In this document: piece after piece, positions 1 through 64,000 of the stretch
How the letters are laid out: every line of letters begins with the position of its first letter
Position numbering within the stretch: position 1 is the stretch's first letter
Origin: an uncultured Gemmatimonadaceae bacterium
Lineage (GTDB): Bacteria; Gemmatimonadota; Gemmatimonadetes; Gemmatimonadales; GWC2-71-9
Assembly: GCA_964642475.1 (NCBI GenBank)
Contig: CAZXRC010000001.1
Location: 3,560-67,559, forward strand
Reading direction: 5' to 3'
Length of the DNA stretch: 64,000 bases
Made by a program: the position numbers and the translations under genes
Notes under the pieces: generated by a model
Told to the model about the DNA's origin: nothing
Databases searched by the model: none
The model's input: the letters and a program-made list of their open reading frames with translations, nothing else

Positions 1-287
1 TTGCGCCGCCGCGCGTAGTCCACCAGGACCCGACGCATCGTCGCGGAGGCGATCGCGAAGAAGCGGGCGCGATCCACCGTCTCCAGTCCGGCCTGCGCCG
101 CCAGCCGGAGATACGCCTCGTTTACCAGCCCGGTCGTCTCCAGGGTATGACCGGTCCGCTCCCGTCGCAGGTGCGCGCGGGCGAGGGTTCGCAATTCGTC
201 ATACAGCCGGACGACGAGATCGTCGGCCGGGGGTGGGCTGCTGGACAGGGAAACTCCGGCGTGGTGGACCTCGGGCCGGGAGGTCAC
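1..287 (-). CDS. ECF-family RNA polymerase sigma factor, N-terminal part (gene runs off the left edge)
   Basis: Own minus-strand translation (absent from the ORF track because truncated): VTSRPEVHHAGVSLSSSPPPADDLVVRLYDELRTLARAHLRRERTGHTLETTGLVNEAYLRLAAQAGLETVDRARFFAIASATMRRVLVDYARRR. The strings GHTL.TT.LVNEAYLRL and FFA.A..MRR.LVD.AR are ones I associate with the TIGR02999-type ECF sigma group. Start GTG 287 (alternative in-frame GTG 317) is not resolved. Confidence 0.6.
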   Translation of the reverse strand, partial: MTSRPEVHHAGVSLSSSPPPADDLVVRLYDELRTLARAHLRRERTGHTLETTGLVNEAYLRLAAQAGLETVDRARFFAIASATMRRVLVDYARRR

Positions 288-357
288 CGGTCCGCCTACG
301 GTGGGGACCGTCACCGGACTGGTCAAGGGCGCCCCTCGCCCGCCGGCCACCCTCGAC

Positions 358-1698
358 CTATTTCATGCCGATCCCATGGGGCCGTGCCGGCCCGGTCGGG
401 AAGGCGGTGTTGAAGTCGATCGCCGGAAACGCAGGGTCCTCGGCAAGCGCGTTTTCGGAGACGTTGAGCACGTGGACCTTGTGGTCCCCCTCGAAGTGGA
501 TCTTCCCGAAGTCGTCCTGGTCGAGAAAGTAGTCGGTCACAATGAGCCGGCGGTCGTCATGGGTCAGGTGGATCGAGTGGGGCCCCGAGTTCAGGCCGAA
601 ATTCACCACTGACACCTGCCGGAACCGGTTCGGATCGGTGATGTCGAGCATGCCGACCTGCCCCGCCTGGAACGAGCCGAAGATCAGGCGGCGGCCGCTC
701 CGGGGCATGGCCAGCAGCTGGGTCATCCCGCCCCGGACCGGCACCTCGATGTGGGGGACGATCGACTCGCAGTCGAACGACTGGACATAGCTGCCGTCGG
801 TCGGGTCCACCGTGTACACCAGACCGGTGAACATGTTGGCGGTGACGGCCCGTCCATGGGGGTCACCGGGAATCAGCTTCACGTCCATCGTGCCCGCCGC
901 ATCCGGCAGGAACACCGTGCGGGTGATCCGCCGCTGGGCCAGGTTCCAGAAGCGGAGTGAACTGCGCAATTCCACCGGGCCGGGCCACAGGTTGAGTGTG
1001 GTCACCGGGTTCACGAAATCGCTCGTAACCAGGAGGTTCCGTCGGAAGTCGGCGTCGATGCCGTGGGGATTGAACCCGCCGTCCGCCGGAGCGGTCGCGG
1101 GATACTCGGCCACCAGCCGCAGGTTCCGGTCGAACTCCACCACCCGGCCCCCGGCGCCCCCGCTCGCCGACCCCATGTTGGTCACCAGAAAGCCCCCGTC
1201 GGGGAGTGGCAGGAAGTCGTCGGTGATGCTGGAGTTGGGCGCCCGGGTGGAATGCAGGAACCGCGGACGACGGGCGTCCGAGATGTCGAAGAAGAAGATG
1301 TCGTTCTGGCCCTTGAGCAGGCTCAGCAGCCCGCCGCAAGCCAGGATCCGCCGGTCCCGCGAGGTGTGACAGTGATGCGGCTCGTTCCCGATGTTGCCGG
1401 GCGCCGGCACCGGGACCGTGCGGAGGACCTTGCCGTAGTCCCGGGATCGCCGGTCGAAGTTGATCACCGCCAGAAAGTCGGGAGACGCGTGATCCTGGTC
1501 GCTGGCCCAGACGTAGAGCGTCTTCTCTTCCCCATGGCCCGCGTGCGGGTCGTCGTCCCTGTCACGCATGGCGGCCGTGGTATCGGGTGCGGTCGGCGTC
1601 AGGGGCGCCGCCTCCTCCCCTCGATCGCACCCGGGGGCAAGGAGCCCCGCCAGCACGGCGGCGAGACCTGCGACTGTGGCGTTCCATTTGCGGTGCAT
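358..1698 (-). CDS. Selenium-binding protein (SBP56) / methanethiol-oxidase family protein, predicted lipoprotein
   Basis: ORF 358..1791. Family-like strings: LYVWASDQDH..FLAVINFD, GNEPHHCH, HSIHLTHDDRRLIVTDYF. Start moved to ATG 1698 (MHRKWNATVAGLAAVLAGLLAPGC = signal peptide plus lipobox Cys), with GGAGG about 5 nt upstream on the minus strand. Confidence 0.75.
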   Translation of the reverse strand: MHRKWNATVAGLAAVLAGLLAPGCDRGEEAAPLTPTAPDTTAAMRDRDDDPHAGHGEEKTLYVWASDQDHASPDFLAVINFDRRSRDYGKVLRTVPVPAPGNIGNEPHHCHTSRDRRILACGGLLSLLKGQNDIFFFDISDARRPRFLHSTRAPNSSITDDFLPLPDGGFLVTNMGSASGGAGGRVVEFDRNLRLVAEYPATAPADGGFNPHGIDADFRRNLLVTSDFVNPVTTLNLWPGPVELRSSLRFWNLAQRRITRTVFLPDAAGTMDVKLIPGDPHGRAVTANMFTGLVYTVDPTDGSYVQSFDCESIVPHIEVPVRGGMTQLLAMPRSGRRLIFGSFQAGQVGMLDITDPNRFRQVSVVNFGLNSGPHSIHLTHDDRRLIVTDYFLDQDDFGKIHFEGDHKVHVLNVSENALAEDPAFPAIDFNTAFPTGPARPHGIGMK

Positions 1699-1828
1699 GG
1701 TGACCTCCCGATGGACTGAGGATGCGAGGGATCGATGATCGCCTCTCCCCTCGTGGCGCGGTCCCGCGCCGGAAGTGGACATGGCCGACACCGGTGGACC
1801 CGCGCCCCGCCGTCACTAGCTTTCACCC

Positions 1829-2272
1829 ATGCCGATCCCCCCTGCCGGCCGCATCCTTGCCATCGACTGGGGCGAAATCCGACTCGGCCTCGCCTGCTCC
1901 GATGAGGGACAGGTGCTGGCCTCGCCCCTCGGGACCCTCACCCGTCGCGCCGGGAAGCGGTTTCCCATGCCCGCATTTCTCGAGGCAGTCGACGCCCACC
2001 ACCCGGTGGGCATCGTGGTCGGGCTGCCGCTGACCCCGGAGGGGGAGGAGCGGGAATCGGCTCATGCCGCCCGCGGGCTCGCCCGGCTGGTGGGCTCCCG
2101 CACCGGCCTCCCGGTCGAACTCACCGACGAGCGCATGACCACCGCCCGCGTCCTGTCGACGATCCGCGAGCAGGGTGGCACCACCCGCGGCCGCCGGGAG
2201 GACGTCGACGCCCACGCCGCCGCCATCCTGCTGCAGGGCTATCTCGACCAGCGGCGGGGAACCTCGCTGTGA
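1829..2272 (+). CDS. ruvX: Holliday-junction resolvase-like nuclease RuvX (YqgF)
   Basis: 147 aa. RILAIDWGEIRLGLACSD, GIVVGLPLTPEG.E and DERMTTA...VDAHAAAILLQGYLD match the YqgF/RuvX pattern. Confidence 0.85.
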   Translation: MPIPPAGRILAIDWGEIRLGLACSDEGQVLASPLGTLTRRAGKRFPMPAFLEAVDAHHPVGIVVGLPLTPEGEERESAHAARGLARLVGSRTGLPVELTDERMTTARVLSTIREQGGTTRGRREDVDAHAAAILLQGYLDQRRGTSL

Positions 2273-3237
2273 GGCGCGCGATCCTCCTGGTGGGCCTCCT
2301 CGCCTGCGCCGCGCCCGGTGGCGGCGGGCGGGTCCGTGTCACCATCCCCGCCGGCGCCAGCTTCCGCGAGGTCACCGACACCCTGGCGGCTCACGATCTC
2401 ATCGCCTCGCGCCTCTGGTTTACCCTCCTCGCCCGGGTCCGCCGGACGGACCGTTCCGCCAAGGCCGGCATCTACGATCTCCCCACCGGGGCCACTCCCT
2501 GGGAGCTTCTCTCCGCCATCGAGCGCGGTCGTGTCGCCATGGTGCGCTTCACCGCGCCGGAGGGTCTTACCCTCGCCGACCTCGCCGACCTGGCCGCCCT
2601 GCGCCTGGGCCTGGTCCGCGACTCGGTGCTCGTGGCGGCCACCGAGCGGGCCCGCGTGAGCCGGATCGCGCCCGACGCCCCCACACTCGAAGGGTATCTG
2701 CTGCCCGAGACCTACAGCCTCCCGATTCCGGTCACCGCCACCACCCTGGTCGACGCGATGGTGGACGAGTTCCAGCGGCGCTGGAACCCGGCGTGGACCC
2801 TGCGGCTCGATTCGCTCCGGCTTACGCGCACCCAGCTGCTGGCGCTCGCCAGTATCGTGGAGGGAGAGGCGCGTCATGACGACGAACGCCCCATCATCGC
2901 GGCGGTCTATCGCAACCGGCTGAAACTGGGCATGCCGCTCCAGGCCGATCCGACCGTGCAGTACGCCATTCAGGTGACCACCGGCCAGCGCAAGCCGCGG
3001 CTCTACTTCAAGGACTACGAGTTCCCGTCGCCCTACAACACGTATCTCCACCCGGGGCTGCCGCCGGGGCCGGTCAACTCCCCCGGCCTCAAGAGCATCG
3101 AGGCCGCGCTCTACCCGGCCGACGTCCCCTATCTCTATTTCGTGGCCGACACCGGCGGCCATCATGTCTTCTCCCGGACCTTGAGCGAACACAACCGCGC
3201 CATTGGCCAGGTGCGCCAGAAGGGACGAGGGAGATAG
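2269..3237 (+). CDS. mltG: Endolytic murein transglycosylase MltG (YceG family)
   Basis: N-terminal membrane anchor MRRAILLVGLLACAA. YceG strings: FTAPEGLTL, IVEGEARHDDERPIIAAVYRNRLKLGMPLQADPTVQYA, YNTYLHPGLPPGPVNSPG. GTG start overlaps the ruvX stop (GTGA at 2269-2272). Confidence 0.85.
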   Translation: MRRAILLVGLLACAAPGGGGRVRVTIPAGASFREVTDTLAAHDLIASRLWFTLLARVRRTDRSAKAGIYDLPTGATPWELLSAIERGRVAMVRFTAPEGLTLADLADLAALRLGLVRDSVLVAATERARVSRIAPDAPTLEGYLLPETYSLPIPVTATTLVDAMVDEFQRRWNPAWTLRLDSLRLTRTQLLALASIVEGEARHDDERPIIAAVYRNRLKLGMPLQADPTVQYAIQVTTGQRKPRLYFKDYEFPSPYNTYLHPGLPPGPVNSPGLKSIEAALYPADVPYLYFVADTGGHHVFSRTLSEHNRAIGQVRQKGRGR

Positions 3238-3274
3238 ACCCAGGGAACTCGGGAACCCGGGAGCTCGGAACTTC

Positions 3275-3898
3275 CTACTGCGACTGGAACGCCCGCGCGT
3301 AGCTCCTCGCGGCGACCTCGACGGCCTCAGCGCCGAGGATCCCCGACACGACCGCTACGCCGGTGCCGCCCGCCGCCCGCACCGCCGCCACATCCTCCGG
3401 CCGCACCGCGCCGATCGCAATGCAGGGCCGCCCCGCCGCGGCCTCCACCACCGCCCGGAACCCTTCGGCCCCGATCGCCGCACCGGCATCCCCCTTGGTC
3501 GACGTCACCCGCCAGGGTCCCACGCCCCAGTAGTCGGCCGCCGCCGCGGTCAGCGCCTCCTCCGGCGAGCCGACCGAGGCCCCGATCACGGTCCCCGCCG
3601 GGAGGATCCGCCGCGCCAGAGCCACCGGAAGATCGTCGGGGCCGAGATGTACCCCGCAGCCGGTCACCCCGGCCACATCGGGCCGATCGTTGACCAGAAT
3701 CGGAACCGGCAACGCGTCCCGGAGCCGTCGCGCGAGATCCACCAGCTCGCGGGCACTCGCCTCCTTGAGCCGGAGCTGCACCGAGGTCACCCCGCCGGCC
3801 ACCGCCGCGCGAGCCAGAGCCACCGGATCGCGCCCCGCGAGCAGCCGGTCATCGGTGACCAGCATCAGCCGGAGATGTTGCGCTAGATTGTCTGCCAT
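3275..3898 (-). CDS. thiE: Thiamine-phosphate synthase
   Basis: 207 aa. Strings: LMLVTDD, GGVTSVQLRLKEASARE, ILVNDRPDVA, GASVGSPEEA, GVGPWRVTSTKGDAG. The start could instead be the internal Met of MLVTDD. Confidence 0.85.
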   Translation of the reverse strand: MADNLAQHLRLMLVTDDRLLAGRDPVALARAAVAGGVTSVQLRLKEASARELVDLARRLRDALPVPILVNDRPDVAGVTGCGVHLGPDDLPVALARRILPAGTVIGASVGSPEEALTAAAADYWGVGPWRVTSTKGDAGAAIGAEGFRAVVEAAAGRPCIAIGAVRPEDVAAVRAAGGTGVAVVSGILGAEAVEVAARSYARAFQSQ

Positions 3899-4283
3899 GT
3901 CCGACCCAACCTCCTACCGGCTCCAGGGCATCCGCGGCGCGACCACCGTCGACGCCAACGATGCCCAGCAGATCCTCGAAGCGACCGACGAGCTGCTCCG
4001 CCGGCTGCACGAGGCGAATGACCTGGCGCCCGACGACATCGTGAGCGCGCTCTTCACCATGACCAGCGACCTCGACGCGGCCTTCCCCGCCCGCGCGGCC
4101 GAGGTCTATGGGTGGAATATCGTCGCCATCCTGCATTCGACCGAAATCCCGGTCCCCGGCTCCCTGCCGCGGTGTATCCGGCTGCTGGTGCACGCCTACA
4201 CCCCGCGGAGCCGCCAGGAGATCCGGCACGTGTACCTCCGGGGCGCCACCGCCCTCAGGCCCGACCGGGTCGGAGCGCCGTGA
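3897..4283 (+). CDS. aroH: Chorismate mutase, AroH class
   Basis: Inside track ORF 3690..4283. The real start is ATG 3897 (MSDPTSYRLQGIRGATTVDAND); IRGATTV is the AroH-class hallmark. 128 aa, the size expected for the family. Confidence 0.8.
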   Translation: MSDPTSYRLQGIRGATTVDANDAQQILEATDELLRRLHEANDLAPDDIVSALFTMTSDLDAAFPARAAEVYGWNIVAILHSTEIPVPGSLPRCIRLLVHAYTPRSRQEIRHVYLRGATALRPDRVGAP

Positions 4284-5440
4284 TCCTTCCCGCCGCCCGG
4301 GTGACCCCCCGGGGCGCCGAGCGTTGGACCCGCGGGCACCCCTGGATCTACCGGACCGACGTGGCCGATGCCCCCGACACCGCCGGCCCCTGCCGGGTGA
4401 CGGACGGGCGGGGAAAGTTCCTCGGGGTCGCGCTCTTCTCGCCCCGCTCGGAAATCCGCCTTCGGCTGCTGAGCCGCCAGGACCTGGTCCCCGATGCCGC
4501 CTGGTGGCGGGACCGGATCGGGGACTGCGTCGCGCGGCGCTCCGGCATCGACGCCACCGCCTGCCGCCTGATCCACGGCGAAGGCGACGCCCTCCCCTCC
4601 CTCGTCGTCGACCGCTACGACCGCTGGCTCGTGGTCCAGCTCCTCTCCGCCGGCCTGGAGGCCATGCGGGGCGAGATCGTGGCCGCCCTCCTCGAGGTCT
4701 GCCGCCCCGAGGGCATTCTGCTGCGCAACGATGTGGGTGTCCGCCGCCTCGAGGGACTCCCGGAGGACATCGAGCTGGTCCACGGCGAGGTCCCCGAGCG
4801 GGTCCAAGTCCGAGAGGGCCCGGTCCGCTACCTCGCGGCGCCCTGGACCGGCCAGAAGACCGGGGCCTTCCTCGACCAGCGTCCCAACCGGATGCTCGCC
4901 GCCGCCCTCACCCCAACCGGCGGCACCGCGCTCGACTGCTTCACTTATCACGGCAGCTTCGCCCTGCACCTCGCCACACGAGCCGGGCAGGTCACCGCGC
5001 TCGATGCCAGCGCCGACGCCCTGGCCCGGGGCCGGGAGAATGCCGCGCTCAACCGCTTCACCAATATCGAGTGGGTCGCCGGGGATGCCTTCGAGCTGCT
5101 GCGACGCTACGAGCGGGAGCGGCGCCGGTTCGACACCGTCGTCCTCGATCCCCCCGCCTTCGCCAAGAGCCGCTCGGCGCTGCCGCAGGCGATCCGGGGA
5201 TACAAGGAGATCAATCTCCGTGGCATGCGGCTCGTGAACCCGGGGGGCGTGCTGCTCACCGCGTCCTGCTCGTTCCACCTCCGCCGCGATGGATTCCTGG
5301 ATATGCTGAGCGACGCCGCCGGGGATAGCGGCCGCCGCCTCACGCTGACCCACCTCCTGGGCCAGGGCGAGGACCATCCGGAGATCCTGACGATTCCGGA
5401 GACCGGGTACCTCAAGGGGGCCATCCTCCGCGCCGACTGA
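4280..5440 (+). CDS. rlmI: 23S rRNA (cytosine-C5)-methyltransferase RlmI-like, class I SAM-dependent
   Basis: Inside ORF 4112..5440. GTG 4280 overlaps the aroH stop (GTGA). PUA-like N-terminus RGHPWIYRTDV. MTase core LDCFTYHGSFALH, ALDAS, VVLDPPAFAKS, GGVLLTASCS. Confidence 0.75.
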   Translation: MILPAARVTPRGAERWTRGHPWIYRTDVADAPDTAGPCRVTDGRGKFLGVALFSPRSEIRLRLLSRQDLVPDAAWWRDRIGDCVARRSGIDATACRLIHGEGDALPSLVVDRYDRWLVVQLLSAGLEAMRGEIVAALLEVCRPEGILLRNDVGVRRLEGLPEDIELVHGEVPERVQVREGPVRYLAAPWTGQKTGAFLDQRPNRMLAAALTPTGGTALDCFTYHGSFALHLATRAGQVTALDASADALARGRENAALNRFTNIEWVAGDAFELLRRYERERRRFDTVVLDPPAFAKSRSALPQAIRGYKEINLRGMRLVNPGGVLLTASCSFHLRRDGFLDMLSDAAGDSGRRLTLTHLLGQGEDHPEILTIPETGYLKGAILRAD

Positions 5441-5570
5441 CCGCCCGACCCTCCGACCCTCCGCCTAACCACCTGCCCCGTTGACACTTCCACCCCTCCG
5501 GGGCGACCTTGGAAGGCAAGCCCGGCCACGGGCGCCATCCCTGGCTTGAAAGAGGCTCGCTCCATCCGTC

Positions 5571-6434
5571 ATGCTCACTGCCCTGCAGCTCCAGCAGCAG
5601 CGTCGCCGCCGTACGCTGCCATCGCTCAAGCAGCAGTACCATGAGTACATCCTGCAGCGTATTGAGGCATACAAGAACAGCCTCACGCGCCGGGAGCTGC
5701 TCGAGCTGGGCAATGAGGCCGTGGCCGAAATGGAAGCGGCCCAGGGCGATCAGTTCCTGCTCACCGAGGTGCTCCTCACCGACTGGGTCGATCGCCTGAT
5801 TCACAAGCGGCTGAGCCTCCAGCCCTACAGCCGCTGGTCCAAGCACTTCAAGCAGCTCCGCACCGCGCAGCGGGAACCCACCCGCTGGGGCATCGACCGC
5901 CGCGCCCCGGTGGCCCGGCTGCTCCCCCGGCTCGAGTCGGGCGACACCGCGCTCACCATCGGCCCTGGCGCCGCCGCCATCGCCTGCCTGCTCGCGGCGC
6001 ACGACGTCGAGGTCATCTTTACCGCCAGCGACATGACCCTGGTGGACCAGGTCGAATCCCGCGTTGCCGAAGAGGCCCTGGGCCACTACTGCAGCACCTA
6101 CGTGGCCCTCACCGCCGACTTCCCACCCGAATTGCCGGCCCAGGTGAACATCGTCGTGATCGACACCGCCACCCTTGGCCTCGAGACCTCGACCCGCCGG
6201 CGGGAAGTGCTGGAGCGCCTCATGGAGCGGACCGCCCCCGGGGGCGTGCACCTGCTGGTCCCCAGCGAGCACGCCCTGGCCCCGGAAGCGTACCTGTCGC
6301 ACTATGGCGACTGGACCCGCGAAGACAACCTGGAGAAGAAGCGCCCCTCCCGTTCCCTGGGCCTGATGCTCGGCAAACCCCCCGAGCCCCCTCCGGTCCG
6401 GTCGTCCCTCGAGACCCGACACATCCCGGCCTGA
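5571..6434 (+). CDS. Hypothetical protein (weak Rossmann/methyltransferase-like central segment)
   Basis: 287-aa ORF with G/C-rich third codon positions, while the antisense ORF 5412..6422 is Gly/Arg/Pro-rich shadow. No family recognised; TIGPGAAAIACLLAAHDVEVI is only vaguely GxGxG-like. Confidence 0.45.
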   Translation: MLTALQLQQQRRRRTLPSLKQQYHEYILQRIEAYKNSLTRRELLELGNEAVAEMEAAQGDQFLLTEVLLTDWVDRLIHKRLSLQPYSRWSKHFKQLRTAQREPTRWGIDRRAPVARLLPRLESGDTALTIGPGAAAIACLLAAHDVEVIFTASDMTLVDQVESRVAEEALGHYCSTYVALTADFPPELPAQVNIVVIDTATLGLETSTRRREVLERLMERTAPGGVHLLVPSEHALAPEAYLSHYGDWTREDNLEKKRPSRSLGLMLGKPPEPPPVRSSLETRHIPA

Positions 6435-6439
6435 GCCGC

Positions 6440-7387
6440 ATGCTGCTCAGGAATCTCCGGTACCTCGAAGCCCTCGCGCGGGAGCAGCACTTCGCGCGGG
6501 CGGCCAAGGCCTGTGAGGTCACCCAGCCGACTCTGTCCGCCGGGATCAAGCAGCTGGAGGAGGAACTCGGCCTCCTGATTGTCCAGCGGGGCCAGCGATT
6601 TCACGGACTCACCCCCGAGGGCCTCAGGGTGGTGGACTGGACCCGGCGGATCCTCTCGGACGTTGAGAGCCTGGAGCAGGAGGCGAGCGAGCTTCGCGCC
6701 GGGCTGGTGGGACGGCTGCGGATCGGCGCCATCCCGGTGGCCCTGCCGATCGTGGCCCAACTGACCGTCCCCTTCGCCGCCCGCCATCCCCAGGTCTCCA
6801 TCACGATCACCTCGCTCACCTCGATGGAGATCCAGCGCGGGCTCGACGACTTCACCCTCGATGCCGGCCTGACCTACCTCGACAACGAGCCGCTCTCGCA
6901 CGTGCGGACCCTGCCGCTCTATCGGGAGCGGTTCTATCTGTTCGCCCCCTCCGCGTCGCGCCTGGGCGCCGGTGGCTCCGCTTCCTGGGCCGAGGCCGCC
7001 ACCCTGCCGCTCTGTCTCCTCACCCCCGACATGCAGAACCGCCGGATCCTGAATGGCCTCTTCGCCCAGCACGGGGTCACCCCCCAGGCGATGATCGAGA
7101 CCAACTCGGTCCTCACCATCTGGGCCCACCTCCGCACCGGACGGTGGGGCAGCATCCTGCCGCACCCGTTCCTGGAACTCCTGGGCCTGCCCGAGGGCGT
7201 GGGGGCCTGGCCGCTGGGGGAAGGCGGGGAGGGACATTTCACCATCGGGGTGGTCGTTCCGGATCGGGAGCCGATGACCCCCTCGGCGAGAGAACTGCTC
7301 GGGGTGGCGGGCAACCTCGACCTCTCGGGTGGCACCGCCAACCCGGGCGTGGCACCGCCAGGCGTGGGACAGAAGGAGCGGCGCTGA
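6440..7387 (+). CDS. LysR-family transcriptional regulator
   Basis: N-terminal HTH LRYLEALAREQHFARAAKACEVTQPTLSAGIKQLEEELGLLIVQR, followed by a LysR substrate-binding-type C-terminus; 315 aa. Confidence 0.85.
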   Translation: MLLRNLRYLEALAREQHFARAAKACEVTQPTLSAGIKQLEEELGLLIVQRGQRFHGLTPEGLRVVDWTRRILSDVESLEQEASELRAGLVGRLRIGAIPVALPIVAQLTVPFAARHPQVSITITSLTSMEIQRGLDDFTLDAGLTYLDNEPLSHVRTLPLYRERFYLFAPSASRLGAGGSASWAEAATLPLCLLTPDMQNRRILNGLFAQHGVTPQAMIETNSVLTIWAHLRTGRWGSILPHPFLELLGLPEGVGAWPLGEGGEGHFTIGVVVPDREPMTPSARELLGVAGNLDLSGGTANPGVAPPGVGQKERR

Positions 7388-7391
7388 GCTG

Positions 7392-8264
7392 CTAGATCAC
7401 CCGGGCCGGATGGGTGTACACCGTGTGCCGTCCGCCGCGGACGAAGCCCACCAGGGTGAGACCCGCCTGCTGCGCCACCCGCACCGCCATCCCGGTCGGC
7501 CCGGATACCGCCGCCAGGAGCCCGGCACCCAGCACCGTGGTCTTCTGCACCATCTCGAAGCTGGCCCGACTGGTCACCACCACGAAGCCGACCGCCCCGT
7601 TGGCCCCGGACCGGGCCAGCGCCCCGATGAGCTTGTCGAGCGCGTTGTGCCGACCCACATCTTCCCGGACCAGCCGCACCTCCCCGTCCCGATCGGCCCA
7701 CCCCGCCGCGTGCACCGCGCCGGCCTCCCGGTTAAGTGGCTGCCGCGCGCCGAGTTCCTCCATCGCCCGCTGGATCGCCGAGGCGCGGATCGGCGGGCCC
7801 GCCACCACGGGATGGAGCTGCTTGAGCACCGCGGCAATGCTGTCGCTCCCGCAGATACCGCATCCGGTGCGGCCGGCCAGCCGGCGGGACCGGGAGGCGA
7901 TTTCCCCCTCGCAGGCGGCGTCCACCGTCAGCTGGACTTCGATGCCCTGCCCGTAGGTCACCACCTTGGCCTCGGTCAGGTCCGCCGGGCTTCGGATCAG
8001 CTCCTCGGTGAGGCTGAATCCGAGCGCAAAATCCTCCAGGTCGGCGGGCGTGGCCATCATGACGACGTGGGGAATGCCGTTGTAAACCAGCGCCACCGGC
8101 ACTTCTTCCACAATCCGCTCGTCACTCTCCCGGGAGACTCCGTTCTCCCAGCGGACCGCGCGGTGCCCGAGCAACGGCTTGGCATACCCCAGCCGCAGGA
8201 GCCCCAGGGGGTCCCGCATCTGTTCCAGATCGGCGCGCATTGGCGTCTCCCGGGTCGAAGTCAC
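7392..8264 (-). CDS. fdhD: Formate dehydrogenase accessory sulfurtransferase FdhD
   Basis: 290 aa. Strings: GRTGCGICGSDSI, EDVGRHNALDKLIGA, VVTSRASFEMVQK. Confidence 0.85.
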   Translation of the reverse strand: MTSTRETPMRADLEQMRDPLGLLRLGYAKPLLGHRAVRWENGVSRESDERIVEEVPVALVYNGIPHVVMMATPADLEDFALGFSLTEELIRSPADLTEAKVVTYGQGIEVQLTVDAACEGEIASRSRRLAGRTGCGICGSDSIAAVLKQLHPVVAGPPIRASAIQRAMEELGARQPLNREAGAVHAAGWADRDGEVRLVREDVGRHNALDKLIGALARSGANGAVGFVVVTSRASFEMVQKTTVLGAGLLAAVSGPTGMAVRVAQQAGLTLVGFVRGGRHTVYTHPARVI

Positions 8265-8414
8265 AGTAGACTATACACCCGGTCCCGGCGCCCAGGGGGC
8301 AATCCAGGCGCCGTCATAGACTTGGCCTATCGTTTCATCGCCTGGACCAATTTGCAGAGTGTTGGGCACCGGGAAAGATTCCCCGGTAGCCCACCGATAC
8401 TGAATCTGGAGCGT

Positions 8415-9008
8415 ATGCCCTTCGACCCCGGCCCTTCCTTTGTTACCCCTCCCGCTCGCATCCAGCGGGTGCGCGTCGTTGGACTCGTGGGGTCGAGCGG
8501 GAGCGGCAAGACCACGCTCCTGGAGGCATTGCTCCCCCGACTGGCCCGGGCCGGCATCCGGGTGGGTGTCATCAAACATGCCCATCATGGATTCGACATG
8601 GACCGGCCCGGCAAAGACAGCTACCGCGCCCGGGCGGCAGGGGCCGCACAGGTCCTGGTGGCCTCCCGGCATCGGTGGGTGCTCCTGAGCGAAGTCGCCG
8701 GGCCGGCCGCCGAGCCCGACTTCCGGTCGATGCTCGGCAAGTTCGATCCCGATCAGATCGACCTCATCATCGCCGAGGGATTCTCGGGCGAGGCCTACCC
8801 CAAGGTCGAGGTCTACCGGCCGGCCCGCGAACAGCCGCCGCGGTGCTGGCCTCACGATCCGAACGTGATCGCCGTGGCGAGCGATATTCCCCAGCAGACC
8901 CTCCCCCCAGTCACCTGGCTCGACCTCAACCGGCCCGACCTCGTGGCAGCGTACCTGATGGACCGGCTCCCCCATCTCGATCCCGTCGAGCTCTGCCATG
9001 ACCGCTGA
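8415..9008 (+). CDS. mobB: Molybdopterin-guanine dinucleotide biosynthesis adapter protein MobB
   Basis: C-terminal 197 aa of track ORF 7329..9008; the upstream part of that ORF is antisense to fdhD. ATG 8415. Walker A GLVGSSGSGKTTLLEAL, then GVIKHAHHGFDMDRPGKDSYR. Confidence 0.75.
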   Translation: MPFDPGPSFVTPPARIQRVRVVGLVGSSGSGKTTLLEALLPRLARAGIRVGVIKHAHHGFDMDRPGKDSYRARAAGAAQVLVASRHRWVLLSEVAGPAAEPDFRSMLGKFDPDQIDLIIAEGFSGEAYPKVEVYRPAREQPPRCWPHDPNVIAVASDIPQQTLPPVTWLDLNRPDLVAAYLMDRLPHLDPVELCHDR

Positions 9009-9486
9009 AGCCAACACGAGGCCCGCCTGGTCCACCGCGGTCGCCGGGGTCCTGAAAACCCACCGGGACCGGCCCGGCCCCCTGCTCCCGATCCTGCACG
9101 GCATCCAGGACGCCATCGGGTACATCCCCGATGAGGCCGTGCCGGTCATCGCGCAGGAGCTCAATCTCTCCCGGGCGGAAGTGCACGGCGTCGTCACGTT
9201 CTATCACGACTTCCGCACCGCCCCCGCCGGCCGCCACGTTCTCAAGATTTGCGAGGCCGAGTCGTGCCAGGCTCTCGGCGCCGAGCACCTGGTCCGTCAC
9301 GCCTGCGCCCGGCTCGGCATCGAGCGGCACCAGACCTCGGCCGACGGCGCGGTCACCCTGGAGCCGGTCTATTGCCTCGGGAACTGCGCCCTCTCGCCCG
9401 CCGTCAGTCTCGACGGCGCGGTGCATGGCCGCGTCACCCCCGACCGGCTCGACGGCCTCCTCCGCGACCTCCGGAGGACGCCGTGA
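8998..9486 (+). CDS. fdsG: NAD-dependent formate dehydrogenase gamma subunit (NuoE-like 2Fe-2S)
   Basis: 162 aa. Strings: LLPILHGIQDAIGYIP, ICEAESCQALGAEHL, YCLGNCALSPA. Overlaps the mobB 3' end by 11 nt. Confidence 0.8.
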   Translation: MTAEANTRPAWSTAVAGVLKTHRDRPGPLLPILHGIQDAIGYIPDEAVPVIAQELNLSRAEVHGVVTFYHDFRTAPAGRHVLKICEAESCQALGAEHLVRHACARLGIERHQTSADGAVTLEPVYCLGNCALSPAVSLDGAVHGRVTPDRLDGLLRDLRRTP

Positions 9487-11009
9487 CCCGGATCTACGTC
9501 TCCCGCGATTCGGGCGCCCTGTCGATGGGCGCCGAAGCCGTGGCCATGGCCGTGGCCACCGAAGCCGTCACCCGCAACCAGCCGGTGACCGTGGTCCGCA
9601 ACGGTTCCCGCGGCCTGTACTGGCTCGAGCCCCTGGTGGAAGTCGAAACACCGGCCGGCCGGCTGGCCTATGGCCCGGTCGCCCCCAACGACGTGCCGGG
9701 CCTCTTCACCGCGGGGTTCCTTGCCGGCGCGAACCACAAGCTCTCGCTGGGCTCGGTCGAGAAGATTCCATACTTCGCGAAGCAGGAGCGGCTCACCTTC
9801 GCCCGGGTGGGAATCACCGACCCGGTCTCCATCGGCGACTACCAGGCCCATCGTGGCTTCCAGGGCCTCCGGAACGCCCTCAATCTGAGCGGCGCCGCCA
9901 TCGTGGAGCAGGTGACCCAGTCCGGCCTGCGCGGCCGGGGCGGGGCCGCCTTCCCGACCGGGATCAAGTGGAAGACGGCCCTCACCGCCAGCGCCCCGCA
10001 GAAGTACATCGTCTGCAACGCCGACGAGGGTGACAGCGGCACCTTCTCCGACCGGATGATCATGGAGGGCGATCCGCTGGTGTTGGTCGAGGGCATGACC
10101 ATCGCGGGCCTCGCCGTCGGCGCCACCCAGGGCTACATCTATCTCCGGAGCGAATACCCCCACGCCGCCCGGACCCTCGACGAGGCCATCCGCAACGCCT
10201 ACGCCGCCGGCTATCTCGGCGCCAGCATCATGGGCAGCGGCCGGCGCTTTGACCTGGAGGTGCGCCTGGGGGCCGGCGCCTACATCTGCGGCGAGGAAAC
10301 CGCACTGCTCGAGAGCCTCGAAGGCCGCCGCGGCATGGTGCGTTACAAGCCGCCGCTCCCGGCGATCGAAGGCCTCTTCCGGCTCCCGACGGTCATCAAC
10401 AACGTCATCTCGCTCGCCTCGGTCCCGATCATCCTGGATCGCGGGGCCGAGTATTATCGGGACTACGGCGTGGGCCGCTCCCGCGGCACCCTGCCGATCC
10501 AGCTGGCCGGCAACCTCAAGCACGGCGGCCTGGTGGAGAAGGCCTTCGGCGTCACCGTCCGCGAGCTGCTCTACGACTACGGTGGCGGCTCGCTCTCGGG
10601 GCGGCCGATCCGGGCGGTGCAGATCGGCGGGCCCCTGGGGGCCTACCTTCCCGAATCCCAGTTCGACACCCCGCTCGACTACGAGGCCTTCGTCGCCATT
10701 AACGCGATGGTGGGTCACGGCGGGGTGGTGGCCTTCGACGACACCGTCGACATGGCCAGGATGGCCCGCTGGGCCATGGAGTTCTGCGCCATCGAATCGT
10801 GCGGCAAGTGCACCCCCTGCCGGATCGGCTCGACCCGCGGCGTCGAGGTGATCGATCGCATCATCGGCAACCGGAATCGCGAGTCCAATGTCGAGCTGCT
10901 GCGCGACCTCTGCGATACCATGCTGAGCGGCTCGCTCTGCGCCCTGGGGGGGATGACCCCCTACCCGGTGCTGAGCGCGTTGAATCATTTCCCCGAGGAC
11001 TTCGCATGA
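9483..11009 (+). CDS. fdsB: NAD-dependent formate dehydrogenase beta subunit (NuoF-like, FMN/NAD/4Fe-4S)
   Basis: Inside ORF 9249..11009. GTG 9483 overlaps the fdsG stop (GTGA). Strings: GLRGRGGAAFPTGIKW, YICGEETALLESLEG, ESCGKCTPCRIG. Confidence 0.85.
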   Translation: MTRIYVSRDSGALSMGAEAVAMAVATEAVTRNQPVTVVRNGSRGLYWLEPLVEVETPAGRLAYGPVAPNDVPGLFTAGFLAGANHKLSLGSVEKIPYFAKQERLTFARVGITDPVSIGDYQAHRGFQGLRNALNLSGAAIVEQVTQSGLRGRGGAAFPTGIKWKTALTASAPQKYIVCNADEGDSGTFSDRMIMEGDPLVLVEGMTIAGLAVGATQGYIYLRSEYPHAARTLDEAIRNAYAAGYLGASIMGSGRRFDLEVRLGAGAYICGEETALLESLEGRRGMVRYKPPLPAIEGLFRLPTVINNVISLASVPIILDRGAEYYRDYGVGRSRGTLPIQLAGNLKHGGLVEKAFGVTVRELLYDYGGGSLSGRPIRAVQIGGPLGAYLPESQFDTPLDYEAFVAINAMVGHGGVVAFDDTVDMARMARWAMEFCAIESCGKCTPCRIGSTRGVEVIDRIIGNRNRESNVELLRDLCDTMLSGSLCALGGMTPYPVLSALNHFPEDFA

Positions 11010-13846
11010 CCGCCATCCACGAAATCGACTACGGGACGCCACCGTCGCGCGCCACCGAGCGGGTGTCTCTGACCATCGACGGCATCCGGGTCACCGTTCC
11101 GGCCGGGACCTCGCTCATGCGGGCCGCGGCGGAGGCGGGCGTCACCGTCCCGAGGCTCTGCGCCACCGACAGTCTCGAAGCATTCGGGTCCTGCCGCCTT
11201 TGCCTGGTCGAGATCGAAGGGCGCCGCGGCACCCCCGCCTCCTGCACCACCCCGGCGGAAGAGGGGATGAAGGTCACCACCCAGAACGGCAAGCTGGCCC
11301 GGCTCCGCCGCGGGGTGATGGAGCTCTACATCTCCGACCACCCGCTCGACTGTCTCACCTGCGCCGCCAACGGCGACTGCGAGCTGCAGGACATGGCTGG
11401 CGCGGTGGGCCTGCGGGAGGTGCGCTACGGGTACGAGGGGGAGAATCACCTCAAGGCGACCAAGGACACCAGCAATCCCTACTTCACCTTCGATCCCGCC
11501 AAGTGCATCGTCTGCTCCCGCTGCGTCCGCGCCTGCGAGGAGATCCAGGGCACCTTTGCCCTCACGATCGACGGGCGGGGCTTCGACTCCAAGGTCGCCC
11601 CGGGCCAGATGGAGCCGTTCATGGAGTCGGAGTGCGTGAGCTGCGGCGCCTGCGTGCAGGCCTGCCCGACCGCCACGCTGATGGAGAACAGCGTGATCGA
11701 GGCGGGCACTCCCGAACGGAGCGTGGTGACCACGTGCGCCTACTGCGGGGTGGGCTGCGCCTTCGAGGCCGAGATGCGCGGCGCCGAGGTGGTGCGGATG
11801 ACGCCCTACAAGAACGGGCAGGCCAATCACGGCCACAGCTGCGTGAAGGGGCGCTTCGCCTGGGGCTACGCCACCCACCCCGACCGCATCACCAAGCCGA
11901 TGATCCGCAAAAAGATCACCGACCCCTGGAAAGAAGTGTCCTGGGACGAAGCGATCGCTCACGCGGCCGGGGAGTTCAAGCGGATCCAGGCCCGCTACGG
12001 CCGCGACGCGGTCGGCGCCATCAACTCCTCGCGCTGCACCAACGAGGAGACCTACCTGGTCCAGAAGCTGGTGCGCGCCGCCTTCGGCAACAACAACATC
12101 GACACCTGCGCCCGGGTCTGTCACTCGCCGACCGGCTATGGCCTCAAGCAGACCCTGGGTGAATCGGCGGGCACCCAGAACTTCGACTCGGTGCAGCATT
12201 GCGACGTGGTCTTCGTCATCGGAGCCAATCCCACCGATGGCCACCCGGTGTTCGCGTCCCATATGAAGCGCCGGCTGCGGGAAGGCGCCCGGCTCATCGT
12301 GGCCGACCCCCGCAAGATCGATCTGGTCGAGTCGCCCCACGTGAAGGCCGACTACCACCTCAAACTCCGCCCCGGTACCAACGTCGCCCTGGTCACCTCG
12401 ATGGCGCATGTCATTGTCACGGAAGGCCTGGCCAACGACGCCTTCGCCCGGGAGCACTGCGACGTCGCCAGTTACGAGCAGTGGAAGGCCTTCGTGGCCC
12501 GGCCGGAGAACGCCCCCGAAGCCATGGAGTCGGTGACCGGCGTGCCGGCCGCCCAGCTGCGGGGCGCGGCCCGGCTCTACGCCACCGGTGGCAACGCCGC
12601 GATCTACTACGGCCTCGGCGTCACCGAGCACAGCCAGGGATCGACCACGGTGCTCGGCATCGCCAACCTCGCCATGGCCACCGGGAACATCGGGCGCGAG
12701 GGGGTGGGCGTGAATCCGCTCCGCGGCCAGAACAACGTGCAGGGATCCTGCGACATGGGTTCCTTCCCCCACGAGCTGCCGGGGTACCGCCACGTGCTGG
12801 AGGACGACACCCGGACGCTGTTCGAGGGCGCCTGGGGTGTCCATCTCGAGCGCGAGCCCGGCCTCCGGATTCCCAACATGTTCGAGGCCGCCCTCGACGG
12901 CAGCTTCAAGGGCCTCTACTGCCAGGGCGAAGACATCGCCCAGTCCGACCCCAACACCCAGCATGTCACCGCCGCGCTCACCGCGATGGAGTGCATCGTG
13001 GTGCAGGACCTCTTTCTCAACGAGACCGCCAAGTTCGCCCACGTCTTCTTCCCCGGCTCGTCGTTCCTGGAGAAGAACGGCACCTTCACCAACGCCGAGC
13101 GGCGGATCTCGCCGGTGCGGAAGGTCATGCCCCCGCTGGGGGGCAAGGAGGATTGGGAGGTGACCGTGGCGCTGTCCAACGCCCTCGGCTACCCGATGCG
13201 TTACAGCCACCCCTCCGAGATCATGGATGAGATCGCCCGCCTCACGCCGACGTTCACCGGCGTGAGTTACGAGAAGATCGAACGGTTGGGCAGTATCCAG
13301 TGGCCCTGCAACGAGCTGGCGCCGGAGGGCACCCCCACCATGCACGCGGGCGGCCACTTCGTGCGCGGCAAGGGCAGGTTCTTCGTCACCGAGTACATTG
13401 CCACGTCGGAGCGGGTCAACAGCCGCTACCCGCTGATTCTGACCACCGGCCGGATCCTCTCCCAGTACAACGTGGGGGCCCAGACCCGGCGGACCGCCAA
13501 CGTCGACTGGCACGAGGAGGACCGCCTCGAGATCCACCCGCATGACGCCGAGGACCGCGGCATCAAGGACGGCGAATGGGTCGGGATCGTGAGCCGCGCC
13601 GGTGAGACCACCCTGCGGGCCAGGATCACCGAGCGGGTACAGCCGGGGGTGGTGTACACCACGTTCCACCATCCGGAATCGGGCGCCAACGTCATCACCA
13701 CCGAGAACTCCGACTGGGCCACCAACTGTCCCGAGTACAAGGTCACCGCGGTCCAAGTGTCCCCGGTGTTCCACACCTCCGAATGGCAGAACCGCTTCCG
13801 TAAGTTCACCGAGGAGCAGCTCGCGCTGCTCGGCAAGCAGCCGTAG
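11006..13846 (+). CDS. fdsA: NAD-dependent formate dehydrogenase alpha subunit (molybdopterin, Fe-S)
   Basis: Inside ORF 10799..13846. ATG 11006 overlaps the fdsB stop (ATGA). Cys clusters CRLCLVEIEG, CLTCAANGDCELQ, CIVCSRCVRAC, CVSCGACVQACP, CAYCGVGC. Molybdopterin domain with ARVCHSPTG (Cys ligand; no in-frame TGA). Confidence 0.9.
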   Translation: MTAIHEIDYGTPPSRATERVSLTIDGIRVTVPAGTSLMRAAAEAGVTVPRLCATDSLEAFGSCRLCLVEIEGRRGTPASCTTPAEEGMKVTTQNGKLARLRRGVMELYISDHPLDCLTCAANGDCELQDMAGAVGLREVRYGYEGENHLKATKDTSNPYFTFDPAKCIVCSRCVRACEEIQGTFALTIDGRGFDSKVAPGQMEPFMESECVSCGACVQACPTATLMENSVIEAGTPERSVVTTCAYCGVGCAFEAEMRGAEVVRMTPYKNGQANHGHSCVKGRFAWGYATHPDRITKPMIRKKITDPWKEVSWDEAIAHAAGEFKRIQARYGRDAVGAINSSRCTNEETYLVQKLVRAAFGNNNIDTCARVCHSPTGYGLKQTLGESAGTQNFDSVQHCDVVFVIGANPTDGHPVFASHMKRRLREGARLIVADPRKIDLVESPHVKADYHLKLRPGTNVALVTSMAHVIVTEGLANDAFAREHCDVASYEQWKAFVARPENAPEAMESVTGVPAAQLRGAARLYATGGNAAIYYGLGVTEHSQGSTTVLGIANLAMATGNIGREGVGVNPLRGQNNVQGSCDMGSFPHELPGYRHVLEDDTRTLFEGAWGVHLEREPGLRIPNMFEAALDGSFKGLYCQGEDIAQSDPNTQHVTAALTAMECIVVQDLFLNETAKFAHVFFPGSSFLEKNGTFTNAERRISPVRKVMPPLGGKEDWEVTVALSNALGYPMRYSHPSEIMDEIARLTPTFTGVSYEKIERLGSIQWPCNELAPEGTPTMHAGGHFVRGKGRFFVTEYIATSERVNSRYPLILTTGRILSQYNVGAQTRRTANVDWHEEDRLEIHPHDAEDRGIKDGEWVGIVSRAGETTLRARITERVQPGVVYTTFHHPESGANVITTENSDWATNCPEYKVTAVQVSPVFHTSEWQNRFRKFTEEQLALLGKQP

Positions 13847-13858
13847 CCGGAGCCCGAC

Positions 13859-14110
13859 GTGGATATCCATCACCTGGTCGAGATGGCCAATCAGATCGGC
13901 CGCTTTCACCGCTCGTTCCCCGATCACGCCGAAGCCCTGAAGGGCACGGCCATGCATCTGCGGCGAAGCTGGGAGCCGCGCATGCGCCGGGCCCTGCTGG
14001 AGCACATCGACAGCGGGGCGGGAGGCCTCGACCCGATCGTGCTCGAAGCCGTGGCCGCCTACCGGAAGGAACTCACCCCGCCCCCCGACGCGACACCGGC
14101 GCGGAAGTAG
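13859..14110 (+). CDS. fdsD: Formate dehydrogenase delta subunit
   Basis: 83 aa, GTG start. LVEMANQIGRFH...HLRRSWEPRMR resembles the FdsD family; positioned directly after fdsA. Confidence 0.7.
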   Translation: MDIHHLVEMANQIGRFHRSFPDHAEALKGTAMHLRRSWEPRMRRALLEHIDSGAGGLDPIVLEAVAAYRKELTPPPDATPARK

Positions 14111-14188
14111 GCCCGGCGCCGGCAGGTGGTCCGCGGGAGCCCCTCTCCCGGCGGCCCCCACTGCCCCCACCATTGACGGACACCGATC

Positions 14189-14668
14189 ATGCATCGCCTC
14201 ACGCCCCTGCTTCTCGCCCTCGCCCTGGCCCTGCCCGCACCCCTGGCCGCCCAGCGCTCCGTCGAGGAAACCGCCGTGCTCGCGACGGTGCAGAACCTCT
14301 TCCGGGGCATGCGGACGAGGGACACCGCCCTCATACGCTCAGTCTTCGAACCCGGCGCCCGCCTCACCGGAATGCGTACCCGCCCGGACGGCACCGAGGC
14401 CCTCCAGATCATCGGCGTCGAGCAGTTCGTGCAGTTCGTCGCCAAGGACCCCCGCCCCGAATGGACCGAGCGGGCTTTCGATCCCAAGGTCGAGATCGAA
14501 GGGTCCCTGGCTCAGGTCTGGGCGGCGTATGATTTCCATTTCGGGCAGACCTTCAGCCACTGCGGCGTCGATGCGGTCCAGCTGCTCAAGCACCGGGGTC
14601 AATGGCTCATCGTGTCCATCGCCGACACCTTCCAGCGCACCGGTTGCCCCGACCGGGGCAAGCCCTGA
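14189..14668 (+). CDS. Secreted NTF2-fold (SnoaL/DUF4440-like) protein
   Basis: Signal peptide MHRLTPLLLALALALPAPLAAQ. About 135-aa mature domain whose pattern (VQNLFRGMRTRD...AAYDFHF...VDAVQLLKHRGQWLIVSIADT) is typical of the NTF2-like fold. Confidence 0.5.
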   Translation: MHRLTPLLLALALALPAPLAAQRSVEETAVLATVQNLFRGMRTRDTALIRSVFEPGARLTGMRTRPDGTEALQIIGVEQFVQFVAKDPRPEWTERAFDPKVEIEGSLAQVWAAYDFHFGQTFSHCGVDAVQLLKHRGQWLIVSIADTFQRTGCPDRGKP

Positions 14669-14756
14669 GCGCCCGGCTGCACACCGGGCCCCGGCGCGTT
14701 AGCTTTCCCGCCCGTCGTACCGGGTACTGACGCTCCCTGGCCTCGAACCCCCGCGA

Positions 14757-15806
14757 ATGCGAGCTCTCGTCAAGACCGCCGCCGGCCCCGGCATGGACGT
14801 GCGTGACGTCCCCCATCCGGTGTGTGGACCGAGCGACGTGATCATCCGGGTCCACCACGCCGGCGTCTGCGGCACCGACCTGCATATCTGGGAATGGGAT
14901 GCCTGGGCCAGTGGGCGCCTGAGGCCGCCGGTCGTCATCGGCCACGAATTCGCCGGCGACATCGTGGAGCTCGGCACCGAAGCCCGCCAGGAAGGCCTCC
15001 TCGCCGTGGGTGACCTGGTCACCGCCGAGGGCCATATCGTCTGCGGCCACTGCCTCCCGTGCCGCACCGGCAACGCTCATGTCTGCCGTCGGACCCGGAT
15101 CATCGGGGTGGACCGCGATGGCGCCTTCGCCGAGTACATCGCGATGCCCGCCTCCAACGTCATGAAGCTGGACGGCATCCCCACCGAGATCGGCGCCATC
15201 ATGGACCCGATGGGGAACGCGGTGCATACGGTCCTGGAGGGCGGCAATGTGCCGGGGAGCGCCGTGCTGGTGCTGGGGTGTGGACCGATCGGCTGCTTCG
15301 CGGTGGGAGTGGCCCGTGCCGCCGGGGCCTCGCTGGTCATCGCCAGCGATTACAACCCCATGCGGCTCGAGCTCGCCCGGACCATGGGCGCCCATGTCAC
15401 GCTCAATCCCGGTCAGGACGATGTCGTCGCCCGGGCCCGGGATCTGACCGGCGGCGAGGGCGTCGACCTGGTCTGCGAAATGAGCGGCCACCCCGCCGGC
15501 CATCAGACCGCGTTCAGCGCCGCCCGCCTCGGCGGCCGGGTAAACTTCCTCGGCACCCCCAGCAAGACCACCGAGGTCAACTTCGCCCGCGACGTCATCT
15601 TCAAGGGCCTCACGCTCTACGGCGTCACCGGCCGCCGGATGTACGACACCTGGCAGCAGATGTTCCGTCTGCTCCGCGCCGGTCAGCTCGACCCCCGCCC
15701 GGTCGTGACCCACCGCTTCCGGCTGGAGCAGATGGCCGAGGCCATTCAGGTGATCAAAGACGGCCAGGCGGGCAAAGTGATCCTCGAGGTGCGACGTGAT
15801 GGGTGA
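14757..15806 (+). CDS. tdh: L-threonine 3-dehydrogenase
   Basis: 349 aa Zn-dependent ADH. Strings: MRALVKT, GVCGTDLHIWEWDAWA, GHEFAG, GCGPIG. Followed by kbl, as in the canonical tdh-kbl pair. Confidence 0.9.
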   Translation: MRALVKTAAGPGMDVRDVPHPVCGPSDVIIRVHHAGVCGTDLHIWEWDAWASGRLRPPVVIGHEFAGDIVELGTEARQEGLLAVGDLVTAEGHIVCGHCLPCRTGNAHVCRRTRIIGVDRDGAFAEYIAMPASNVMKLDGIPTEIGAIMDPMGNAVHTVLEGGNVPGSAVLVLGCGPIGCFAVGVARAAGASLVIASDYNPMRLELARTMGAHVTLNPGQDDVVARARDLTGGEGVDLVCEMSGHPAGHQTAFSAARLGGRVNFLGTPSKTTEVNFARDVIFKGLTLYGVTGRRMYDTWQQMFRLLRAGQLDPRPVVTHRFRLEQMAEAIQVIKDGQAGKVILEVRRDG

Positions 15807-15852
15807 GGAGTGAGAGGCGCTTCCCCATCTCGCTCGACCTTCGATTCCCGAC

Positions 15853-15884
15853 TCTCGACTCCCGACCCTCTCGACTCCCGACCC
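15853..15884. repeat. Perfect tandem duplication of a 16-mer (TCTCGACTCCCGACCC x2) in the tdh-kbl spacer
   Basis: Read directly: 15853-15868 and 15869-15884 are identical, preceded by a degenerate copy TCGATTCCCGAC at 15841-15852. The whole 15831-15894 spacer is strongly C-rich and G-poor on the coding strand (9 G in 64 nt). Confidence 0.85.
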
Positions 15885-15894
15885 CCGCACACCC

Positions 15895-17091
15895 ATGTCC
15901 TCCCTCGATTCCCGCCTCCAGTCCGAGCTCGCCCAGTTCCGGCAGGACGGCGTCTACAAGCGGCTCCTCTACCTCGACAGCCCGCAGGCGCCCCGAGTGC
16001 GGATGGAGGGCAAGGGCGAGGTCATTGTGCTCTCGTCCAACAATTACCTGGGCCTCTGCGACGTTCCGGAACTCATCGAGGCCGGCAAGGTCGCGCTCGA
16101 CCGGTTCGGCATCGGCACCGCTTCGGTCCGCTTCATCTGCGGGACTTTCACCGTCCACCGCGCCCTCGAGGCCGCCTGTGCCCGGCTGGTGGGGACGGCC
16201 CAGTCGCTCAGCTTCGTGAGCTGCTGGAACGCCAACGAGGCGGTTCCGGGCACGCTGCTGGGCGAGAACGACATCGTCATCAGCGACCAGCTCAATCACG
16301 CCTCAATCATCGATGGAATCCGCCTCGCCAAGGCGATTACCCGGTGCCAGACGGCGGTCTACCGTCATGCCGACCTGGACGACTTGCGGGAGAAGCTGGT
16401 CGCGGCCCGCGACCGCCGGGTCCGGATGGTGATCACCGACGGCGTGTTTTCGATGGAGGGGGCCATCGCCAGGCTTCCCGACCTGCGGGAGATCTGCCGC
16501 GCCCACGACGCGGTACTGGTGGTCGATGATAGCCACGCCACCGGGGTCCTGGGTAAGACCGGCCGGGGGACGGCAGAGCATTTCGGAATGGTGGGGGAGA
16601 TCGACATCATCACCTCCACCCTGGGGAAGGCGCTGGGTGGCGCGGCCGGGGGCTTCGTCGCCGGCAGCGAGGCAGTTTGCGACTACCTCACGCAACGCGC
16701 ACGGCCCCAGCTCTTTTCCAATGCCCTCCCCCCCACCGTGGCCGCCACCGCGCTGGCCAGCGTGGAGTTCCTCGAACGGCACCCCGAGCGCGTCACCCAG
16801 CTCCGGGCCAACACCGCCTATTTCCGCGACCAACTGCTCGCGCGGGGATTCAAGCCGCTCCCGGGGGAAACGCCCATTGTCCCCGTCATTGTGGGCGAGA
16901 CCGCGAAGGCCATTCAGATGAGCAACCTGCTGCTGGAGGAGGGGGTCTTCGTGACCGGATTCGGCTTCCCGGTCGTGCCGCAGGGCCAGGCCAGGGTGCG
17001 CTGTCAGATCTCCGCGGCCCATTCCCGGGATGATCTGGACCGGGCTTTGCACGCGATGACCAGAGCCGGTCAACGCCTGGGTCTGGTGTGA
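15895..17091 (+). CDS. kbl: Glycine C-acetyltransferase (2-amino-3-ketobutyrate CoA ligase)
   Basis: 398 aa class-II PLP enzyme. Strings: NNYLGL, VVDDSHATGVLG, TSTLGKALGGAAGG (PLP Lys), RVRCQISAAHS. Confidence 0.9.
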   Translation: MSSLDSRLQSELAQFRQDGVYKRLLYLDSPQAPRVRMEGKGEVIVLSSNNYLGLCDVPELIEAGKVALDRFGIGTASVRFICGTFTVHRALEAACARLVGTAQSLSFVSCWNANEAVPGTLLGENDIVISDQLNHASIIDGIRLAKAITRCQTAVYRHADLDDLREKLVAARDRRVRMVITDGVFSMEGAIARLPDLREICRAHDAVLVVDDSHATGVLGKTGRGTAEHFGMVGEIDIITSTLGKALGGAAGGFVAGSEAVCDYLTQRARPQLFSNALPPTVAATALASVEFLERHPERVTQLRANTAYFRDQLLARGFKPLPGETPIVPVIVGETAKAIQMSNLLLEEGVFVTGFGFPVVPQGQARVRCQISAAHSRDDLDRALHAMTRAGQRLGLV

Positions 17092-17132
17092 CCGGTCATT
17101 TTTCGGTGTATCTTCGGTGGTAGGCTAGGTTC

Positions 17133-17161
17133 TTGCTGGATCGGGCGACTTCAAGTAGTTT
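17133..17161 (+). promoter_or_regulatory. Candidate sigma-70-type promoter for the beta-barrel gene (TTGCTG-N17-TAGTTT)
   Basis: In the locally AT-richer kbl/OMP spacer: TTGCTG at 17133-17138, a 17-nt spacer, then TAGTTT at 17156-17161, about 75 nt upstream of ATG 17235. Pattern match only. Confidence 0.25.
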
Positions 17162-17234
17162 GGTAGGTCACCGCTACAAGCAAAAGCTGGCAAAGCCCTT
17201 TGGGCCCCAACGCACCCTCTCTGGAGGCATTCCG

Positions 17235-17906
17235 ATGCGCATGCTAGGCCGCACCGCCACGGTGCTCGGACTGGCTTGCCTGGCTCAGGCGCCGTCGCTT
17301 TCGGCCCAGTCGATTATCGGGTTCGACTCGTTCAAGTGGTATATCGGCGGCCAGGGCGGAGTCACCATCTTCGAGACTCCCAGGCAGACCCGCGGTGGGA
17401 TCTTCACCGCCGGCGGCCACGTGCTGGTCACCGCTCGGCGGACCGGCCTCCTGCTCTCGGTCGAGGAAGGCATCAAGAAGGACCAGCTGAGTTCCTATCC
17501 GGATGCCGCCGCCCTCAACGGGCAGCGGAATGTCACGTTCAATGACCTCCGGAAATACTCGGTCAGCATCCTGGCCTTCCCCTTCAAGACCATCGCCCAG
17601 CCCTACCTCGGCATCGGTTTCGGGCTGCTTCAGACGGTCAAGGAATACCCCACCGTCACGGGGCTGACACCGTCCCAGGCCGAAGCGGTCCGGACCACGG
17701 CCCACCAGCAGGGCAGTTACACCTTCGCCAGCTTCACCGGCGGCGTGCAGATTCGCCTCTCGCAGTTCGCCGTGTTCGGCCAGTACCAGATCACCACCTC
17801 GCCCGGCTCCGGCCACCTGACCACCGGGCCGACCCATGCTCTCACCGCGGGTCTCCGAGTCAGCCTCGGCAGCTCGCGCGAGGATGACGGCAGCGGCATC
17901 AAGTAG
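17235..17906 (+). CDS. Outer-membrane beta-barrel protein (OmpW/OmpA-barrel-like)
   Basis: Inside ORF 17133..17906. ATG 17235 is preceded by GGAGG (17223-17227). Signal peptide MRMLGRTATVLGLACLAQAPSLSAQS. Alternating hydrophobic beta-strand pattern (GGVQIRLSQFAVFGQYQI, ALTAGLRVSLG). Confidence 0.55.
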   Translation: MRMLGRTATVLGLACLAQAPSLSAQSIIGFDSFKWYIGGQGGVTIFETPRQTRGGIFTAGGHVLVTARRTGLLLSVEEGIKKDQLSSYPDAAALNGQRNVTFNDLRKYSVSILAFPFKTIAQPYLGIGFGLLQTVKEYPTVTGLTPSQAEAVRTTAHQQGSYTFASFTGGVQIRLSQFAVFGQYQITTSPGSGHLTTGPTHALTAGLRVSLGSSREDDGSGIK

Positions 17907-17926
17907 CGCCACACAGTTTCAGCGAC

Positions 17927-17963
17927 AGCGGGCGGGTCCTCAGACCCGCCCGCTCTGCTTTTT
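17927..17963 (+). terminator. Rho-independent terminator of the beta-barrel gene
   Basis: Perfect 12-bp stem AGCGGGCGGGTC (17927-17938) / GACCCGCCCGCT (17943-17954), loop CTCA, followed by CTGCTTTTT. It overlaps the 3' end of convergent mpg, whose stop codon lies in the loop. Confidence 0.7.
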
Positions 17964-18584
17964 CCCTACCCCGAGCCAGGGCGAGGGCCGCGACACGTGC
18001 GGCGATCCCCGGATCAGGAATCGGAGTGGCCAATCCGCGGCCTTGCTGATCCCGATGCGGGGGGCGGCGATGATATCGGCTGCGGGAATCCGTGCCGGTG
18101 AATGCACCGTCGCCTCCGAGTCCGGCATCAGACGACCATCGAGCCGATTCCGGGTGATACCGAGCGCCTGACAGAGTCGGCCGGGTCCGGCCCCGAGGAG
18201 CGCCACTGTTCCGAGGCCCCGCCGGCGGGCCATGGCGGCTTCCCCCGCGAGCGGCTCGATGGCCCGCAGCAGTACCGCCCCGCCCAGGCCTTCGGGCCCC
18301 GCCACCAGGTTGGCGCACCAGTGCATCCCGTAGGACAGGTAGACGTACCAGGTGCCCGGTGGCAGGTAGAGGGAGCCGTTCTGGGCGTGCCGGCGGTTGC
18401 GGTAGGCATGGGAGGCGGGGTCGTCGACGCCGAGGTAGGCCTCCACCTCCACGATCCGGCCGACGGTGCGGCAGCCGCGGAAGGTGGTTTCCAGCCGCGC
18501 ACCCAGGAGCGCGCGCGCGACGGTCACGACATCGTGACGGAAAAACGCGACGGGCAGCGTGGCTGCCCGTCGGGTGGTCGTCAT
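17940..18584 (-). CDS. mpg: DNA-3-methyladenine glycosylase (Mpg/AAG family)
   Basis: C-terminal 215 codons of track ORF 17940..18917. ATG 18584 (MTTTRRAATLPVAFF). Strings: RIVEVEAYLGVDDPASHAYR, SYGMHWCANLV, GPGRLCQALGI. Confidence 0.8.
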   Translation of the reverse strand: MTTTRRAATLPVAFFRHDVVTVARALLGARLETTFRGCRTVGRIVEVEAYLGVDDPASHAYRNRRHAQNGSLYLPPGTWYVYLSYGMHWCANLVAGPEGLGGAVLLRAIEPLAGEAAMARRRGLGTVALLGAGPGRLCQALGITRNRLDGRLMPDSEATVHSPARIPAADIIAAPRIGISKAADWPLRFLIRGSPHVSRPSPWLGVGKKQSGRV

Positions 18585-18585
18585 C

Positions 18586-20148
18586 TCAGCCCTCGGTCTT
18601 CTTCCTGGCCCGGGGTTTCGCGGCCTTTTTCTTCGGGGCGGCGTCCTTCGGAATGGCCTCCGCCCCCTCGTCGTCCGCCTTCGGCGCGGCCTTCTTGCGC
18701 CCGCGGGCCGGGCGCTCCGCCGGCGGCTCTTCGTCGAGGCTGACCACCCCGACCATGGCGATGGCCGGCGGTGCCGCCGGCAGACGCGAGCCCCGCCGGA
18801 ACCGGATCCCTCCGCGACTGGCGGCATCGCTCGGTGCCACCGCGGCCGGGGTGCCGTTACCCGCGGGCTCCTCGGCGGGCGCGACGCCACCCCGCGACAG
18901 CGCCGGTCCGGGCTCACCGCCCCGGCCGATCACCTCGAACTCGTCCTCGCCCACCTTCCGCACGTCGGCCACCTCGGCATCATGCGCCTGGCGCAGCAAT
19001 CGCGAGAAGCGCGAGCTGTCGAGCATCGGGTCCTCGCGGCCCAGCAGCGCGGACATCCGCAGGCGCAAGGCTTCGTGTCCTGCCGGGCTGGGCAGCTCCG
19101 CCAGGGCGCGGCGCAGCAGATCGAAGGCCCGTGCCAGGGTCAGCGCATCGGTCGGTTCGGCCCGGCGCGACGGTTCCGGCCGGCGGGGCTTCTCCGTCGG
19201 GGCGGCCGGCTCGCTCCGTTCCTCCCGTTCCCGTCCACCGCGCCCCCGCCCCCGTCCCCGCCCGCGTCGTCCCCGATCCTCGCGCGGCGCCCGGGGCTCC
19301 GCGGCGCCCGGCCCGGCCGGAGCCGGGGCCGAGATGGCCGCCGCGGTCCCGTTCCCCGCCGCCTCGGCCGGTGCCACTTCGTACTGGCCGTTCTCCATCC
19401 GGGTGATCTTGATGTGGCCCTTGTGCCCGGCCTCCATCACGAACTTGCTGAAGCGGCTGAAGCCCGCGTTCTTCTCGTCGAAGTTCGGATCGATCTGCTG
19501 CATGACCTGCTTGAGACGGTCGGAGCGCATCACGTCGCCCTCGCGGACCATCTGCGCCACCGCCTCCTTCACCAGGACCCAGGGATCCTTCTGGGCCGAG
19601 GGGATGTCGGTCTCCTTGGTGAGACCGGCCAGGTCCGAGTAGCTGTAGTACTCGTCGCAATTCTGGATCAGCAGGTCGCTGGCGCTCTCCCGGATTCCCA
19701 CGCCGATCACATACTTGCCGTACTCCTTGAGCTTGATGACCAGCATCGAGAAGTCGCTGTCCCCCGAGAGCAGGATGAAGCTGCCGATCTCGGGGCGGGT
19801 GAACACCAGCTCCATCGCGTCGATGGCCAGCCGGATGTCGGTCGCGTTCTTCTTGTTGTTCCCGAAGGCGGGGGCGAAAATCAGGTCGATCGAAGACTCC
19901 GACAGCGGCACAATGTACTGGTGGTACCGCCGCCAGTCGGCATAGGCGCGCGAGACCGCGACCTTGCCCTTGATGATGTCGCTGTTGAGGAGGTGCTTGA
20001 GTTCCTTGGTGAGATCGGAGCGGATGCCCAGCGTGACGTTGTCGAAGTCGATCAGCAGGGCGGCGTTGGGGGCGTGCACCGGGGGTTCCCCGGAGCGAAG
20101 ATGTCGGAGGTGCGGTGTGGTCACAGGTGGTCGAACTCCGCGCATCAC
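18586..20148 (-). CDS. NYN-domain (LabA/DUF88-like) protein with two OST-HTH/LOTUS domains, an RG-rich linker and a Lys/Ala/Pro-rich tail
   Basis: 520 aa. NYN core: ALLIDFDNV...AYADWRRY...KKNATDIRLAIDAMEL...FILLSGDSDFSMLVIKLKEYGKYVIGVG. LOTUS-like segments: LVKEAVAQMV...GFSRFSKFVMEAGHKGHIKI and LRMSALLGRE..SSRFSRLLRQAHD. Linker RGRRGRGRGRGRGGRE. Stop is 2 nt from the mpg start. Confidence 0.75.
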   Translation of the reverse strand: MMRGVRPPVTTPHLRHLRSGEPPVHAPNAALLIDFDNVTLGIRSDLTKELKHLLNSDIIKGKVAVSRAYADWRRYHQYIVPLSESSIDLIFAPAFGNNKKNATDIRLAIDAMELVFTRPEIGSFILLSGDSDFSMLVIKLKEYGKYVIGVGIRESASDLLIQNCDEYYSYSDLAGLTKETDIPSAQKDPWVLVKEAVAQMVREGDVMRSDRLKQVMQQIDPNFDEKNAGFSRFSKFVMEAGHKGHIKITRMENGQYEVAPAEAAGNGTAAAISAPAPAGPGAAEPRAPREDRGRRGRGRGRGRGGREREERSEPAAPTEKPRRPEPSRRAEPTDALTLARAFDLLRRALAELPSPAGHEALRLRMSALLGREDPMLDSSRFSRLLRQAHDAEVADVRKVGEDEFEVIGRGGEPGPALSRGGVAPAEEPAGNGTPAAVAPSDAASRGGIRFRRGSRLPAAPPAIAMVGVVSLDEEPPAERPARGRKKAAPKADDEGAEAIPKDAAPKKKAAKPRARKKTEG

Positions 20149-20519
20149 CCCCGGCGCCAGCTCGCGGACCTGCCCGGACCCGGTGCCGGGAAGTCATGCG
20201 GAATTGGAGCGCCGAGGATGTGCACTACTCGGAAAATGAGGCGGCGGTCCCAATGACCGCCGCAACGGGCCGGCGCGGGGCCCGAGCCTTCCTGGGCTGT
20301 CTCGGAAGTGATTCCGGGAGATCCAGCTTTCCGACGCGGCACCGGGTGTCCCGCGGGGATTGTGGAGGAAGGCAGGGGAGGCCTGCGCCGGCCGACGAAA
20401 ATGTATGTCGGTGCAGGAGATACGGGTAGTGGCGGAAGTAGTGTGATGGCTCAACCCCGATGGGAGGCGGTGGAGGTGTCCGCTCCCGTGCTAAGCGGGG
20501 CCTTTCAACTGACAGTCCC

Positions 20520-20544
20520 CAACCGCGCCTGACTCAACCGCGCC
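20520..20544. repeat. Direct repeat CAACCGCGCC-N5-CAACCGCGCC in the long non-coding gap
   Basis: Read directly: copies at 20520-20529 and 20535-20544 are identical (15-nt period). Confidence 0.7.
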
Positions 20545-20715
20545 ACCGGTGCAGACCCCGGGCACGGATGGTTGCGGTCCCACCACATGTCCGGGACGAG
20601 GGCTCCAAAATGAGGTCCTTGCGCCGGCCCTGACGCGTAGAGGTAAGGGTTTCTCGAATAACGAGTTAGCCAACGTCTCGGTGGCCGGCACGTCGCGCCG
20701 GCCAATCCCGGACGC

Positions 20716-20731
20716 TGGCTCGCCTATTGCG
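20716..20731 (+). promoter_or_regulatory. Candidate sigma-54 (-24/-12) promoter upstream of the asnB-like gene
   Basis: TGGCTCgcctaTTGCG versus consensus TGGCAC-N5-TTGCW (9 of 11 defined positions; GG and GC correctly spaced). Intergenic, correct strand, but 275 nt from ATG 21005. Confidence 0.3.
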
Positions 20732-21004
20732 TTCCCCCGGCCCGAAGGCAGGGGAAATCTTGTCCCGGCCTGGTGCCGCGTCCCTCGGTAATCCGCTTAC
20801 TCGAACCCCGTGACAGCGCTGCCAGCAAATCACTCCGCCGGTCGAGCCGCCCGGGCGCCGCTGCGCTCGTTCCGCCATCCGAGGCTGGCGGTCGCCCCCG
20901 CACGGGGACGCCCGGCGCGGCCGCGGGCATTCCAACACCCGCTTGAGCTCCGCATTCTGCCCCGTCTCGAGGAGACGCCGGGCAGGGGAGCACGCTGAAA
21001 CTCG

Positions 21005-23104
21005 ATGTGCGGCATTCTGGCGGTGATGCAGCGGGACGGCGCGCCCATCGATCCCGAGCTGGTCGCGCGCATGCGGGACACGATGGCCCATCGTGGCCCC
21101 GACGACGTCGGACTGCGGTCCGATGGGGTGGTGGCCCTGGCCCATCGGCGCCTGTCGATTCTCGACCTGACCGCGTCGGGCCACCAGCCGATGTGCAATG
21201 AGGATGGCACGATCTGGATCGTCCTCAACGGCGAGATCTACAACTACGTCGAGCTGACGGCCGATCTGATCCGGCGGGGCCACCAGTTCCGCTCCCGCTC
21301 CGACACCGAGACGATCATCCACCTCTACGAGGAGTACGGGGTCGGCTGCCTCGACCACCTCGTCGGGATGTTCGGCTTCGTGCTGTGGGATGCGCGCAAG
21401 CAGCAACTGTTCGCCGCCCGGGACCGGATCGGTATCAAGCCCGTGTACTACCACGAAACGCCCGAGCGGTTGACCTGCGCCTCCGAGATGAAGGCCCTGG
21501 TCGACGATCCGGCCGTGGCCCGCCGAGTCGACCACCGCGCCATGGCGGACTTTCTCTTCGCCGGTCAGTACCTCGGTGGCAAGACGCCGTTCGAGGGCGT
21601 CCGCGAGCTGCCCCCCGCCCACTATCTCCTCGCCACCCGCGAGCGTACGACGCTGGCCCGCTACTGGGATCTCGAATTCGACTACCACGAGCGGTCATGG
21701 GATGACACCGTGGCCGAGGTGCGTTCGCTGCTCGATGATGCGGTGCGAATCCATTGTCGCAGCGATGTCCCCCTGGGATGTCACTTGAGCGGCGGTCTCG
21801 ACTCGAGCACGGTAACGAGTTTCGCGGTGCGCCACTGCCAGGGAATGCCGGCGTTCGCGATCCGCTTCGAGGGCAATGGGAAGCAGTACGACGAGACCCG
21901 TTACGCCAAGGCGGTCTGTGCCGCCAGCGGGACCCGCTACCTCGAGGCCACCCCCGGGCCGGAGGACTTCTGGCGGCTGCTGGCCTCGCTGGTCTGGCAC
22001 ATGGACACCCCGCTCTTCGGCATCGGTGCCTTCTCCTACTACACGGTCTCCCGTCTGGCCTCCCGGTTCGTGAAGGTGACGCTGACGGGTCACGGCGGCG
22101 ACGAGATCTTCGCGGGGTATCCCGCCCAGTTCGCGGCCACCTTCGGGACCACGGCGATGTTCGACCGCCTGGTGTCGGGCCATCGTCCGGCCGCACCGCT
22201 GGCCCGCCTGACACGCCTGCTCCGGGAGCGCGGAGTCCGGGGCGTCTACGGCGCCCTCGCCAGGCGGCTGCGGAACCTGGCGCGGGGGCCGGAGACCCTG
22301 GAGGAGGTGTGGGTCGGGCTCCACTGCAACGTGCTGGACCGGTCGAATTACGAGACCGGCTTCGTGCGGGGACTGGGGGGGTACTCGCCGCTCGAGGAAT
22401 ACCTGGCGCCCTTCCGGCGGGCCCGCACCACGGAGACTCTGGATCGCTGCCTCTACCACGACCTGGTGAGTTACCTCCCGAGCCTGCTGCACCAGGAGGA
22501 CCGGGTCAGTATGTCGCTCTCAGTCGAGTCGCGGGTACCGCTCCTCGACCATCGCCTGGTTCAGCTGCTGGCCACCGTCCCACCCGCCCTGAAAGCCCGT
22601 AACCGCGAACCCAAGGCGCTGCTGCGGGCCGCCGCGCGGGGGACCGTGACCGATCAGGTCCTCGACCGACGGGACAAGGTGCCGTTTTCCGTCCCGATCC
22701 AGCCCTGGCTCGAGGGGCCGCTCTGGCCCCGCATCCGGGAGCTGCTCGAGTCCCGGGTCGCGCGCGACCGGGGCATCTTCCGCCACCCGGCGGGCGGCAT
22801 CCGGCCGGACACGCCCGACCTGTGGAACCGGCTCAACATCGAGGTCTGGCACCGGATCTTCATCGACCAGGATCCGGCCTGGACCGCCATGATCGGGGCC
22901 GCGCGGGAGGGAGCTGGCCGGGGAGTCGAGACCGGGTCGGCAAGCGCTTCGGGAGTCGTGCGGGACCCGCCTCGAAGCAAGCGCCGGGCCCACCTCGAAG
23001 AAGAAGCGGGCGCCGGCGGGGGAAGGGGTCGCCTCCACCATGAGGGCCGGCCGCATCGTCTGGACCAGCTTGCGGCGGACCTGGAGCCCGAGCCCGGCAC
23101 CTGA
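21005..23104 (+). CDS. Asparagine synthase (glutamine-hydrolysing)-family amidotransferase
   Basis: 699 aa. Starts MCGILAV (Ntn Cys). Strings: HRGPDD, RRLSILDL, LNGEIYNY, LSGGLDSS (PP-loop). About 70-aa charged C-terminal extension. This paralogue type is commonly embedded in EPS/O-antigen loci. Confidence 0.8.
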   Translation: MCGILAVMQRDGAPIDPELVARMRDTMAHRGPDDVGLRSDGVVALAHRRLSILDLTASGHQPMCNEDGTIWIVLNGEIYNYVELTADLIRRGHQFRSRSDTETIIHLYEEYGVGCLDHLVGMFGFVLWDARKQQLFAARDRIGIKPVYYHETPERLTCASEMKALVDDPAVARRVDHRAMADFLFAGQYLGGKTPFEGVRELPPAHYLLATRERTTLARYWDLEFDYHERSWDDTVAEVRSLLDDAVRIHCRSDVPLGCHLSGGLDSSTVTSFAVRHCQGMPAFAIRFEGNGKQYDETRYAKAVCAASGTRYLEATPGPEDFWRLLASLVWHMDTPLFGIGAFSYYTVSRLASRFVKVTLTGHGGDEIFAGYPAQFAATFGTTAMFDRLVSGHRPAAPLARLTRLLRERGVRGVYGALARRLRNLARGPETLEEVWVGLHCNVLDRSNYETGFVRGLGGYSPLEEYLAPFRRARTTETLDRCLYHDLVSYLPSLLHQEDRVSMSLSVESRVPLLDHRLVQLLATVPPALKARNREPKALLRAAARGTVTDQVLDRRDKVPFSVPIQPWLEGPLWPRIRELLESRVARDRGIFRHPAGGIRPDTPDLWNRLNIEVWHRIFIDQDPAWTAMIGAAREGAGRGVETGSASASGVVRDPPRSKRRAHLEEEAGAGGGRGRLHHEGRPHRLDQLAADLEPEPGT

Positions 23105-23217
23105 GCGGGAGGCGGGGACGGACCGCGGACGGTCGACTTGCGCGTTGCCCCCCGGTCACAGAGCAGGGTATCGTCCAGCCGCTCACCCAACCCGCGCTCA
23201 CAGGAGACCAATCTCGC

Positions 23218-24195
23218 ATGTCCCGTAACGCCGGCTTTCGCGCAGGGGAATGGGTCGAAGTGCGGAGCGCGGCTGAAATCCTCGCGACGCTCGGCAGTGA
23301 CGGAACCCTGGACCGGCTGCCCTTCATGCCCGAGATGCTGGAGTACTGCGGCAAGCGGTTTCCGGTCTATCGGCGGGCCGACAAGACCTGCGATACCATC
23401 CATGCCTCCTTGTCCCGCCGCATGGAGAACGCGGTGCACCTCGAAGGGCTGCGCTGCACCGGGGCCGCCCACGGTGGCTGCCAGGCGGAGTGCCTGCTCT
23501 TCTGGAAGGAGGCCTGGCTCAAGCGACCGGACGACACCCGGCCCGCGCCAGAGAGTGGGGGGATCACCGCCGCCCAGTTGGAGCAGAGCGCCAGAAAAGC
23601 CGGGGAGCCGGAATCGTTCGCCTGCCAGGCCACGGAGCTCTATCGCGCCACCGCCGAAATGCCCTGGTACGACCTCCGACAATATTTTCGCGAACTCCGC
23701 TCGGGCAATGTCACGCTCGGCACCATGCTCAAGACCTTCGCCATCGCCTGGTACAACGTGCTGGCCCGGCGGTTGTCCCGACTCGGCGTCAAGCGTTACC
23801 CCTACGTGGCCGGCCACTGCGTCGGCAGGACCCCGACCGAAACGCTAAGCCTGCAACCCGGCGAACTGGTCCGGGTGAAGCCGAAGGCCGAGATCATGAA
23901 GACCCTCGGGCCGGACCGGAAGAACCGGGGTCTCCTGTTCGATGTGGAGATGACCCCGTTCTGCACCCGGACCTACCGGGTTCGGCGCCGGGTGGAGCGG
24001 CTTATCAACGAAAAGACCGGCGCGATGATGACGATCCCGCGGGACTGCATCGTGCTCGACGGGGCCTACTGTGGAGGACGGCTGAGCAAGGACCGCCTCT
24101 TCTGCCCGAGGAGCATCCCCTCGTTCTGGCGCGAGATCTGGCTGGAACGGGTCCCGGCAGCCGAAGCCTCCCCGGTCGAGCGGCCGCAGCCCTGA
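23218..24195 (+). CDS. Hypothetical protein with an internally duplicated ~95-aa Cys-containing domain
   Basis: 325 aa. Residues 10-103 and 215-311 align: GE.V.V+...EI..TLG.D....L.F..EM...C....Y.V.RR ... L.G..C.G.....C.....FW+E.WL+R. No family recognised. Third codon positions are G/C-rich as in the neighbouring genes. Confidence 0.5.
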   Translation: MSRNAGFRAGEWVEVRSAAEILATLGSDGTLDRLPFMPEMLEYCGKRFPVYRRADKTCDTIHASLSRRMENAVHLEGLRCTGAAHGGCQAECLLFWKEAWLKRPDDTRPAPESGGITAAQLEQSARKAGEPESFACQATELYRATAEMPWYDLRQYFRELRSGNVTLGTMLKTFAIAWYNVLARRLSRLGVKRYPYVAGHCVGRTPTETLSLQPGELVRVKPKAEIMKTLGPDRKNRGLLFDVEMTPFCTRTYRVRRRVERLINEKTGAMMTIPRDCIVLDGAYCGGRLSKDRLFCPRSIPSFWREIWLERVPAAEASPVERPQP

Positions 24196-24227
24196 GGTGG
24201 GGCGAGTGCCCCGTGGGCCGGGCCCGC

Positions 24228-24944
24228 CTATCGCAGATCGGGGCGGCGGGCCAGCCAGTCAGCCAGCTCGAGGTCGAAGGGCGAGTCGATATTGACGACC
24301 GGCCGTTCGATCACCACCGCCGCGCAATTCTCCTCGATGATGTGCCCCCGATCCACCAGCGTCTCCCGGCGCACCGCATAACAGACCCCATTCCGGTGGT
24401 AGTAGGCGGGAATGTCCTGGCGCAGGGAGAATCGTGCGCCGTCCTCCACGTAATACCCCAGGGTCCCGGCCGGGCCCACCGTCAGGGTCTTGTGGGGACT
24501 GCAGTGCCCCGGCGTCGGACTGACCGTGGCGGCGGCGGCGAAGTCCCCCTCGAGCAGCACCCGGACGGTCCGCTCGACATCTTCGGCCCGGCGTAAGGGG
24601 CTGGTGGGTTCGAGCAGGATGGACAGGTCAAACCGGCGGCCGTGGATCTCCTCGGCCGACGTCCAGGCGTGCCGCCACATGTCGACCGACTTGGCCTTGT
24701 CCCCGGCCAGGGCCTGGGGCCGGACGAACGGGACGGCCAGCCCGTGCTGCTCGGCCTCCCGGGCAATGTCCGGATCATCCGTAGACAGCAGCGCTGCATC
24801 GAGCCAGGGCAGCTGCCGAATAACCCTGGCGGCGTGCCCGATCAGGCTGGTACCCGCGACCTCCCTCAGGTTCTTCCGGGGAATCCCTTTGCTGCCGCCA
24901 CGCGCCGGCACCACCGCCAGCACCGACACCCCATGCAGCGCCAT
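24228..24944 (-). CDS. neuA: Acylneuraminate (nonulosonate) cytidylyltransferase
   Basis: C-terminal 239 codons of ORF 24228..25190. ATG 24944 overlaps the upstream stop (ATGA). Strings: VLAVVPARGGSKGIPRKNL, LLEPTSPLR, YYHRNGVCYA. Confidence 0.8.
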   Translation of the reverse strand: MALHGVSVLAVVPARGGSKGIPRKNLREVAGTSLIGHAARVIRQLPWLDAALLSTDDPDIAREAEQHGLAVPFVRPQALAGDKAKSVDMWRHAWTSAEEIHGRRFDLSILLEPTSPLRRAEDVERTVRVLLEGDFAAAATVSPTPGHCSPHKTLTVGPAGTLGYYVEDGARFSLRQDIPAYYHRNGVCYAVRRETLVDRGHIIEENCAAVVIERPVVNIDSPFDLELADWLARRPDLR

Positions 24945-25948
24945 CAGGCAATCTCGTCCAGGGTCACGGCCCGGCCGGTGGCGTGGCTCTGGCGTCCGGC
25001 CTCGATGACGCGCAGCACCGCCACCCCGTCCTCGATGCCGCAGGTGCGGACCCTCTCGCCCCGCAGGACGTCGAGAAACTCGCGGGCGGCCGCCACGAAC
25101 ATGTCGTTCCGTTGGCACTCGAATTCCTGCACCTGCCAGTCCGAATCCAGGTCCTTCCCATGGCTCACCCGGTTCGGCCGCTCCGACCACTCGATCGTGC
25201 CCCCGTCCCCGACGAGCTGAATCCGCTTCTGGTGAGGACGGCCGTACAGATCGAGGTGCACGTTCACCCGCGGTCCCCCCGGATAGCTGAGCAGCATATC
25301 GACATTGTCGTCAGTGCTGATCTCGAGGTCGCTGATCTTCTCGATCCTGGCGACGACCTCTCCCGGCATGCCAAACAGCCACAGCATGATGTCCAGCCAA
25401 TGGCTCTCGTCCAGCAGGGCCCCGCCGCCGAGATCCCGGTGGGCCATGAAGAAGTCGCGGTAACTCTCCCACGGATGCCAGTCGGCGAGGTGGGCGGAGA
25501 GGACAAATCGCGCATGCAGCACGCGCCCGACCGCCCGCTCGGCCAGGAGCCGCTTGACGACACCGAGCGGCGGCCACCAGCGCCAGGTATACCCGAGGAG
25601 AAGCGGCACACCGGTGGCCGCCACCTCGGCCTGCAGGGTCCGGGCTTCCGCGAGCCCGGCGGAGACCGGCTTCTCCAGGAGCACCGGGATCCCCGCCGCC
25701 AGGCAGGTGAGGGCCTGGGCAACGTGGGCAGTCGGGGGGGACGCGATCACCACCCCATCATACCGGTGGCCGGCCAGTGCTTCTTCCACCGAGCCGAAGG
25801 CGCCGCCCAGCGGCAGCTCGCCGGCCAGCTCCGCTCGCCGGTCTTCCCGCGGATCCATGCAGGAGATGGTGCAGCCCTCAGCCGCGAGATTACGGGCGTG
25901 CCGCTTCCCCGCGCTGCCGGTGCCGATGATCAGAACGTGTCGGGTCAT
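24944..25948 (-). CDS. Gfo/Idh/MocA-family NAD(P)-dependent oxidoreductase
   Basis: Last 335 codons of ORF 24944..26302. ATG 25948 (MTRHVLIIGTGSAGKRHARNL). LLEKPVS (EKP motif). C-terminal alpha/beta domain. Confidence 0.75.
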   Translation of the reverse strand: MTRHVLIIGTGSAGKRHARNLAAEGCTISCMDPREDRRAELAGELPLGGAFGSVEEALAGHRYDGVVIASPPTAHVAQALTCLAAGIPVLLEKPVSAGLAEARTLQAEVAATGVPLLLGYTWRWWPPLGVVKRLLAERAVGRVLHARFVLSAHLADWHPWESYRDFFMAHRDLGGGALLDESHWLDIMLWLFGMPGEVVARIEKISDLEISTDDNVDMLLSYPGGPRVNVHLDLYGRPHQKRIQLVGDGGTIEWSERPNRVSHGKDLDSDWQVQEFECQRNDMFVAAAREFLDVLRGERVRTCGIEDGVAVLRVIEAGRQSHATGRAVTLDEIA

Positions 25949-25970
25949 GGTTCCATTCAAAGGTGCTGGG

Positions 25971-27515
25971 TTACGCCCGGATCCCCTGGACCATCGCCTG
26001 GTACGCCTCCGGATCGAACGCGACCTCGATGAACCCCGGGCCCGATTCGGGGTTCCACGACGCCAGGGCGCTCTCCAGGTCTGCCAGGGATTCGGCCCGG
26101 GTGCCCGGCAGTCGCAGTCCCTCGAGGGGCCTGAGCCAGCTCGGGTTCCGCATGAGCAGCGGCTCCTGGACCAGCCCCTTGGCGATCGCCCGGGTCCGCA
26201 CCGAGCCGTACCCCCCATCGGACAGGAGCAGCACCAGCAGGGGAAGGCGGTGCTCCACTGCGAGCTTGAGCTCGGCCACGAAGGTCCCGATGCCGCCGTC
26301 ACCCACCGCCACTACCGTCGGCACCGACCGATCGTGCAGCGCGGCCCCGATGCCGGTGGGCAGGCCGATCCCCATGTATCGCCCCTGGCCCGACCCCAGG
26401 CACCACTCGGCCTTCCGCGCCCGCCACGCGTGCTCACCGATAGTGCAGAAGTAGCCGGTATCGAGCACCAGGCGGGCCCGGCCGTTGAATCTGGCTTCCA
26501 CCGCCCGAAAGGCGTGGGCCGGCAGAAACGGTCGATCGAGCAGATGGGTGTCGAGACGGTGGAGGATCTCCCCCAGCTCCTCGAGCCCCCACGACACCTG
26601 CCCAAGCGACCCCAGGACGGTATCCAGCGCTTCCAGACCCGCGGTGGCCGCATGGGTATACCCCGGGGACAGGGCTTCCCCCATGGGATCGATCGAGACC
26701 GAGGGCGCGGAGAAGGGCGCGGCACTGAGCACTTCGCTGCTCCTGACACCGACGCACACGATGAGGTCCGCCTTCGCCAGCAGGGTCGCCTCCGGCACCA
26801 TCGCCAGACCGACACCGGTATAGACCCCGGCGGACTGCGGCAGGGTCTCGTCCAGGACGCCTTTGGCGGCGGCCGTGCTGAAGACCGGGATATGGAGCGC
26901 GGCCAGGCGCCCCGCGAGCCCCAGCCGTATCCCCAGCGTCCCCACGATCAGAATCGGCCGGCGGCTTTGTGACACCAGGCGCGTCACCTCGCCGGCCGGC
27001 GGAGTGGGCGGGGGAGGGATCGGGTCCGCCTGATCGATGGCGCCGTCGGCCACCTCCAACAGGACCGGCCCGGGAGCCTCCGCCGCCGACCAGTCGGCCA
27101 GTTCGCGGTATCCAGGTCCGTTGCGGCTGATGAAGCGTCGCCCTTTGGCGACGGCGCCCACCAGCAGCCCCTGGTCGATCCGCTTGTGTTGCTTGGCCGC
27201 GGGGGTTCCAGGCGGATATGCCTCGGCGATGGCGACCAGGGGCCAGGATTCGAAGTGACAGGCAGCGAGACCCGGAAGCATGTTGGCCAACCCGGGTCCC
27301 TTGATCGAGAGCGCCACACCCGGTACGCCGGTCAGGCGACCGAGGACTCCAGCCATGATGGCCGCTGCCGCTTCACAGTGCACCGGATAGAAGGGCATGC
27401 CGGCTCGAATTACGGCATCCGCGATAGTCAGCGTGGGACCGCTGCCCAGCACCCCGAAGCCCGCGGGAGTTCCCGCGCCAACGATGTCCCGCGACAGCAT
27501 TTCGAGCGCGCTCAC
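25971..27515 (-). CDS. Thiamine-pyrophosphate-dependent enzyme (acetolactate-synthase-like fold)
   Basis: 514 aa. N-terminal Pyr domain (HCEAAAAIMAGVLGRLTG.PGVALSIKGPGLANMLPGLA). C-terminal TPP motif VGDGGIGTFVAELKLAVEHRLPLLVLLLSDGGYG. Confidence 0.75.
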   Translation of the reverse strand: MSALEMLSRDIVGAGTPAGFGVLGSGPTLTIADAVIRAGMPFYPVHCEAAAAIMAGVLGRLTGVPGVALSIKGPGLANMLPGLAACHFESWPLVAIAEAYPPGTPAAKQHKRIDQGLLVGAVAKGRRFISRNGPGYRELADWSAAEAPGPVLLEVADGAIDQADPIPPPPTPPAGEVTRLVSQSRRPILIVGTLGIRLGLAGRLAALHIPVFSTAAAKGVLDETLPQSAGVYTGVGLAMVPEATLLAKADLIVCVGVRSSEVLSAAPFSAPSVSIDPMGEALSPGYTHAATAGLEALDTVLGSLGQVSWGLEELGEILHRLDTHLLDRPFLPAHAFRAVEARFNGRARLVLDTGYFCTIGEHAWRARKAEWCLGSGQGRYMGIGLPTGIGAALHDRSVPTVVAVGDGGIGTFVAELKLAVEHRLPLLVLLLSDGGYGSVRTRAIAKGLVQEPLLMRNPSWLRPLEGLRLPGTRAESLADLESALASWNPESGPGFIEVAFDPEAYQAMVQGIRA

Positions 27516-28456
27516 CGGGCCCGCTCCAGCTCGGCCAGCACCTTCTCGGCGGCCCGGCCGCAGACCACGCGGACGGCGTCGGGCGAGTACCCGCCACAGT
27601 GCGGGGTGATGAGGACGTTGTCCTGCGTCCGTGAGAGCGCGAGGAGCGGATTGCCCTCGATCTCCGGCTCCCCTTCCAGCACATCGACGCCCACTCCGCC
27701 GAGCCGCCCGGTCGACACCGCCTCCGCCAGGGCCCGCTCGTCCGCGACCGCGCCGCGCGAGGTGTTGACGAAGATCGCCCCCGGCTTCATCCGCGCGATC
27801 AGGTCTCGACTCACCAGGCCACGGGTCGTTTCGCTCAGATGCACGTGGACCGAGAGCACGTCGGCGCGCGAGGCCACCTCGTCAAGAGTGGCCGGCTCGA
27901 TCCCCTCCGGCCAGGGCGAGACCACCGGATCGAACCCTACCACCGTCATCCCGAAAGCCCGGGCGTACCGGGACATCCACTGCCCGATCCGGCCGCATCC
28001 GATGACTCCGAGGGTCCGCCCATTGAGCATCATCCCCGGGAAGTCTTCCCGGACCCACTGCCCGGCTCGGGTGTGAGCCACGGCCGGGACGAGCCTCCGG
28101 GCCAGGGCCATGACGAGCGCCCAGGTCAGCTCCGCGGCCGGGGTCAGATTGCGGAGCAGCTCCGGATCCTCCTTGAGCGTGCGGACCGGGATCCCCCGAA
28201 CCCCGGTCTCTCCCCGCTCGATGTGATCCGACCCGGTCGTGGCGGTCGAGATCACCCGCAGGTTCGGCGCGGCCCGGACCATCGCATCGGTGATCCGCAC
28301 CTTCATCGAGGCGTCGATGAGCGCGTACGACCCGCTCAGGGCTTCCGCCACCCGAGCGGGCTCGGCCGGCACATGGGACAGCTGGCAGCGGTCACCGATG
28401 ACCTCCTGGGCCGCCTCCGCACCTTCGGCGGGCCCGACGTACACCACACGCTTCAT
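27512..28456 (-). CDS. D-isomer-specific 2-hydroxyacid dehydrogenase (NAD-binding)
   Basis: 314 aa. Strings: LGVIGCGRIGQWMSRYARAFGMTVVGFDP, FVNTSRGAVADE, ITPHCGGYS. Its stop overlaps the start of the downstream TPP-enzyme gene (4-nt overlap at 27512-27515). Confidence 0.8.
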   Translation of the reverse strand: MKRVVYVGPAEGAEAAQEVIGDRCQLSHVPAEPARVAEALSGSYALIDASMKVRITDAMVRAAPNLRVISTATTGSDHIERGETGVRGIPVRTLKEDPELLRNLTPAAELTWALVMALARRLVPAVAHTRAGQWVREDFPGMMLNGRTLGVIGCGRIGQWMSRYARAFGMTVVGFDPVVSPWPEGIEPATLDEVASRADVLSVHVHLSETTRGLVSRDLIARMKPGAIFVNTSRGAVADERALAEAVSTGRLGGVGVDVLEGEPEIEGNPLLALSRTQDNVLITPHCGGYSPDAVRVVCGRAAEKVLAELERAR

Positions 28457-28501
28457 GGACTCTCCAGTTCACCTGCGTTTAGCCGGCGGGCCGCGGACGG
28501 C

Positions 28502-29224
28502 TCAATAGGACTTCTTCAGCGGCCGAATGCTGAGATCGGTGACTTCGGCGGTGGCCGGAAGCCTGAGGCAGGTCAGGACCACCTCGGCCACGTCCTGCGG
28601 CTGTAACAGCACCTCGGGCTGGTAGGTCTTTCCGTCCTCGGCGTACAACCCCTCCTGCATGGGGGTTGCGGTACGGCCTGGATAGACGCTCAGCACCCGG
28701 ATCCCCTCGGGATTGACCTCCGCCCGCAGCGCGTCCGTGAGGGCCCGCAGCGCGTGCTTGCTCGCGGCATACTGCCCGACCGTAGCCTGGGAGGATAGCC
28801 CTGCGCTGGAGTTGATGACGACGATCTGACCGGGAGGGTGGCGCAACCGTGGAAGACAGACCTGCACCAGGCGGTAGTTCGCGCGTACGTTGACGCGGTA
28901 CAGCTCATCGAGGTCGGCCGCCGGCGTGGTGGCCACGGCGCCACGGGCAATCGCGCCGGCGCTCAGCACCAGCATGTCCAGCGTGGGGTGGTTGGCCTCG
29001 AGGTGCGCCTGGAGCGCGTCGAGCTCGTGCTCCACGCCCAGATCGACGGCCTTGATGGAGTGGCCCGCGCCGGCCAGCGCCCCCTGTACCGCCGCCAGTT
29101 TCTCCGGACGGCGTCCGACCAGACACACCCTGGCACCGCTGAGCGCGAGCCCCTCCGCGATGGCTCGTCCGATGCCGCTCCCCGCACCGGTGACGAGAGC
29201 GACACGGCCTGCCAGCGACTGCAT
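28502..29224 (-). CDS. Short-chain dehydrogenase/reductase (classical SDR)
   Basis: 240 aa. Strings: VALVTGAGSGIGRA, NSSAG, YAASKHAL (YxxxK). Confidence 0.8.
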   Translation of the reverse strand: MQSLAGRVALVTGAGSGIGRAIAEGLALSGARVCLVGRRPEKLAAVQGALAGAGHSIKAVDLGVEHELDALQAHLEANHPTLDMLVLSAGAIARGAVATTPAADLDELYRVNVRANYRLVQVCLPRLRHPPGQIVVINSSAGLSSQATVGQYAASKHALRALTDALRAEVNPEGIRVLSVYPGRTATPMQEGLYAEDGKTYQPEVLLQPQDVAEVVLTCLRLPATAEVTDLSIRPLKKSY

Positions 29225-29347
29225 GGCACCTCATCGGTTCAAGGTCTCGTGCCGGACTCGTGACGCGCCGGTGAGTCCACCGCGCATCTCGCGAAGGGTC
29301 AGGCCCACGACCCACGAGCCTGGCCCGCAATTCCGCGGCAGGGGGCT

Positions 29348-29363
29348 CGCAAGTGGCGTGCCG
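29348..29363 (-). promoter_or_regulatory. Candidate sigma-54 (-24/-12) promoter of the SDR...neuA operon
   Basis: Minus strand reads CGGCACgccacTTGCG (9 of 11 consensus positions, spacing exact), about 125 nt upstream of ATG 29224, in the 200-bp spacer. An inverted repeat GACTCC-N5-GGAGTC (29381-29397) lies just upstream. Confidence 0.4.
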
Positions 29364-29424
29364 GAGAGCCGGGGGACACCGACTCCGACCAGGAGTCAGC
29401 GGAGCACTCCGGCCGTCCGGTTCT

Positions 29425-30528
29425 TCACGGCCGTTCGGAAGCGCGACGCAGATCCAGCTCGAAGAAGAACCGGGTGCCGGTCTCCTGCTGAACCGGTTCG
29501 ACCTTGAGGTTGGATCGCATGGCCTCGACCAGCTTGCGGCAGATCGAGAGGCCCAGCCCGGCGCCGGAGAAGGCGTACTCGCCCTGCTTCTGGCGTCGGC
29601 GGAACGGCTCGAACAGAGTCAGGATGGCCTGGGGCGGGATGCCCCGCCCGGTATCGCGCACCGAGAAAACCACCTTGTCCCCCTCCCCTTCATCGGCCCG
29701 CAGCTCCACGTATCCCTCCGAGGTGAACTTGAGGGCGTTGGTGGTGAGGTTGAGGAGGACGCGGGAGAGTGCCACCGGGAAACCGACCCGCAGGTCGCTC
29801 TGGGGCATGTGCATCCGGACGGTGAGTCCCTTCTCTTCCGCGATCGGCTGCACGATGTCCCGTACCGATTCGAAGATGTCGGCGATGGAGAACGGCAGCG
29901 GATCGAGATCGACCAGCCGATCCCCACCCCGAGCCAGCTCGATGACATCGCTGGCCATGGACGACAGGCCGAACGCCGCCGAGTAGATCAGGCCGAGCTG
30001 GCGCTCCTGCACCGGGGTGATGGGCCCGCTGCGGCCGCGCTGCAGGGTCTCCGCCAGGAACAGGATCGAGGTCAGCGGAGAGCGGAGATCGTGGGCCACC
30101 TCCACCACCAGTTCCATCCCGTCGGGGCCCGAGAGCCGATTGGCGAAGTGCTGGGCCCAGTCCGGTTCGATCGCCTGGGAAATCGACTCGATGGCTCTCA
30201 GCACCCCCAGGAGCTGGGCGGGCGGGGGCGGCGGATCGAGGCGCGCGGCGCCGGCCAGGAAACCGCGCCGGATCAGCTCCAGGAGCCGCCGGCTCAGGAC
30301 GGTGCGGGGAACCTCCTCCGCGGCCGACTCTCCCCGCCCGGCCCGCTCGATGGCGCCCACCAGCAGCCGGAGCTGCCCCCGAACTTCCTCCTCGGACGGA
30401 CTGTCCTCGGCCACCTGGAGCCAACCGGCCGCGACCTCGTCGGCGACCCGCTCGATGATCTTCCAGAGTCCGGCCGGCTGGTCCGCCGGCCCCGCGGGGT
30501 GGCCGGCGGCAAGGCTCAGTTCACTCAC
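29425..30528 (-). CDS. Sensor histidine kinase, soluble (no predicted TM segments)
   Basis: 367 aa. H-box VVEVAHDLRSPLTSI. N/G boxes LLNLTTNALKFT, RDTGRGIP, GAGLGLSI. GTG start overlaps the response-regulator stop (GTGA 30525-30528). Confidence 0.8.
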   Translation of the reverse strand: MSELSLAAGHPAGPADQPAGLWKIIERVADEVAAGWLQVAEDSPSEEEVRGQLRLLVGAIERAGRGESAAEEVPRTVLSRRLLELIRRGFLAGAARLDPPPPPAQLLGVLRAIESISQAIEPDWAQHFANRLSGPDGMELVVEVAHDLRSPLTSILFLAETLQRGRSGPITPVQERQLGLIYSAAFGLSSMASDVIELARGGDRLVDLDPLPFSIADIFESVRDIVQPIAEEKGLTVRMHMPQSDLRVGFPVALSRVLLNLTTNALKFTSEGYVELRADEGEGDKVVFSVRDTGRGIPPQAILTLFEPFRRRQKQGEYAFSGAGLGLSICRKLVEAMRSNLKVEPVQQETGTRFFFELDLRRASERP

Positions 30529-32048
30529 TCCCGCTGCCCCGTGTTCTCTTCGCGCTGGAAGCTGTGCTTGTCCATCAGGCGGTAGAGCGTGGTCCGGTCG
30601 ATGTTCGCCAGCCGGGCGGCCTTGGACATGTTGCCACCGGACCGTCCCACCAGTCGCGCGAGATACTCCTTCTCGAACTGGGCGACGACACGATCCTTGG
30701 CGATGTGAAACGCTTCGTCGAGTACGGGCGTGGTCAGCGCGACCTCCGCCGGGGCCTCGGACCCGTCCTCGTAGATCGGAATGTAGTTCGGCTGGATGAC
30801 CTGGTCCGGTTCCGCCAGGACCGCGACGTGCTCGATCACGTTCTGCAGCTCCCGGACGTTCCCCCGCCAGGGCCGCGAGCGGAGGAAGGCGATGGCCGCG
30901 TCGGACAGGCGCGGCACCCGGTCGCCCATCTGCCGGTGACGCTGCCAGTAGTGGGTCAGGAAGTGATTGGCGAGGAGAGGGATGTCCTCCGGCCGCTTAC
31001 GCAGTGGCGGCAGCTTGATGGGGACCACCCGCAGGCGGTAGAACAGGTCCCCCCGCAGAATCCCCTGATTCACCGCCTCCTGGGGGTCTCGGTTGGTCGC
31101 GGCGATGTAACGCACATCGACGACCGCGTCCTGGCTCTCGCTGCCCACCCGGCGGACCACCCCATCCTGCAGCACCCGGAGCAGCTTGGCCTGCAGCGGC
31201 ATGGTCATTTCGGTGAGCTCGTCCAGGAAGAACGTGCCCCCGTTGGCGGTCTCGATCAGACCGGGTTTGTCGCGGTCGGCGCCGGTAAAGGCCCCCTTGC
31301 GGTGGCCGAACAGCTCCGATTCGAGTAGCTGTTCCGGCAGCGCGGCGCAGTTGATGGCCACCAGGGCCCGAGTGGCCCGGCGGCTGTGCTGATGGATGAA
31401 CTGGGCGATCACTTCCTTGCCGGTACCGCTCTCCCCGGAGATAAAGACCGAGGCGTCGGTGGCAGCCACCTTCCGGGCCAGGTCCACCGCCTTGCGAAAG
31501 GTCGGCGAGATGCCGATCAGCGAGATCTTCTCGCTGTGCCCTCCCTGCTTGGCGAGCTGGAGCTTGAGGTCCCGGGTCTCCCGGGCCACCATCACGGCGT
31601 GCGAGGCCCGTCCGATCAGGACCTGGAGGTGGGTGGCCGAGAACGGTTTGGGGAGGTAGTCCCAGGCGCCGTGGCGCAGCGCTTCGATACTGCTCGCCAC
31701 GCTGGGGTTGCCGGTCATGACGACGACGATCGTTTCCTTCTGGGTCTCGAGTGCCGCCCGCAGGATCTCGATTCCCGAGATCTGGGACATGTAGAGGTCG
31801 ACCAGGACGATATCGAACTTGCGGCGACGGACGGTCTCCAGCGCCTCCTCGCCGCGGCCGATGGTCGTGACGCTGTACCCATCGGATTGCAGCACCGTGG
31901 CGCAGCTCTCCCGCAGGGTGCGCTCGTCGTCGATGATCGCAATGCGGATGCTCGCCTTGATGTCATCCGGGATCGAGAGGGGATCGCGCTCGTTGACCGG
32001 CGGCTGTCCCCGGTTCGACGCCCCGCCCTCACTCGCCATGGCACCCAT
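30525..32048 (-). CDS. Sigma-54-dependent response regulator (NtrC family: REC + AAA+ + Fis-type HTH)
   Basis: ORF 30525..32108. REC: IAIIDDE...DIVLVDLYM. AAA+: GESGTGKEVIAQFIH and the GAFTGA sigma-54 contact motif. C-terminal HTH: NMSKAARLANIDRTTLYRLM. I favour ATG 32048 (AGGGG-like SD upstream); GTG 32108 is also possible. Confidence 0.85.
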   Translation of the reverse strand: MGAMASEGGASNRGQPPVNERDPLSIPDDIKASIRIAIIDDERTLRESCATVLQSDGYSVTTIGRGEEALETVRRRKFDIVLVDLYMSQISGIEILRAALETQKETIVVVMTGNPSVASSIEALRHGAWDYLPKPFSATHLQVLIGRASHAVMVARETRDLKLQLAKQGGHSEKISLIGISPTFRKAVDLARKVAATDASVFISGESGTGKEVIAQFIHQHSRRATRALVAINCAALPEQLLESELFGHRKGAFTGADRDKPGLIETANGGTFFLDELTEMTMPLQAKLLRVLQDGVVRRVGSESQDAVVDVRYIAATNRDPQEAVNQGILRGDLFYRLRVVPIKLPPLRKRPEDIPLLANHFLTHYWQRHRQMGDRVPRLSDAAIAFLRSRPWRGNVRELQNVIEHVAVLAEPDQVIQPNYIPIYEDGSEAPAEVALTTPVLDEAFHIAKDRVVAQFEKEYLARLVGRSGGNMSKAARLANIDRTTLYRLMDKHSFQREENTGQRE

Positions 32049-32295
32049 GAAAACCACCCCTGCCTTTTCGGCTTCTATTCGGTATCGCGGCAGTGCTGTC
32101 TGGGTCACCGGTTGGCAAGAATCGTATCATCCTCACCACAGCACGTAGGCCGGTCTCGACACCATGATGTAAGATGGCTACAGTTGGCCATATACGGAAG
32201 CCACACCAGCTTGGGCCCTGCCCGCCGGCCTCGGCATTCCGCGGGAGAAGCCACCCGCCGTGGCACTGCAACTCGCGGCAACACAGGACCTTGCC

Positions 32296-32311
32296 TGGCA
32301 CTCTGCGGGCG
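32296..32311 (+). promoter_or_regulatory. Candidate sigma-54 promoter (distal) upstream of the BY-kinase gene
   Basis: TGGCACtctgcGGGCG: perfect -24 hexamer, GC of the -12 element correctly spaced but TT missing (8 of 11). Confidence 0.3.
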
Positions 32312-32331
32312 GACCCACGGGGAGGGGAGCC

Positions 32332-32347
32332 GGGTACTATCCTTGCT
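32332..32347 (+). promoter_or_regulatory. Candidate sigma-54 promoter (proximal) upstream of the BY-kinase gene
   Basis: GGGTACtatccTTGCT: perfect -12 TTGCT, GG/GC spacing exact (9 of 11), about 105 nt upstream of ATG 32453, divergent from the NtrC-type regulator gene. Confidence 0.4.
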
Positions 32348-32452
32348 CTTTGTCGGCGCTGAGACTCCTACCGTCCGCGTCTCATCCCAGGCCTCAATGG
32401 ACCGACTCTGGGCCGCGGCAACCAGGTGCCCTGCACCGAGCGATAGCGAATA

Positions 32453-34867
32453 ATGTCCAGTAACCTGCTGCCCCCGGTTCAACCCAGCCCAACCGCCCCG
32501 TTCCCGCTCAGCACCCCGATGGCCGCCGAACTCGGTGCGGCCCGGATGGGGCCAGCGGACGACGGTGAGGGCGATGGCGTGCCGTGGCATCGCCTGATCG
32601 GGGCGGTGAAGCGGTACAAATGGCTCATCCTCGCGATCATCCTCGCCGGGACCGCCGCGGGGGTGTTCGCCTCCCGGCTGCTGCCGGGGGAGTACTCCGC
32701 GCAGGCGACGATCTGGGTGGCAAGTGCGCCGACGCAGGGCGGGCTGGTCCGGGGGCAGGAGGTGCTCGGAACGCAGGGGTGGGCTGAACTCGCCAAGTCG
32801 TTCACCGTGCTCGACGCCGTGGTCCAGGATCAGCGGCTGTACCTCAAGAAGACCAAGGCCCAGGGCACCCTCCCCCCGCTCGAAGGCCTGGCGATCAGCG
32901 AGCTGCTGCGACCGGGGGACTATGTCCTGGCCCGCTCGGCTGACGGCACCCGCTACACCCTGAAGACCTCCCGGGACTCGCTTATCGAGAGCGGGCTGGT
33001 GGCGGATTCGATCGGCCGAACGATCGGGCTCCGCTGGCATCCCGGCCCGAACGGGGTCCCGGCCCAGTCGGTCGAGTTTACCCTGAGCTCACCGCGCCAG
33101 GCCGCCGCGCGGATGCTGACCAACCTCGCGGTGGAACTTCCGCGTGACGGCAATTTCATGCGCCTCACGCTGCTCGACGAAAACCCCGACCGGGTGTACC
33201 GCTCCCTCAACTCCATCCTCGATCACTTCGTGGTTGCGGCGGGCGACCTCAAGGCCTTCAAACTGCGCGAGACCTCGCGCATCCTGGAGGAGCAGCTGGC
33301 GTCGGTGGGCGCCGAGTTGCGCAACGCCGAGTCCCGGCTGGAGAACTACAAGACTTCCATCATCACGCTCCCCTCCGAGGCCACCCCCGTCGCGCCGGGC
33401 CTGCAGATGACCCAGAGCACCGCGATCGGGCAGTACTTCAACGAGAAGATCGACCTGGAGCGGCTCCAGCGCGAGCGGGCGACCCTCGAAAGCGTCCTGA
33501 ACTCGGCCCAGCGGGGCACGCTCAATACCGTGTCGCTCCTCGCGATCGAGGCGGTGCGCCAGTCTCCCGAGTTGATGCGGAGCATGACCGACCTGAACAC
33601 GGCGGAGACCGACCTCCGGGCCCTGCAGACCCACTACACCGACCAGGCCAAGCCGGTCGAAGTGGCCCAGGCCCGGGTGGCCGCCCTGCGCGACACCGTG
33701 ATTCCCGGGCAGCTCGGCCAGACGCTGGCCTCGGTGGATTCCCGGATCCGGGAGCTGCAGGCCCACCTGGCAACGGCTTCGCGGGAGCTCCAGTCGATCC
33801 CGACCCGGGTCATCACGGAGCAGCGTCTGGACCGCGAGCGTCTGAGCGTGGCCGCGATCTACACCGACCTGCAGGCCCGCTACCAGGCCGCCCGTCTGGC
33901 CGAAGCCACCGCGATCCCCGATGTCCGGATCCTCGACCGCGCCGTCCGGCCCAACGCCCCCACGCGCAACAATGCCCCCCGGCTGATCGCGCTGGTCTTC
34001 TTCGCCAGCACGGCGGCCGCCTTCGGCCTGGCGGTACTGCTCGACATGCTGGACCGCCGAGTCCAGTACCCCGAACAGGTGAGCCAGGCGCTGGGCCTGT
34101 CCATCCTCGGTGCGGTGCCGGCGATTCGGCGGGCGAAGCGCGGCGAGCTGCCCGCCGAACAGGCCGCGCAGTTCATCGAGGCCTTCCGCACGATTCGGGT
34201 GAACCTGGCCCATTCCCTGGCGTCCGCCGGGTCGCTCAAGCTCACCATCTCGAGCCCCAATGCCGGCGACGGCAAGTCGCTGGTGTCGGCCAATCTCGCG
34301 GTCAGCTTCGCGTCCGCCGGCTACCAGACCGTCCTGATCGATGGCGACTCCCGCCGCGGCGAATTGCACCGGATGTTCGGCACCGACCGCAAGCCGGGGC
34401 TGCTGGACTATCTGCAGGGCGAAGCCACCCTGGCGGAGATCGTACGGCCCACCAGCCAGCCCGGTCTCTGGATCATCCCCTGCGGCACCCGTCGCCAGCA
34501 TGGACCGGAGCTGTTGGGATCGGGCGCCATGCAGCGGCTCCTGGCAGAGCTGGAAACCCATTACAACGCGGTGCTGGTCGACAGCCCGCCGCTCGGCGCC
34601 GGGGTCGACCCCTACGTGCTCAGTGCGGCGTTGGGGAACCTGATGCTGGTGATCCGTACCGGCGAAACCGACCGGCACATGGCGGAGGCCAAGCTCAGTC
34701 TGGTCGATCGACTCCCCATCAGGGTGGTCGGGGCGGTCTTGAACGACGTGCGGGTGGGTGGGGCGTACCGCTATTACAGCTATCTCTATGGGTACATGGC
34801 CTCCGAGGAGCCCGAGCCGGCAGGGCTGCCGACAGGCGGAGAGGCGGGAGCCCCGGCGGGGCCCTGA
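32453..34867 (+). CDS. Polysaccharide co-polymerase / tyrosine autokinase (Wzc/GumC-type BY-kinase)
   Basis: 804 aa. Wzz-like N-terminal domain with TM (WLILAIILAGTAAGVF) and a long coiled-coil periplasmic region, then a second TM. Kinase Walker A SSPNAGDGKSLVSANLA, LIDGDSRRG, VLVDSPPL. C-terminal Tyr cluster YRYYSYLYGY. Confidence 0.85.
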   Translation: MSSNLLPPVQPSPTAPFPLSTPMAAELGAARMGPADDGEGDGVPWHRLIGAVKRYKWLILAIILAGTAAGVFASRLLPGEYSAQATIWVASAPTQGGLVRGQEVLGTQGWAELAKSFTVLDAVVQDQRLYLKKTKAQGTLPPLEGLAISELLRPGDYVLARSADGTRYTLKTSRDSLIESGLVADSIGRTIGLRWHPGPNGVPAQSVEFTLSSPRQAAARMLTNLAVELPRDGNFMRLTLLDENPDRVYRSLNSILDHFVVAAGDLKAFKLRETSRILEEQLASVGAELRNAESRLENYKTSIITLPSEATPVAPGLQMTQSTAIGQYFNEKIDLERLQRERATLESVLNSAQRGTLNTVSLLAIEAVRQSPELMRSMTDLNTAETDLRALQTHYTDQAKPVEVAQARVAALRDTVIPGQLGQTLASVDSRIRELQAHLATASRELQSIPTRVITEQRLDRERLSVAAIYTDLQARYQAARLAEATAIPDVRILDRAVRPNAPTRNNAPRLIALVFFASTAAAFGLAVLLDMLDRRVQYPEQVSQALGLSILGAVPAIRRAKRGELPAEQAAQFIEAFRTIRVNLAHSLASAGSLKLTISSPNAGDGKSLVSANLAVSFASAGYQTVLIDGDSRRGELHRMFGTDRKPGLLDYLQGEATLAEIVRPTSQPGLWIIPCGTRRQHGPELLGSGAMQRLLAELETHYNAVLVDSPPLGAGVDPYVLSAALGNLMLVIRTGETDRHMAEAKLSLVDRLPIRVVGAVLNDVRVGGAYRYYSYLYGYMASEEPEPAGLPTGGEAGAPAGP

Positions 34868-34873
34868 CGCTCC

Positions 34874-35779
34874 TCAGGCTTCCGGGGCGGTGGCTGGCAG
34901 GTTTTCGAACGAGAGCACGCGGGACTCCGCCGGGTGGCCCAGCAGGTACCTGAGTGCGGCGGTGGCGCGATCGAGCAGCGCGGCAGGCTCCACGCTTGCC
35001 GCCCGGAGATCCGCCACCGCACTGTACCCCGCCACGAGCTTCGCCGGCCGGCCGTCCTGCCCCATGGCCGCTTCCAGCCGGCGCACCAGCTGCAGCGCCC
35101 CTTCCTCTTCCGTCTCCGGAGCCACCACCAGGAACTCCTGCTCGCCCAGCTGGGCGATCGCGTCGGAGGCCCGGCCATGGAGCCGCAGCAGGGCGTGGAG
35201 CGTGGGCGCCGGGGCTTCCGGCGCCGGCCCCGCCTCGGACAGCGCGATGCAAGCGAGGGGACGGCCCCGACGCGCCACCTCCGACCCGATCTCCCGCACC
35301 CGCACCGCCAAACCCCGTACGGTGTAGAGGCCGGTGCGGGCATCGATCAGGGCCGCTTCCCGGAGTTGATCGGCCTCCTGTTTCGCCGCGAGAAAGGTGT
35401 GAAGCCGAGTGAGCAGCGCGACGCCATCGAGCGGTTGGCCATAGAACTCCCAGGCTCCGGCCTCGTACGCCGCAAGCCGCTGGGCCCGGCCGGAGGGCCC
35501 CGCCGTCGTGATGATGATGGGGGTGGTCATCCCGAACAGCGGATCGCTCCGCAGCTGCTGACAGACCTCGAGCCCGTGAATGTCGGGCAGCTGCGCATCG
35601 AGGATCACCAGATCGGGCCGGGCCCGGCGGGCTCGCTCCAGCGCCTGCAGACCGGTGTAGGCGCGTATGACAGTGTACCCCTGCGGCGAGAGGATGCTGT
35701 CGAGCGAGCGCGCCGACCACTCCTGGTCGTTGGCGATCAGCACCACCACCGGCCGTGAGTTCACCGGGACTTCGGTCAT
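34874..35779 (-). CDS. Response regulator: REC domain + degenerate GGDEF domain
   Basis: ORF 34874..35785; ATG 35779 has an AGGGG SD. REC: VVVLIANDQE...DLVILDAQLPD. GGDEF-like: DARTGLYTVRGL...RASDAIAQLGEQEFLVVAPET. The active site reads GEQEF and the usual DxDxFK metal site is absent, while an RxxD (RASD) sits exactly 5 residues upstream. Confidence 0.7.
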   Translation of the reverse strand: MTEVPVNSRPVVVLIANDQEWSARSLDSILSPQGYTVIRAYTGLQALERARRARPDLVILDAQLPDIHGLEVCQQLRSDPLFGMTTPIIITTAGPSGRAQRLAAYEAGAWEFYGQPLDGVALLTRLHTFLAAKQEADQLREAALIDARTGLYTVRGLAVRVREIGSEVARRGRPLACIALSEAGPAPEAPAPTLHALLRLHGRASDAIAQLGEQEFLVVAPETEEEGALQLVRRLEAAMGQDGRPAKLVAGYSAVADLRAASVEPAALLDRATAALRYLLGHPAESRVLSFENLPATAPEA

Positions 35780-36140
35780 AAACACCCCTGATCAGATCGG
35801 AGGGCTGGCCCCGCGATAGTGATGCAGCGATCCCACGATTCTTTGCCGTCCCGCCGCAACATCGCCCACGTCCTGGCGGACTCCCGCACCCACTTCGGCC
35901 CTGGGGCCGAAATGTAAGTCGCTAAGAGCCAACAACTTATGAGATGACGCCGGATTTGGCTGCCCGCCGGACGGCGCCGCCTGGTGCCGGCGTCATTCTT
36001 GAGAATGCAAGGGCCGTGAACGACCGGTTGGCCGTCGGCCGAAGCATCGAGGCTGTGCCGCCGGGGCCCGCAGTCGGCCAGTTGGCGCTGGGAACTGGGC
36101 ATCGTCCGCCGTGCACCGAGACCACCCAAGGGTACCACCG

Positions 36141-36320
36141 ATGATGTCTGAGGCGATTTCCCAGAGTCAGGAGCAGCAGGCCTTGCTGGCCGAGCGCGGC
36201 GAACACCTGCGTCGGCTCGCCCGGTTTGCCTTGGTGGACGATGTCCCGAATCCCTGGGGACTGGGCGGCGGCCCACGGAACGGCTCGGGCATGGGCGAGA
36301 GCGAAACGCCGAATGTCTAG
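36141..36320 (+). CDS. Possible small protein (59 aa) translationally coupled to the Wza-like gene
   Basis: MMSEAISQSQEQQALLAERGEHLRRLARFALVDD... Third codon positions are about 80% G/C. Its stop overlaps the Wza-like ATG by 8 nt. No clear SD and no family recognised. Confidence 0.3.
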   Translation: MMSEAISQSQEQQALLAERGEHLRRLARFALVDDVPNPWGLGGGPRNGSGMGESETPNV

Positions 36321-37047
36321 CCAGCGCATTCGCGGGGCCGCACTGGCCGGCCTGATGGCCCTGTTGATCGGGGTGCAGTCCGCCGCGGGGCAGAATGCCG
36401 CGGCCCGGGCCCTGGCCACTCGAGAGGATCTTCAGGCGCTGCTCGCCAATCGGCAGTTGCCGGGCCGGGACCGGGCGATCATCGAGCACCGTCTCGAGGC
36501 TGGCGACTTCAAGCCCGGCGACCGGGTGTTTCTCACGGTCCGAGGCGAACAGGCGCTGACCGACACCTTCACGGTTCAGAACGGGCCCAACCTCCAGCTT
36601 CCCGACCAGGCCCCCCTCCCTTTGCACGGGGTCCTGCGGTCGGAACTGCAGGCCAAGGTGACCGAGCACGTCAGCCAGTACCTCCGGACCCCAACGGTGT
36701 TCGCCCAGGCGCTCCTCAGAATCGGCATCCTCGGGGCCGTGGTCCGGCCGGGCTACTACAACGTCCGGGCGGACCAGCCGCTGGCCGACATGCTGACTGT
36801 GGCCGGCGGGCTGGCGGGAGATGGAGAACTCAAGAAGACGAGTCTGAGCCGCAACGGCGCCGAGTACTGGCCCCGGGAGGAAGTGCGGCGGGCCCTGGCG
36901 TCGGGGAAGTCTCTCGATGTGCTCGGGCTGCAGGGAGGAGATGAGCTGCAGGTTGGCCGGCGCGGGGCCGGATTCGCGGCCACGTTCGGCATTATCACCG
37001 GTGTGGTGGGGCTGACGACCACCGTGATTCTTCTGACCCGGAATTGA
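36313..37047 (+). CDS. Polysaccharide export protein (Wza-like; Poly_export + SLBB)
   Basis: Inside ORF 36226..37047; ATG 36313. Signal peptide MSSQRIRGAALAGLMALLIGVQSAAGQ. Strings: FKPGDRVFLTVRGEQ, IGILGAVVRPGYYNV, LADMLTVAGGL. C-terminal hydrophobic helix. Confidence 0.75.
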   Translation: MSSQRIRGAALAGLMALLIGVQSAAGQNAAARALATREDLQALLANRQLPGRDRAIIEHRLEAGDFKPGDRVFLTVRGEQALTDTFTVQNGPNLQLPDQAPLPLHGVLRSELQAKVTEHVSQYLRTPTVFAQALLRIGILGAVVRPGYYNVRADQPLADMLTVAGGLAGDGELKKTSLSRNGAEYWPREEVRRALASGKSLDVLGLQGGDELQVGRRGAGFAATFGIITGVVGLTTTVILLTRN

Positions 37048-37070
37048 TCCACCAGGGGAGCACCAGGACC

Positions 37071-37841
37071 ATGACCGCAATCCCGAACCTCGCCGAGTCA
37101 ATACCCCTGCGCGCGCAGGGCCGTTACTCGTCGGCCCGGCTCCGCCTCATCGAGCCGACCCCCAGGGTGAACACCTATCGGGCGCGGGAGCTCTCCCCGG
37201 TGCACGAAGTGTCCCGGCGGGTGGTCAACATCGGCGCGGCGGTGCTCGGCCTGCTGCTGGCCGCCCCGATCATGTTGATCGTCGCGGTGGCGGTGAAGCT
37301 GACCTCGCCCGGCCCGATCATCTACTCCCAGATCCGGATCGGGCAGGATCGCCGCCGCCGGGCCCTGCGGCCGGGCGACGCGCGCCGCGCCAATGACCTC
37401 GGCGGCCGGCCGTTCCGGATCTACAAGTTCCGGACGATGCGGGCCGACGCCGAAAAGTCGACCGGCGCGGTCTGGGCCAGCCAGAACGATCCGCGGCTCT
37501 CCCCCATCGGCGGCTTCCTCCGCAAGTATCGGCTGGACGAACTGCCGCAGCTGGTGAACGTGCTGAAGGGCGACATGAACGTGGTCGGACCCCGGCCCGA
37601 GCGCCCGAGCATCTTCCGGGAGCTGAGCCAGACGATTCCGCAGTACGAGGCGCGCCAGCTGGTCAAGCCGGGGATCACCGGCCTGGCCCAGGTCAGCCAG
37701 CAGTACGACCAGTGCCTGGACGATGTGCGCAACAAGCTGCGCTATGACCTCGAGTACGTGCGGAGCCAGGGCCTGATCGAGGATATGCGGATCATGGTGC
37801 GGACGGTCCCGGTGGTTCTGCTGCGGAAGGGTGGCTGGTAA
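37071..37841 (+). CDS. Undecaprenyl-phosphate sugar-phosphate transferase (small monotopic PHPT, PglC/WbaP C-terminal type)
   Basis: ORF 37044..37841 (TTG); ATG 37071 preferred. Re-entrant helix VLGLLLAAPIMLIVAVAVKLTSPGPIIYSQ. Strings: YKFRTM, DELPQLVNVLKGDMNVVGPRPERP. Confidence 0.85.
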   Translation: MTAIPNLAESIPLRAQGRYSSARLRLIEPTPRVNTYRARELSPVHEVSRRVVNIGAAVLGLLLAAPIMLIVAVAVKLTSPGPIIYSQIRIGQDRRRRALRPGDARRANDLGGRPFRIYKFRTMRADAEKSTGAVWASQNDPRLSPIGGFLRKYRLDELPQLVNVLKGDMNVVGPRPERPSIFRELSQTIPQYEARQLVKPGITGLAQVSQQYDQCLDDVRNKLRYDLEYVRSQGLIEDMRIMVRTVPVVLLRKGGW

Positions 37842-37922
37842 GCCGGGCAACCAGTCGCGAAACCGGTTGCTGCCACGCGGCCCCCGACGGTGTCGGGGGC
37901 CGCCTTGGTTTTGCGCCCGAGC

Positions 37923-39110
37923 CTACCGCCGTGCCGGCTCCACCGCCGGACTCCCGGGGTGGGAGGCGAGGCGGGCGGACAACCCGGGGCGGGCGGCGAC
38001 CAGTTGCTGGACCCGGGCCGCCACGAGGCGGGCGAAGGCGTCGCTGCCCTGCACCGAGAAGTGACCCTCATCCAGAAAGTCGCCCGGCACCCAGGGGGCG
38101 GCCTGAATTCCGTCGAGGACCGTACAGTCGGCCTCCCGGGGGCCGCACGCCTCTCCCATCAGGCGGTTGAATCGCTGCAGCAGGACCGGCATGGCCCCAT
38201 TGTCGATCCTGGGAGTCCACCAGTCGCCGCCCGAGTGGGTGCGATACCATTCCGTGTTGAGGACCTGCGGGACCATCAGGGTGTAGGCCCCGGCCCGGGA
38301 GGCGAGGGCGCGCATGGTCCCCAGGTTTCGGATATAGAGCCGGTCCACGGTCGAGTCCGGCTCGGTGTAGGTCGGGTCGTTGGAGCGCGGTGAGGGCGCC
38401 GGCGCCAGGGACTTGGCGGCCACCAGGGCCAGCCGGCACAGCGCCGAGACATTGGCGAGGCGGGCGAAGCCGGTCTCCCGCCCGGCCTGCTGGATGTCGA
38501 GCGTGATGAACTGGTTCATCCCGTGACGGAAATAGTCGGGGCCCAGGTCGGGGCTGTGGTAGTTCCGGATGTCGTTCCAGCCTTCGTACAGCACCACGAT
38601 ATCCGGTCGGCTTTCCGGCACCAACAGCCCCATCTGGATCACACCCTCGGCCGTCGAGTAGCCGAGCAACCCGTAGTTGGTGACAGCGTAGCCGGGTCCC
38701 AGCAGCGCCTGGAGCCGGGCCGGCCAGGTCTCGGTGTCGGAGAGCCCGGCGCCGAACGTGGTCGAGCCGCCAAGTGTGGCCACCCGGACGGCGCCGTTGG
38801 CATCGGCTGGCGCTCCGGTCCAGCGGGTGTGCATGTCGGTCGTCGTGGCGATCTTGCCTTCACGTTCGGCCCGCACGCCGTTGCGCAGTCGGCCAACCAG
38901 GTAGGGGTGTTGTTCCAGCAGCTGCCGATGCCAGCTCAGGTCGCCGTCGGGGTGCTCCGCGCTGGCGTAGACCGGATAACCCTTGATCAGGTAGAACAGC
39001 ACCTGACCGGCCGCTTCCAGGCCCAGCAGCAGCACGCAGAACAGCGAAACGTTGAAGTACACGACCGCGAGTGTGGACCGCGCGGTGGAAAGTCCCTTCA
39101 TGGCGAGCAC
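37923..39110 (-). CDS. Membrane-anchored SGNH/GDSL-family hydrolase/acyltransferase
   Basis: 395 aa. N-terminal TM VVYFNVSLFCVLLLGL. Block I ATLGGSTTFG, block III LYEGWNDI, block V LDEGHF (DxxH). Confidence 0.65.
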   Translation of the reverse strand: MLAMKGLSTARSTLAVVYFNVSLFCVLLLGLEAAGQVLFYLIKGYPVYASAEHPDGDLSWHRQLLEQHPYLVGRLRNGVRAEREGKIATTTDMHTRWTGAPADANGAVRVATLGGSTTFGAGLSDTETWPARLQALLGPGYAVTNYGLLGYSTAEGVIQMGLLVPESRPDIVVLYEGWNDIRNYHSPDLGPDYFRHGMNQFITLDIQQAGRETGFARLANVSALCRLALVAAKSLAPAPSPRSNDPTYTEPDSTVDRLYIRNLGTMRALASRAGAYTLMVPQVLNTEWYRTHSGGDWWTPRIDNGAMPVLLQRFNRLMGEACGPREADCTVLDGIQAAPWVPGDFLDEGHFSVQGSDAFARLVAARVQQLVAARPGLSARLASHPGSPAVEPARR

Positions 39111-39122
39111 TCCTCTGGCGGT

Positions 39123-40292
39123 TCAGGCCTCACGTCGGGTCGGCTCCCAGATCGCGTTGCTGCCGCCCCGCAGGGCCTGGACCCAGGCGAGACACCCAGC
39201 GACGTGGGAAGCGAGCAGGAAGCCGCACAGCGCCACCACCCGTGGTAGCTGGCGTCCCTCCGGAGCCCGCCAGGCCACCACCCCGACGGCGATACCCCCG
39301 AGCGCCAGCGCCAGCACAACACGAGCCGGACCCGACTGGGTGGCCAGGAGCGCCAGCCCGATGAGGCCCAGGGGTGCGGCGGGAAACACCAGCCATCGCA
39401 CCAGTTTGTGCGACCAGAGCATCCACCCGAAGCTGCCGTAGCGGAGCGGATTCAGCAGATGGCGCTTGAGCCACAGGGTTCGGATCCCCCGACTCATCGT
39501 CCGGATCTTCCTGCGATACTCCCGCTGAAGCGAAGTCGCCCGCGGCACGAGACAGACCGCTCCGTTCACCGACACCGAGCGGAACCCGGCCTCCCGCGCC
39601 ACCAGGACCGAGGCGAAGTCACGCGAGTAGCCGGGCGGAATGGCCGCGCCGTGCAGCGAGCGGCGGATCGCGTAGAAGCAGCCGCTCGCCCCGACAATGG
39701 ACCCCAGCCGGGTCTCCAGCGAGCGCAGCCACATCTCGTATCCCACGTACCCGGACTCACCCCGATTGGCTTCCGCCGCCAGCGCGCCGACGCTCACGTC
39801 CCGCCCGGAGGCCACCCCTACGGTCGGGTCCTGGAGCGCCCGGACCAGCTCCTTGAGCGCCTCCGGCTGGATCCGGATGGTGGCATCGGTGTTGATGACG
39901 ATCTCGCCCCGCAGATATGGCAGCGCCGCAATCTCGCCGGCGTCCTTCCCACCCCGCACCGGCTGGCGCAGGAGCTGCACCCCCCGATCGGCGTATCCGC
40001 GCACGATCTCGTCGGTACCGTCGGTCGACGCGTCCGACAGCACCAGGATGTGCCGCCGCTCGGCGGGGTAGTCGAGGGCCAGCAGGCTCTCGATGGTCCG
40101 CCCGATCACCCGCTCCTCGTTGTAGGCCGGGACGACGATCGTGAGGTCGGGCCAGGTCGCGGGATCGGCCAGGCTGGAAGGCCGTGGCCGGAACCATCCC
40201 GCGACGAGGAGGGCGAGCGGATACCCCGCGTAGGCATACGCCATCAGCAGCAACGGGGTCAACGCGAGGCCGAGGGCCAGGGCCGAGATCAT
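39123..40292 (-). CDS. Family-2 glycosyltransferase with N- and C-terminal TM bundles (synthase-like topology)
   Basis: ORF 39123..40355. ATG 40292 overlaps the GT4 stop (ATGA). Strings: LTIVVPAYNEERVI, LSDASTDGT, INTDAT. Several hydrophobic helices after residue about 290. Confidence 0.8.
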   Translation of the reverse strand: MISALALGLALTPLLLMAYAYAGYPLALLVAGWFRPRPSSLADPATWPDLTIVVPAYNEERVIGRTIESLLALDYPAERRHILVLSDASTDGTDEIVRGYADRGVQLLRQPVRGGKDAGEIAALPYLRGEIVINTDATIRIQPEALKELVRALQDPTVGVASGRDVSVGALAAEANRGESGYVGYEMWLRSLETRLGSIVGASGCFYAIRRSLHGAAIPPGYSRDFASVLVAREAGFRSVSVNGAVCLVPRATSLQREYRRKIRTMSRGIRTLWLKRHLLNPLRYGSFGWMLWSHKLVRWLVFPAAPLGLIGLALLATQSGPARVVLALALGGIAVGVVAWRAPEGRQLPRVVALCGFLLASHVAGCLAWVQALRGGSNAIWEPTRREA

Positions 40293-41488
40293 GAGGTGAG
40301 AGCGGGCCTTCCCCGGACGAGTCGGTGTGCCACTTCGAGATAGCGGTCGATCCACGGTCCGGCGGCGAAGTCCCGCTCGAGGCGGATCGCGGCCCGGGCA
40401 GCCCGGGCGCCGGCCGCGCTTCGGTCGGAGAGCGCCTCCTCGATCGCGCCGGCCAGCTGCACGGGATGTACGGGGGATACCAGCCAGGCAGAGTCGGGAT
40501 CGAGCATATCCGGCACTCCACCCACGGCGGTCGCCACGATCGGCACCCGGGCCGCCATGGCCTCGAAGACCGCGATCGGGGTCCCCTCGGTGCGGGAGCT
40601 GAGCACGAACAGGTCGAACGCCGGCATCAGCCGTCCGGCTCCCGGCACGAGGCCGTGCCAGGCTATGCGCTCGGTGATCCCCAGTGACCCCGCCGCCGCT
40701 TCGAGAGTCGCTCGCTCCTGCCCGTCACCGATAATGGAAATGCGAGCCTGGGTCCCGGGCAAACGCGCCGCCGCGGCCAGCAGGACGTCGGCACCCTTCT
40801 CCCGCGAGAGCCTGCCGACCCAGCCGATGACGATGGCATCGGCTGCAAGGCCCAGCCGGGCTCGCGCCTCCGCCCGGCTCAGGGGCGGGGCGGGCGCGGC
40901 CCAGGCGTTGGGGATGAGCTCGATCGTCCGGGGCCCGACGCCGCGGGCCAGGAGCCGATCGCGCACCGAGCGTGACACGGCGATCACCGCGTCGAAGCGG
41001 CGATAGGCCTGGATCTGGAGCCACTCATAGACCTGGTTCTTCCAGTCGCCGCCGGTGAACCCATGGACGGTCGCGATCCGGCGGGCCCTGCGGCCCACCG
41101 CGTGCCCGGCGAGGACGTCGGCCCGATAGCCGTGGGTGTGCACCACGTCCGGTCGCCAGACTGCCACCCGGTGACGATGGGACGACCATTCGGTGCGGTA
41201 CCCGCGACGAGGCGAGCGCTGGACGAAGACGGGCACCCCGGCCGAGCGTAGCGCTTCGACGCTGGGCGGTTCCGGCGCTCCCTCGTCCAGCACCGCCACC
41301 ACCGCAACCGCAGCACCCCGCTCCCGCTGCCCGAGCGCCAGCATCTGAACCACGCTCTCGAGACCGCCCGCGGCGGCCGGTGCATAGATGTGGAGCAGGC
41401 GGAGAGGCTGGTCCGGCAGGAAACCTCCGGCACTGCGCGTGGGGGCGGGGTGACGTTCGCGGGCTCGGATGGACAAGGTGCGCTCCAC
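40289..41488 (-). CDS. Family-4 (GT-B) glycosyltransferase
   Basis: 399 aa. Strings: LRLLHIYAPAAAGGLESVV, SRTEGTPIAVFEAMAARVPIVATAVGGVPDM (EX7E-type region). Confidence 0.8.
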   Translation of the reverse strand: MERTLSIRARERHPAPTRSAGGFLPDQPLRLLHIYAPAAAGGLESVVQMLALGQRERGAAVAVVAVLDEGAPEPPSVEALRSAGVPVFVQRSPRRGYRTEWSSHRHRVAVWRPDVVHTHGYRADVLAGHAVGRRARRIATVHGFTGGDWKNQVYEWLQIQAYRRFDAVIAVSRSVRDRLLARGVGPRTIELIPNAWAAPAPPLSRAEARARLGLAADAIVIGWVGRLSREKGADVLLAAAARLPGTQARISIIGDGQERATLEAAAGSLGITERIAWHGLVPGAGRLMPAFDLFVLSSRTEGTPIAVFEAMAARVPIVATAVGGVPDMLDPDSAWLVSPVHPVQLAGAIEEALSDRSAAGARAARAAIRLERDFAAGPWIDRYLEVAHRLVRGRPALTS

Positions 41489-41544
41489 TAAGATGACCAG
41501 GACAGGCGCTGATCGCCATGGAGCGTGAGGAGTCGAGGCGCCGT

Positions 41545-41560
41545 TGGTATCCTTCCTGCA
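41545..41560 (+). promoter_or_regulatory. Weak candidate sigma-54 promoter upstream of lhgO
   Basis: TGGTATccttcCTGCA (8 of 11; GG/GC spacing exact), 57 nt upstream of ATG 41617. Confidence 0.25.
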
Positions 41561-41616
41561 GGCTCCCGTCTCCCTGGCCGGAGCGTCGTCACCCCCAACT
41601 GCGGGACGAGATTTCC

Positions 41617-42801
41617 ATGAGCAATGCGATCGTCATCGGTGGCGGCGCGGTGGGTGTCGCGACCGCCCTGGCGCTTTCGGAGCGACACGGGCAGCGAGTG
41701 GTAGTGTTGGAGGCGGAGGCGCGGCTGGCGGCGCACCAGACCGGGCATAACAGCGGCGTGATCCACTCCGGACTTTACTACAAGCCCGGCTCCCTCAAGG
41801 CCCGACTCTGTCGCGCCGGGCTCGAGGCCCTCTACCGGCTCTGCACCGATGAGAGCGTCCCCTTCCGGCGCTGCGGCAAACTGGTGGTTGCGACCCGGGC
41901 CGAGGAACTGCCCCGGCTCGAGACGCTGGCGGAGCGCGGCACGGCCAATGGCGTCCGGATGCGGCGGCTCGCGGCCGGCGAGCTGAAGGCACACGAGCCG
42001 GAGGTGGCGGGAATCGCGGGACTCTGGGTGGAGGACACCGGGGTCGTGAGTTTCCCGGCGGTGACGGATGCGATGGCCCGGCGGGTGACGAAGCTGGGGG
42101 GCGAGATCCGGACCGGGGCACGGGTGGTCGGCATCCGCCGCGACGGTCCCGGCCTCGTGGTCGAGACCACGACCGGGGAGTTCCGAAGCAACCGACTGGC
42201 GAACTGTGCCGGCCTGCAGTGCGACCGAGTGGCCCGACTGGCCGGGATCGAGCCGGGCGTACGTATCATCCCGTTCCGCGGAGAGTACTACGTCCTGAGG
42301 CCGGAGCGCGCCAGCCTGGTGCGCGGGCTGATCTACCCGGTCCCTGACCCGGCCCTCCCCTTTCTCGGCGTGCATTTCACCCGTGGGGTCGACGATGTGG
42401 TAGAGGCGGGGCCGAATGCCGTGCTGGCCCTCCGCCGGGAAGGCTACCGGTGGAGCGATGTCTCCCCGCGGGATATTGCCGACTGGGCCAGCTTCCCGGG
42501 TTTCTGGAGAATGCTCCGGTCGCAATGGCGCACCGGCGTGGACGAGGTGAGGCGCTCGCTGAGCCGGGCCCGGTTCCTTCGGTCGCTGCAGACCCTGATC
42601 CCAGCGCTCACCGACAGCGATATCCGCCCGGGGGGAAGCGGCGTCCGGGCGCAGGCGGTGGACCGCTCCGGACGGCTGCTCGACGACTTTCACTTACTGG
42701 AGGCGCCGCGCATGGTTCACGTCCTCAACGCCCCTTCCCCAGCGGCGACGGCGTCATTGGCAATTGGTGCGGTGGTCGCGGACCGTGTGATGGCCACCTG
42801 A
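41617..42801 (+). CDS. lhgO: L-2-hydroxyglutarate oxidase-like FAD-dependent oxidoreductase
   Basis: Inside ORF 41518..42801; ATG 41617. Strings: MSNAIVIGGGAVGVATA, HQTGHNSGVIHSGLYYKPGSLKA. Confidence 0.8.
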   Translation: MSNAIVIGGGAVGVATALALSERHGQRVVVLEAEARLAAHQTGHNSGVIHSGLYYKPGSLKARLCRAGLEALYRLCTDESVPFRRCGKLVVATRAEELPRLETLAERGTANGVRMRRLAAGELKAHEPEVAGIAGLWVEDTGVVSFPAVTDAMARRVTKLGGEIRTGARVVGIRRDGPGLVVETTTGEFRSNRLANCAGLQCDRVARLAGIEPGVRIIPFRGEYYVLRPERASLVRGLIYPVPDPALPFLGVHFTRGVDDVVEAGPNAVLALRREGYRWSDVSPRDIADWASFPGFWRMLRSQWRTGVDEVRRSLSRARFLRSLQTLIPALTDSDIRPGGSGVRAQAVDRSGRLLDDFHLLEAPRMVHVLNAPSPAATASLAIGAVVADRVMAT

Positions 42802-42850
42802 CCGGTCGGTTTCCCGGCAGCAAGATCAGTGCCACACGACTAGACTTGCG

Positions 42851-42866
42851 TGGCCTAAAGTGTGCT
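42851..42866 (+). promoter_or_regulatory. Weak candidate sigma-54 promoter upstream of the SGNH/FkbH/ACP/MBOAT operon
   Basis: TGGCCTaaagtGTGCT (8 of 11; spacing exact) in a locally AT-richer spacer, about 217 nt upstream of ATG 43083. Confidence 0.25.
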
Positions 42867-43082
42867 ATACCACGAGGTTGAGCTGCGGCGGCCCGCCCAT
42901 CCCACGGTTCAACCCAGCGGTCGGACCCGGACCATCGAACAGCGAGTTTGGCAGATGCCGTATTGTGTAGGAGCGCCAGAACCCCGAGGTGACCGGTTGG
43001 TGGAAGCGTCGTCCGCTTCGCGAGGCCCGATGACCCAGGGGCCGTCGCGATTCTCCATCCCACAGCCCCCTTCGATCCTCCG

Positions 43083-44090
43083 ATGAGCAGTAGCGCGGTT
43101 GCACCGGCGGCCCCTCCCGTACCGGAGTCCCGCCCCGCGGGGCTGCTACGCCCGGGCGCCTACTGTTTCATCATTGCCGCAGTGGTGCTGCTGGCGGGAG
43201 CCGCCAGTCTTCGCAACGACGGGATCCTGGCCTGCCGTCCTCCGGTCGCGGGCACCGACAGCTACGTGGGCTACTGCGGTGGCTCCAGCTACGGCGACTA
43301 CGACCACGGAGCGTTCTGGTTCGGGCTCGAGCCGGAGGCGACCGGGGCCGCCAAGAGGGCGGACCTGCTGGTCATCGGCAACAGCCGCACCCAGATGGGC
43401 TTCTCCGCCCGGGCGACCGAAGAGTGGTTCTCGGGGCTCGGGGCCCGGTTCTACCTGCTGGGGTTCTCGCACAACGAGAACTACCACTTCGAGGGCCCCC
43501 TGCTGCGACGCCTGCAGCTGCATCCGAGAGCCTACGTCATCAACCTGGACCTGTTCTTCGAAAGCGCCACCTCGGGCCCGGCCCACCAGGTCATGACGGA
43601 TCCCTCGGCTCGAACCCGGTATCTGCAGAAGCGGCTCTGGCAGCACCTGCAGCGTTGGCCGTGCGGGGCACTCCCGGCGGGGTGCCGTCACGAACCGGGG
43701 TTCTACCGTTCGCGCCAGACCGGAGCCTGGACCCAGCAGGGCGGGGACTACGAGAGCAAGCCGGTCGGCTACAACGAGACAGTGGATACCGCCACGGTCC
43801 GGTCCTACGTCGAGGCAGCCCGGGCGTTCATTCCCCAGCTTGGACTTCCCCCTGAGTGCGTCCTCCTGACGGTGGTGCCGTCCGCCAGGACGCCCAGCGC
43901 CACGGCGCGGGCCATCACCGCGGAGCTCGGCATGGACCTGTTTGCCCCAGAGCCGGAGGGACTGGTGACCTATGACGGGTCGCACCTCGACCGGCCCAGC
44001 GCCGAGCGATGGTCGGGCGCATTCCTGGAGGCCGCCGAGGCCCGGATCCGGCAGTGTGTCGGGCGCCCGGCCGTTTCCCAGCGACCCTAG
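43083..44090 (+). CDS. Membrane-anchored hypothetical protein, SGNH-like (DltD/AlgJ/AlgX-type) candidate acyltransferase
   Basis: 335 aa. TM YCFIIAAVVLLAGAASL. Candidate nucleophile block LLVIGNSRTQMGF and candidate DxxH block TYDGSHLD near the C-terminus. Assignment rests on these two short motifs and on gene context only. Confidence 0.45.
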   Translation: MSSSAVAPAAPPVPESRPAGLLRPGAYCFIIAAVVLLAGAASLRNDGILACRPPVAGTDSYVGYCGGSSYGDYDHGAFWFGLEPEATGAAKRADLLVIGNSRTQMGFSARATEEWFSGLGARFYLLGFSHNENYHFEGPLLRRLQLHPRAYVINLDLFFESATSGPAHQVMTDPSARTRYLQKRLWQHLQRWPCGALPAGCRHEPGFYRSRQTGAWTQQGGDYESKPVGYNETVDTATVRSYVEAARAFIPQLGLPPECVLLTVVPSARTPSATARAITAELGMDLFAPEPEGLVTYDGSHLDRPSAERWSGAFLEAAEARIRQCVGRPAVSQRP

Positions 44091-44147
44091 CGAGCACGGC
44101 GTGATCCTGACTCCACCCCGGGTCCCCGCCCTGAGGACCACCGAGCC

Positions 44148-46049
44148 ATGCTGAACTGGCTGCCCGCGCCCACCGACTTTCGCGCGGCTCTCCGGGAGGT
44201 CCTTCAGCTCACGGAGCCGGACGCGCGACTGGCACGCCTGGCCGAGCTGGCAGGCCAGCAGCTGAGCTTCCTGGAGACCATCCAGCTCGACCGCGCCCTG
44301 GCGGCGACACCCGCGGCCCCGGGGTCCGGGTTCACACCGGTGCGGGTCGCCCTCCTCTCGACTTCCACGGTCGAGCATCTGGCGGCCCCACTCCGGATCG
44401 CGGGCCTGCGCCGCCGACTCCGACTCGAGGTCTACGTCGGGGGCTACGGACAGTATCGCCAGGAACTGCTGGAGCCGACATCGGCCCTTCGCCGCTTTGC
44501 GCCAGAGGTCGTGCTGCTTTCCCTGACGGCCCAGGAGGCGATCTCGGGCACCTCGCTCGCGGCGACCGCCGCGGAGGCCGATGCCGCGCTCGACGCCGCA
44601 CTCGACGGTCTGCGCACCCTATGGCGCTCGGCCCGCGAGTCGCTCAAGGCCACGGTGGTGCAGCAGACTTTCCTCAACGTGGCCGACCCCCTCTTCGGCA
44701 GCTATGACCGGCTGGTGCCGGGGTCGCCGGCCCGCCTCATTGCCCGGCTCAACGAACGGCTGGCGGATGCCGCCCAGGCAGACGGGGTGTTCCTGCTGGA
44801 TGTGGCCCGGGCCAGCGAGCGGCACGGACTGTACGCCTGGTTCGACCAGACCCGCTGGCTCCAGGGCAAGTTCGAGGTCTCGCATCAGGCCGCGCCGCTG
44901 TACGCCGAGCTGGCCACCCGGATCATCGGGGCCCTGCGCGGACTCTCGCGGAAGTGTCTGGTCCTCGATCTCGACAACACGTTGTGGGGCGGCGTCATCG
45001 GCGATGACGGGATGGCAGGCATCGTCCTGGGCGAAGGGACCGCCGCCGGGGAGGCCCACCTCGCCCTGCAGCGCTATGCCAAGCAGCTGCGCGACCGGGG
45101 GATCATCCTGGCGGTGTGCTCCAAGAACGACCCGGCGATCGCCGAGGCGGTCTTCCGGGAGCACCCCGAGATGGTCCTCAAGCGCTCCGACATCGCGGCG
45201 TTCGTCGCAAACTGGACCGACAAGGCCGCCAACCTGCGGTTGATCGCGGAGCAGCTCAACATCGGGGTGGACAGCCTGGTGTTCCTGGACGATAACCCGG
45301 CGGAGCGGGCCCGGGTGCGTCAGAGCCTGCCGATGGTGGCCGTGCCCGAGCTCCCCAGCGATCCGGGACAGTACGTGCGTTGTCTGGCCGAGGCGGGGTA
45401 TTTCGAGGCGATCAGCTTTACCGCCGACGACCGGCAACGGGGAGAGCAGTACGCCGCCAACGAGGCGCGTGAGGCGCTGCTCAAGTCCTCCCAGAGCCTG
45501 GGCGATTTCCTCGGCTCCCTCGAGATGTCGGTAGGATACGGCGCTTTCCGGCCCGTCGACCTGACCCGCGTGGTCCAGCTCATCAACAAGACCAATCAGT
45601 TCAACCCCACCACCCGCCGGTACACGGCGGACGAGGTGGCGACCCGGGTGGCCGACCCTCGCGGCTGTACCCTGCAATTCCGGCTGGTGGACCGGTTCGG
45701 GGACAACGGGCTGGTGAGCGCCATGATCCTCACGCCGGTGGCGGGAGAGCCCGGTGCCCTCGAGATCGACACCTGGGTCATGAGCTGCCGGGTCTTCGGG
45801 CGGCAGCTCGAACATGAGGCGATGAACATCGCGGTCGAAGCCGCCGCCCGGCTGGGGGCCGAGTCGCTCCTCGCCGACTTTCTGCCGACCGCCAAGAACG
45901 GGGTGGTGAAGGACCTCTACCCGACCCTGGGGTTCCAGCCCGCCGCCCCGGCGCCGCCGGTGGAGGGCGCCACCCGCTGGCGGCTGCGGCTGGCGGAGTA
46001 TACGCCCTGGGGCACTTCCATCCTCCGCAGACCGGATTCCTATGACTGA
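44148..46049 (+). CDS. FkbH-like HAD-IIIC family protein (phosphatase domain + C-terminal acyl-transfer domain)
   Basis: 633 aa. HAD motif I LVLDLDNTLWGGVIGDDG, AVCSKND, FLDDNP. C-terminal GNAT-like part RFGDNGLVSAMIL...EIDTWVMSCRVFGR (conserved Cys547). Confidence 0.8.
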   Translation: MLNWLPAPTDFRAALREVLQLTEPDARLARLAELAGQQLSFLETIQLDRALAATPAAPGSGFTPVRVALLSTSTVEHLAAPLRIAGLRRRLRLEVYVGGYGQYRQELLEPTSALRRFAPEVVLLSLTAQEAISGTSLAATAAEADAALDAALDGLRTLWRSARESLKATVVQQTFLNVADPLFGSYDRLVPGSPARLIARLNERLADAAQADGVFLLDVARASERHGLYAWFDQTRWLQGKFEVSHQAAPLYAELATRIIGALRGLSRKCLVLDLDNTLWGGVIGDDGMAGIVLGEGTAAGEAHLALQRYAKQLRDRGIILAVCSKNDPAIAEAVFREHPEMVLKRSDIAAFVANWTDKAANLRLIAEQLNIGVDSLVFLDDNPAERARVRQSLPMVAVPELPSDPGQYVRCLAEAGYFEAISFTADDRQRGEQYAANEAREALLKSSQSLGDFLGSLEMSVGYGAFRPVDLTRVVQLINKTNQFNPTTRRYTADEVATRVADPRGCTLQFRLVDRFGDNGLVSAMILTPVAGEPGALEIDTWVMSCRVFGRQLEHEAMNIAVEAAARLGAESLLADFLPTAKNGVVKDLYPTLGFQPAAPAPPVEGATRWRLRLAEYTPWGTSILRRPDSYD

Positions 46050-46287
46050 GCAGGCGATCCTGGAGACTCTCACCCGTATCCTGCGGGATCTCCTCGCGGA
46101 CGATTCTATCGTGCTGACCATGGACACCCGCCGGGAGGAGGTGCCCAACTGGGACTCCATGTCCTACGTCAGCTTCATTGTCGCGGTGGAAATCGAGTTG
46201 GGCGTGAAGTTCGGTGTGGCCGAAGTGGAAGGGTTCGCCAACGTGGGCGCCATCGTCCGACGGATCCAGTCCCTGGTCTCCCGCTAG
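46042..46287 (+). CDS. Acyl carrier protein (stand-alone)
   Basis: 81 aa. Phosphopantetheine site NWDSMSYV (Ser39). Four-helix pattern. Start overlaps the FkbH-like stop by 8 nt. Confidence 0.75.
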   Translation: MTEQAILETLTRILRDLLADDSIVLTMDTRREEVPNWDSMSYVSFIVAVEIELGVKFGVAEVEGFANVGAIVRRIQSLVSR

Positions 46288-46312
46288 CCCGCGCGCGAGG
46301 AAGGCACCGCCC

Positions 46313-47947
46313 ATGCTGTTCAACTCGTACGAGTTCATCTTCATCTTCCTGCCGCTCACCCTGGCCGGGTTCTTCCTGCTCGGCGCGCGGGACCGGACAT
46401 GGGCGATCCGCTGGCTGATCCTCGCCTCTCTGCTGTTCTACGCCTGGTGGCGGCCGGTCAATGTCCTGATCATCGCCCCGTCGATCGTCATCAACTTTTT
46501 CCTGGCCCGTACCCTCCTGCGCCTGAGAGACGGCACCCGTCCGGGCCTGGCGCGGGCGGTCCTGATCGCCGGGATCGCCTTCAACGTGCTGTTCCTGGGG
46601 TACTTCAAGTACGCCAATTTCGCGGTCGGCGCGGTCAACGATGTCATGGGAACCGACCTGGTCCTGGCCCAGATCATCCTGCCCCTGGGAATCTCCTTCA
46701 TCACGTTCCAGAAGATCGCGTTCCTGGTGGATGTGCACGCCCAGCGGATCCAGGAGTTCACGCTGCAGGACTACGCCCTGTTCGTCCTGTTCTTCCCTCA
46801 GCTGGTGGCCGGACCGATCGTGCACTACCGGGAGATGATGCCCCAGTTCCAGCGGTCCAGCTGCCGGTTCGACCGGGAGAACGCCGCGGTCGGCCTGACC
46901 CTGTTCGTGATGGGGCTGACCAAGAAGGTGTTCTTCGCCGACGGGATCGCGGCGATCGTGAGCCCGATCTACGCCCGGGCCGCGGAAGGAGGCCCCATCT
47001 CGCTGCTGCCGGCCTGGATGGCGGCGCTGGGGTTCACTCTGCAGATCTACTTCGATTTCTCGGGCTACACCGACATGGCGCTGGGTCTGGGTCGGTTCGT
47101 CGGAGTGCGGTTCCCGCCCAACTTCAACTCACCGCTCAAGGCCACCAGCATCATCGAGTTCTGGCAGCGCTGGCACATGTCCCTGACGCGGTTCCTGACG
47201 GCGTACATCTACAACCCCCTGGCCCTGTGGCTCACCCGGCGCCGGCTGGCCCGGAAGCTCCCGCCGCTCACCCGGGCAAGGCCGTCGGCCGGCGCTTTCC
47301 TCTCGCTGGTGATGTTCCCGACCCTGGTCACGATGTTCATCTCGGGTCTGTGGCACGGCGCCGGGTACCTGTTCATCATCTGGGGCGTGCTCCATGGGGT
47401 CTACCTGACCATCAACCATGCCTGGCGGCTGTGGTCCCCCCGGATCTGGCCCGACCAGGAGCAGCGCACGCGGGTCATGAGGCCGGTGGGGTTCCTCCTG
47501 ACATTCGTCTCGGTGGTGGCGGCGATGGTGATTTTCCGTGCCCCCACCACTGGGGCCGCAGCCGACCTGCTGCGCGGCCTGGTGGGCCTGAACGGGATCG
47601 GCCTGCCCACATCCATCCTGGACCACCTGGGCCCGCTCAGCGCCATTCTGCGGCGGCTCGGAGTCGAGGCGGGCCTCGGCGCCGGCCTCTACCTCGATTT
47701 TGGCGACATGGTGATCTGGGCCGGAGGCCTGCTCCTGATCGCGCTGACCCTGCCCAACACCCTGCAGCTGCTGGCCCGGTACGAACCCGCGCTGGAGTTC
47801 TCGCCCGACCAGCACGGCCTCAGGATCGGCCGCTTCACGCTGGCGTGGCGCCCGACCCTGACGTGGGCCGTGCTGGTCTCGGTGGTGGCCGCCGTAGGGA
47901 TGCTCCACCTGGGCGGTCAGAGCGAGTTCCTCTACTGGCAATTCTGA
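46313..47947 (+). CDS. MBOAT-family membrane O-acyltransferase (AlgI/DltB-like)
   Basis: Inside ORF 46214..47947; ATG 46313 (MLFNSYEFIFIFLPLTL). Strings: ISFITFQ, DFSGYTDMALG, FNSPLKATSIIEFWQRWHMSL, ISGLWHGAGY (catalytic His region). Multi-pass. Confidence 0.85.
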   Translation: MLFNSYEFIFIFLPLTLAGFFLLGARDRTWAIRWLILASLLFYAWWRPVNVLIIAPSIVINFFLARTLLRLRDGTRPGLARAVLIAGIAFNVLFLGYFKYANFAVGAVNDVMGTDLVLAQIILPLGISFITFQKIAFLVDVHAQRIQEFTLQDYALFVLFFPQLVAGPIVHYREMMPQFQRSSCRFDRENAAVGLTLFVMGLTKKVFFADGIAAIVSPIYARAAEGGPISLLPAWMAALGFTLQIYFDFSGYTDMALGLGRFVGVRFPPNFNSPLKATSIIEFWQRWHMSLTRFLTAYIYNPLALWLTRRRLARKLPPLTRARPSAGAFLSLVMFPTLVTMFISGLWHGAGYLFIIWGVLHGVYLTINHAWRLWSPRIWPDQEQRTRVMRPVGFLLTFVSVVAAMVIFRAPTTGAAADLLRGLVGLNGIGLPTSILDHLGPLSAILRRLGVEAGLGAGLYLDFGDMVIWAGGLLLIALTLPNTLQLLARYEPALEFSPDQHGLRIGRFTLAWRPTLTWAVLVSVVAAVGMLHLGGQSEFLYWQF

Positions 47948-48004
47948 CGTGGTAGCGGCGCCCCACGCCCCGCTGCGTCTCACCCTTCGTCCGGACCCAC
48001 GCGC

Positions 48005-50104
48005 GTGAAGATCTCGCGGATCGCCGGTCTCCTGGGACTCGTCCTCGTCGGCGGCACCGTCGCCGGCGCCTCGCCGGCTGTTCGCATCCGGCTGCGGCTC
48101 ATGGGCCTCAAGCTCGTGGGCCGGCTCCCGGATGTCCCCGTCAGGGACTTCCTTCCGCTCATGAAGCCCCACTCCGGGTTCGACATGGAGGCCCTCCTCG
48201 AGAGCCGGAGCGGGGCCAGCACGCTGCTCCTGCCGGATGAGCTGGCCGGCGACACCCTGGTCGGATCCCGGCTCTTCGAGCAGAGGTGCGCCCGGTGTCA
48301 TGGCCCTCAGGGTGAGGGCAACGTCGGCCCGTCCCTGGTCGCCGGGACACCGCGCCATGGCGCCAGCGACTGGTCGATGTACCTCGTCATCCGTAACGGA
48401 GTCCCCGCGACCGCCATGCAGCCGACCGGGCTCTCGTTCGGGGAGGCGTGGCAGGTCATCGCGCTGCTGCGAGCGCGGCAGCGGGGCCTGGCGAAGGCCG
48501 TGCCAGCGGTCCCGGCCCGGGCGCGGCCGGTAGAGGAGGCGGACCTGGCCGCCGGCGACGTCCGCGAGGAGGAGTGGCTGTCCTGGTCGGGAGGCTGGTC
48601 CGGGCGCAGGCATCGCGTGGCGCCCGAGCTCACGGCGGAAGCCCTGGCCCGCCTGCGCCTCGCGTGGGCCTACCAGCTCCCCCCGGATCCCGAGGTCTCC
48701 CAATCGGCGCCGATCGCCGTGGGACGGCTCCTGATCGTGACCTCGGCCGAGGATGTCATCGCCCTGGACGCCGCCACCGGGGGGGTGGTCTGGCGCCGCC
48801 ATCACCCGGTGCGCGGATCCCCCCAGCTGTGCTGCGCGCGCTCCAATCGGGGGGTGGCGGTGTACGGCACGCGGGTCTTCGTGGGGACGCTCGACGGCCG
48901 GCTGCTGGCGCTCGACCTCGACACCGGCCGCCAGGTCTGGGAGACCGAGGTGGGCGACCCGCGCGAGGGCGTGAGCCTGACGGGCGCCCCCCTGGTCGCC
49001 GACGGTCGGGTCATCGTGGGAATGGGTGGCGGCGAGTTCGGTGTGCGCGGCTACCTCGATGCCTACGACCCGGGCTCGGGGAAACGCCTCTGGCGCTTCT
49101 ACACCGTACCCCGGCAGGGGGAACCGGGGAGCGAGACCTGGCCGGCCGGCGGGATGAGTCACGGCGGTGGCGGCACCTGGACCACCGGGGCCTACGATCC
49201 GGATCGGCACCTGTTGTACTGGGGCACCGGCAATCCAGCCCCGGTATTCGCGCCCGAGCTCCGTCCGGGGGACAACCTCTATACCTGCTCCGTCATCGCG
49301 CTGGATATCCGGACCGGCACCCTCAGGTGGAGCTACCAGTTCACCCCCAACGATTCGCACGATTGGGACTCAGCCCAGACACCTATTCTGGTCGACGGAG
49401 CCTGGAAGGGGCGGTCCCGACCCCTGATGCTCTGGGCCAATCGGAACGGCTTCGTCTACGTGTTGGACCGGGAGACCGGGGAGTTTCTGTATGCCACCCC
49501 GTTCGTCCGCCAGACCTGGAACGAGGGCTTCGACAGCGCCGGGCGGCCCCGGGTCGCGGCCGCAACGGCGCCCACGCCGGGCGGAACCCTGGTCTACCCT
49601 TCGGCCAATGGCGCCGCCAACTGGCGGCCTGCCAGTTACAGCCCCGAACTGGGACTCCTGTTCATCGCCGGGATCGAAAAGGGCGGGCTCTACATCCGCA
49701 CCCGCAATGACGCCGGGGCCCGGGGCACGTACCTCGGAGGCTCGGCGGTACCGCTGAAGGCGGCGCGGAGCTTCGTGGCATTCGACCTCGCCTCGGGGAC
49801 GTTCCGGTGGCGGGTAGCAGGACCGCCTGACAGCTCGTCGGCCATCGGCGGCCTGCTGTCGGTTGGCGACCGGCTGGTCCTGGGAGGCGCGGGTACGCAG
49901 GTGTTCGCGATGGATGCCCGAACCGGGCACCGGGTGTGGAGTGTCCGGCTCGGCGCCAACGTGGTGACCGCGCCGGTGCTGTTCCGGGTGGAGGGACAGC
50001 CCCGGGTGGCCGTGACCGCCGGCTCGGTGCTTTTCGTCTTTGGGCTGAATGGTCCCGCGGCCCATCCCGCGACCGGGCGGATGGAGGCCGCTGCCGCGCG
50101 GTAG
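48005..50104 (+). CDS. PQQ-dependent dehydrogenase (8-blade propeller) with an N-terminal c-type cytochrome domain
   Basis: 699 aa, GTG start, signal/anchor IAGLLGLVLVGGTVAGA. Heme site CARCHGPQGEG...ATAMQP. Then propeller repeats ALDAATGGVVWRR, ALDLDTGRQVWET, AYDPGSGKRLWRF, ALDIRTGTLRWSY, AMDARTGHRVWSV, and the vicinal Cys pair LCCARSNRGVAV typical of quinoprotein alcohol dehydrogenases. Confidence 0.75.
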   Translation: MKISRIAGLLGLVLVGGTVAGASPAVRIRLRLMGLKLVGRLPDVPVRDFLPLMKPHSGFDMEALLESRSGASTLLLPDELAGDTLVGSRLFEQRCARCHGPQGEGNVGPSLVAGTPRHGASDWSMYLVIRNGVPATAMQPTGLSFGEAWQVIALLRARQRGLAKAVPAVPARARPVEEADLAAGDVREEEWLSWSGGWSGRRHRVAPELTAEALARLRLAWAYQLPPDPEVSQSAPIAVGRLLIVTSAEDVIALDAATGGVVWRRHHPVRGSPQLCCARSNRGVAVYGTRVFVGTLDGRLLALDLDTGRQVWETEVGDPREGVSLTGAPLVADGRVIVGMGGGEFGVRGYLDAYDPGSGKRLWRFYTVPRQGEPGSETWPAGGMSHGGGGTWTTGAYDPDRHLLYWGTGNPAPVFAPELRPGDNLYTCSVIALDIRTGTLRWSYQFTPNDSHDWDSAQTPILVDGAWKGRSRPLMLWANRNGFVYVLDRETGEFLYATPFVRQTWNEGFDSAGRPRVAAATAPTPGGTLVYPSANGAANWRPASYSPELGLLFIAGIEKGGLYIRTRNDAGARGTYLGGSAVPLKAARSFVAFDLASGTFRWRVAGPPDSSSAIGGLLSVGDRLVLGGAGTQVFAMDARTGHRVWSVRLGANVVTAPVLFRVEGQPRVAVTAGSVLFVFGLNGPAAHPATGRMEAAAAR

Positions 50105-50111
50105 GGCTCCC

Positions 50112-50798
50112 TCAGGACCTCGAACGTGGTCCTGGCCGCCGGCCGGGGAACTCCAGCACCCCCTTGCGGCAATGGAACGCCTCGGCGCCACCGGCGCTGG
50201 CCCGGCACTCGATACCCCGCAGCCGCATGAGGCCGGCGAAGGTCTCCTCGGTAAACCAGTCCTTGGCCCGCTGGCTGGCGAAGACCTCCATCAACAGCCT
50301 GATCTTACGCCGCATCACGGCCTGACTCAGGGGGACGTACAGGTTCGGGCGGGCCAGGTCGCCGTCCCACTTCGGAATCTCGTACTCCAGCACCACGTGC
50401 CGGCGGAAGGTATTCCAGCCCAGGTCGGAGAGGACGCGGTGGTCCTGATGCCGGTCCTCCCGGAAGTGCGTCAGGATCAGGTCGGGACGGATCCGGGCGC
50501 CCAGGGCTTCGCAGGTCTCCTTGATGTCGCCAAACTGGGTCGGGAAGAACCCGTCCCGGAAGGTCTGCAGGGTCAGCCGCTGGTCCGACACCCGCCCCAG
50601 GAACTTGCGGGCGCTCGAACGGGCTTCCTCGGCCCGGGCGGGGCCGCCGCTGAAGACGGCCCAGTGTACCTCGGCACCGCCGGCGACCAGCTGCAGCACG
50701 GTCCCGCCGCACCCGATCTCGATATCGTCGGAGTGGGCGCCCAGGCAGAGAACCCGGAGCGGGCGGCCGGCGGGGCGCTGGAGATGCAGTGGCAGCAT
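50112..50798 (-). CDS. PIG-L/LmbE-family N-deacetylase
   Basis: Last 229 codons of ORF 50112..51044; ATG 50798. Strings: LRVLCLGAHSDDIEIGCGGT, HQDHR. Confidence 0.75.
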   Translation of the reverse strand: MLPLHLQRPAGRPLRVLCLGAHSDDIEIGCGGTVLQLVAGGAEVHWAVFSGGPARAEEARSSARKFLGRVSDQRLTLQTFRDGFFPTQFGDIKETCEALGARIRPDLILTHFREDRHQDHRVLSDLGWNTFRRHVVLEYEIPKWDGDLARPNLYVPLSQAVMRRKIRLLMEVFASQRAKDWFTEETFAGLMRLRGIECRASAGGAEAFHCRKGVLEFPGRRPGPRSRS

Positions 50799-50808
50799 GG
50801 CGAGTGGG

Positions 50809-51603
50809 CTAGCGCCGGGGCGTGCGGTCGTCCTGCCAGACATACCACGGGGGGCGGCCGGAGGCATAGAGCTCGTCCAGCTTCGACTTGTCTTTGGCGG
50901 TGTCCATCGGCACCCAGAACCCGTCGTACTCGTAGGCCAGGAGCTTGTTGGCCTCGACCAGGCGGCCGAACGGCTGCTCGACGAGTTCCTCCCCCTCCCG
51001 CATGTAGTCGAAGATCTCCCCTCGGAAGACGAAGAACCCGCCATTGACCCGGAGCCCGGACTGGATGATGTCGCGGAACCCCTGGACCCGCCCCGCGGCG
51101 TCGGTGGCCACGAAGTGGTAGCTCAGATTGGGGCGGACCGAGAGGAAACTCCCCACCGCGCCGCTCCGGTGGAAGGCCTCGGTCTGGGCCGGGAGGTTCA
51201 GATCGGTCAGGCCGTCACTGTAGTTGGCGAGGAACATCTCCTCGCCCGCGAGGTGTTTGCGCACCGCCATCAGCCGCTGCCCGATGTTGCTGCTAAGGCC
51301 GGTTTCCACGAAGGTGATGCGCCAGTCGCTGATGTCGCTGGTGAGCAGCTCCCGCTTGCGGCCCCCCTCGGACAGAATGAAGTCGTTGGAGATCCCTTCC
51401 TCGTAGTTGAGGAAGTAGTTCTTGATCATGTCGCCCCGGTAGCCGAGACAGAGGATGAAGTCCCGATGCCCGAAATGAGCATAGTACTTCATCAGGTGCC
51501 AAAGGATCGGGCGGTAGCCCAGGGGGACCATGGGCTTGGGGACGTTGTCCGCGTAGTCGCGGAGCCGCATCCCCAGGCCCCCGCAGAAGAGCACGACCTT
51601 CAT
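50809..51603 (-). CDS. rfbF: Glucose-1-phosphate cytidylyltransferase
   Basis: 264 aa. Strings: MKVVLFCGGLGMRLRDYADNVPKPMVPLGYRPILWHLMKYYAHFG, FWVPMDT.KD. Confidence 0.9.
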   Translation of the reverse strand: MKVVLFCGGLGMRLRDYADNVPKPMVPLGYRPILWHLMKYYAHFGHRDFILCLGYRGDMIKNYFLNYEEGISNDFILSEGGRKRELLTSDISDWRITFVETGLSSNIGQRLMAVRKHLAGEEMFLANYSDGLTDLNLPAQTEAFHRSGAVGSFLSVRPNLSYHFVATDAAGRVQGFRDIIQSGLRVNGGFFVFRGEIFDYMREGEELVEQPFGRLVEANKLLAYEYDGFWVPMDTAKDKSKLDELYASGRPPWYVWQDDRTPRR

Positions 51604-51628
51604 CGATGGACCCTCGGTTTCCTGGCGG

Positions 51629-52678
51629 TCAGATGCTCACCACAGCCGGCGAAGCCTGCTTCCAGCGAAGATCGCTGTCCAGCCGGCCGGCGCTCTGCAG
51701 CCGGTTGATCTGCTTTAGTCTCAGGTATCGGTGCCCCTGGAACTCCTCCCGGGTCAGGCCGGCATCCCGGTAGGCGGCATACAGCTGCTCGACACCCTTC
51801 TGGACACTCCATTGCGGCCGGAAGGCCGGGAGCGCCCGGGCGATCTTGCTGCAATCCACCCGATAACACCTGGGGTCGGGTCCGCCGCCCTCGGCGTAGC
51901 GGATCGTGCATCCCGGGACCACCGCCTGCACCATGTCGGCCACCTGGCGAACCCGCAGGTTGTCTTCATTGCGACCCACGTTGAAGGCCTGATTGTGGAT
52001 CGCCTCGCGGGGCGCCTCCAGGGCCGCAATGAATGCCCGGCCGATGTCCTCGACGTGCACCAGGGGCCGCCAGGGAGTGCCGTCGCTCTGGATCAGCACG
52101 TCACCCTGGGTCAGGGCGTAGCCCACCAGGTTGTTGACCACGATGTCGCAGCGCAGGCGCGGGGATGCGCCATAGGCCGTGGCGTTACGCAGGAACACCG
52201 GGCTGAACCGGTCATCGGCCAGGTGGCGCACGTCCTGCTCGGTCAGGATCTTCGACTCGCCGTAGGCGGTGATCGGATTGAAGCCGGCCTCTTCGGTCAG
52301 CATCTCGTCCCCCGCCAACCCGTAGAGACTGCAGGAGGAGGCGAACAGCCACCGCTTCACCCCGGCGGCCTTGGCCGCCTGGGCCAGCCGCAATGAGGCG
52401 TGGTGATTGATGTCGTAGGTAACGTTGGGGTTGAGATTGCCCAACGGATCGTTGCAGAGGGCGGCGAGATGGATGACCGCGTCGAACCCGGCGAGCTGCT
52501 CCGAGGTGACATCCCTCAGATCGACCCGGATCGACGGCACGTCCGGAACCTCGGAGCCGAAGGTGCAATCCTCATACAGGTAGGTATCGAGGCCCGTGAC
52601 CGCGTGGCCGGCGGCCTGGAGCATGGGCACCATGACCGAGCCGATGTAGCCGTTGTGGCCAGTAACAAGCACCTTCAT
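51629..52678 (-). CDS. NAD-dependent sugar epimerase/dehydratase (extended SDR)
   Basis: 349 aa. Strings: MKVLVTGHNGYIGS, ASSCSLYG, YGESK (YxxxK). Confidence 0.75.
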   Translation of the reverse strand: MKVLVTGHNGYIGSVMVPMLQAAGHAVTGLDTYLYEDCTFGSEVPDVPSIRVDLRDVTSEQLAGFDAVIHLAALCNDPLGNLNPNVTYDINHHASLRLAQAAKAAGVKRWLFASSCSLYGLAGDEMLTEEAGFNPITAYGESKILTEQDVRHLADDRFSPVFLRNATAYGASPRLRCDIVVNNLVGYALTQGDVLIQSDGTPWRPLVHVEDIGRAFIAALEAPREAIHNQAFNVGRNEDNLRVRQVADMVQAVVPGCTIRYAEGGGPDPRCYRVDCSKIARALPAFRPQWSVQKGVEQLYAAYRDAGLTREEFQGHRYLRLKQINRLQSAGRLDSDLRWKQASPAVVSI

Positions 52679-52682
52679 ACAC

Positions 52683-54059
52683 TCACTCCAGCGACAGGGG
52701 AACCGAGGGCGAACGTGGCAGCGGCGGCGCCGGCGCAGCCTGCCGCTTGCTGGCAGATTCCGTGCCGTCGACCGGCCCCAGCAATCCGGCGCCGATCAGG
52801 GCCTCGGATGCCGCGCGAATGGTAGAAAACGGGAGGCCGGAGCGGTTCGCGATGTCCAGCAGGGTGTGCCGGCCGTCCGAAAAGTTCAGCACCCACAGCA
52901 ACGCCATCTCATGCCCCGGCGGCGACTTCCCGCCGGTATTCCGGTACAGGCCTCGCCGGCCCAGCTGCGGCTCGCATTTCGGGTTGAGATTGAGCAGACC
53001 GCGATCGTGCTCCAGGATTTCGACAATCGCGAGCAGCTTCTGCAGGGAATCCTGCAGGAACTCCGTCCGAACGAACTCCAGGTTGTCCGCGGAGGTATGG
53101 TACTCCGGGAACTTCCCGTTGGGTGTGCGGGTCAGGCACCCCACCGGCAGGTCGAAGCCGGGCGAACAATACTGCCGCTCGTCGTAGCCGTAGGGCACGA
53201 AGTCCAGCATCGTCCCGCCGCCCGACTGGCCGAGGATATGCTCGGCGGCACGATCCACCAGCGCGCTCCCCCGGCGGCTGCGCTTGTAGGTACTGGCGCC
53301 GGCATCGCCCAGACAGCTCAGCACCAGCCCATGCCGGATCCGGCCGGCCTCGGCCTGATGCTGCGACAGCCAGGTGATGGAGCCGATGGTCCCGGGGATG
53401 AACAGCACCCGGATGGTGTGACGCCGAGGCAGGCTCATCAGATGCCGCGCGGCGAACACCGCCACGGCCATTCCCGAGAGGTTGTCGTTGGCGAGCGACG
53501 GATGGCAACTGTGGACGCTCAGCAGGAGCTCGTCGTCGGTGGCACCCGGCAGCAGACACTCCCCATAGGTCAGGCGGCCCGGTTCGAGGGTGGAGTCGAC
53601 GCAGATCTCGTAGTCCCCCTCGGGCAGCGCCTGCAGGACCCGATGTGGCAGGCAGAAGCCCCAGTCCTCGGCATAGTAGGTCGTGCGGTAGGGAATGAGA
53701 TCCGGCTGGTCCGGAAGGGTGTGCAGCCGAGGCCGCAGGTCCGCCAGGCTCATCCGGCCCCGGAAGGGCACGCTGTAGTTCACCACATGCAGGCTGGATT
53801 CCCGGAAGTCCACCACCCGCCGGCCGCTGGCGTCGGCGATCCAGGCGTCCCGGATGTTCCACTCGTTCGGGACGGTCCAGTCGAACACCCGGGTCCCGCT
53901 GGGGACATGGGTGAACTGCAGGGGCACGAAGTCCGCGAGCCGCCGCAGGGAGGCCCGGAACCCCTCGCCGGTGATGCTCCGGCAGACGGGGAAGAGCTCG
54001 GCGATCAGGCCGTGCATCGCCCTCCCCGCCTCGGGATCGGGCCGGTACGGGGACGTCAC
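52683..54059 (-). CDS. DUF4910/aminopeptidase-like (M28-fold) protein with C-terminal winged-helix, function unknown
   Basis: ORF 52683..54158. GTG 54059 overlaps the upstream stop (GTGA); ATG 54017 is an alternative. Strings: LIAELFPVCRSITGEGFR, VPSGTRVFDWTVPNEWNI and YEICVDSTL match what I remember for the DUF4910 family seen in glycan loci. Confidence 0.6.
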   Translation of the reverse strand: MTSPYRPDPEAGRAMHGLIAELFPVCRSITGEGFRASLRRLADFVPLQFTHVPSGTRVFDWTVPNEWNIRDAWIADASGRRVVDFRESSLHVVNYSVPFRGRMSLADLRPRLHTLPDQPDLIPYRTTYYAEDWGFCLPHRVLQALPEGDYEICVDSTLEPGRLTYGECLLPGATDDELLLSVHSCHPSLANDNLSGMAVAVFAARHLMSLPRRHTIRVLFIPGTIGSITWLSQHQAEAGRIRHGLVLSCLGDAGASTYKRSRRGSALVDRAAEHILGQSGGGTMLDFVPYGYDERQYCSPGFDLPVGCLTRTPNGKFPEYHTSADNLEFVRTEFLQDSLQKLLAIVEILEHDRGLLNLNPKCEPQLGRRGLYRNTGGKSPPGHEMALLWVLNFSDGRHTLLDIANRSGLPFSTIRAASEALIGAGLLGPVDGTESASKRQAAPAPPLPRSPSVPLSLE

Positions 54060-54598
54060 GCTGCGGGCTCCGGCGCGAAGTCGGGATAGCCGGCGTCCCG
54101 CGGATGCAGCGCGGGCGCGGTCACCGGCCACGCGATCCCGAAAGCGGGGTCGTTCCACCGGACCCCGCGAGCGGCGTCGGGCTGGAAATACTCCGACATC
54201 TGGTAGTAGACATCGGTGTCATCGCTCAAGGTGACGAAGCCATGGGCGAACCCCTCGGGGATGTACAGGGCCCGGCCGGATTCGCCGGTCAGCTCGCAGC
54301 CGAAGTGCCGGGTGTAGGCCGGGGAATCGGGGCGCAGGTCGATGATGACGTCCCAGATAGCGCCCCGGGTGCAGCGAACCAGCTTCACCTCGCCATGCGG
54401 GGCAGCCTGCCAGTGCATCCCCCGCAGGGTGCCCCGGCGGAGGTTGTGAGACAGGCTGCATTGCACCAGCCGGCTGTCGAGGCCCGCCGACTCGAACTCC
54501 CGGCGGCACCAGGTGCGGGCGAAGTACCCCCGATCATCCTCGCGCCGCTCCAGCTCGACGAGGAAGGCGCCCGGCAGCCCCGTGGGGACGAAAATCAC
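54056..54598 (-). CDS. NDP-4-keto-6-deoxyhexose 3,5-epimerase family (RfbC-like cupin)
   Basis: ORF 54056..54691. GTG 54598 overlaps the upstream stop (GTGA). Strings: DDRGYFARTW, GTLRGMHWQ, GAIWDVIIDLR, LYIPEGFAHGF. Confidence 0.8.
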   Translation of the reverse strand: MIFVPTGLPGAFLVELERREDDRGYFARTWCRREFESAGLDSRLVQCSLSHNLRRGTLRGMHWQAAPHGEVKLVRCTRGAIWDVIIDLRPDSPAYTRHFGCELTGESGRALYIPEGFAHGFVTLSDDTDVYYQMSEYFQPDAARGVRWNDPAFGIAWPVTAPALHPRDAGYPDFAPEPAA

Positions 54599-55887
54599 GA
54601 CACCATCACCTCGGGAATCGGCACTACGAACCGCCCGCCCCACTCCCGGATGAAGGCCAGCTGCTCCATGATCTCCTGCTTGAGGTTCCACGGTAGGATC
54701 AGCACATAGTCGGGCCGGGCCTGTTTGAGCGCCTCTGGCGGATGGATGGGAATGTGGGTCCCGGGCGTGAATTTGCCGTGCTTGTACCGACTGCGGTCCA
54801 CCGTGAACTCGAGGAAATCGGTCCGGATGCCGCAGTAGTTGAGCAGGGTGTTGCCCTTCCCCGGCGCGCCGTACCCGACCACCCGCTTGCCAGCCCGGCG
54901 AGCCTGGATCAGGAACTCCAGCAGCTTTCGCTTGGTCTCCCGCACCCGTTCTTCGAAGCTCGCGTAGTAGGCCGGGGTGTTGATGCCGACGGCCAGCTCG
55001 CGCGAGCGCAGCTCGAGCAGACGCGCGGTCAGCGGCTTGCTCTGGTCCGCCGCGTGCCGGCCGTAGATCCGGATCGAGCCCCCGTGGGTGGGCAGCTCTT
55101 CCACGTCGAACAGCACCAGCCCGTGCGCGGCGAAGATCCGCTCCGCGGTATAGAGCGAGAAGTACGAGAAGTGCTCGTGGTAGATCTGATCGAACTGATT
55201 GCCCTCGATGGTGCGGAGCAGGTGGGGGAACTCGATCGTGATGACGCCACCCGGCGCCAGCAGGATCTTCAGTCCGCCCACGAAGTCGTTCAGGTCCGGC
55301 ACCTGGGCCAGCACGTTGTTCCCCAGCAGCAGGTCGGCCTGCTGTCCGGCGGCTGCCATCTCCCGGGCGGTGTCCCGGCCGAAGAACTTCACCAGCGTCG
55401 GCACACCCTTTTCCACCGCCACCTTGGCCACGTTCGCCGCGGGCTCGACCCCCAGGACCGGGATGCCACGGGCCACGAAGTACTGGAGCAGGTACCCGTC
55501 ATTGCTCGCCACCTCGACCACCCGGCTCGACGCTCCCAGGCCCAGCTGCCGGGTCATCTGCTCGACATACCGCTCGCAATGGGCCAGCCAGGAGTCCGAA
55601 TAGGAGGAGAAATAGGCGTACTCCGTAAAGATCTCCTCGCCCGAGACGTATTCCTCGAGCTGCACCAGGTAACAACGGCCGCAGACCCAGGCGTGGAGCG
55701 GATAGAAGGGCTCCATCCGGTTGAGCTGCTCGGCGGCGAGGAAGCTCTCGCAGAGAGGCGACATCCCGAGATCGACCACCGTGTGCTGGAAGGGTGTCCC
55801 GCAGAAACGGCAGCAGCCCGGCCGGGGCGACCCGTTCATCGCGTCAGGCCAATCGTGTCCTCGGGTATCAGCGGCTGCCGTAACCAT
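54595..55887 (-). CDS. NDP-hexose C-methyltransferase (TylCIII-like; Zn-ribbon + SAM MTase + C-terminal domain)
   Basis: ORF 54595..55905 (TTG). ATG 55887 preferred (GAGGAG about 10 nt upstream). Strings: CRFCGTPF...DLGMSPLCESF, PLHAWVCGRCYLVQL, VVEVASNDGYLL. Confidence 0.75.
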   Translation of the reverse strand: MVTAAADTRGHDWPDAMNGSPRPGCCRFCGTPFQHTVVDLGMSPLCESFLAAEQLNRMEPFYPLHAWVCGRCYLVQLEEYVSGEEIFTEYAYFSSYSDSWLAHCERYVEQMTRQLGLGASSRVVEVASNDGYLLQYFVARGIPVLGVEPAANVAKVAVEKGVPTLVKFFGRDTAREMAAAGQQADLLLGNNVLAQVPDLNDFVGGLKILLAPGGVITIEFPHLLRTIEGNQFDQIYHEHFSYFSLYTAERIFAAHGLVLFDVEELPTHGGSIRIYGRHAADQSKPLTARLLELRSRELAVGINTPAYYASFEERVRETKRKLLEFLIQARRAGKRVVGYGAPGKGNTLLNYCGIRTDFLEFTVDRSRYKHGKFTPGTHIPIHPPEALKQARPDYVLILPWNLKQEIMEQLAFIREWGGRFVVPIPEVMVS

Positions 55888-55945
55888 GCGTTTCCCGCTC
55901 CTCAAAGGTAGAGATCGAAGGGCTCAGTCTTGGCCCCGCGCAAAG

Positions 55946-55961
55946 GGCAAATCACACGCCA
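55946..55961 (-). promoter_or_regulatory. Candidate sigma-54 (-24/-12) promoter of the CDP-sugar operon
   Basis: Minus strand reads TGGCGTgtgatTTGCC (8 of 11; TGGC and TTGC cores intact, spacing exact), about 60 nt upstream of ATG 55887, in the 115-133-bp spacer (depending on which methyltransferase start is used). An inverted repeat CCGCCGA-N14-TCGGCGG lies just upstream. Confidence 0.4.
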
Positions 55962-56020
55962 GAATGACTTTACACCGCCGAATGGGGCGATCGGGTCGGC
56001 GGGCACGTTTCATGTTGCAA

Positions 56021-57031
56021 CTACGACGACTCCACTGGGGCGGCACCGCCCAGCCGACGTCGAACATAGCCCGCCAGCCGCTCCAACGTCCGTTTCGGAT
56101 TGCCGACCAGGTCCAGCAGCGCCCGGAAGGCCAGCCACATCCGAAAGCCCCAGGTCAACCGGTACCCGAGGCGGGCCAGCCCCCGGGTATGATAGGCCCA
56201 GAACTCCGGCTCCCGACCCCGCAGCGCGGCCTCACCGAGGAAAGCGAAGTAGGGATCGGCCAGACGGTCCCAGGCCCGGCGGTACTCGTCGGTATCGAGC
56301 ACCTCCCGTCCGTACAGCTTCAACATCACCAGTGTATGCAGGCCGTAGGGGTTGAACCCCACGATGCCGGTGGTGATCGATTCGTTCTCCGTGCGGCAGA
56401 AGCTCAGGACCTGATGCACGAAGCCGAAGTCCCACTCCCGCAATATCCGGTAGCAGACATCCCGATCGTTGCTCAGGCTCTGCTCGTCGAAGAACGGCTG
56501 GAGCGAGCGGACCACCGCACTCCGGTACATCACCGAGGTCTGGGTGCCGAACACGTCGAGCCCGGTCAGGAAGCGCTGCCGCCGAATGGTCCGTCCCGAG
56601 ACCAGTTCGCTGGGATACGGCAGTCCCACGCACCCGACCCCGTTTCCCACGACCATGTACGCCGAGATCAGGCCGACCGTCGGGTGCGCCTCTCCCACCC
56701 GGACCATCTGCTCGAGACAGGTGGGGAAGATCCAGTCGTCCGACAGTACCATCTTCACGTAGCGGCTGGCCGGGTGGATGAAGCCGAGCGCGTGGTTGAA
56801 GTTGGCCGCCTGCTTGCGGAACTGGTCCGCCGCGATCGCGCGGATCCGGGGATCCCGGCGCCCGTAGTCCTGGGCGATCGCCAGCGACCCATCGCTGCTC
56901 TGGTTATCGAGGACCACGCATTCCCAGTCGGTCAGCGTCTGGGCCAGGATGCTCTCGAGGCACTGGGCCAGCCATGGGGCGGTGTTGTACACCGGCACCA
57001 CGACGCTGACCAGCGGCGCACGGTTCGCCAT
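56021..57031 (-). CDS. Family-2 glycosyltransferase (soluble type)
   Basis: 336 aa. Strings: VSVVVPVYNTAPWLAQCLESILAQT, VLDNQSSDGS, LSDDW. Confidence 0.8.
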   Translation of the reverse strand: MANRAPLVSVVVPVYNTAPWLAQCLESILAQTLTDWECVVLDNQSSDGSLAIAQDYGRRDPRIRAIAADQFRKQAANFNHALGFIHPASRYVKMVLSDDWIFPTCLEQMVRVGEAHPTVGLISAYMVVGNGVGCVGLPYPSELVSGRTIRRQRFLTGLDVFGTQTSVMYRSAVVRSLQPFFDEQSLSNDRDVCYRILREWDFGFVHQVLSFCRTENESITTGIVGFNPYGLHTLVMLKLYGREVLDTDEYRRAWDRLADPYFAFLGEAALRGREPEFWAYHTRGLARLGYRLTWGFRMWLAFRALLDLVGNPKRTLERLAGYVRRRLGGAAPVESS

Positions 57032-57097
57032 CGGCTTCAGCCCCGGAAAGGCCGACGCTGCCGGGAGCCAGGTTCCCGCGGGCCGGTGCGACCGGGC

Positions 57098-58264
57098 CTA
57101 CTGCATGGCATAGTGGAGCCGTTTCTGCACGTAGGGGGTGATCCCGGCCAGCGCCTCGACGATCCGGCCCGACACCCGGCCATCGCCGTAGAGGTCGGAC
57201 GGAGCGTACCGCCCATGATCGAGCTGGCGGCGGATGGCGGTGGCGATCTCGCTCTCGGTCGGCCGCACCGGCGTGACGTGCTCGCCGGCTTCGCGGCCTT
57301 CCTGCCGGTTCCCGATCAGGACGACGGGGGTACCGAAGTAGCTGGCATCCCGGACGAAGCTGCTGGAGTTCCCCACCGCGCACGCGGTGGTGGCCAGCAC
57401 CTTCATGTAGGTCTCCGGGTCCAGGTTGGTGAGGAGCCGGAGCCAGGTCGGGTGGTGCTGGTCGCGGAACACCCGGACCGCCTTGCTGATGTGGTCGGAC
57501 CCGGCGTCGATGTTCGGCCAGAGGAGCAGGCAGGGCACTTTGATCTGGTCCAGGGCCCGAAGCAGCGCCACCATCTGCTCGCGCTCCCCGCCGAACTCGG
57601 TCGTGGTCGGATGGAACACGGCGAGGAGGAACGGGTCGGCCGGGTCGATCGTCGCGCCGCTCCCCTTCTGGTTCAGCTGGTCCGAGGAGACGGCCCGGTC
57701 GAGATGGCGGGCGATGTCGCTGCCGGGGCATCCCACCGCGAGAATGGTCCGGGGGTCTTCTCCCATGCGGACCAGGTAGTCGGCCGACCGCCGGGTGCTC
57801 GGGAAGTGAAAGTGGGAGAACTTGCTGATCGCATGACGGGCGCTCTCATCGATGGAGCCGGAGACCTCGCCACCCTGCACATGGGCCACGCACACGTTCA
57901 TGTACGCCGCCGCAATCACCGCGGCGAGCGCTTCGTAGCGGTCGCCGATGACCAGGACCACATCGGGACACAGCCGCTGGAATTCGGCGGCAAACTCGAT
58001 CACCCCGAATCCCACCGACTTGGCCATCGTGGTGGGAGTCGATCCCTCGAGTTCGATGTAGATCTGCCCCGAAATGGGGAACCCGTCCCGGCGCACCACC
58101 TCCACCGGCTGCTGGAACCGCTCGAGCAGCATGGTGCCGGCGGCGATGACCTGCAGCTCGAGCCGGGGATGCTCCTTGATGGCCGTCATGACCGGCTTGA
58201 GCCGGCCGTAGTTGGCCCGGTCCACCAGGACCACGCAGACCTTCCGCTTCGGTGCGTCACTCAT
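57098..58264 (-). CDS. neuC: UDP-N-acetylglucosamine 2-epimerase (hydrolysing), NeuC type
   Basis: ORF 57098..58318; ATG 58264 (MSDAPKRKVCVVLVDRANYGRLKPVM) preferred. Strings: GDRYEALAAVIAAAYMNV.VAHVQGGEVSGSIDE, HFPST. Confidence 0.8.
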   Translation of the reverse strand: MSDAPKRKVCVVLVDRANYGRLKPVMTAIKEHPRLELQVIAAGTMLLERFQQPVEVVRRDGFPISGQIYIELEGSTPTTMAKSVGFGVIEFAAEFQRLCPDVVLVIGDRYEALAAVIAAAYMNVCVAHVQGGEVSGSIDESARHAISKFSHFHFPSTRRSADYLVRMGEDPRTILAVGCPGSDIARHLDRAVSSDQLNQKGSGATIDPADPFLLAVFHPTTTEFGGEREQMVALLRALDQIKVPCLLLWPNIDAGSDHISKAVRVFRDQHHPTWLRLLTNLDPETYMKVLATTACAVGNSSSFVRDASYFGTPVVLIGNRQEGREAGEHVTPVRPTESEIATAIRRQLDHGRYAPSDLYGDGRVSGRIVEALAGITPYVQKRLHYAMQ

Positions 58265-58367
58265 AGGCAGCCCGTATGCATCCCGCGCGCTGGCGCAATA
58301 GGTAAGGACATCTGACACTCGTCACGCGCACCCGGCCGCCTCTCGTGACCCGGCCGGGCGCGCTGCT

Positions 58368-59429
58368 TCAGTCGTTCAGCAGATCGGTATCCTGGAGGAC
58401 GTGACCCGCGCGCACCGGATGGCGCAGGCGCCGGCCCACTACCTCCGTCATCCGGGCGGCCGGAATCCCGGTGCCGGGTTTGCGCGCCAGCAGATGCTCC
58501 GCCGCCAGCACGGTCCCCGCCCCCAGATCCGTCCGCACGGTGACGCTCTTGGTGAAGATGGAGCGGAGCGGCACCAGCGCCGGGTCCAGCTCCTCCTTCG
58601 TCACCGGATGGGCCCGCATCCGCTCGATGAACCGGATCCCGTCGACCAGGGTCCTGAATTCCGCGGTTGTGACCGACGAGGCCACGTCCGGACCGAAGGT
58701 CTCGCGGCTGAAGGTGATGTGCACCTCCAGGAAATCGATCCCCAGGGCGGCCGCGGCCAGGCCCGCGAAGATGGTCCCCGAATGGTCCGACAGCCCGACC
58801 CCGCAGTCGTATCGTTCCCGGAAGAAGGGGATCAGGTTGAGTCCGACCTTGTCGGGGGGGCAGGGATACATGGACGTGCACTGCAGCACGGTCAGCGGCA
58901 CCCCCCGTTCCATCACCCGGGCCGCGACTGCGTCGAGCTCCGCCAGCGGGCTCATCCCGCTCGAGAGGACCACCGGAAGGCCGGTCGCGAGTATCCGGTC
59001 GAACAGTTGGGTGTTGCCCACTTCGCCCGAGGCGATCTTCCACGCCGCCACGCCGACCCGGGTCAGGAGGTCCACCGCCTCCAGGGAGAAGGGCGAGCTC
59101 AGGAACTGGAGCCCCCGTTCGTCCGCGTGCCGCTTGAGCCCGTGCCACTGCTCCTCGGTGAACTCCATCCGCTTCCAATAGTCGTAGCGGGTCGCGTCCT
59201 GCGGGCTGAACTTGGTCCGCCACGGCTCGGACGGGGTCGATTCGGCCTCGGCGATGTGGGTCTGGAACTTGACCGCGTCCGCCCCGGCCCTGGCGGCCGC
59301 GTCGATGTACGCGTGGGCGGTGCCGAGGCTGCCATCGTGGGCCTGGGCCACCTCCGCGACGATCAGGCAGCGCCCGCCGGGCCCGGCCCCGGACGCGCCC
59401 GATACCGCCCCTCCGGTTCCGCCGCTCAC
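58368..59429 (-). CDS. neuB: N-acetylneuraminate (nonulosonate) synthase
   Basis: 353 aa. Strings: LIVAEVAQAHDGSL, GADAVKFQTH, LSSPFS, GLSDHSG. C-terminal SAF-like domain. GTG start overlaps the wzt stop (GTGA). Confidence 0.85.
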   Translation of the reverse strand: MSGGTGGAVSGASGAGPGGRCLIVAEVAQAHDGSLGTAHAYIDAAARAGADAVKFQTHIAEAESTPSEPWRTKFSPQDATRYDYWKRMEFTEEQWHGLKRHADERGLQFLSSPFSLEAVDLLTRVGVAAWKIASGEVGNTQLFDRILATGLPVVLSSGMSPLAELDAVAARVMERGVPLTVLQCTSMYPCPPDKVGLNLIPFFRERYDCGVGLSDHSGTIFAGLAAAALGIDFLEVHITFSRETFGPDVASSVTTAEFRTLVDGIRFIERMRAHPVTKEELDPALVPLRSIFTKSVTVRTDLGAGTVLAAEHLLARKPGTGIPAARMTEVVGRRLRHPVRAGHVLQDTDLLND

Positions 59430-60688
59430 TCGACCCTCCAGTCATGGGCAACCAGGAAGTCGCCGATCTGTCTGGGTGGCAGCTTGCCGGTGCCGTAGAA
59501 GTCGCCCTCCACCACCTCCAGCTTGCCCGCGTCGCGGACCAGGTCGGCGACGGTATCGCCGACCGAGCACCAGATGGTATAGGTGTAGGTCCCCGCCTGG
59601 AGCGGCAGGGCCGGGATCCGGCAGAGCACCCGCCCCCCCGGCGCCAGCACCAGAGGATCGCGGTGGGCGGCGCGGGAGAGACAGGCGAAGAGCGGCTGGC
59701 CGAACAGGCCGAAGAACTTCACCTGGATCGTGACGTTGGCGAGCGGTGCCGTGGACGGAGAGGCGAAGTCCAGCGCCAGGGTAATGCTCTGCCCCGAAGC
59801 GACGGTCTCCAGCACTTCCTTCCGGTCGTTCATCACTGAGGCCCGGGTCAGCCGGAGCTGCCCGTCCCCTTCGCGGTCGGTCCGCTCCGCCAGGGGAATC
59901 CCGGCGGTGGAGCGGGCCCGGGACAGGTACTCGTCGATCACTTCCTGGGTCGAGCCGGAGAAGCCGAGCCGACCGCTGTCGAGCAGGAGGCCGCGATTAC
60001 ACAGAGCCGCCACCGCCGCCATGTTATGGCTGACGAACATGACCGTGCGGCCCTCCTGGACCACGTCTCCCATCTTGCCGAGGCACTTCTTCTGAAACGC
60101 CGCGTCCCCCACCGCGAGGACTTCGTCGACCAGCAGGATCTCGGGCTCGAGGTGCGCCGCCACGCCGAACGCCAGGCGCACGTACATGCCGCTCGAGTAG
60201 CGCTTGACCGGAGTGTCCAGGAACTTCTCCACCTCGGAGAAGGCCACGATCTCGTCGAACTTGCGCCGGATCTCGGCCCGGCGCATGCCCAGCAGGGCGG
60301 CGTTCATGAAGATGTTCTCGCGCCCCGTCAGCTCGGGGTGGAAGCCGGTGCCGACCTCGAGCAGGCTCGAGACCCGGCCTCGATAGCGGATCTGGCCCCG
60401 GGTCGGCGCGGTAATCCGGCTGACCAGCTTGAGCAGGGTCGACTTGCCGGAGCCGTTGCGACCGACCACCGCGAGCGCCTCGCCCCGTCGGATGGTGAAC
60501 GAGACATCCTGCAGGGCCCAGAACTCCTCTTTCGTGGTCCGACGGCCGGGTGCCTGGGGATCCCGTCGGCGGAAGGGAGCCCGAATCGCGGACTCGATCA
60601 CGTGGCGCAGCCCGGACCCGCCGGTCTGCTGGTGGTCGATCAGGTAGCGCTTCCCCAGCCCCTCCACGCTCATCACCGTGTCGGTCAT
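59426..60688 (-). CDS. wzt: Polysaccharide ABC exporter ATP-binding protein with C-terminal glycan-binding-type extension (Wzt-like)
   Basis: ORF 59426..60694. Walker A GRNGSGKSTLLKL, signature YSSGMYVRLAF, Walker B ILLVDEVLAVGD. An extra ~170-aa beta-rich C-terminal domain, as in O-antigen Wzt proteins. Confidence 0.8.
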   Translation of the reverse strand: MTDTVMSVEGLGKRYLIDHQQTGGSGLRHVIESAIRAPFRRRDPQAPGRRTTKEEFWALQDVSFTIRRGEALAVVGRNGSGKSTLLKLVSRITAPTRGQIRYRGRVSSLLEVGTGFHPELTGRENIFMNAALLGMRRAEIRRKFDEIVAFSEVEKFLDTPVKRYSSGMYVRLAFGVAAHLEPEILLVDEVLAVGDAAFQKKCLGKMGDVVQEGRTVMFVSHNMAAVAALCNRGLLLDSGRLGFSGSTQEVIDEYLSRARSTAGIPLAERTDREGDGQLRLTRASVMNDRKEVLETVASGQSITLALDFASPSTAPLANVTIQVKFFGLFGQPLFACLSRAAHRDPLVLAPGGRVLCRIPALPLQAGTYTYTIWCSVGDTVADLVRDAGKLEVVEGDFYGTGKLPPRQIGDFLVAHDWRVE

Positions 60689-60760
60689 GCCCACCCGCCC
60701 CCGGCGCCGCCGGCCGCCCCGTCCGGGCCGGCCCGGTCTCTGCGCGCGATCACTCCCGGG

Positions 60761-61588
60761 TCAGATGACATCGGCGAAGGTCCGTTCGGTGCTGCGGAAG
60801 TACCAGATCCCCGTGGCCAGGAGGACCAGCGAGACGGTGGTGGAGATGACGATGCTGGCGGGCTCCAGCCGGTTCTCTCCACCCAGGATGGACCAGCGGA
60901 ATCCGTCGATCACCCCCACCACCGGATTGAGCGCGAAGACCAGGCGGTACTTCTCGGGGACGACATTGCTGGAGAACCCCACCGGGGAGATGTACAGGCC
61001 GAACTGGACCACGAAGGGCAGGATGAAGCGCACGTCCCGATAGCGCACCAGCAGGGCGGAGGTCCAGAGCCCGGCGCCGAAGGACGCCGCCAGGACCAGC
61101 ACCATGAACAGCGGCAGCAGGACCACGGCCGGCGAGGGCACCTGGCTGTACCAGATCATCAGCGCGACCAGGAACGCGAACGAGACCAGGAAGTCGACCA
61201 GGCTGGTCGCGAGGCTGGCCGCGGGAATCAGAAGCCGCGGGAAGAAGACCTTGGAAATCAGGCCCGCGTTCGAAACCAGGCTCTCGCCGCTGGCCGTGAC
61301 CGCCGTGGCGAAGAACTGCCAGGGAAGCAGGCCGCAGAACACCATCAGGGGGTAGGGCACGCCGCCCGAGGGCATCTTGCCGAGCCGGCCGAACACCACC
61401 GTCAGCACCACCATCGTAAGCAGCGGCCGGATCAGAGACCAGGCGACCCCCACGATGGTCTGCTTGTAGCGGACCAGGAGGTCGCGCCAGGCGAGGAAGA
61501 GAAAGAGCTCCCGGTACCGCCACAGGTCCTGCAGGTAGCGCTGGCCCCGGGGGTCGGCCGAGATCACGGTTTCGTCAGAGACCATCAT
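60761..61588 (-). CDS. wzm: ABC-2 type polysaccharide exporter permease (Wzm-like)
   Basis: 275 aa. Strings: LWRYRELFLFLAWRDLLVRYKQT.VGVAWSLIRPLL; six hydrophobic segments. Confidence 0.8.
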   Translation of the reverse strand: MMVSDETVISADPRGQRYLQDLWRYRELFLFLAWRDLLVRYKQTIVGVAWSLIRPLLTMVVLTVVFGRLGKMPSGGVPYPLMVFCGLLPWQFFATAVTASGESLVSNAGLISKVFFPRLLIPAASLATSLVDFLVSFAFLVALMIWYSQVPSPAVVLLPLFMVLVLAASFGAGLWTSALLVRYRDVRFILPFVVQFGLYISPVGFSSNVVPEKYRLVFALNPVVGVIDGFRWSILGGENRLEPASIVISTTVSLVLLATGIWYFRSTERTFADVI

Positions 61589-61636
61589 TGAGCCGTAAGG
61601 GGTGAACGACGGTCGTCGCGTGCGGGGCGGCGGGGT

Positions 61637-63421
61637 TCACGCGGACACCGCACAGGCGGGCTCGGTGCCCGCCGGGGACGGTTCAACCGCGAGCGCCGGT
61701 GGCATGTCCTCGGCCCGCCCCTCGGCCAGCCAGGCGGCCAGGGTTCGCATGTCGGGCGAGCGGAGCCACTGCGCCCGGGTCTGACAATGGATCGTCACTC
61801 TGGGAATGGCCTTTCCGTGGCGCTCGTACTCCAGCGTGGCGCACGAGAGCGTGAGCGGCCGCCAGAAGAGGGTCGCATAGGCGAAGCGCTCCGCCAGCTC
61901 GAGTTGCGCCGGCGTGAGGCGGGGCTGCGTCTCCAGGGTGGCCAGTCGCTCCAGGTACTCTTCGCGGGTGGAGGAATCCACGGTGAAGCCCCGCCGGTCG
62001 TACCGGCCGGTCCCGGCGGTCAGCACCGGGACCCCGAACAGGGCGGCCTCGATACCCACAGTGCCACGCACGGTCACGGCGTAGTCCGCGATCTCGAACA
62101 GCGAGTAGGTGCTCAGATCGGTGTCGGGATGGATCAGGTGCACGTGACCCGGCAACTCTCCGATGGAGTCCCGGAGCACATCGACTTCGCAGGGAGCGCC
62201 CTGATCGCCCACCTGGCGCGCTTTCACCACGTGGGCCGGATGGAGCTTGATCAGCCAGTCGACCCGGTCGTTGGCGCAGGCGGCGCGAACCGTGTCGATC
62301 AGCCAGCGGGTGTAATCGCCGCAGAGATCGTCCCCGTAAAAGAAGGACCCGTCCCACAGAATGTGCGGGAAGATGACCGCCACTTTCCGGTCCGACGTCA
62401 GCCCCAGCTTGGCGCGCGTCTCCCGCTGGGAATGGATCCGTTTCCCGAACTGGGTGCCCACGACGCTGAACCAGTCCTGGTTCTCGTAGCATTCGAACAG
62501 CTCCCGTCGCACCATCTCGCCATGCTCCGGCGCCCAAGGCAGGGAACAGATCCGGCGCCAGGACTCGTCCGATGGACGGAGCGGGTGGTCACGCTCGTTG
62601 CCGGCATGATAGCGCTTGAACACCAGCCGATTGCTCTTGTACCCGAGGTGCCAGGTGACGGCGTCGACCCCGCGGGCGAGCGCCAGGTCGAAGAGCTCAC
62701 CCGAGCCGGAATAACCCCGGTCCATGACCACCACGCACGCCGGCCGGTACCGCTCGAACAACCGGATGCCCACCAGGGTCCGGCGCACACTCTCCTTGAG
62801 GAGGCCCTTCACCTGATCACAGACTTCCGGCGAGGTGAAATCGATCTGCCCCACCCGCAGTCGGCGCATGGTGGAGGCGATCACGAAACGGCCGATGTGA
62901 ACACCCTGGTACTCCAGCGCGAGCCAGTCCTCGACCCGGCGCAGCCGGGCCACCTGGGCCTCGGCCCACGCGTCATCCTGGTCGGGGAAGTCATCGTACT
63001 CCCAGCCGGTCTCGGCACCCGCGAGCCAGCTGTAACGCAGAAAGTCGAAGCGGCGGTTGCGCACCAGGACCACCTTGAAACCCGCCATCTCCAGCGCCTT
63101 CACGACCAGCGTCTCAAGCTTCGCGAAGGGATAGTAGGCCTGGCTGACCAGCAAGGCGGTGCGGGGCTTCCCCGCGGGCAGCAGGTTCGGTTTGAGGCCG
63201 GCTCCCCCCTGCTCGCGATAGAATCGCAGGAAATCCGCCCGGGTCTCCCGGTCGGCCTGCCGGTACTCCGGGTCGATCATCCAGGCTCGGAGATGGCGAA
63301 GCGACTGATACGCCTTCGTGCGCACCCGGCCCTGCCATGCCCGGAGCAGGCCGCCAGGACCGCCGGCCTCGCGAGGGTCAATCAGCATGGGGAGCACTGC
63401 CTTGGTGCACGCGAACTCCAT
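61637..63421 (-). CDS. Capsule-biosynthesis-type protein, putative GT-B-like transferase (KpsC/KpsS/LpsZ-like?)
   Basis: ORF 61637..63574. I place the start at ATG 63421 (or 63388), because a strong -24/-12 element lies inside the 5' part of the track ORF. Strings: VAVIFPHILWDGSFFYG, WLIKLHPAH, VTVRGTVGIEAALFGVPVL. Family assignment is tentative. Confidence 0.4.
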   Translation of the reverse strand: MEFACTKAVLPMLIDPREAGGPGGLLRAWQGRVRTKAYQSLRHLRAWMIDPEYRQADRETRADFLRFYREQGGAGLKPNLLPAGKPRTALLVSQAYYPFAKLETLVVKALEMAGFKVVLVRNRRFDFLRYSWLAGAETGWEYDDFPDQDDAWAEAQVARLRRVEDWLALEYQGVHIGRFVIASTMRRLRVGQIDFTSPEVCDQVKGLLKESVRRTLVGIRLFERYRPACVVVMDRGYSGSGELFDLALARGVDAVTWHLGYKSNRLVFKRYHAGNERDHPLRPSDESWRRICSLPWAPEHGEMVRRELFECYENQDWFSVVGTQFGKRIHSQRETRAKLGLTSDRKVAVIFPHILWDGSFFYGDDLCGDYTRWLIDTVRAACANDRVDWLIKLHPAHVVKARQVGDQGAPCEVDVLRDSIGELPGHVHLIHPDTDLSTYSLFEIADYAVTVRGTVGIEAALFGVPVLTAGTGRYDRRGFTVDSSTREEYLERLATLETQPRLTPAQLELAERFAYATLFWRPLTLSCATLEYERHGKAIPRVTIHCQTRAQWLRSPDMRTLAAWLAEGRAEDMPPALAVEPSPAGTEPACAVSA

Positions 63422-63510
63422 TGCGGGACGCGACGAACTGGCACTGTGAGGTGACACCCTCGGCCGGAGGCTCCTGCCAAACTCGGGTCGAGGTGCAAGT
63501 CGCAAGTTAA

Positions 63511-63526
63511 AGCAGCCCTCGTGCCA
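63511..63526 (-). promoter_or_regulatory. Candidate sigma-54 (-24/-12) promoter of the capsule-protein/wzm/wzt/neuBC operon
   Basis: Minus strand reads TGGCACgagggCTGCT (10 of 11 consensus positions), about 90 nt upstream of ATG 63421. This is the best match in the window. Confidence 0.5.
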
Positions 63527-63665
63527 ACCAGCCGACCGCAGGCGGGGACAGGCCGAGCCACTCGGCTGTGGCATCCGCGCGACATGATGACGTGGGGCCG
63601 CCTCGCTTGTGGCGGTACCGCGTCAAGATAGCACCGAAACTGGTTGGGTTTGAGCCGCAGACGGG

Positions 63666-64000
63666 CTACGGGATGCCGCGCACGGCGAGCTGGTCGAGCA
63701 GGTCCAGAATCTGGTGACCCGCTCGCTCCCGGGAGAAGAGCCCGCGCGCGTCGAGCGGCGCCGAGAACTCCCGGGCGCGCCAGCGGCGGAAGGCCCGATC
63801 CAGGGCCGCGTCGATGGCGGCGGGGTCGGCGGCGGAACAGACCGGGAATCCGACCTGGGCCGCAGCATCCCCCAGGGCGCTCTCGGGGCGGCCTATAAGG
63901 AGGAGGTCGCCGTAGTTCTGCACCGAATCGTAGAATTTGGTAGGCACCCGGAGCGGGCCGGGAGTATCGAACACGATCTGGACCGCGGCCCGTTCCTGCC
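63666..64000 (-). CDS. Hypothetical protein, C-terminal fragment (gene continues beyond the right edge)
   Basis: Track ORF 63666..63974 stays open upstream to the window end (own translation ...QERAAVQIVFDTPGPLRVPTKFYDS...). No motif recognised; its context suggests another glycan-locus enzyme. Confidence 0.3.
   Translation of the reverse strand, partial: QERAAVQIVFDTPGPLRVPTKFYDSVQNYGDLLLIGRPESALGDAAAQVGFPVCSAADPAAIDAALDRAFRRWRAREFSAPLDARGLFSRERAGHQILDLLDQLAVRGIP

Follow-up and report, generated by a model that had tools for sequence, protein, structure and literature searches.

Organization of the locus

Why does a neuA-like gene close an operon that also encodes a ThDP-dependent enzyme and a D-2-hydroxyacid dehydrogenase (2HADH), 28 kb away from neuB and neuC? 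The question arises in the window, a stretch of 64,000 nucleotides from an uncultured Gemmatimonadaceae bacterium. Five minus-strand ORFs had been proposed there by the original prediction; all are present with a coding-type GC3 of 0.83–0.89, and their proposed families agree with the Pfam assignments for all five proteins. The features of the window are the following:

20200..29430: block of ~9.2 kb absent from two same-genus genomes (AsnB-like amidotransferase, Cys-repeat protein and the five-gene operon)
21005-23104: AsnB-like amidotransferase, within the ~9.2-kb block
23218-24195: Cys-repeat protein, within the ~9.2-kb block
24228..24944, minus strand: NeuA/PseF-like CMP-ulosonate synthetase, 238 aa; closes the operon, 1-nt overlap with the Gfo stop
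24944..25948, minus strand: Gfo/Idh/MocA NAD(P)-dependent sugar dehydrogenase (Gfo), 334 aa
25971..27515, minus strand: ThDP enzyme with three domains (decarboxylase/ALS superfamily), 514 aa, start codon GTG
27512..28456, minus strand: 2HADH, PGDH/glyoxylate-reductase-like, 314 aa; 4-nt overlap between its stop and the ThDP start
28502..29224, minus strand: classical SDR, 240 aa; opens the operon
57098..58321, minus strand: NeuC-type hydrolysing UDP-GlcNAc 2-epimerase (likely ORF 57098-58270)
58368..59441, minus strand: NeuB-type nonulosonate synthase (start codon not fixed; likely ORF 58368-59405)
59426-60760: wzt, with neuC/neuB directly downstream
60761-61636: wzm, with neuC/neuB directly downstream

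The SDR and 2HADH genes are separated by 45 bp, and the ThDP and Gfo genes by 22 bp. Of two 4-nt overlaps proposed earlier, the one between 2HADH and ThDP (GTGA, at 27512) was found, while Gfo and neuA (at 24944) share only 1 nt (TGATG). No terminator-like sites were detected between the operon genes; the three in the operon all lie within the Gfo ORF, a number not above that in shuffled sequences. The five genes are probably co-transcribed. The neuB and neuC genes were located as predicted, both directly downstream of wzt and wzm.

Conservation of the cassette across genomes

The cassette survey covered 80 genome loci, spread over at least ten phyla of bacteria plus one methanogen. Across these loci the four-gene order 2HADH-ThDP-Gfo-NeuA is nearly invariant and mostly comes straight after neuB-neuC. 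The same order was seen in all three first contexts, with which further contexts agree, and in about 65 of 70 independent loci, an arrangement far above chance. The 2HADH gene adjoins the ThDP gene in 65 of 69 loci, Gfo lies at most 3 kb from it in 66 of 72, and the cytidylyltransferase gene is likewise nearby in 63 of 68; neuC is found within 10 kb in 45 of 61 loci, and neuB nearby in 43 of 61. Rather than lacking synteny in relatives, the ThDP and 2HADH genes thus keep it almost without exception, which strongly bears out the functional tie to a nonulosonate pathway that had been suggested for them.

Two parts of the earlier description have to be revised. The conserved unit consists not of five genes but of six (neuB, neuC, 2HADH, ThDP, Gfo and neuA), and the SDR, whose orthologue occurs in 0 of the 80 loci, is a local, lineage-specific addition. 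Likewise, the 28-kb distance from neuB/neuC is not the typical layout but a derived, split state. The four genes also stand apart from neuB/neuC in one marine alphaproteobacterial lineage. We are highly confident that the operon represents the later half of a nonulosonic-acid module that is conserved and comprises six genes (NeuC, NeuB, 2HADH, ThDP, Gfo/Idh/MocA, NeuA-like). The hallmark of the cassette is the ThDP enzyme, which has more than 630 relatives at 46–57% identity. No cultured organism occurs among the 240 protein matches listed or the 80 loci.

Horizontal acquisition of the operon

In blastn comparisons, two same-genus genomes (G122 and G045) showed homology to 14.7-20.2 kb of the window and, about 1.3 kb further on, homology to 29.43-32.0 kb. 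Relative to these genomes, the five-gene operon, SDR gene included, sits in an insertion of ~9 kb. The ThDP gene was absent from 300 other genomes of the phylum, 10 congeners included, and no close neuB homologue was found in these 10 congeners; within the genus, the cassette and its type of neuB/neuC either occur together or are both missing. In the ThDP tree, the copies of the window and of locus L005 are sister to a Rhodospirillales copy (97/97), and the copies from archaea and Nitrospira branch within groups of unrelated bacteria. The module has spread through many phyla by horizontal transfer, and the operon studied here was acquired horizontally.

The host genome (98.7% complete) encodes one strong NeuB and one non-KdsB CTP_transf_3 protein, so the two split halves belong together. 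In this genome, the module is split from neuB/neuC, carried on the 9-kb insertion and extended by one SDR.

Annotation of the encoded enzymes

The NeuA-like protein matches Pfam CTP_transf_3 (51 bits) and reaches 109 against the PseF cut-off of 205.7; its best PDB matches are 6ifd (92 bits) and the N. meningitidis CMP-NeuAc synthetase (70 bits). NeuB (Pfam NeuB, 212 bits, plus SAF) scores 282 with TIGR03569 (cut-off 400) and 200 with PseI; its PDB matches include N. meningitidis NeuB (165 bits) and PseI (126 bits). NeuC (Pfam Epimerase_2, 226 bits) exceeds the TIGR03568 cut-off (344 against 236) and matches the GNE epimerase domain at 240 bits and a LegG-type epimerase at 188 bits. The two proteins are 66% and 70% identical to the NeuB and NeuC adjoining the cassette in loci L049 and L077, respectively. 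Judged by these scores, both resemble Neu-type enzymes more than those of the Pse or Leg type. Since it passes the hydrolysing-epimerase equivalog, with the GNE epimerase as its nearest match, NeuC points to ordinary ManNAc; NeuB, whose score lies under the cut-off of the Neu5Ac-synthase equivalog, may use a substrate other than plain ManNAc. A Leg-type precursor is also conceivable, because contig C25 encodes a PglF-like dehydratase and a DegT aminotransferase. The classical NeuC/NeuB/NeuA systems (SiaA/SiaC/SiaB of N. meningitidis; E. coli K1) share with the module the hydrolysing UDP-GlcNAc 2-epimerase, the PEP-condensing synthase and the CTP_transf_3 cytidylyltransferase. The module differs in three extra invariant enzymes (2HADH, ThDP and Gfo) before neuA, in NeuB and NeuA scores under the equivalog cut-offs and, in the window, in the 28-kb gap between its halves.

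The ThDP protein contains the Pfam domains TPP_enzyme_N/M/C (59/45/56 bits). Its best NCBIfam match reaches 128 bits against a cut-off of 509, with AlsS at 99 (cut-off 510) and IlvB at 86 (cut-off 538); by its sequence, it fails every curated threshold for acetolactate synthase (ALS). The catalytic Glu and the cofactor (Mg/diphosphate) motif are kept: E48, G405-D406-G407 and D433 do not vary across 30 sequences, and neither do the cationic residues H110, K111, H362, R379 and R440. The AF2 model (pLDDT 92.6) is most similar to the K. pneumoniae catabolic ALS (TM 0.84, 24% identity), also the best PDB match by sequence (100 bits); 5ahk and 9ev3-6, which we take to be YerE-like entries, reach ~50 bits. 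Although the catalytic Glu and the GDG...D/N motif are common to the protein and AlsS (K. pneumoniae 1OZF, B. subtilis 4RJJ), our reading of the alignment places an invariant H-K-R where ALS has its "FQE" segment. Moreover, the protein has no budA/ilv context, its family being always found in nonulosonate loci.

The 2HADH (Pfam 2-Hacid_dh_C, 174 bits) scores 189 with TIGR01327 (PGDH, cut-off 454), and its best PDB matches are 5tx7 and M. tuberculosis PGDH (~144 bits). Gfo (Pfam GFO_IDH_MocA N/C, 61/65 bits) scores 104 with iolG (cut-off 355). Across 51 orthologues, conservation of the catalytic-type residues R234, E263 and H286 of 2HADH is at least 95%, and the same holds for the EKP motif (E92-K93-P94) and H183 of Gfo across 54. 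Based on residue conservation, the ThDP enzyme, 2HADH and Gfo look active. The SDR (Pfam adh_short, 150 bits) falls just short of NCBIfam PRK08219 (212.8, cut-off 218); its closest homologues (58–61% identity) end E1alpha-E1beta-E2-split-transketolase-SDR operons in 3 of 3 contexts.

Comparison with known systems

As the original prediction stated, SDR and Gfo partners are known beside cytidylyltransferases. ElaA/ElaB/ElaC of A. baumannii KL49 is a proposed CMP-Leg5,7Ac2 C8-epimerase, in which ElaA (catalytic residues K91/H181) would make CMP-8-keto-Leg, an activity so far only proposed and docked (PMC13656337); PtmA, LegF and PtmF genes adjoin in the Leg loci of Campylobacter, Plesiomonas and Vibrio (PMC4481668). 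In both systems, as in the window, a Gfo/Idh/MocA gene adjoins the cytidylyltransferase gene, and an SDR is present in the window too. Compared by residue numbers, the Lys/His pair K93/H183 of the window Gfo nearly coincides with K91/H181. By contrast, the Leg-cluster Gfo of locus L083 gives only 87 bits against the window Gfo, the window SDR is neither conserved nor placed as in Ela, and 2HADH and ThDP have no Ela counterpart. It is worth noting that the overlap of Gfo with the cytidylyltransferase gene after it is reminiscent of KL49, where the ElaA and ElaB genes lie side by side.

YerE-like ThDP enzymes join C2-C8 2-oxoacid donors to CDP-4-keto sugars of surface glycans; YerE/YerF and ErwE carry out the C-branching of CDP-4-keto-3,6-dideoxyglucose that leads to yersiniose and erwiniose (PMC12247030). 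Common to them and the cassette are a three-domain decarboxylase-superfamily ThDP enzyme in a surface-glycan locus, neighbouring genes for a cytidine-nucleotide keto-sugar (predicted here) and a subsequent ketoreductase (here the SDR). The window enzyme belongs to a different lineage, with ALS as best match and the presumed YerE-like entries far lower; its acceptor would be a CMP-ulosonic acid instead of a CDP-hexose, and the cassette has a dedicated 2HADH.

Proposed pathway

The module is a widespread pathway, so far unstudied, by which a sialic-acid-like sugar of the cell surface seems to be rebuilt before CMP activation, and such ThDP-based rebuilding probably makes a sugar so far undescribed; we found no paper on a pathway of this kind. 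We suggest the following route. NeuC and NeuB would make a nine-carbon ulosonic acid, of Neu5Ac type or, less likely, Leg type, which the cytidylyltransferase would activate with CMP. Gfo probably converts a single hydroxyl of the CMP-sugar into a ketone or aldehyde by oxidation, the kind of step proposed for ElaA. The 2HADH would turn a 2-hydroxyacid into the matching 2-oxoacid, which the ThDP enzyme would decarboxylate, adding the acyl-anion equivalent to the oxidised carbon in a YerE/ErwE-type reaction on a cytidine-nucleotide keto-sugar. This would give a CMP-ulosonic acid with either a carbon branch or an extended chain. The SDR added in this lineage is probably a ketoreductase for the acyloin-type product, reducing its new carbonyl, and the final sugar may enter the Wzm/Wzt-exported polysaccharide.

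None of the six core genes encodes an acyl- or alkyl-transferase, so the ThDP enzyme must form the new bond itself. In favour of the mechanism, the family of the added SDR otherwise ends operons of ThDP enzymes; against it, the ThDP protein is, by sequence, no member of the YerE-like group. By analogy with YerE, the addition of a 2-oxoacid-derived unit to a sugar oxidised by Gfo is plausible but falls somewhat short of even chances. Module membership and mechanism taken together, the first very likely and the second tentative, stand at about even odds. 2HADH enzymes normally need a carboxylate beside the carbinol, so the substrate here could be the sugar acid itself, or a product, and not a donor.

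It is unlikely that the substrates of 2HADH and the ThDP enzyme are small molecules, or that the two work ahead of NeuB. They would then yield a non-carbon-linked O/N-substituent (lactyl-, glyceroyl-, glycolyl- or carboxyethyl-type), close to the hydroxyacyl idea of the original prediction, or an altered aldose that NeuB condenses with PEP. Carboxyethylarginine synthase, the model for the carboxyethyl type, is a structural neighbour of the ThDP protein (68 bits, TM 0.80), the low NeuB score would suit an altered aldose, and polysaccharide deacetylase genes lie downstream in ~16-21 loci. However, the deacetylase is outside the invariant core, which also lacks a transferase or ligase to attach a free acid; Gfo would be left without an obvious role, and NeuC points to ordinary ManNAc.

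Cleavage of the side chain appears improbable. Here Gfo would oxidise the glycerol side chain at C7 or C8, giving a ketol, and the ThDP enzyme would cleave the neighbouring C-C bond, as transketolase, benzaldehyde lyase and IolD do, to give a truncated (C7/C8) ulosonic or ulosaric acid with a new 2-hydroxyacid end for 2HADH. ThDP enzymes of the same fold (IolD, cyclohexanedione hydrolase, benzaldehyde lyase) also cleave C-C bonds, and cyclohexane-1,2-dione hydrolase and benzaldehyde lyase are among the PDB matches. An 8-keto sialic acid would bear the ketol motif of transketolase-type donors, 2HADH would gain a natural sugar-acid substrate, and the AsnB-like amidotransferase that recurs near the cassette (in the window and in L001, L077 and L098) could amidate the new carboxylate. 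On the other hand, the top matches in both sequence and fold are to carboligases (ALS) and not to lyases or hydrolases, the added SDR better suits acyloin reduction, and we know of no natural truncated sialic acid.

The alternative of the original prediction, in which NeuA activates an ulosonic acid not derived from NeuB/NeuC (e.g., a keto acid built by the ThDP enzyme) and the neuB/neuC tie reflects only a shared glycan locus, would fit the separated genes in the window and the marine lineage; it is very unlikely because of the single strong NeuB and single non-KdsB cytidylyltransferase of the genome, and also disagrees with neuB/neuC directly before the block in most loci (43-45 of 61) and with their co-occurrence among congeners. 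Least credible is an Ela-type epimerase of Gfo, SDR and NeuA acting on one CMP-sugar carbinol (cf. the proposed 8-epi-legionaminic acid) with 2HADH and ThDP as unrelated passengers: all three component kinds are present in the window, but the SDR is missing from the 80 other cassettes, lies upstream of 2HADH (the proposed Ela epimerase being just three adjacent genes, elaA, elaB and elaC) and has its relatives in ThDP-enzyme operons instead of nonulosonate loci, whereas 2HADH and ThDP are nearly invariant and translationally coupled.

Among the systems closest to this one, orphan higher-carbon CMP-ulosonic acids with a backbone >C9 are reported from Magnetospirillum gryphiswaldense (bioRxiv 10.64898/2026.04.20.719630; PMC8157484), a chemical observation only, with no biosynthetic genes assigned there. 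Like the predicted product, they are CMP-activated alpha-keto sugar acids, and their source belongs to the Rhodospirillales, where the cassette occurs more often than in any other order.

Organization of the Operon and of neuB and neuC

The original prediction of five minus-strand ORFs was borne out, and all five have GC3 values of the coding type (0.83-0.89).

Genes of the operon with their Pfam families (window positions)
28502-29224, minus strand, SDR (adh_short)
27512-28456, minus strand, D-2-hydroxyacid dehydrogenase, 2HADH (2-Hacid_dh/2-Hacid_dh_C)
25971-27515, minus strand, thiamine diphosphate (ThDP) enzyme (TPP_enzyme_N/M/C)
24944-25948, minus strand, Gfo/Idh/MocA protein, Gfo (GFO_IDH_MocA N and C)
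24228-24944, minus strand, neuA-like cytidylyltransferase (CTP_transf_3)

The SDR and 2HADH genes are separated by 45 bp, and the ThDP enzyme and Gfo genes by 22 bp. Two overlaps of 4 nt had been proposed; the one between the 2HADH and ThDP enzyme genes (GTGA) stands, while that between Gfo and neuA is really 1 nt (TGATG). No terminator-like sites were found between the five genes. A possible sigma-54 promoter upstream of the SDR gene (GGCACG-N5-TTGA, ending about 14 nt before the ATG) was rejected for its wrong spacing and the missing GC at -12. The predicted positions of neuC (57098-58321) and neuB (58368-59441) were confirmed. Both genes lie directly downstream of wzt and wzm and are followed by genes for GT2, a sugar C-methyltransferase, DUF4910, an NDP-sugar epimerase/dehydratase and a nucleotidyltransferase.

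None of the five operon proteins (0/5) reached a curated NCBIfam equivalog cut-off; the best score of the SDR was 213 of the required 218 (PRK08219). On these scores, the five are family members without an assigned function.

Conservation of the Cassette

More than 630 relatives of the ThDP protein (46-57% identity) were present in a protein collection, and the order NeuB-NeuC-(0 or 1 gene)-2HADH-ThDP-Gfo-CTP_transf_3 was seen in all three genomic contexts inspected first. When one genome per species was scanned, 98 ThDP enzyme relatives came up; 80 loci, including flanks of up to 10 kb on either side, were kept and scored using the window's own proteins as queries.

Genes found with the ThDP enzyme gene
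2HADH, directly upstream: 65/69 loci
Gfo, within 3 kb downstream: 66/72 loci
Cytidylyltransferase, within 4.5 kb: 63/68 loci
NeuC, within 10 kb: 45/61 loci
NeuB, within 10 kb: 43/61 loci
SDR orthologue, anywhere in the cassette locus: 0/80 loci

Synteny of the ThDP enzyme and 2HADH genes with neuA in relatives was a test set beforehand, and it is upheld by 2HADH in 65 of 69 and the cytidylyltransferase in 63 of 68 loci. Loci without neuB and neuC belong mainly to one marine alphaproteobacterial lineage, where the pathway is split as in the window. Overall, the cassette (2HADH-ThDP-Gfo-NeuA) is spread over more than 630 protein clusters from an archaeon and at least 10 phyla of bacteria, nearly all of them uncultured. 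The hosts include Alpha-, Beta-, Gamma- and 'Delta'-proteobacteria, Acidobacteriota, Nitrospirota, Calditrichota, Marinimicrobia, Planctomycetes, Bacteroidota, Bacillota, Rokubacteria, a CPR bacterium and a Methanoregula archaeon. According to their records, all 80 loci come from MAGs, and no cultured carrier is named among them or among the 2 x 120 protein matches listed. A tblastn search of 72,556 plasmids with the ThDP enzyme gave no match.

The cassette is commonest in Rhodospirillales MAGs, in one of which it lies inside a flagellar cluster. Frequent, non-universal neighbours are a SAM methyltransferase between neuC and 2HADH, an MsbA-like ABC exporter upstream, a sulfotransferase directly after neuA, a polysaccharide deacetylase and two GT-like proteins of about 460 aa. 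Leg-type genes (DegT, CBS-nucleotidyltransferase) were found in a minority of cassette loci only.

Acquisition of the Module

The ThDP enzyme was found in none of 300 other sampled genomes of the phylum, ten same-genus genomes included, and NeuB homologues were absent or only 28-37% identical in 13 relatives searched (the ten congeners and three more distant members of the family). In two near-complete congeners, the stretches homologous to 14.7-20.2 kb and to 29.43-32.0 kb of the window lie about 1.3 kb apart, so window 20.2-29.4 kb represents an insertion. This block (20200-29430, about 9.2 kb) contains an AsnB-like gene, a gene for a Cys-repeat protein and the five-gene operon, including the SDR gene.

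In the maximum likelihood tree of the ThDP enzyme, the window copy clusters with that of a Gemmatimonadaceae MAG (78% identity, support 100/100), and a Rhodospirillales copy joins this pair next (97/97). The copy from Methanoregula is surrounded by Thermodesulfobacteriota sequences, and one from Nitrospira clusters with Burkholderiales. These placements and the patchy presence therefore indicate that the module is mobile. Both halves of the six-gene module (the cassette with neuB and neuC) were acquired in the window species, although they are in different operons of one polysaccharide island; the exopolysaccharide island gained a whole foreign pathway for a sugar, in two parts.

The left junction of the block coincides with an 856-bp gap without ORFs (20149-21004). 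The Cys-repeat protein (23218-24195; 325 aa, with a two-copy Cys domain) is encoded convergently to neuA and matches nothing in Pfam or NCBIfam. A 77% identical protein is encoded in the same position in the one other carrier from the Gemmatimonadaceae (L005:3613-4776).

Properties of the Enzymes

The catalytic Glu and TPP-binding residues presupposed by the original prediction are kept: E48, G405-D406-G407 and D433 are invariant in an alignment of 30 diverse ThDP enzyme sequences. E48 is the cofactor-activating Glu, and the motif reads GDGG...SDG, with Asp at the place of Asn in acetolactate synthase (ALS). H110, K111, K124, C357, E361, H362, R379 and R440 are also invariant in these 30 sequences. 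As the alignment reads, H110-K111-R112 occupies the place of the F-Q-E segment of ALS, and this replacement suggests that the substrate may be polyanionic.

The AF2 model of the ThDP enzyme (pLDDT 92.6) is nearest among solved folds to the catabolic ALS of K. pneumoniae (TM 0.84, 24% identity), with 2-hydroxyacyl-CoA lyases, plant AHAS and carboxyethylarginine synthase close behind. Structures of the ALS/HACL/CEAS fold all match at TM 0.77-0.85 with no functional discrimination, and the predicted fold does not decide which reaction is catalyzed. Among PDB sequences, AlsS scored 100 bits, and 5ahk and 9ev3-6, which we take to be PpYerE and JanthE, about 49-52 bits.

Assignment as an acetolactate synthase (AlsS/IlvB) was rejected on scores far below the cut-offs (NF006187, 128 vs. 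509; NF006378 AlsS, 99 vs. 510; TIGR00118, 86 vs. 538). Phosphonopyruvate and sulfopyruvate decarboxylases consist of two domains and lack the central one; this assignment was also rejected, as the window protein has the central domain and no PEP mutase was found among the genes called beside the cassette.

The 2HADH (314 aa) keeps the catalytic Arg-Glu-His set (R234, E263, H286), and its nearest kin are phosphoglycerate dehydrogenases and glyoxylate/hydroxypyruvate reductases. SerA, D-3-phosphoglycerate dehydrogenase, was rejected (TIGR01327, 189 vs. 454); the match spans only model positions 41-301 of 525, which are the catalytic domains. Gfo keeps EKP and H183, with K93 and H183 at least 95% conserved. 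IolG, myo-inositol 2-dehydrogenase, was rejected for it (TIGR04380, 104 vs. 355), and the Pfam results obtained for the window included no other iol families.

The neuA-like protein matches only Pfam CTP_transf_3, with PseF as its best NCBIfam match (109 vs. 205.7). NeuC passes the equivalog for hydrolysing UDP-GlcNAc 2-epimerase (TIGR03568, 344 bits vs. a cut-off of 236) and scores 240 bits with the GNE epimerase domain vs. 188 bits with the LegG type. NeuB does not reach the cut-off of TIGR03569 (282 vs. 400 bits), yet this is its best family (PseI, 200); against structures, it scored 165 bits with NeuB of N. meningitidis and 126 bits with PseI. Thus, the NeuC and NeuB scores favour a starting sugar probably of the Neu5Ac type. 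A Leg-type starting sugar is still in play because a PglF-like dehydratase and a DegT aminotransferase are encoded on another contig of the window genome.

Taken together, the loci show a dedicated, co-inherited six-enzyme unit with apparently catalytically intact members.

Origin of the SDR

The original prediction had included the SDR in the unit; this part failed, as none of the 80 cassette loci carries an orthologue. The closest homologues (58-61% identity) come mostly from Acidobacteriota-type contigs; in three of three contexts inspected, their gene closes an operon of the order E1alpha-E1beta-E2-split transketolase(N)-split transketolase(C)-SDR. Therefore, this SDR family habitually accompanies ThDP enzymes. 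By analogy, the window SDR would fit a reductase for alpha-hydroxyketone (acyloin) products, and we infer that it was recruited in this lineage to finish the product of the ThDP enzyme.

The six-gene operons ending in the SDR gene (L086:1928-7726, L087:1835-7729 and L088:1885-7729) look like an uncharacterised unit with multiple ThDP enzymes. The one in L086 is located beside GT2, PMT_2, GDSL and MBOAT glycan genes.

Comparison with Known Systems

The hydrolysing epimerase of the canonical NeuC-NeuB-NeuA pathway is common to the window, whereas the window NeuB does not reach the score of the Neu5Ac synthase equivalog. Nothing stands between the synthase and activation in the canonical pathway, whereas the cassette has three extra invariant genes before neuA; the locus thus falls outside the canonical three-gene pathway.

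In A. baumannii KL49, a Gfo/Idh/MocA gene lies beside a cytidylyltransferase gene, and oxidation of the CMP-sugar to CMP-8-keto-Leg followed by SDR reduction has been proposed (PMC13656337). The two genes are adjacent in the window too, with the 1-nt overlap. The catalytic residues reported for ElaA are K91/H181 (PMC13656337), and the window Gfo has K93/H183, nearly the same positions by residue number only. ElaA was not found among the PDB sequence matches. The partner SDR (ElaC) is part of the ElaABC unit, whereas the SDR of the window lies upstream of the cassette, is not conserved and is from a family of ThDP enzyme operons; membership in the ElaABC unit fails because of this lack of conservation. 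In Leg loci, too, the cytidylyltransferase gene has a Gfo/Idh/MocA gene next to it; the PtmA, LegF and PtmF genes are adjacent there (PMC4481668).

YerE-like ThDP enzymes, encoded in surface-glycan loci, decarboxylate C2 to C8 2-oxoacids and add the product to CDP-4-keto sugars; a reductase step follows (PMC12247030). The window enzyme likewise has the three-domain fold of the decarboxylase superfamily, the catalytic Glu and the ThDP/Mg motif. By these likenesses, the locus would be partly Neu-pathway-like and partly ElaABC- and YerE-like. A full-text search found no literature tying a ThDP enzyme, an acetolactate synthase or a 2HADH to nonulosonic, legionaminic or sialic acid biosynthesis.

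Proposed Pathway and Alternatives

The core contains no acyl- or alkyltransferase, so the ThDP enzyme itself would have to make or break the decisive bond. Combining the ElaA and YerE precedents, we tentatively suggest the following pathway, to which we give somewhat less than an even chance. NeuC and NeuB would act first, followed by CMP activation of the sugar. Then, Gfo would oxidise the CMP-sugar, 2HADH would supply a 2-oxoacid, and the ThDP enzyme would add a unit from it to the oxidised CMP-sugar. The last step, in the window lineage only, would be reduction by the SDR.

The putative acceptor of the ThDP enzyme is a nucleotide keto-sugar, given Gfo and the cytidylyltransferase alongside it in 63-66 of about 70 loci. 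Chemistry on a small molecule, or at a stage before NeuB, is unlikely. Breaking rather than making the bond, by ThDP-dependent cleavage of the oxidised side chain, is distinctly improbable. A further alternative is that NeuA serves another acid. The window genome is 98.7% complete and contains only one strong NeuB; of its two CTP_transf_3 genes, one is that of the window and the other a true KdsB. Therefore, the neuA-like gene must serve neuB and neuC 28 kb away, and we consider another acid very unlikely. We give hardly any credence to an Ela-like epimerase with the 2HADH and ThDP enzyme genes as passengers.

Nonulosonic acids cap bacterial capsules, lipopolysaccharides, flagella and S-layers and govern host and phage recognition. 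All the routes known to us (Neu, Leg, Pse, Kdn and epimers) leave the skeleton of nine carbons intact and differ only in stereochemistry and N/O-substituents. If the proposed addition is correct, carbon-carbon chemistry on an activated sialic acid would be a different kind of diversification. It would also offer biocatalysis a new ThDP enzyme (carboligase or lyase) that works on bulky nucleotide sugars, and an enzymatic route to sialic-acid analogues that are difficult to make by synthesis.

CMP-activated ulosonic acids whose backbone exceeds C9 have been described in Magnetospirillum gryphiswaldense, with the genes unassigned (bioRxiv 10.64898/2026.04.20.719630; PMC8157484). The module might be the genetics of such non-C9 sialic-acid-like sugars, C-branched or chain-extended (C10 or longer) CMP-ulosonic acids as in M. 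gryphiswaldense, a possibility that we regard as rather doubtful. If true, such sugars would be widespread on the surfaces of uncultured marine, soil and sediment bacteria and of at least one methanogen, and the orphan 'higher-carbon ulosonic acids' from mass spectrometry would become accessible to genetics.

Other Genes at the Cassette Loci

An AsnB-like glutamine amidotransferase is encoded near the cassette in unrelated loci (window 21005-23104; L001:20364-21545; L077:18227-20167; L098:16570-18426) and could turn a carboxylate of the sugar, or of the polymer, into an amide. Locus L098 (GCA_042466075.1, JBHMJB010000002.1:158259-177806) has a complete cassette.

In a gammaproteobacterial MAG (L044:12603-14420), the cytidylyltransferase of the cassette carries a 'nos_propeller' domain at its C-terminus, in a fusion protein of 606 aa. 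In one alphaproteobacterial MAG (L048:11533-14014), genes for an MBOAT and an unknown protein of 328 aa occupy the usual place of Gfo. The window MBOAT (46208-47947, in an FkbH/ACP/MBOAT module) is 42% identical to an MBOAT of that family (best match in L047), and this likeness hints at an O-acylation module linked to the cassette sugar.

Beside the cassette, L004 (7406-8128, 14849-15562), L007, L012, L070 and L083 carry either another cytidylyltransferase of a more canonical kind or a complete second set of NeuB/NeuC/Gfo/CTP genes. Judging by their gene content, these carriers presumably make the cassette sugar on top of an ordinary nonulosonic acid.

Follow-up and report, generated by a model that had tools for sequence, protein, structure and literature searches.

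A conserved sigma-54-type promoter element before wzc, and a neighbouring NtrC-type regulator-kinase pair, among the exopolysaccharide genes of an uncultured member of the Gemmatimonadales

The 64-kb stretch of DNA analysed here (the window) comes from an uncultured Gemmatimonadales bacterium and carries an exopolysaccharide gene cluster with a regulator-kinase module. Comparison with related loci supports a conserved sigma-54-type promoter element in front of its wzc gene. This -24/-12 element, site C (GGGTAC-tatcc-TTGCT; 32332..32347, plus strand), was recognised by position-weight matrix (PWM) and conservation; it reads GGGTACtatccTTGCT (= GGGTACTATCCTTGCT) and predicts a transcription start at about 32357 with a leader of about 96 nt. 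We consider it probable, judging from sequence comparison, that the kinase and the NtrC-type regulator switch on the single gene wzc via enhancer repeats and sigma-54 at site C.

The regulator gene (30525..32048, minus strand) encodes an NtrC-type response regulator and bacterial enhancer-binding protein (bEBP), for which Pfam and NCBIfam matches delimit REC, AAA+ sigma-54 interaction and Fis-type HTH domains (PF00158, Sigma54_activat, 222 bits; PF00072, REC, 88 bits; PF02954, HTH_8, 32 bits). Two starts are possible, 32039 or 32048, of which the latter is favoured because a conserved CCCAT aligns there. GAFTGA is intact (aa 249-254), Walker A (GESGTGKE) and LDE are present, and the receiver shows the motifs IIDDE...LVD...KPF with its acidic residues. 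With an N-terminal receiver, an AAA+ domain carrying Walker A/B and GAFTGA, and a C-terminal HTH, the protein is an NtrC-class bEBP by its sequence features. Among solved structures, its nearest homologues are Aquifex NtrC1/NtrC4 and LuxO. An exact-sequence lookup of the protein returned no record; 80 orthologues with identities of 75-93% were found, and the HTH is invariant across all of them.

The partner gene (29425..30528, minus strand) encodes a cytoplasmic histidine kinase with HisKA and HATPase_c domains, whose GTG start overlaps the TGA of the regulator gene as GTGA (translational coupling). It is taken to have no transmembrane helix because the maximum Kyte-Doolittle hydropathy over 19 residues is only 1.36, and its N-terminal ~140 aa matched no known domain. 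These features, the GAFTGA regulator, the soluble kinase and the GTGA overlap, had all been recognised correctly in an earlier sequence-only reading of this DNA. The kinase accompanies the regulator in every related locus that extends far enough; by this sequence comparison, the two form a regulatory module kept throughout the order Gemmatimonadales. No rpoN gene lies within the 64-kb window; additional file 1 of PMC3162934 lists a sigma-54 gene for Gemmatimonas aurantiaca T-27, a member of the same order.

On the other side of the divergent spacer, wzc (32453..34867, plus strand) encodes a polysaccharide co-polymerase fused to a BY-kinase, matching PF02706 (Wzz), PF13807 (GNVR) and TIGR01007 (132 bits, cutoff 108). 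The periplasmic Wzz/GNVR region, a cytoplasmic P-loop kinase with Walker A/A'/B motifs (GDGKS, VLIDGD, VLVDSPP) and a C-terminal tyrosine cluster (YRYYSYLYGY) together identify it as a BY-kinase/PCP-2a protein (Wzc). As the next gene is convergent, wzc constitutes a monocistronic unit, and the operon that had been assumed on this side is reduced to a single gene. The divergent arrangement of wzc and regulator is found in 48 of the 80 loci, and the remaining 32 carry the regulator without an adjacent wzc. Fragments of wzc in two metatranscriptomes (X13 and X17) came from scattered contigs only; they indicate that wzc is expressed and are too sparse for start-site information.

Conservation is the strongest evidence for site C. 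The block CGGTAY-N5-TTGCW is kept in all 48 divergent-wzc loci, 41-106 nt before the wzc ATG. Counted on the wzc strand up to 196 nt from the ATG, the pattern NGG[TCG][ACT]Y-N5-TTGC[ATG] occurred in 48/48 loci, compared with 5/48 on the opposite strand, 0/48 in the rest of the spacer and 1.3% of random windows. The same block emerged from a MAFFT alignment made without any PWM, and its information is confined to two blocks at the fixed GG-N10-GC spacing, with flanks of about 0.1 bit. In the window itself, site C scored 10.9 bits (rank 9 among 128,000 scanned positions, with an approximate sigma-54 PWM of our own making) and rank 3 when the PWM was trained on the relatives alone. Dinucleotide shuffling of the local spacer gave P = 0.05; it is the conservation in relatives that places the site far above chance. 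A sigma-70- or ECF-type promoter and a dimeric repressor site were considered for the same blocks and rejected, because only 5-6 nt separate the two blocks, neither repeats the other, and the related loci show no conserved -35 or -10 element to go with them.

The same PWM illustrates how often such motifs arise by chance. At a score of at least 10.7 bits the window held 12 matches vs 7.7 +/- 2.3 in shuffles. Seven of these best 12 lie inside genes and five in the intergenic 7.3% of the window (P = 0.001), and four are placed as promoters of glycan genes would be (P = 0.0007); no motif or inverted repeat common to the four best sites in promoter position was found. Within the window, the matches rise above chance only in part: most strong ones are genic, and yet intergenic and glycan-promoter positions are enriched.

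The three GG-N10-GC motifs of that reading (sites A, B and C) are present with the sequences and strands described; they share the spacing, whereas conservation of both blocks and spacing was found for site C only. Site B (TGGCAC-tctgc-GGGCG; 32296..32311), which reads TGGCACTCTGCGGGCG on the plus strand, combines a good -24 half with a poor -12 half and reached 5.9 bits (rank 87), a score at which the window contained 83 matches vs 86 +/- 14 in shuffles. It is unconserved, except that the sister species L001 has a GG-N10-GC motif, TGGCAGcttgcAAGCA (8.0 bits), in a roughly corresponding position, and it is most likely a chance match. In a third TGGCAC, at 32261, the GC is displaced by one nt from the required register, as had been noted; this sequence was rejected as a sigma-54 site and regarded as a chance match (PWM rank 1937).

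A further candidate, before the regulator gene, turned out to be a look-alike. Upstream of the regulator gene, relatives carry the conserved motif TGGTAYCAAAGATGCW, which scored 12-14 bits with the sigma-54 PWM and which we first adopted as a second, divergent sigma-54 promoter serving the regulator gene. This assignment was rejected: with TTGACA exactly 17 nt upstream and a '-12 GC' that is not conserved across clades, the motif is better explained as a sigma-70 extended -10 promoter. The alignment places a homologous block at 32114..32141 on the minus strand of the window (CTGTGGTGAGGATGATACGATTCTTGCC, identical in L001), in which the relatives' regulator promoter (TTGACA-N17-TGG-TAnnAn) is degenerate. 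Thus, a conserved sigma-70 promoter mimics sigma-54 before the regulator gene, and PWM matches of this kind can mislead.

Between the regulator gene and site C, the relatives contain repeats of the hexamer GCAACA/TGTTGC (80 observed vs 6.8 expected, about 12-fold; in 41 of 47 spacers), which cluster at -80 to -160 from the GG of the -24 element. Close GCAACA pairs are almost restricted to promoter regions of this gene cluster; of 19 such pairs in 1.16 Mb, 15 lie no more than 400 nt upstream of a regulator gene. On this distribution, the repeats are likely an enhancer in the relatives. In the window and the sister species they are degenerate and displaced. The alignment identified degenerate copies, TCGACA...GCTACA, 20 nt apart at 32156..32181 (19 nt apart in the relatives' GCAACA repeats), as a candidate enhancer (UAS), and the direct, enhancer-like hexamers GCAACT-cgcg-GCAACA, one helical turn apart, lie at 32268..32283 on the plus strand, 54-65 nt upstream of site C. 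The 32156..32181 block has an alternative reading as TCGACA-N17-TACAGT, a sigma-70-like match oriented towards wzc.

Given the conserved adjacency, the invariant HTH and the GCAACA/TGTTGC repeats at enhancer distance in relatives, the regulator is the obvious activator of site C. In the mechanism that we propose, the novel N-terminal domain of the kinase would sense an intracellular cue and the kinase, from its domain content, would phosphorylate the REC domain of the regulator. The regulator would then oligomerise on GCNACA-type repeats in the divergent spacer, and its GAFTGA-bearing AAA+ ring would open the sigma-54 closed complex at site C, an element whose conservation is itself observed. 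Transcription of wzc would be turned on as a result, and its co-polymerase/tyrosine kinase would gate polymer assembly and export. That this particular pair acts directly on either promoter is inferred from position, and proximity does not prove which activator is involved, since such genomes encode several bEBPs.

The sequence-only reading had gone further and had the same pair directly activate sigma-54 promoters on both sides, at sites B and/or C for wzc and at site A for the operon beyond the kinase gene. Site A (CGGCAC-gccac-TTGCG; 29348..29363, minus strand), which reads CGGCACGCCACTTGCG from 29363 to 29348, is well placed and oriented, 61 nt past the kinase stop and 124 nt before the ATG of the SDR gene (29224). 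It scored 10.8 bits (rank 12 in the window; P = 0.008 in local spacer dinucleotide shuffles), ranked fifth with the clade-trained PWM and fits the clade variant CGGYAC-N4-Y-TTGCR. The operon downstream (24228..29224, minus strand) encodes, by domain matches, an SDR, a D-2-hydroxyacid dehydrogenase, a TPP enzyme, a Gfo/Idh/MocA oxidoreductase and a CTP_transf_3 cytidylyltransferase, the last of which had been called neuA. Despite rearrangement, the sister species retains a -24/-12 motif before the same cassette: in L001 and L161, the analogous AGGCATcgagcTTGCA (12.9 bits, P = 0.003) precedes the 2-hydroxyacid dehydrogenase gene by 66 nt, in a spacer that cannot be aligned with that of site A. 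A protein search with the TPP enzyme found one relative (78% identity), whose contig belongs to the same species as L001 (99.7% DNA identity).

Only the sister species has the cassette at 78% identity or higher; elsewhere identities do not exceed 57%, and a metagenome scan with the 2-hydroxyacid dehydrogenase returned only short contigs (at most 62% identity) with different upstream genes. The cassette is part of a lineage-specific insertion between the kinase gene and an NYN-domain gene, with site A at the insertion edge, and a search downstream of the kinase gene in relatives revealed no conserved sigma-54 motif. No GCAACA-type repeat was found within 260 nt upstream of site A, nor any shared motif. 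It is plausible, from score and position, that site A is a second sigma-54 promoter serving a lineage-specific sugar-modification/CMP-activation cassette. Direct activation of both sides by the one pair appears unlikely to us, even though the window and L001 both retain GG-N10-GC at the site B position, because site B is at background level and site A has no such repeats, belongs with a lineage-specific insertion and is matched by no motif downstream of the kinase gene in relatives. Thus, sigma-54 control of both neighbours is supported for wzc through site C, in 48 of 48 loci, and unproven for the SDR operon, where a good match and the L001 analogue are set against the missing repeat and motif. 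The description of the pair as flanked on both sides is accurate for the window, as a lineage peculiarity rather than a conserved design.

Somewhat less likely still is that the -24/-12 elements are real sigma-54 promoters served by another bEBP, with the adjacent regulator controlling other targets or only itself. This would accommodate the 32 loci without an adjacent wzc, the degenerate state of the enhancer-like repeats in the window and the different palindrome, TAGCAC-N4-GTGCA, borne by sigma-54-like promoters on the wza side in relatives; it is at odds with the GCAACA clusters, which are found almost exclusively in promoter regions of this gene cluster and lie, at classical enhancer distance, between site C and the regulator gene, and with a divergent bEBP-target arrangement kept in 48 loci. 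Finally, that the motifs are inactive as promoters here, with wzc transcribed from a sigma-70-type promoter (e.g., TCGACA-N17-TACAGT, 32156-32184) and the SDR operon by read-through from the kinase gene, is very improbable: the sigma-70-like match falls in a block conserved between window and L001, the stretch from the kinase gene to the SDR gene showed no intrinsic terminator and PWM matches this strong are mostly genic, but the match is unconserved outside these two genomes and the invariant two-block GG-N10-GC in 48 loci with unconserved flanks would be left unexplained.

Sigma-54 activation of wzc by the kinase-regulator pair can be extended to a wider reading, which we offer as speculation and regard as doubtful: the kinase and NtrC-type activator would gate Gemmatimonadales exopolysaccharide assembly via sigma-54, wzc and GCAACA, and sigma-54 control would have been extended to horizontally acquired sugar cassettes. 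Candidates may be site A, a site at 20716 before an AsnB-like gene and another at 63526 before a NeuB/NeuC/ABC-transporter operon, and such an extension may amount to promoter capture at island borders. A near-consensus site at 42834 may drive a GT4-GT2 operon, antisense through an inserted DAO gene.

The control of wzc proposed here is of an ordinary kind, sigma-54 control of surface-sugar genes, for which, as for exopolysaccharide regulation, we found no literature report in Gemmatimonadota. Members of this phylum abound in soil and activated sludge, in which flocculation and biofilm behaviour depend on extracellular polymers, and a conserved promoter with a candidate enhancer and a candidate activator gene provides a concrete handle on exopolysaccharide control in the phylum through the single gene wzc. 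Two warnings follow as well: at 69% G+C, genes often contain sigma-54 PWM matches of 11-14 bits, and such matches can be mimicked by a sigma-70 promoter of the extended -10 type (TGGTAT...). Only conservation told the real site from look-alikes.

Among known systems, PrsK/PrsR, the regulators in the PEP-CTERM/exosortase (EpsH) system (Haft et al. 2006, PMC1569441), likewise combine a tandem histidine kinase and NtrC-type sigma-54 activator among exopolysaccharide genes, and their targets are marked by an activator motif together with a -24/-12 motif some 70 nt ahead of the start codon, similar to the arrangement here. PrsR (TIGR02915) is the second-best NCBIfam match of the regulator, after the slightly higher AtoC, and its 374.8 bits fall below the curated cutoff of 502.6. 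TIGR02916 is absent among the best 25 of 78 NCBIfam matches of the kinase, which is soluble, whereas PrsK spans the membrane. The genes scanned in the 64-kb window included no exosortase, PEP-CTERM protein or PrsT, and the target here is wzc instead of PEP-CTERM protein genes. NtrB/NtrC resembles the pair in the REC-AAA+(GAFTGA)-HTH architecture, in having a cytoplasmic kinase as partner and in enhancer repeats that lie some 100 nt upstream of a GG-N10-GC promoter. The differences are that no known sensor is related to the N-terminal domain of our kinase, that the enhancer half-site reads GCAACA instead of TGCACC, and that the variant CGGTAY replaces TGGCAC as the -24 element.

BerB acts as a bEBP with RpoN on the Bep cluster of Burkholderia cenocepacia, and EpsI/Nla24 is a regulator in the Myxococcus eps locus. 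For the Bep exopolysaccharide cluster, berA/berB have been named as bep regulators (PMC9684580); NtrC-regulated exopolysaccharide of Vibrio vulnificus is cited in PMC3162934. From comparative genomics, Francke et al. (2011) infer a broad tie of sigma-54 to the cell exterior. In all three cases, as proposed here, polysaccharide genes are turned on by an enhancer-binding protein together with sigma-54; they belong to other phyla, respond to other sensory inputs (c-di-GMP for BerB and Nla24) and are not known to be linked to a conserved single-gene wzc target. VpsR of Vibrio cholerae, a distant PDB match (7v2b) of the regulator, is also a bEBP-family regulator of an exopolysaccharide cluster. It has no functional GAFTGA and works with sigma-70, whereas the regulator in the window has an intact GAFTGA.

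The regulatory module lies in DNA of 68.8% G+C (mean of the window), whose genes have their nearest relatives in metagenome-assembled Gemmatimonadales genomes according to a genome-collection scan; near-identical DNA is present in sand-filter, bioreactor and activated-sludge metagenomes, and runs X1 and X2 contain the window at 100%. Its NtrC-type response regulator (30525-32039 or 32048, minus strand) comprises REC, Sigma54_activat, AAA lid and HTH_8 domains and carries the motifs GESGTGKE and GAFTGA (aa 249-254). The TGA stop of its gene shares GTGA with the GTG start of the histidine kinase gene (29425-30528, minus strand; HisKA and HATPase_c domains). Kinase hydropathy peaks at 1.36 (19-residue window), from which we conclude that the protein is without a membrane helix, and its N-terminal ~140 residues matched no Pfam family and no solved structure. 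Divergent from the regulator gene is wzc (32453-34867, plus strand), which encodes Wzz, GNVR and BY-kinase domains with Walker A, A' and B motifs and a tyrosine-rich tail, and which forms a single-gene unit, as the next gene (34874-35785, minus strand) is convergent to it. This neighbor codes for a REC protein whose GGDEF match is weak (17.5 bits, under the cutoff); the gene is kept beside the module in nearly all orthologous loci; a branched phosphorelay of one soluble kinase and two response regulators is possible. Short contigs from one wastewater and one sludge metatranscriptome matched wzc (32474-33619) at an identity of at least 99%, as did one wastewater-metatranscriptome contig for the REC-GGDEF-like gene (35498-35655), indicating that both genes are expressed in situ.

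The sequence-only reading had proposed sigma-54 promoter elements on both sides of the regulator-kinase pair: site A (29363-29348, minus strand) before the operon 3' of the kinase gene, and sites B (32296-32311) and C (32332-32347), both on the plus strand before wzc, besides a third, out-of-register TGGCAC at 32261. All of these motifs are located exactly where they had been placed. Scored with an approximate sigma-54 matrix, whose frequencies follow the published consensus and whose bit values are indicative only, site C reached 10.9 bits (rank 9 of 128,000 positions), site A 10.8 bits (rank 12), site B 5.9 bits (rank 87) and the third TGGCAC -1.8 bits (rank 1937). At the score of site B, 83 matches were observed vs 86 +/- 14 in shuffles preserving the local dinucleotide content, which is pure background, and among the relatives the sister species (L001) alone has a counterpart, a GG-N10-GC located similarly. 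Both site B and the third TGGCAC are noise, which leaves site C of the elements proposed before the BY-kinase gene. At 10.7 bits or more, 12 matches were found vs 7.7 +/- 2.3 in shuffles; when single spacers were shuffled, P was 0.008 (site A) and 0.05 (site C). Since seven of the 12 best matches in the window are intragenic, a match of such strength is not diagnostic. The other five are intergenic, though intergenic DNA makes up 7.3% of the window (P = 0.001), and four of the 12 hold a promoter position before glycan genes (P = 0.0007).

What carries site C is its conservation. Scanning the genome collection with the regulator as query yielded 80 orthologous loci (75-93% amino-acid identity); all loci of sufficient length contain the regulator-kinase pair, and in 48 of the 80 wzc is divergent from the regulator. 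A MAFFT alignment, which took in 24 of these 48 wzc-regulator spacers without any motif model, revealed a conserved CGGTAc-N5-TTGCa block shortly 5' of the wzc ATG, and site C aligned to it. The loose pattern NGG[TCG][ACT]Y-N5-TTGC[ATG] was present in 48/48 loci at no more than 196 nt from the ATG on the strand of wzc, vs 5/48 on the opposite strand, 0/48 in the remaining spacer and 1.3% of random 196-nt windows from the same loci. Bias extended to positions that the pattern leaves free (C at -26, T at -23, A at -22, Y at -21, -20 and -16), the flanks of the element (12 nt before, 24 nt after) had about 0.1 bit each, and the comparison of wzc spacers showed no conserved accompanying -35 or -10 element. 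The clade matrix takes the form CGGTAY-N4-Y-TTGCW. The distance to the wzc ATG ranged from 41 to 106 nt. Two short blocks with an invariant GG-N10-GC and nothing else conserved are the signature of sigma-54 and not of sigma-70 or ECF factors. By this signature, wzc has a real and conserved -24/-12 element in site C, whose -24 block is a variant, YGGTAY instead of TGGCAC.

A conserved TGGTAYCAAAGATGCW is found in most relatives before the regulator gene (about 70-160 nt upstream in L002-L052) and reaches 12-14 bits with the sigma-54 matrix. An anchored alignment placed TTGACA exactly 17 nt upstream of TAnnAn and showed that the "-12 GC" reads AC in other clades, which rules out a sigma-54 site and identifies the motif as a sigma-70 promoter of the extended -10 type (TGG-TATCAA). 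The regulator-gene promoter of the relatives accordingly has the form TTGACA-N17-TGG-TAnnAn; the homologous block at 32114-32141 is identical in the window and L001 and degenerate as a promoter.

Concerning the activator of wzc, the most recurrent enriched word in the spacers of the relatives was the hexamer GCAACA/TGTTGC, with 80 occurrences vs 6.8 expected and a presence in 41/47 spacers. Its copies cluster at the usual enhancer distance, 80-160 nt 5' of the -24 GG, frequently forming a palindrome GCAACA-N1-TGTTGC with a second GCAACA 19 nt after the first. Close hexamer pairs numbered 19 in 1.16 Mb of locus DNA: 15 in the 400 nt preceding the regulator gene, two in the wza/REC-GGDEF spacer and two about 200 nt before the GT4 gene (L010 and L012), where a CGGCCC-N5-TTGCT element follows after about 100 nt. 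Across the window and all 80 orthologues, the helix-turn-helix of the regulator, GGNMSKAARLANIDRTTLYRLMDKH, hardly varies. Enrichment, placing and pairing of the hexamer together with this near-invariance make the adjacent regulator the most economical candidate for the activator, and the adjacent two-component pair probably activates site C. The window and L001 have degenerate and displaced versions of the repeats, with TCGACA at 32156 and GCTACA at 32176 (20 nt apart), and GCAACT plus GCAACA at 32268-32283; the former pair also fits a sigma-70-like TCGACA-N17-TACAGT directed at wzc.

Site A faces an operon (29224 to 24228, minus strand) of genes for an SDR protein, a D-2-hydroxyacid dehydrogenase, a TPP enzyme, a Gfo/Idh/MocA oxidoreductase and a CTP_transf_3 cytidylyltransferase. 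The gene order downstream of the kinase is not conserved among relatives. Most of them have an NYN-domain gene 1-2.5 kb after the kinase gene; in the window it is 9.3 kb away (18586-20148), and the block in between (20150-29424) contains an AsnB-like gene, a 325-aa ORF and the SDR...cytidylyltransferase cassette. Because it separates genes that are near each other in most relatives, this block is a lineage-specific insertion, probably an acquired island. Identity of at least 78% to the cassette was confined to the sister species (L001 = L161, 99.7% identical DNA); other versions, in unrelated taxa, reached no more than 57%. No relative examined had a sigma-54-like motif 3' of the kinase gene. 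In the sister species two other genes intervene before the cassette, the SDR gene is absent, and AGGCATcgagcTTGCA lies 66 nt before the first cassette gene (12.9 bits, spacer shuffle P = 0.003) in a spacer that is unalignable with that of the window. That each species has a good and independent motif in front of this cassette argues for a functional site A. The 260 nt upstream of site A contained no GCAACA-type repeat and no motif common to the wzc spacer, which counts against a link to this regulator. The earlier claim that the pair drives both neighboring glycan operons is probable for wzc and unproven for the SDR operon. The SDR operon may be transcribed by read-through from the kinase gene, since the kinase-SDR spacer showed neither an intrinsic terminator nor a sigma-70-like promoter. 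Site A as a lineage-specific candidate promoter element is reasonable but unproven. Two G+C-rich hairpins without T-tract were also seen here, GACTCC-tggtc-GGAGTC (29381-29397) between the kinase gene and site A, and CGGCCG-N12-CGGCCG (29406-29429) spanning the kinase stop codon.

Additionally, we identified several sigma-54-like matches elsewhere in the window and in relatives. The intergenic TGGCACgagggCTGCT (63511-63526, minus strand; 16.2 bits, above sites A to C) lies ~90 nt before the ATG (63422-63424) that opens a long operon on the minus strand (50.8-63.4 kb) encoding a Capsule_synth protein, ABC-2 permease, Wzt ATPase, NeuB, UDP-GlcNAc 2-epimerase, GT2, C-methyltransferase, DUF4910 protein, epimerase and nucleotidyltransferase; it is probably another sigma-54 promoter, here of a nonulosonate/capsule-type operon. 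The near-consensus TGGCACtgatcTTGCT (42819-42834, minus strand; 17.4 bits) is located 18 nt past the stop of a DAO-family oxidoreductase gene (41518-42801, plus strand) and directed antisense into it. The GT4-GT2-GDSL operon (41488 to 37923, minus strand) starts 30 nt from the DAO start, leaving no room for a promoter, and some relatives have TGTTGC-N6-GCAACA plus CGGCCC-N5-TTGCT directly upstream of GT4; TGGCACtgatcTTGCT could be the promoter of this operon in a displaced position, or an antisense promoter. In an 857-nt spacer, TGGCTCgcctaTTGCG (20716-20731, plus strand; 12.4 bits), immediately preceded by the palindrome TGGCCGGCACGTCGCGCCGGCCA, lies 274 nt upstream of the AsnB-like amidotransferase gene (21005-23104). 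Many REC-GGDEF/wza spacers of L003-L016, L064, L065 and L071-L078 contain, ahead of the wza/sugar-transferase operon, a strong sigma-54-like motif such as TGGTATggagcTTGCT (up to 17.2 bits), with a TAGCAC-N4-GTGCA palindrome ~80 nt upstream, an enhancer type different from GCAACA. Window positions 35786-36225 and L001 contain neither this motif (best match 1.9 bits) nor the palindrome.

The control of surface polysaccharides by sigma-54 and enhancer-binding proteins is an established theme (PMC3162934), and the supplement of the same study lists Gemmatimonas aurantiaca T-27 with a sigma-54 gene; our search turned up no publication on sigma-54 or EPS regulation in Gemmatimonadota. Of the systems described so far, PrsK/PrsR (PEP-CTERM/exosortase system) comes closest; its targets are, like here, marked by an activator motif and a -24/-12 motif (PMC1569441). 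Unlike PrsR, the regulator scores under the TIGR02915 family cutoff; unlike PrsK, the kinase is soluble; and no exosortase or PEP-CTERM genes were found within the 64-kb window, so that the pair does not belong to this system.

Follow-up and report, generated by a model that had tools for sequence, protein, structure and literature searches.

A gene module with an FkbH-type candidate loader, a carrier protein and an MBOAT, proposed for acylation of an extracytoplasmic glycan

The window, the whole 64,000-nucleotide stretch of DNA that was analysed, contains a four-gene module whose sequences indicate that it is a hybrid of a Dlt-style carrier-protein donor and a PatA-style fused tyrosine shuttle. 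The chances appear slightly better than even that the operon performs carrier-protein-dependent acylation of an extracytoplasmic glycan across the membrane. The four open reading frames reported in the initial annotation are present on the + strand at exactly the positions given there, and the set A-B-C-D is confirmed as real. The GC content of their third codon positions is 0.84-0.91 in a window of approximately 69% GC, which is coding-like. The genes and their key residues are:

43083-44090, + strand: A, 335 aa, candidate SGNH-like protein, N-terminally anchored and extracytoplasmic, of an unannotated family
43383-43385 (Ser101), 43974-43976 (Asp298) and 43983-43985 (His301), + strand: key residues of A, in addition to Gly127 and Asn154
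44148-46049, + strand: B, 633 aa, long-form FkbH-type protein with FkbH_N, HAD-IIIC phosphatase and C-terminal Cys domains
44967-44975 (Asp274/Asp276) and 45786-45788 (Cys547), + strand: HAD motif and C-terminal Cys of B
46042-46287, + strand: C, 81 aa, acyl carrier protein
46313-47947, + strand: D, 544 aa, MBOAT
47354-47356 (His348), 47927-47944 (FLYWQF) and 47933-47935 (Tyr541), + strand: catalytic His and shuttle tail of D, in addition to His288

The start of C overlaps the end of B, as described previously, with the ATG of C lying over the TGA of B. This 8-nt overlap indicates that B and C are translationally coupled. The gap between A and B is 57 nt long and that between C and D 25 nt. 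The start of D at ATG 46313 is backed by the ribosome-binding site GAGGAAGG and by the MLFNS start of its orthologs; the same two features disfavour the upstream GTG 46214.

Protein B had been described as FkbH-like, and it matches the model TIGR01686 with an E-value of 3e-88 and a score of 296 bits, compared to the cutoff of 147. Further matches are to FkbH_N (PF21211, 1.4e-17), to HAD-IIIC (TIGR01681, 1.4e-18) and, over residues 64-426, to the structure of BF1531 (PDB 3SLR, 1e-74). The motif DLDNT is formed by residues 274-278 and MSCRV by residues 545-549. The catalytic Asp and Cys expected from the initial annotation are borne out by the alignment of 42 orthologs, at least 97% of which retain the aspartates of the HAD domain as well as the C-terminal Cys. 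The motifs DLDNT, CSKN, KTNQFN and WVMSCRVF are conserved to the same extent, and DDxP is conserved apart from its x position. The score above the curated cutoff, the HAD motifs I-IV and the conserved C-terminal Cys place B in the FkbH family.

The characterised enzymes FkbH, OzmB and BafAIV share with B a TIGR01686 score above the cutoff, HAD motifs that are intact and the conserved Cys motif of the C-terminal part, and they are likewise encoded adjacent to a dedicated small carrier protein. To our knowledge, all characterised FkbH enzymes are from secondary metabolism. They feed polyketide synthases or non-ribosomal peptide synthetases, whereas the product of B would be passed to a membrane acyltransferase for glycan decoration. 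The FkbI/K/G-type enzymes of FkbH pathways, which function in methoxymalonyl-ACP formation, are not encoded in the A-D operon. Relative to the characterised enzymes, B carries an extra N-terminal domain. It is a long form of 633 aa with FkbH_N, as in Bacteroides fragilis BF1531, whereas OzmB and BafAIV are approximately 366 aa long. OzmB and its homologs convert 1,3-bisphosphoglycerate to a glyceryl-S-enzyme and then to glyceryl-ACP (PMC9057759; PMC3679948), and glycerate loading is the task of FkbH domains in NRPS systems (PMC10143770). B is proposed to be the loader of C and, by analogy to these enzymes, would use 1,3-bisphosphoglycerate to form glyceryl-S-ACP; the loaded three-carbon hydroxy-acid is probably glycerate.

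The assignment of C as an 81-aa carrier protein agrees with weak but consistent model matches below the cutoffs (PP-binding 2.4e-3, NCBIfam ACP 1.5e-6). The 'putative acyl carrier protein' of PDB 2LML matches C with an E-value of 9e-13. The motif WDSM at residues 37-40 contains the phosphopantetheine site Ser39 (46156-46158), and at least 97% of 55 orthologs retain WDS. With its length of about 80 aa and its (D)S(L/M) phosphopantetheine site, C agrees with the four-helix acyl carrier proteins. The DltC model matches C at 8e-4 only, under its cutoff, and C is not DltC-like.

Protein D is an MBOAT (PF03062, 4e-25) and contains the previously noted WHG His region as LWHGA. It aligns to the DltB structure 6BUG (4e-33), including both His motifs RWHMS and LWHGA. 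The match to the DltB model TIGR04091 has an E-value of 2.5e-51, and its score of 175 bits is below the cutoff of 375. At least 97% of orthologs keep the WH and G-WHGA motifs. The C-terminus of D, which was missed in the initial annotation, reads SEFLYWQF, with FLYWQF at residues 539-544. This terminus is present in 41 of 45 MBOAT sequences, and 43 of them contain the pattern FxYxxF. Two extra transmembrane segments (463-481 and 510-528) precede FLYWQF, and compared with DltB, D is extended at its C-terminus by 135 residues. The catalytic His, the two additional C-terminal helices and the terminal FxYxxF are those of PatA/AlgI-type MBOATs, and from its sequence D is of this type and does not correspond to the DltB-plus-DltX arrangement. 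The Tyr of the FxYxxF motif is auto-acylated in PatA and DltX, and the transfer of the acyl group to this Tyr, catalysed by the MBOAT His, has been demonstrated for PatA and DltB/DltX (PMC12148441).

Protein A has one predicted transmembrane helix (residues 25-43), in agreement with its earlier description as a single-TM protein with the blocks VIGNSRT and YDGSHLD. Ser101 is located within VIGNSRT, and Asp298 and His301 within YDGSHLD. In an alignment of 54 sequences, S101, G127, N154, D298 and H301 are invariant and the order of the SGNH blocks is kept. Six further Cys residues are also invariant, which is consistent with periplasmic disulfides. The predicted beta-strands 95-99, 123-127 and 150-154 directly precede S101, G127 and N154, which represent blocks I, II and III, and block V (D298-x-x-H301) stands before the C-terminal helix of the predicted structure. 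Protein A thus has the Ser, Gly, Asn and Asp-x-x-His of SGNH proteins in order, within a predicted alpha/beta/alpha arrangement.

The AF2 model of A has a pLDDT of 92. In Foldseek searches with this model, only SGNH proteins reach a probability of at least 0.3, and the matches are weak (E-values of at least 0.017, TM-scores 0.28-0.53). They comprise 3dt6 (0.93), 1fxw (0.87), OafA 6se1 (0.51), 4xvh, 8gr2 and 3bzw, and the best of them have E-values of 0.017-0.02 and TM-scores of 0.33-0.53. The SGNH identity suggested earlier is supported by the residues, as the Ser, Asp and His and the oxyanion-hole residues Gly and Asn are invariant, whereas the fold itself is weakly suggested by the structural matches. 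Profile searches of Pfam, NCBIfam and PDB sequences with A gave no match, DltD included, and Foldseek retrieved none of DltD, AlgJ, AlgX and PatB. In these searches, A is not detectably homologous to DltD. The more than 510 homologs of A are all unnamed or 'hypothetical'. Protein A is proposed to be the final acyltransferase.

In the proposed mechanism, B would react with 1,3-bisphosphoglycerate to form (phospho)glyceryl-S-Cys547, and the HAD domain would strip the phosphate. By analogy to the FkbH/OzmB chemistry, the glyceryl group would be passed to the phosphopantetheine arm at Ser39 of C. The glyceryl-S-ACP would dock at the cytoplasmic face of D, and His348 would move the acyl group onto Tyr541 in the periplasm-facing FLYWQF tail, as in PatA and DltB/DltX; we infer the transfer from carrier protein to MBOAT from these analogies. 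Protein A may receive the acyl group on Ser101, with Ser101/His301/Asp298 as the triad and Gly127/Asn154 as the oxyanion hole, and form an ester with one of the hydroxyls on the polysaccharide that the surrounding island produces. This would yield an O-glyceroyl ester, whereas relatives with a MaoC-dehydratase/ketoreductase fusion may attach a C3 acyl group after tailoring, for instance lactyl.

The module and the Dlt pathway are alike in several respects. In Dlt, too, a small carrier protein bears the acyl group on its phosphopantetheine and acts as the cytoplasmic donor, an MBOAT with a conserved catalytic His moves the acyl group outward, as proposed for D, and the Tyr of an FxYxxF motif, which is also present in D, serves as a relay. 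The final ester is formed in Dlt by a membrane-anchored Ser-His-Asp protein, the role proposed for A. The initial annotation placed an FkbH-type loader in the position of the adenylating enzyme, and indeed the A-D operon encodes no AMP-binding enzyme (DltA) and B adjoins the carrier. However, the FxYxxF motif of Dlt is located on the separate microprotein DltX, whereas here it forms part of the MBOAT, following two additional helices, and there is no DltX. The acyl group of Dlt is an amino acid, D-alanine on teichoic acids, whereas here it would be a hydroxy-acid. Unlike Dlt, the module is hosted by Gram-negative lineages. The label 'Dlt-like' is appropriate for the carrier-protein donor, but not for the MBOAT, which is of the PatA/AlgI type with a fused FxYxxF, or for A, which is not a detectable DltD homolog. 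A Dlt D-alanylation system as such was rejected, because DltA and DltX are missing, A gives no match to DltD, and D and C score under the DltB and DltC cutoffs.

The systems PatA/PatB, AlgI/AlgJ/AlgX and WssH/WssI, which O-acetylate peptidoglycan, alginate and cellulose, contain an MBOAT with a two-helix C-terminal extension ending in FxYxxF, as in D, and a separate periplasmic transferase of the SGNH type, anchored by its N-terminus, which A resembles. They are found in Gram-negative bacteria and act on exported polymers (PMC12148441; PMC8892547). PatA-type MBOATs with the FxYxxF tail have been shown to use acetyl-CoA (PMC12148441), and according to a 2025 mechanistic paper the non-Dlt MBOAT-SGNH pathways have no comparable carrier protein. 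In contrast to these systems, which have neither carrier nor loader, the carrier protein and FkbH are positioned here between A and the MBOAT in approximately 90% of loci. The A family has no Pfam or NCBIfam model, unlike the partners in the PatA/AlgI systems.

An independent, analogous cluster is present on pSymB of Sinorhizobium meliloti 1021 (NC_003078.1 631205-636239), where an MBOAT ending in FLYQGF, a 409-aa membrane protein with GGST and DPGH blocks, a carrier protein and an FkbH-like protein are encoded in this order, whereas the order in the window is A-FkbH-ACP-MBOAT. The identities to the proteins from the window are 37% for the FkbH-like protein, 38% for the carrier protein and 32% for the MBOAT. 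The 409-aa partner, annotated as a 'TonB-dependent receptor', shows no detectable relationship to A (hhalign probability 0.1%). A literature search found no characterisation of the pSymB cluster. As expected by the first reading, no FkbH-ACP-MBOAT system is described in the full-text literature searched.

The co-occurrence of the four genes, a further expectation of that reading, was counted in those 48 loci of related genomes whose sequence was long enough. The order A-FkbH-ACP-MBOAT on one strand is found in 43 of them, belonging to five or more lineages at the phylum or class level, including Gemmatimonadota, Acidobacteriota, Proteobacteria and Nitrospira. One more locus contains all four genes rearranged, and three metagenomic contigs for which genes had been called also have this order. 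Wherever a refuting condition of the first reading could be examined computationally, the result favoured that reading, which is supported as a whole. The recurrence in other genomes indicates that the set is more than a product of chance, and the gene content, with carrier and loader inside the operon, argues against a carrier-free acyl-CoA donor. Three relatives (L021, L023 and L056) possess A and the MBOAT without FkbH and the carrier protein, so the MBOAT lineage may accept another donor, such as acyl-CoA.

It is conceivable that the operon combines two pathways, in which A and the MBOAT are an acetyl-CoA-dependent O-acetylation pair similar to PatA/PatB or AlgI/AlgJ, and FkbH and the carrier protein serve a separate cytoplasmic step, such as nucleotide-sugar or nonulosonic-acid acylation by another transferase of the island. 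The three relatives without the loader fit this explanation, as does the use of acyl-CoA by the class of MBOATs with a fused FxYxxF (PMC12148441). An FkbH-ACP pair on a Niveispirillum plasmid is accompanied by a cytoplasmic WcbI-type putative acetyltransferase. The FkbH-domain gene cj1302 belongs to the flagellin glycosylation locus of Campylobacter jejuni, in which the pseudaminic acid modified with dimethylglyceric acid needs Cj1295; the window contains a Cj1295-like gene (52683-54158) as well as NeuB/NeuC. Since FkbH-ACP pairs also serve other transferases, co-location alone is no proof of ACP-to-MBOAT transfer. However, the position of FkbH and the carrier protein between A and the MBOAT in 43 loci would be hard to keep unless the genes were functionally linked. 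No other acyltransferase is conserved with FkbH-ACP in the 48 loci, where a DUF4910 gene occurs in only eight, and the S. meliloti analog again joins the four functions, though with an unrelated periplasmic partner. Two separate pathways are considered unlikely.

The single pathway proposed above might deliver an acyl group other than free glycerate. A gene 57 nt downstream of the module encodes a possible accessory protein:

48005-50104, + strand: PQQ-dehydrogenase-like beta-propeller, with a cytochrome c domain at the N-terminus

Its product matches Pfam PQQ (9e-65) and Cytochrome_CBB3, and the best NCBIfam model is TIGR04528 'acido-empty-quinoprotein group A', under the cutoff. The PQQ-like gene adjoins the module in 25 of the 48 loci, some of which lack FkbH/ACP. 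In 13 related loci, a fusion of a MaoC dehydratase and an SDR ketoreductase adjoins the module or lies within it, and a methyltransferase gene follows the MBOAT in L001. These genes would suit a C3 unit other than glycerate, which might be a tailored lactyl or pyruvoyl group or a retained phosphoglyceryl, or an ester that the adjacent quinoprotein-like cytochrome c protein oxidises in the periplasm. Nevertheless, the window contains no MaoC/SDR fusion, the A-D operon has no FkbI/FkbK/FkbG-type tailoring gene, the four intact HAD motifs of B favour phosphate removal, and the PQQ-like protein is missing from about half of the loci. We regard a different acyl group as rather improbable.

The window is a polysaccharide island with genes for a PCP tyrosine kinase, an initiating sugar transferase, glycosyltransferases, Wzm/Wzt and NeuB/NeuC, and we infer that the glycan of the island is the acceptor. 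The same machine could instead modify peptidoglycan, LPS/lipid A, a membrane lipid or secreted proteins, because the acceptor is not identifiable from the sequence. The known MBOAT-SGNH targets include peptidoglycan and teichoic acids in addition to alginate and cellulose, and an FkbH-ACP pair of Paroceanicella adjoins MprF lipid-modification genes. Such an acceptor is similarly improbable, as the module is embedded among the glycosyltransferases, initiating transferase and PCP kinase of the window, and relatives have a Wzx-type flippase and exosortase (L001) or sugar-nucleotide genes (L004) nearby. The polysaccharide genes around the module vary from locus to locus, as expected for a decoration cassette serving variable glycans.

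Bacterial MBOAT-SGNH systems described so far use two donors. One is acetyl-CoA, which serves PatAB and presumably also the acetylation of alginate and cellulose, and the other is D-alanyl-DltC. It is possible, at somewhat less than even chances, that the module represents a second, widespread carrier-dependent route of transmembrane acylation, distinct from Dlt, in which a glycolysis-derived C3 hydroxy-acid passes through FkbH, a dedicated carrier protein, the C-terminal Tyr of the MBOAT and a new SGNH-like family to an exopolysaccharide ester. The ester would be glyceroyl, or of lactyl type in the dehydratase/ketoreductase variants, and a periplasmic action of the quinoprotein-like cytochrome c partner on that polymer is possible. 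If so, the donors would extend beyond acetyl-CoA and D-alanyl-DltC to a third donor logic, with a new acyl chemistry of surface glycans, a hydrophilic diol ester straight from glycolysis. A function would be assigned to the unannotated A family, which has approximately 1,000 clusters at 50% identity, and to many 'HAD-IIIC family phosphatase' genes in polysaccharide loci. The module would also provide candidate genes for glycerate and lactate esters of polysaccharides without assigned transferases; L-glycerate on gellan is an example of a polysaccharide glycerate ester. The S. meliloti pSymB analog puts the idea within reach of a genetically tractable organism.

The module consists of four consecutive genes, A to D, all on the forward strand and at the positions assigned to them in the initial annotation:

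43083-44090, + strand: A, SGNH-like anchored protein (putative), 335 aa
44148-46049, + strand: B, FkbH-type protein, 633 aa
46042-46287, + strand: C, acyl carrier protein (ACP), 81 aa
46313-47947, + strand: D, MBOAT, 544 aa

The coding status of the four genes is reflected in a third-position GC content of 0.84–0.91 (the window has ~69% GC). The ATG of C and the TGA of B overlap by 8 nt, as had been annotated, and the ribosome-binding site of D, GAGGAAGG, is positioned 8 nt 5' of the ATG at 46313. The gaps between A and B (57 nt) and between C and D (25 nt) are short, and A–D are therefore likely to form an operon. A promoter and terminator scan of positions 41400-50400 gave no signal above the shuffled expectation, nor was a convincing sigma-54 promoter found in the 281 nt that precede A.

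The B protein is a full FkbH-domain protein. It matches TIGR01686 with an E-value of 3e-88 (296 bits, cutoff 147), the HAD-IIIC model with 1.4e-18, and, at its N-terminus, FkbH_N (PF21211) with 1.4e-17. A match to BF1531 of Bacteroides fragilis (3SLR), a structural-genomics protein, covers residues 64-426 (1e-74). The orthologs of B keep KCLxLDLDNTxWGGV (Asp274, Asp276), CSKN, a conserved Lys, DDxP, KTNQFN, and WVMSCRVF (Cys547), which bears out the annotation of an FkbH-like protein with a HAD aspartate and a C-terminal cysteine. All four HAD motifs are intact, and so is the Cys motif in the C-terminal domain, which TIGR01686 covers; the match to this model and the ortholog conservation point to Cys547 as the catalytic cysteine. 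The C protein is a small carrier protein, similar to the "putative acyl carrier protein" 2LML from the PDB (9e-13) and to generic ACP models (1e-6 to 1e-3), and to the DltC model at only 8e-4. Its WDS motif (Ser39) is conserved across the orthologs.

OzmB and its homologs convert 1,3-bisphosphoglycerate through phosphoglyceryl-S-enzyme and glyceryl-S-enzyme to glyceryl-ACP (reviewed in PMC9057759; PMC3679948), and glycerate loading in NRPS systems is likewise assigned to FkbH domains (PMC10143770). OzmB and its homologs have ~366 aa, whereas B is a long form with the additional FkbH_N domain. Based on family membership, 1,3-bisphosphoglycerate would be the substrate of B. The A–D operon lacks an FkbI/K/G-type gene for methoxymalonyl-ACP, and unmodified glyceroyl is therefore the simplest prediction for the acyl group.

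The D protein matches PF03062 at 4e-25 and aligns with structures of DltB, the MBOAT of the D-alanylation (Dlt) system (6BUG and 8JEM), at ~4e-33, with the RWHMS and the catalytic GLWHG in register. The WH (His288) and G-WHGA (His348) motifs are conserved among D orthologs. However, the score of D against the DltB equivalog model is 175 bits, far under the cutoff of 375, and D is ~135 residues longer than DltB. Two extra hydrophobic segments occupy residues 463-481 and 510-528, and the C-terminus reads ...GGQSEFLYWQF. Of 45 sequences compared (the window protein plus those of 44 orthologs), 41 terminate in SEFLYWQF, three carry SEFIYWQF or SEFLYWAF at this place, and one carries QQFLYFQF. The termini of two additional MBOAT sequences are unrelated, probably because their assemblies are frameshifted. 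In the Dlt pathway, the FxYxxF "acyl shuttle" motif is carried by the microprotein DltX; PatA, AlgI, and other MBOATs of bacteria carry it themselves, fused after two additional helices. The tyrosine of the motif is auto-acylated and then passes the acyl group to the serine of the SGNH partner (PMC12148441). In the window module, a carrier-protein donor of the Dlt kind is therefore paired with a fused shuttle of the PatA kind. The initial description of the module as Dlt-like fits the donor, but overlooked the PatA-like tail.

The A protein has no match in Pfam or NCBIfam, none of the 54 members of its family matches Pfam, and the family profile does not match any PDB sequence. More than 510 homologs found at E <= 1e-3 are all unnamed or "hypothetical" and devoid of Pfam domains. 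The A profile matches 972 clusters at E <= 1e-3 among 1.84 billion cluster representatives, so the family appears compact. In the 54-sequence alignment, the invariant residues include G99 and S101 in G-N-S-R, G127, N154 in V-I-N-x-D, D298 and H301 in D-x-S-H, and six cysteines. The AlphaFold2 model of A is confident (pLDDT 92, pTM 0.86) and contains an N-terminal transmembrane helix, residues 24-46, followed by an alpha/beta domain. S101 is positioned immediately after strand 95-99 and opens a helix, strands 123-127 and 150-154 end in G127 and N154, respectively, and D298 and H301 are just ahead of the last helix. In the predicted model, the residues thus follow the order of blocks I, II, III, and V that define SGNH enzymes. 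Arginines preceding the transmembrane helix and the six invariant cysteines fit a topology with the N-terminus inside and the domain outside.

Foldseek searches of the PDB with full-length and anchor-less models of A returned only SGNH proteins at appreciable probability, but the matches are weak (E >= 0.017, TM 0.28-0.53). They include the PAF acetylhydrolases 3dt6 (probability 0.91-0.93) and 1fxw (0.87), 6se1 (0.51), which is the periplasmic SGNH domain of OafA, an LPS acetyltransferase from Salmonella, the CE2 esterase 4xvh, the GDSL esterase 8gr2, and 3bzw. Neither model retrieved DltD, AlgJ, AlgX, or PatB. The annotation of A as an SGNH-like anchor protein is supported by the invariant S/G/N/D-x-x-H set in block order, with weak agreement at the level of the fold. 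We conclude that A is a putative, very divergent SGNH-like protein with its catalytic signature intact, and that it is outside the DltD family. A fusion linking A to an MBOAT was sought and rejected: among the top 150 representatives, P0248 is the sole long fusion, and its N-terminal domain is repeated and unrelated. In this 707-aa protein, residues 400-705 form the A-family domain, and the duplicated N-terminal domain carries the repeats "FFxEGDxNxGxRHGxLR...LLExGKPLGPAHA".

The order A, FkbH_N protein, small ORF, MBOAT occurs in three metagenomic contigs with A homologs. With one genome scanned per GTDB species, 65 loci were identified in Gemmatimonadota, Acidobacteriota, Beta-, Gamma-, and Alphaproteobacteria, Nitrospira, and others. 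The nearest, at 72% identity for A, are in Gemmatimonadota, and the window therefore probably derives from Gemmatimonadaceae. All 65 carriers in this pattern-limited scan are MAGs, with no cultured isolate among the species representatives. Synteny was counted by tblastn with the window proteins in the 48 loci that have at least 5.6 kb after the A start. The four genes are arranged as A-FkbH-ACP-MBOAT on one strand within 7 kb in 43 of these loci, in agreement with the co-occurrence anticipated by the annotation. One locus (L046) contains all four genes rearranged, three (L021, L023, and L056) have A adjoining the MBOAT without FkbH or ACP, and one (L050) has A alone. In a single MAG, a complete module (L029) is present alongside an A-MBOAT pair (L023). 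These counts support A and the MBOAT as the core pair, with FkbH-ACP as a donor cassette between them in nearly all cases.

Searching plasmids with B by tblastn identified long FkbH-like genes, annotated as "HAD-IIIC family phosphatase", with an adjoining ACP in several contexts. A cluster on pSymB of Sinorhizobium meliloti (strain 1021, NC_003078.1 631205-636239; CP050512, locus L072, 815-5849), conserved in 40 Sinorhizobium replicons, encodes an MBOAT ending in FLYQGF, a 409-aa single-pass membrane protein, an ACP, and an FkbH-like protein. The 409-aa protein is annotated as a "TonB-dependent receptor"; however, its GGST and DPGH motifs make it look like a misannotated Ser/Asp-x-x-His periplasmic partner. 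It is not related to A by hhalign, and the same combination of four functions therefore seems to have arisen with different periplasmic partners. No publication on the pSymB cluster was found.

It is conceivable that A and the MBOAT form an ordinary acetyl-CoA-dependent pair, whereas FkbH and ACP serve a separate cytoplasmic transferase. A-MBOAT pairs exist without the loader, MBOATs with the tail are known to use CoA, and FkbH-ACP also pairs with WcbI. However, across phyla, ~90% of loci have the loader genes flanked by A and the MBOAT, no other transferase is conserved together with them (DUF4910 is present in 8 of 48 loci), and S. meliloti has an independent version of the design. We consider such a division into two pathways unlikely.

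The window is a polysaccharide island, in which the module is accompanied by:

30525-32108, upstream of module: NtrC-type regulator resembling the PEP-CTERM-box regulator
32453-34867, upstream of module: PCP tyrosine autokinase
37044-37841, upstream of module: initiating polyprenyl-phosphate sugar transferase
37923-39110, - strand: conventional GDSL/SGNH protein (Lipase_GDSL_2, 6.6e-10)
39123-41488, upstream of module: GT2 and GT4 glycosyltransferases
41518-42801, + strand: L-2-hydroxyglutarate oxidase (NCBIfam 536 bits, cutoff 299)
48005-50104, + strand, after MBOAT: PQQ-dehydrogenase-like beta-propeller with an N-terminal cytochrome c domain
50112-55905, - strand: cassette of PIG-L deacetylase-like, nucleotidyltransferase, NAD epimerase/dehydratase, DUF4910/DUF2172/HTH_47, and C-methyltransferase genes
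56021-63574, - strand: GT2, NeuC-like UDP-GlcNAc 2-epimerase, NeuB-like synthase, Wzt (with its C-terminal domain), Wzm, and capsule-synthesis-like genes

The last region would specify a second, ABC-transporter-dependent glycan, probably with nonulosonic acid; Wzx/PCP-type genes are upstream. The GDSL protein at 37923-39110 is conserved in none of the related loci examined. DUF4910 and PIG-L genes recur near the module in 7–8 related loci, and the DUF4910/DUF2172 gene of the window presumably resembles Cj1295 of Campylobacter jejuni in domain content. In relatives, the module is located beside flippases, exosortase EpsH, and sugar-nucleotide genes. Given the polysaccharide genes around the module in the window and its relatives, the acceptor is likely a glycan; an acceptor of another kind is less likely. 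The flagellin glycosylation locus of C. jejuni includes the FkbH-domain gene cj1302, and pseudaminic acid modified with dimethylglyceric acid depends on Cj1295 (PMC7099621). The idea that FkbH and ACP supply C3 acyl groups for glycans is thus not new, although the route suspected there is cytoplasmic.

The 41518-42801 gene was considered as an FAD-dependent tailoring oxidoreductase, and rejected as an L-2-hydroxyglutarate oxidase scoring above the cutoff. Among related loci, only L005, the closest relative, has this gene beside the module, and it is therefore probably not a module component. The PQQ-like gene neighbors the module in 25 of 48 loci and remains in tight linkage with A and the MBOAT where FkbH and ACP are lacking (counterparts at 12511-14628 in L021 and 3868-6030 in L023). 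Among NCBIfam models, its product best matches "acido-empty-quinoprotein group A", at a score below cutoff; the protein may oxidize the polymer or ester in the periplasm or be a non-catalytic partner.

Locus L014 contains a 492-aa MaoC-dehydratase/SDR fusion (13372-14850) between the ACP and MBOAT. Homologs are present directly after the MBOAT or within ~1.1 kb in 12 further loci (L011, L017, L020, L028, L039, L047, L049, L055, L059, L060, L061, and L069), 13 with L014. A Niveispirillum plasmid (L070, 11018-12466) has a similar fusion after FkbH-ACP-WcbI. A dehydratase and ketoreductase acting on glyceryl-S-ACP could produce a lactyl-type unit, which suggests C3 acyl tailoring on the ACP in a sub-variant. 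A DH-KR-FkbH-ACP loading logic, proposed for bryostatin, resembles this variant. No MaoC/SDR fusion gene is present in the window. A tailored or oxidized acyl group is less likely than unmodified glyceroyl.

No description of an FkbH-ACP-MBOAT module was found in open-access PMC or bioRxiv, and in this literature the module is apparently undescribed. Its interpretation as a carrier-protein-dependent O-acylation system passed each in silico test proposed in the initial annotation, with the corrections to the shuttle and to A. We lean towards the complete mechanism, in which B would load C, D would relay the acyl group, and A would transfer it to a glycan. In the acidobacterial locus L010, an AT3-family acyltransferase (PF01757, 4e-32; 11088-12254) lies between A and FkbH, and the locus would encode two trans-membrane export acylation systems side by side. 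A methyltransferase gene follows the MBOAT in L001. The MaoC/SDR, AT3, and methyltransferase inserts fit a polymer-decoration cassette with optional tailoring, and the module belongs with the MBOAT-SGNH acylation systems, as a variant.
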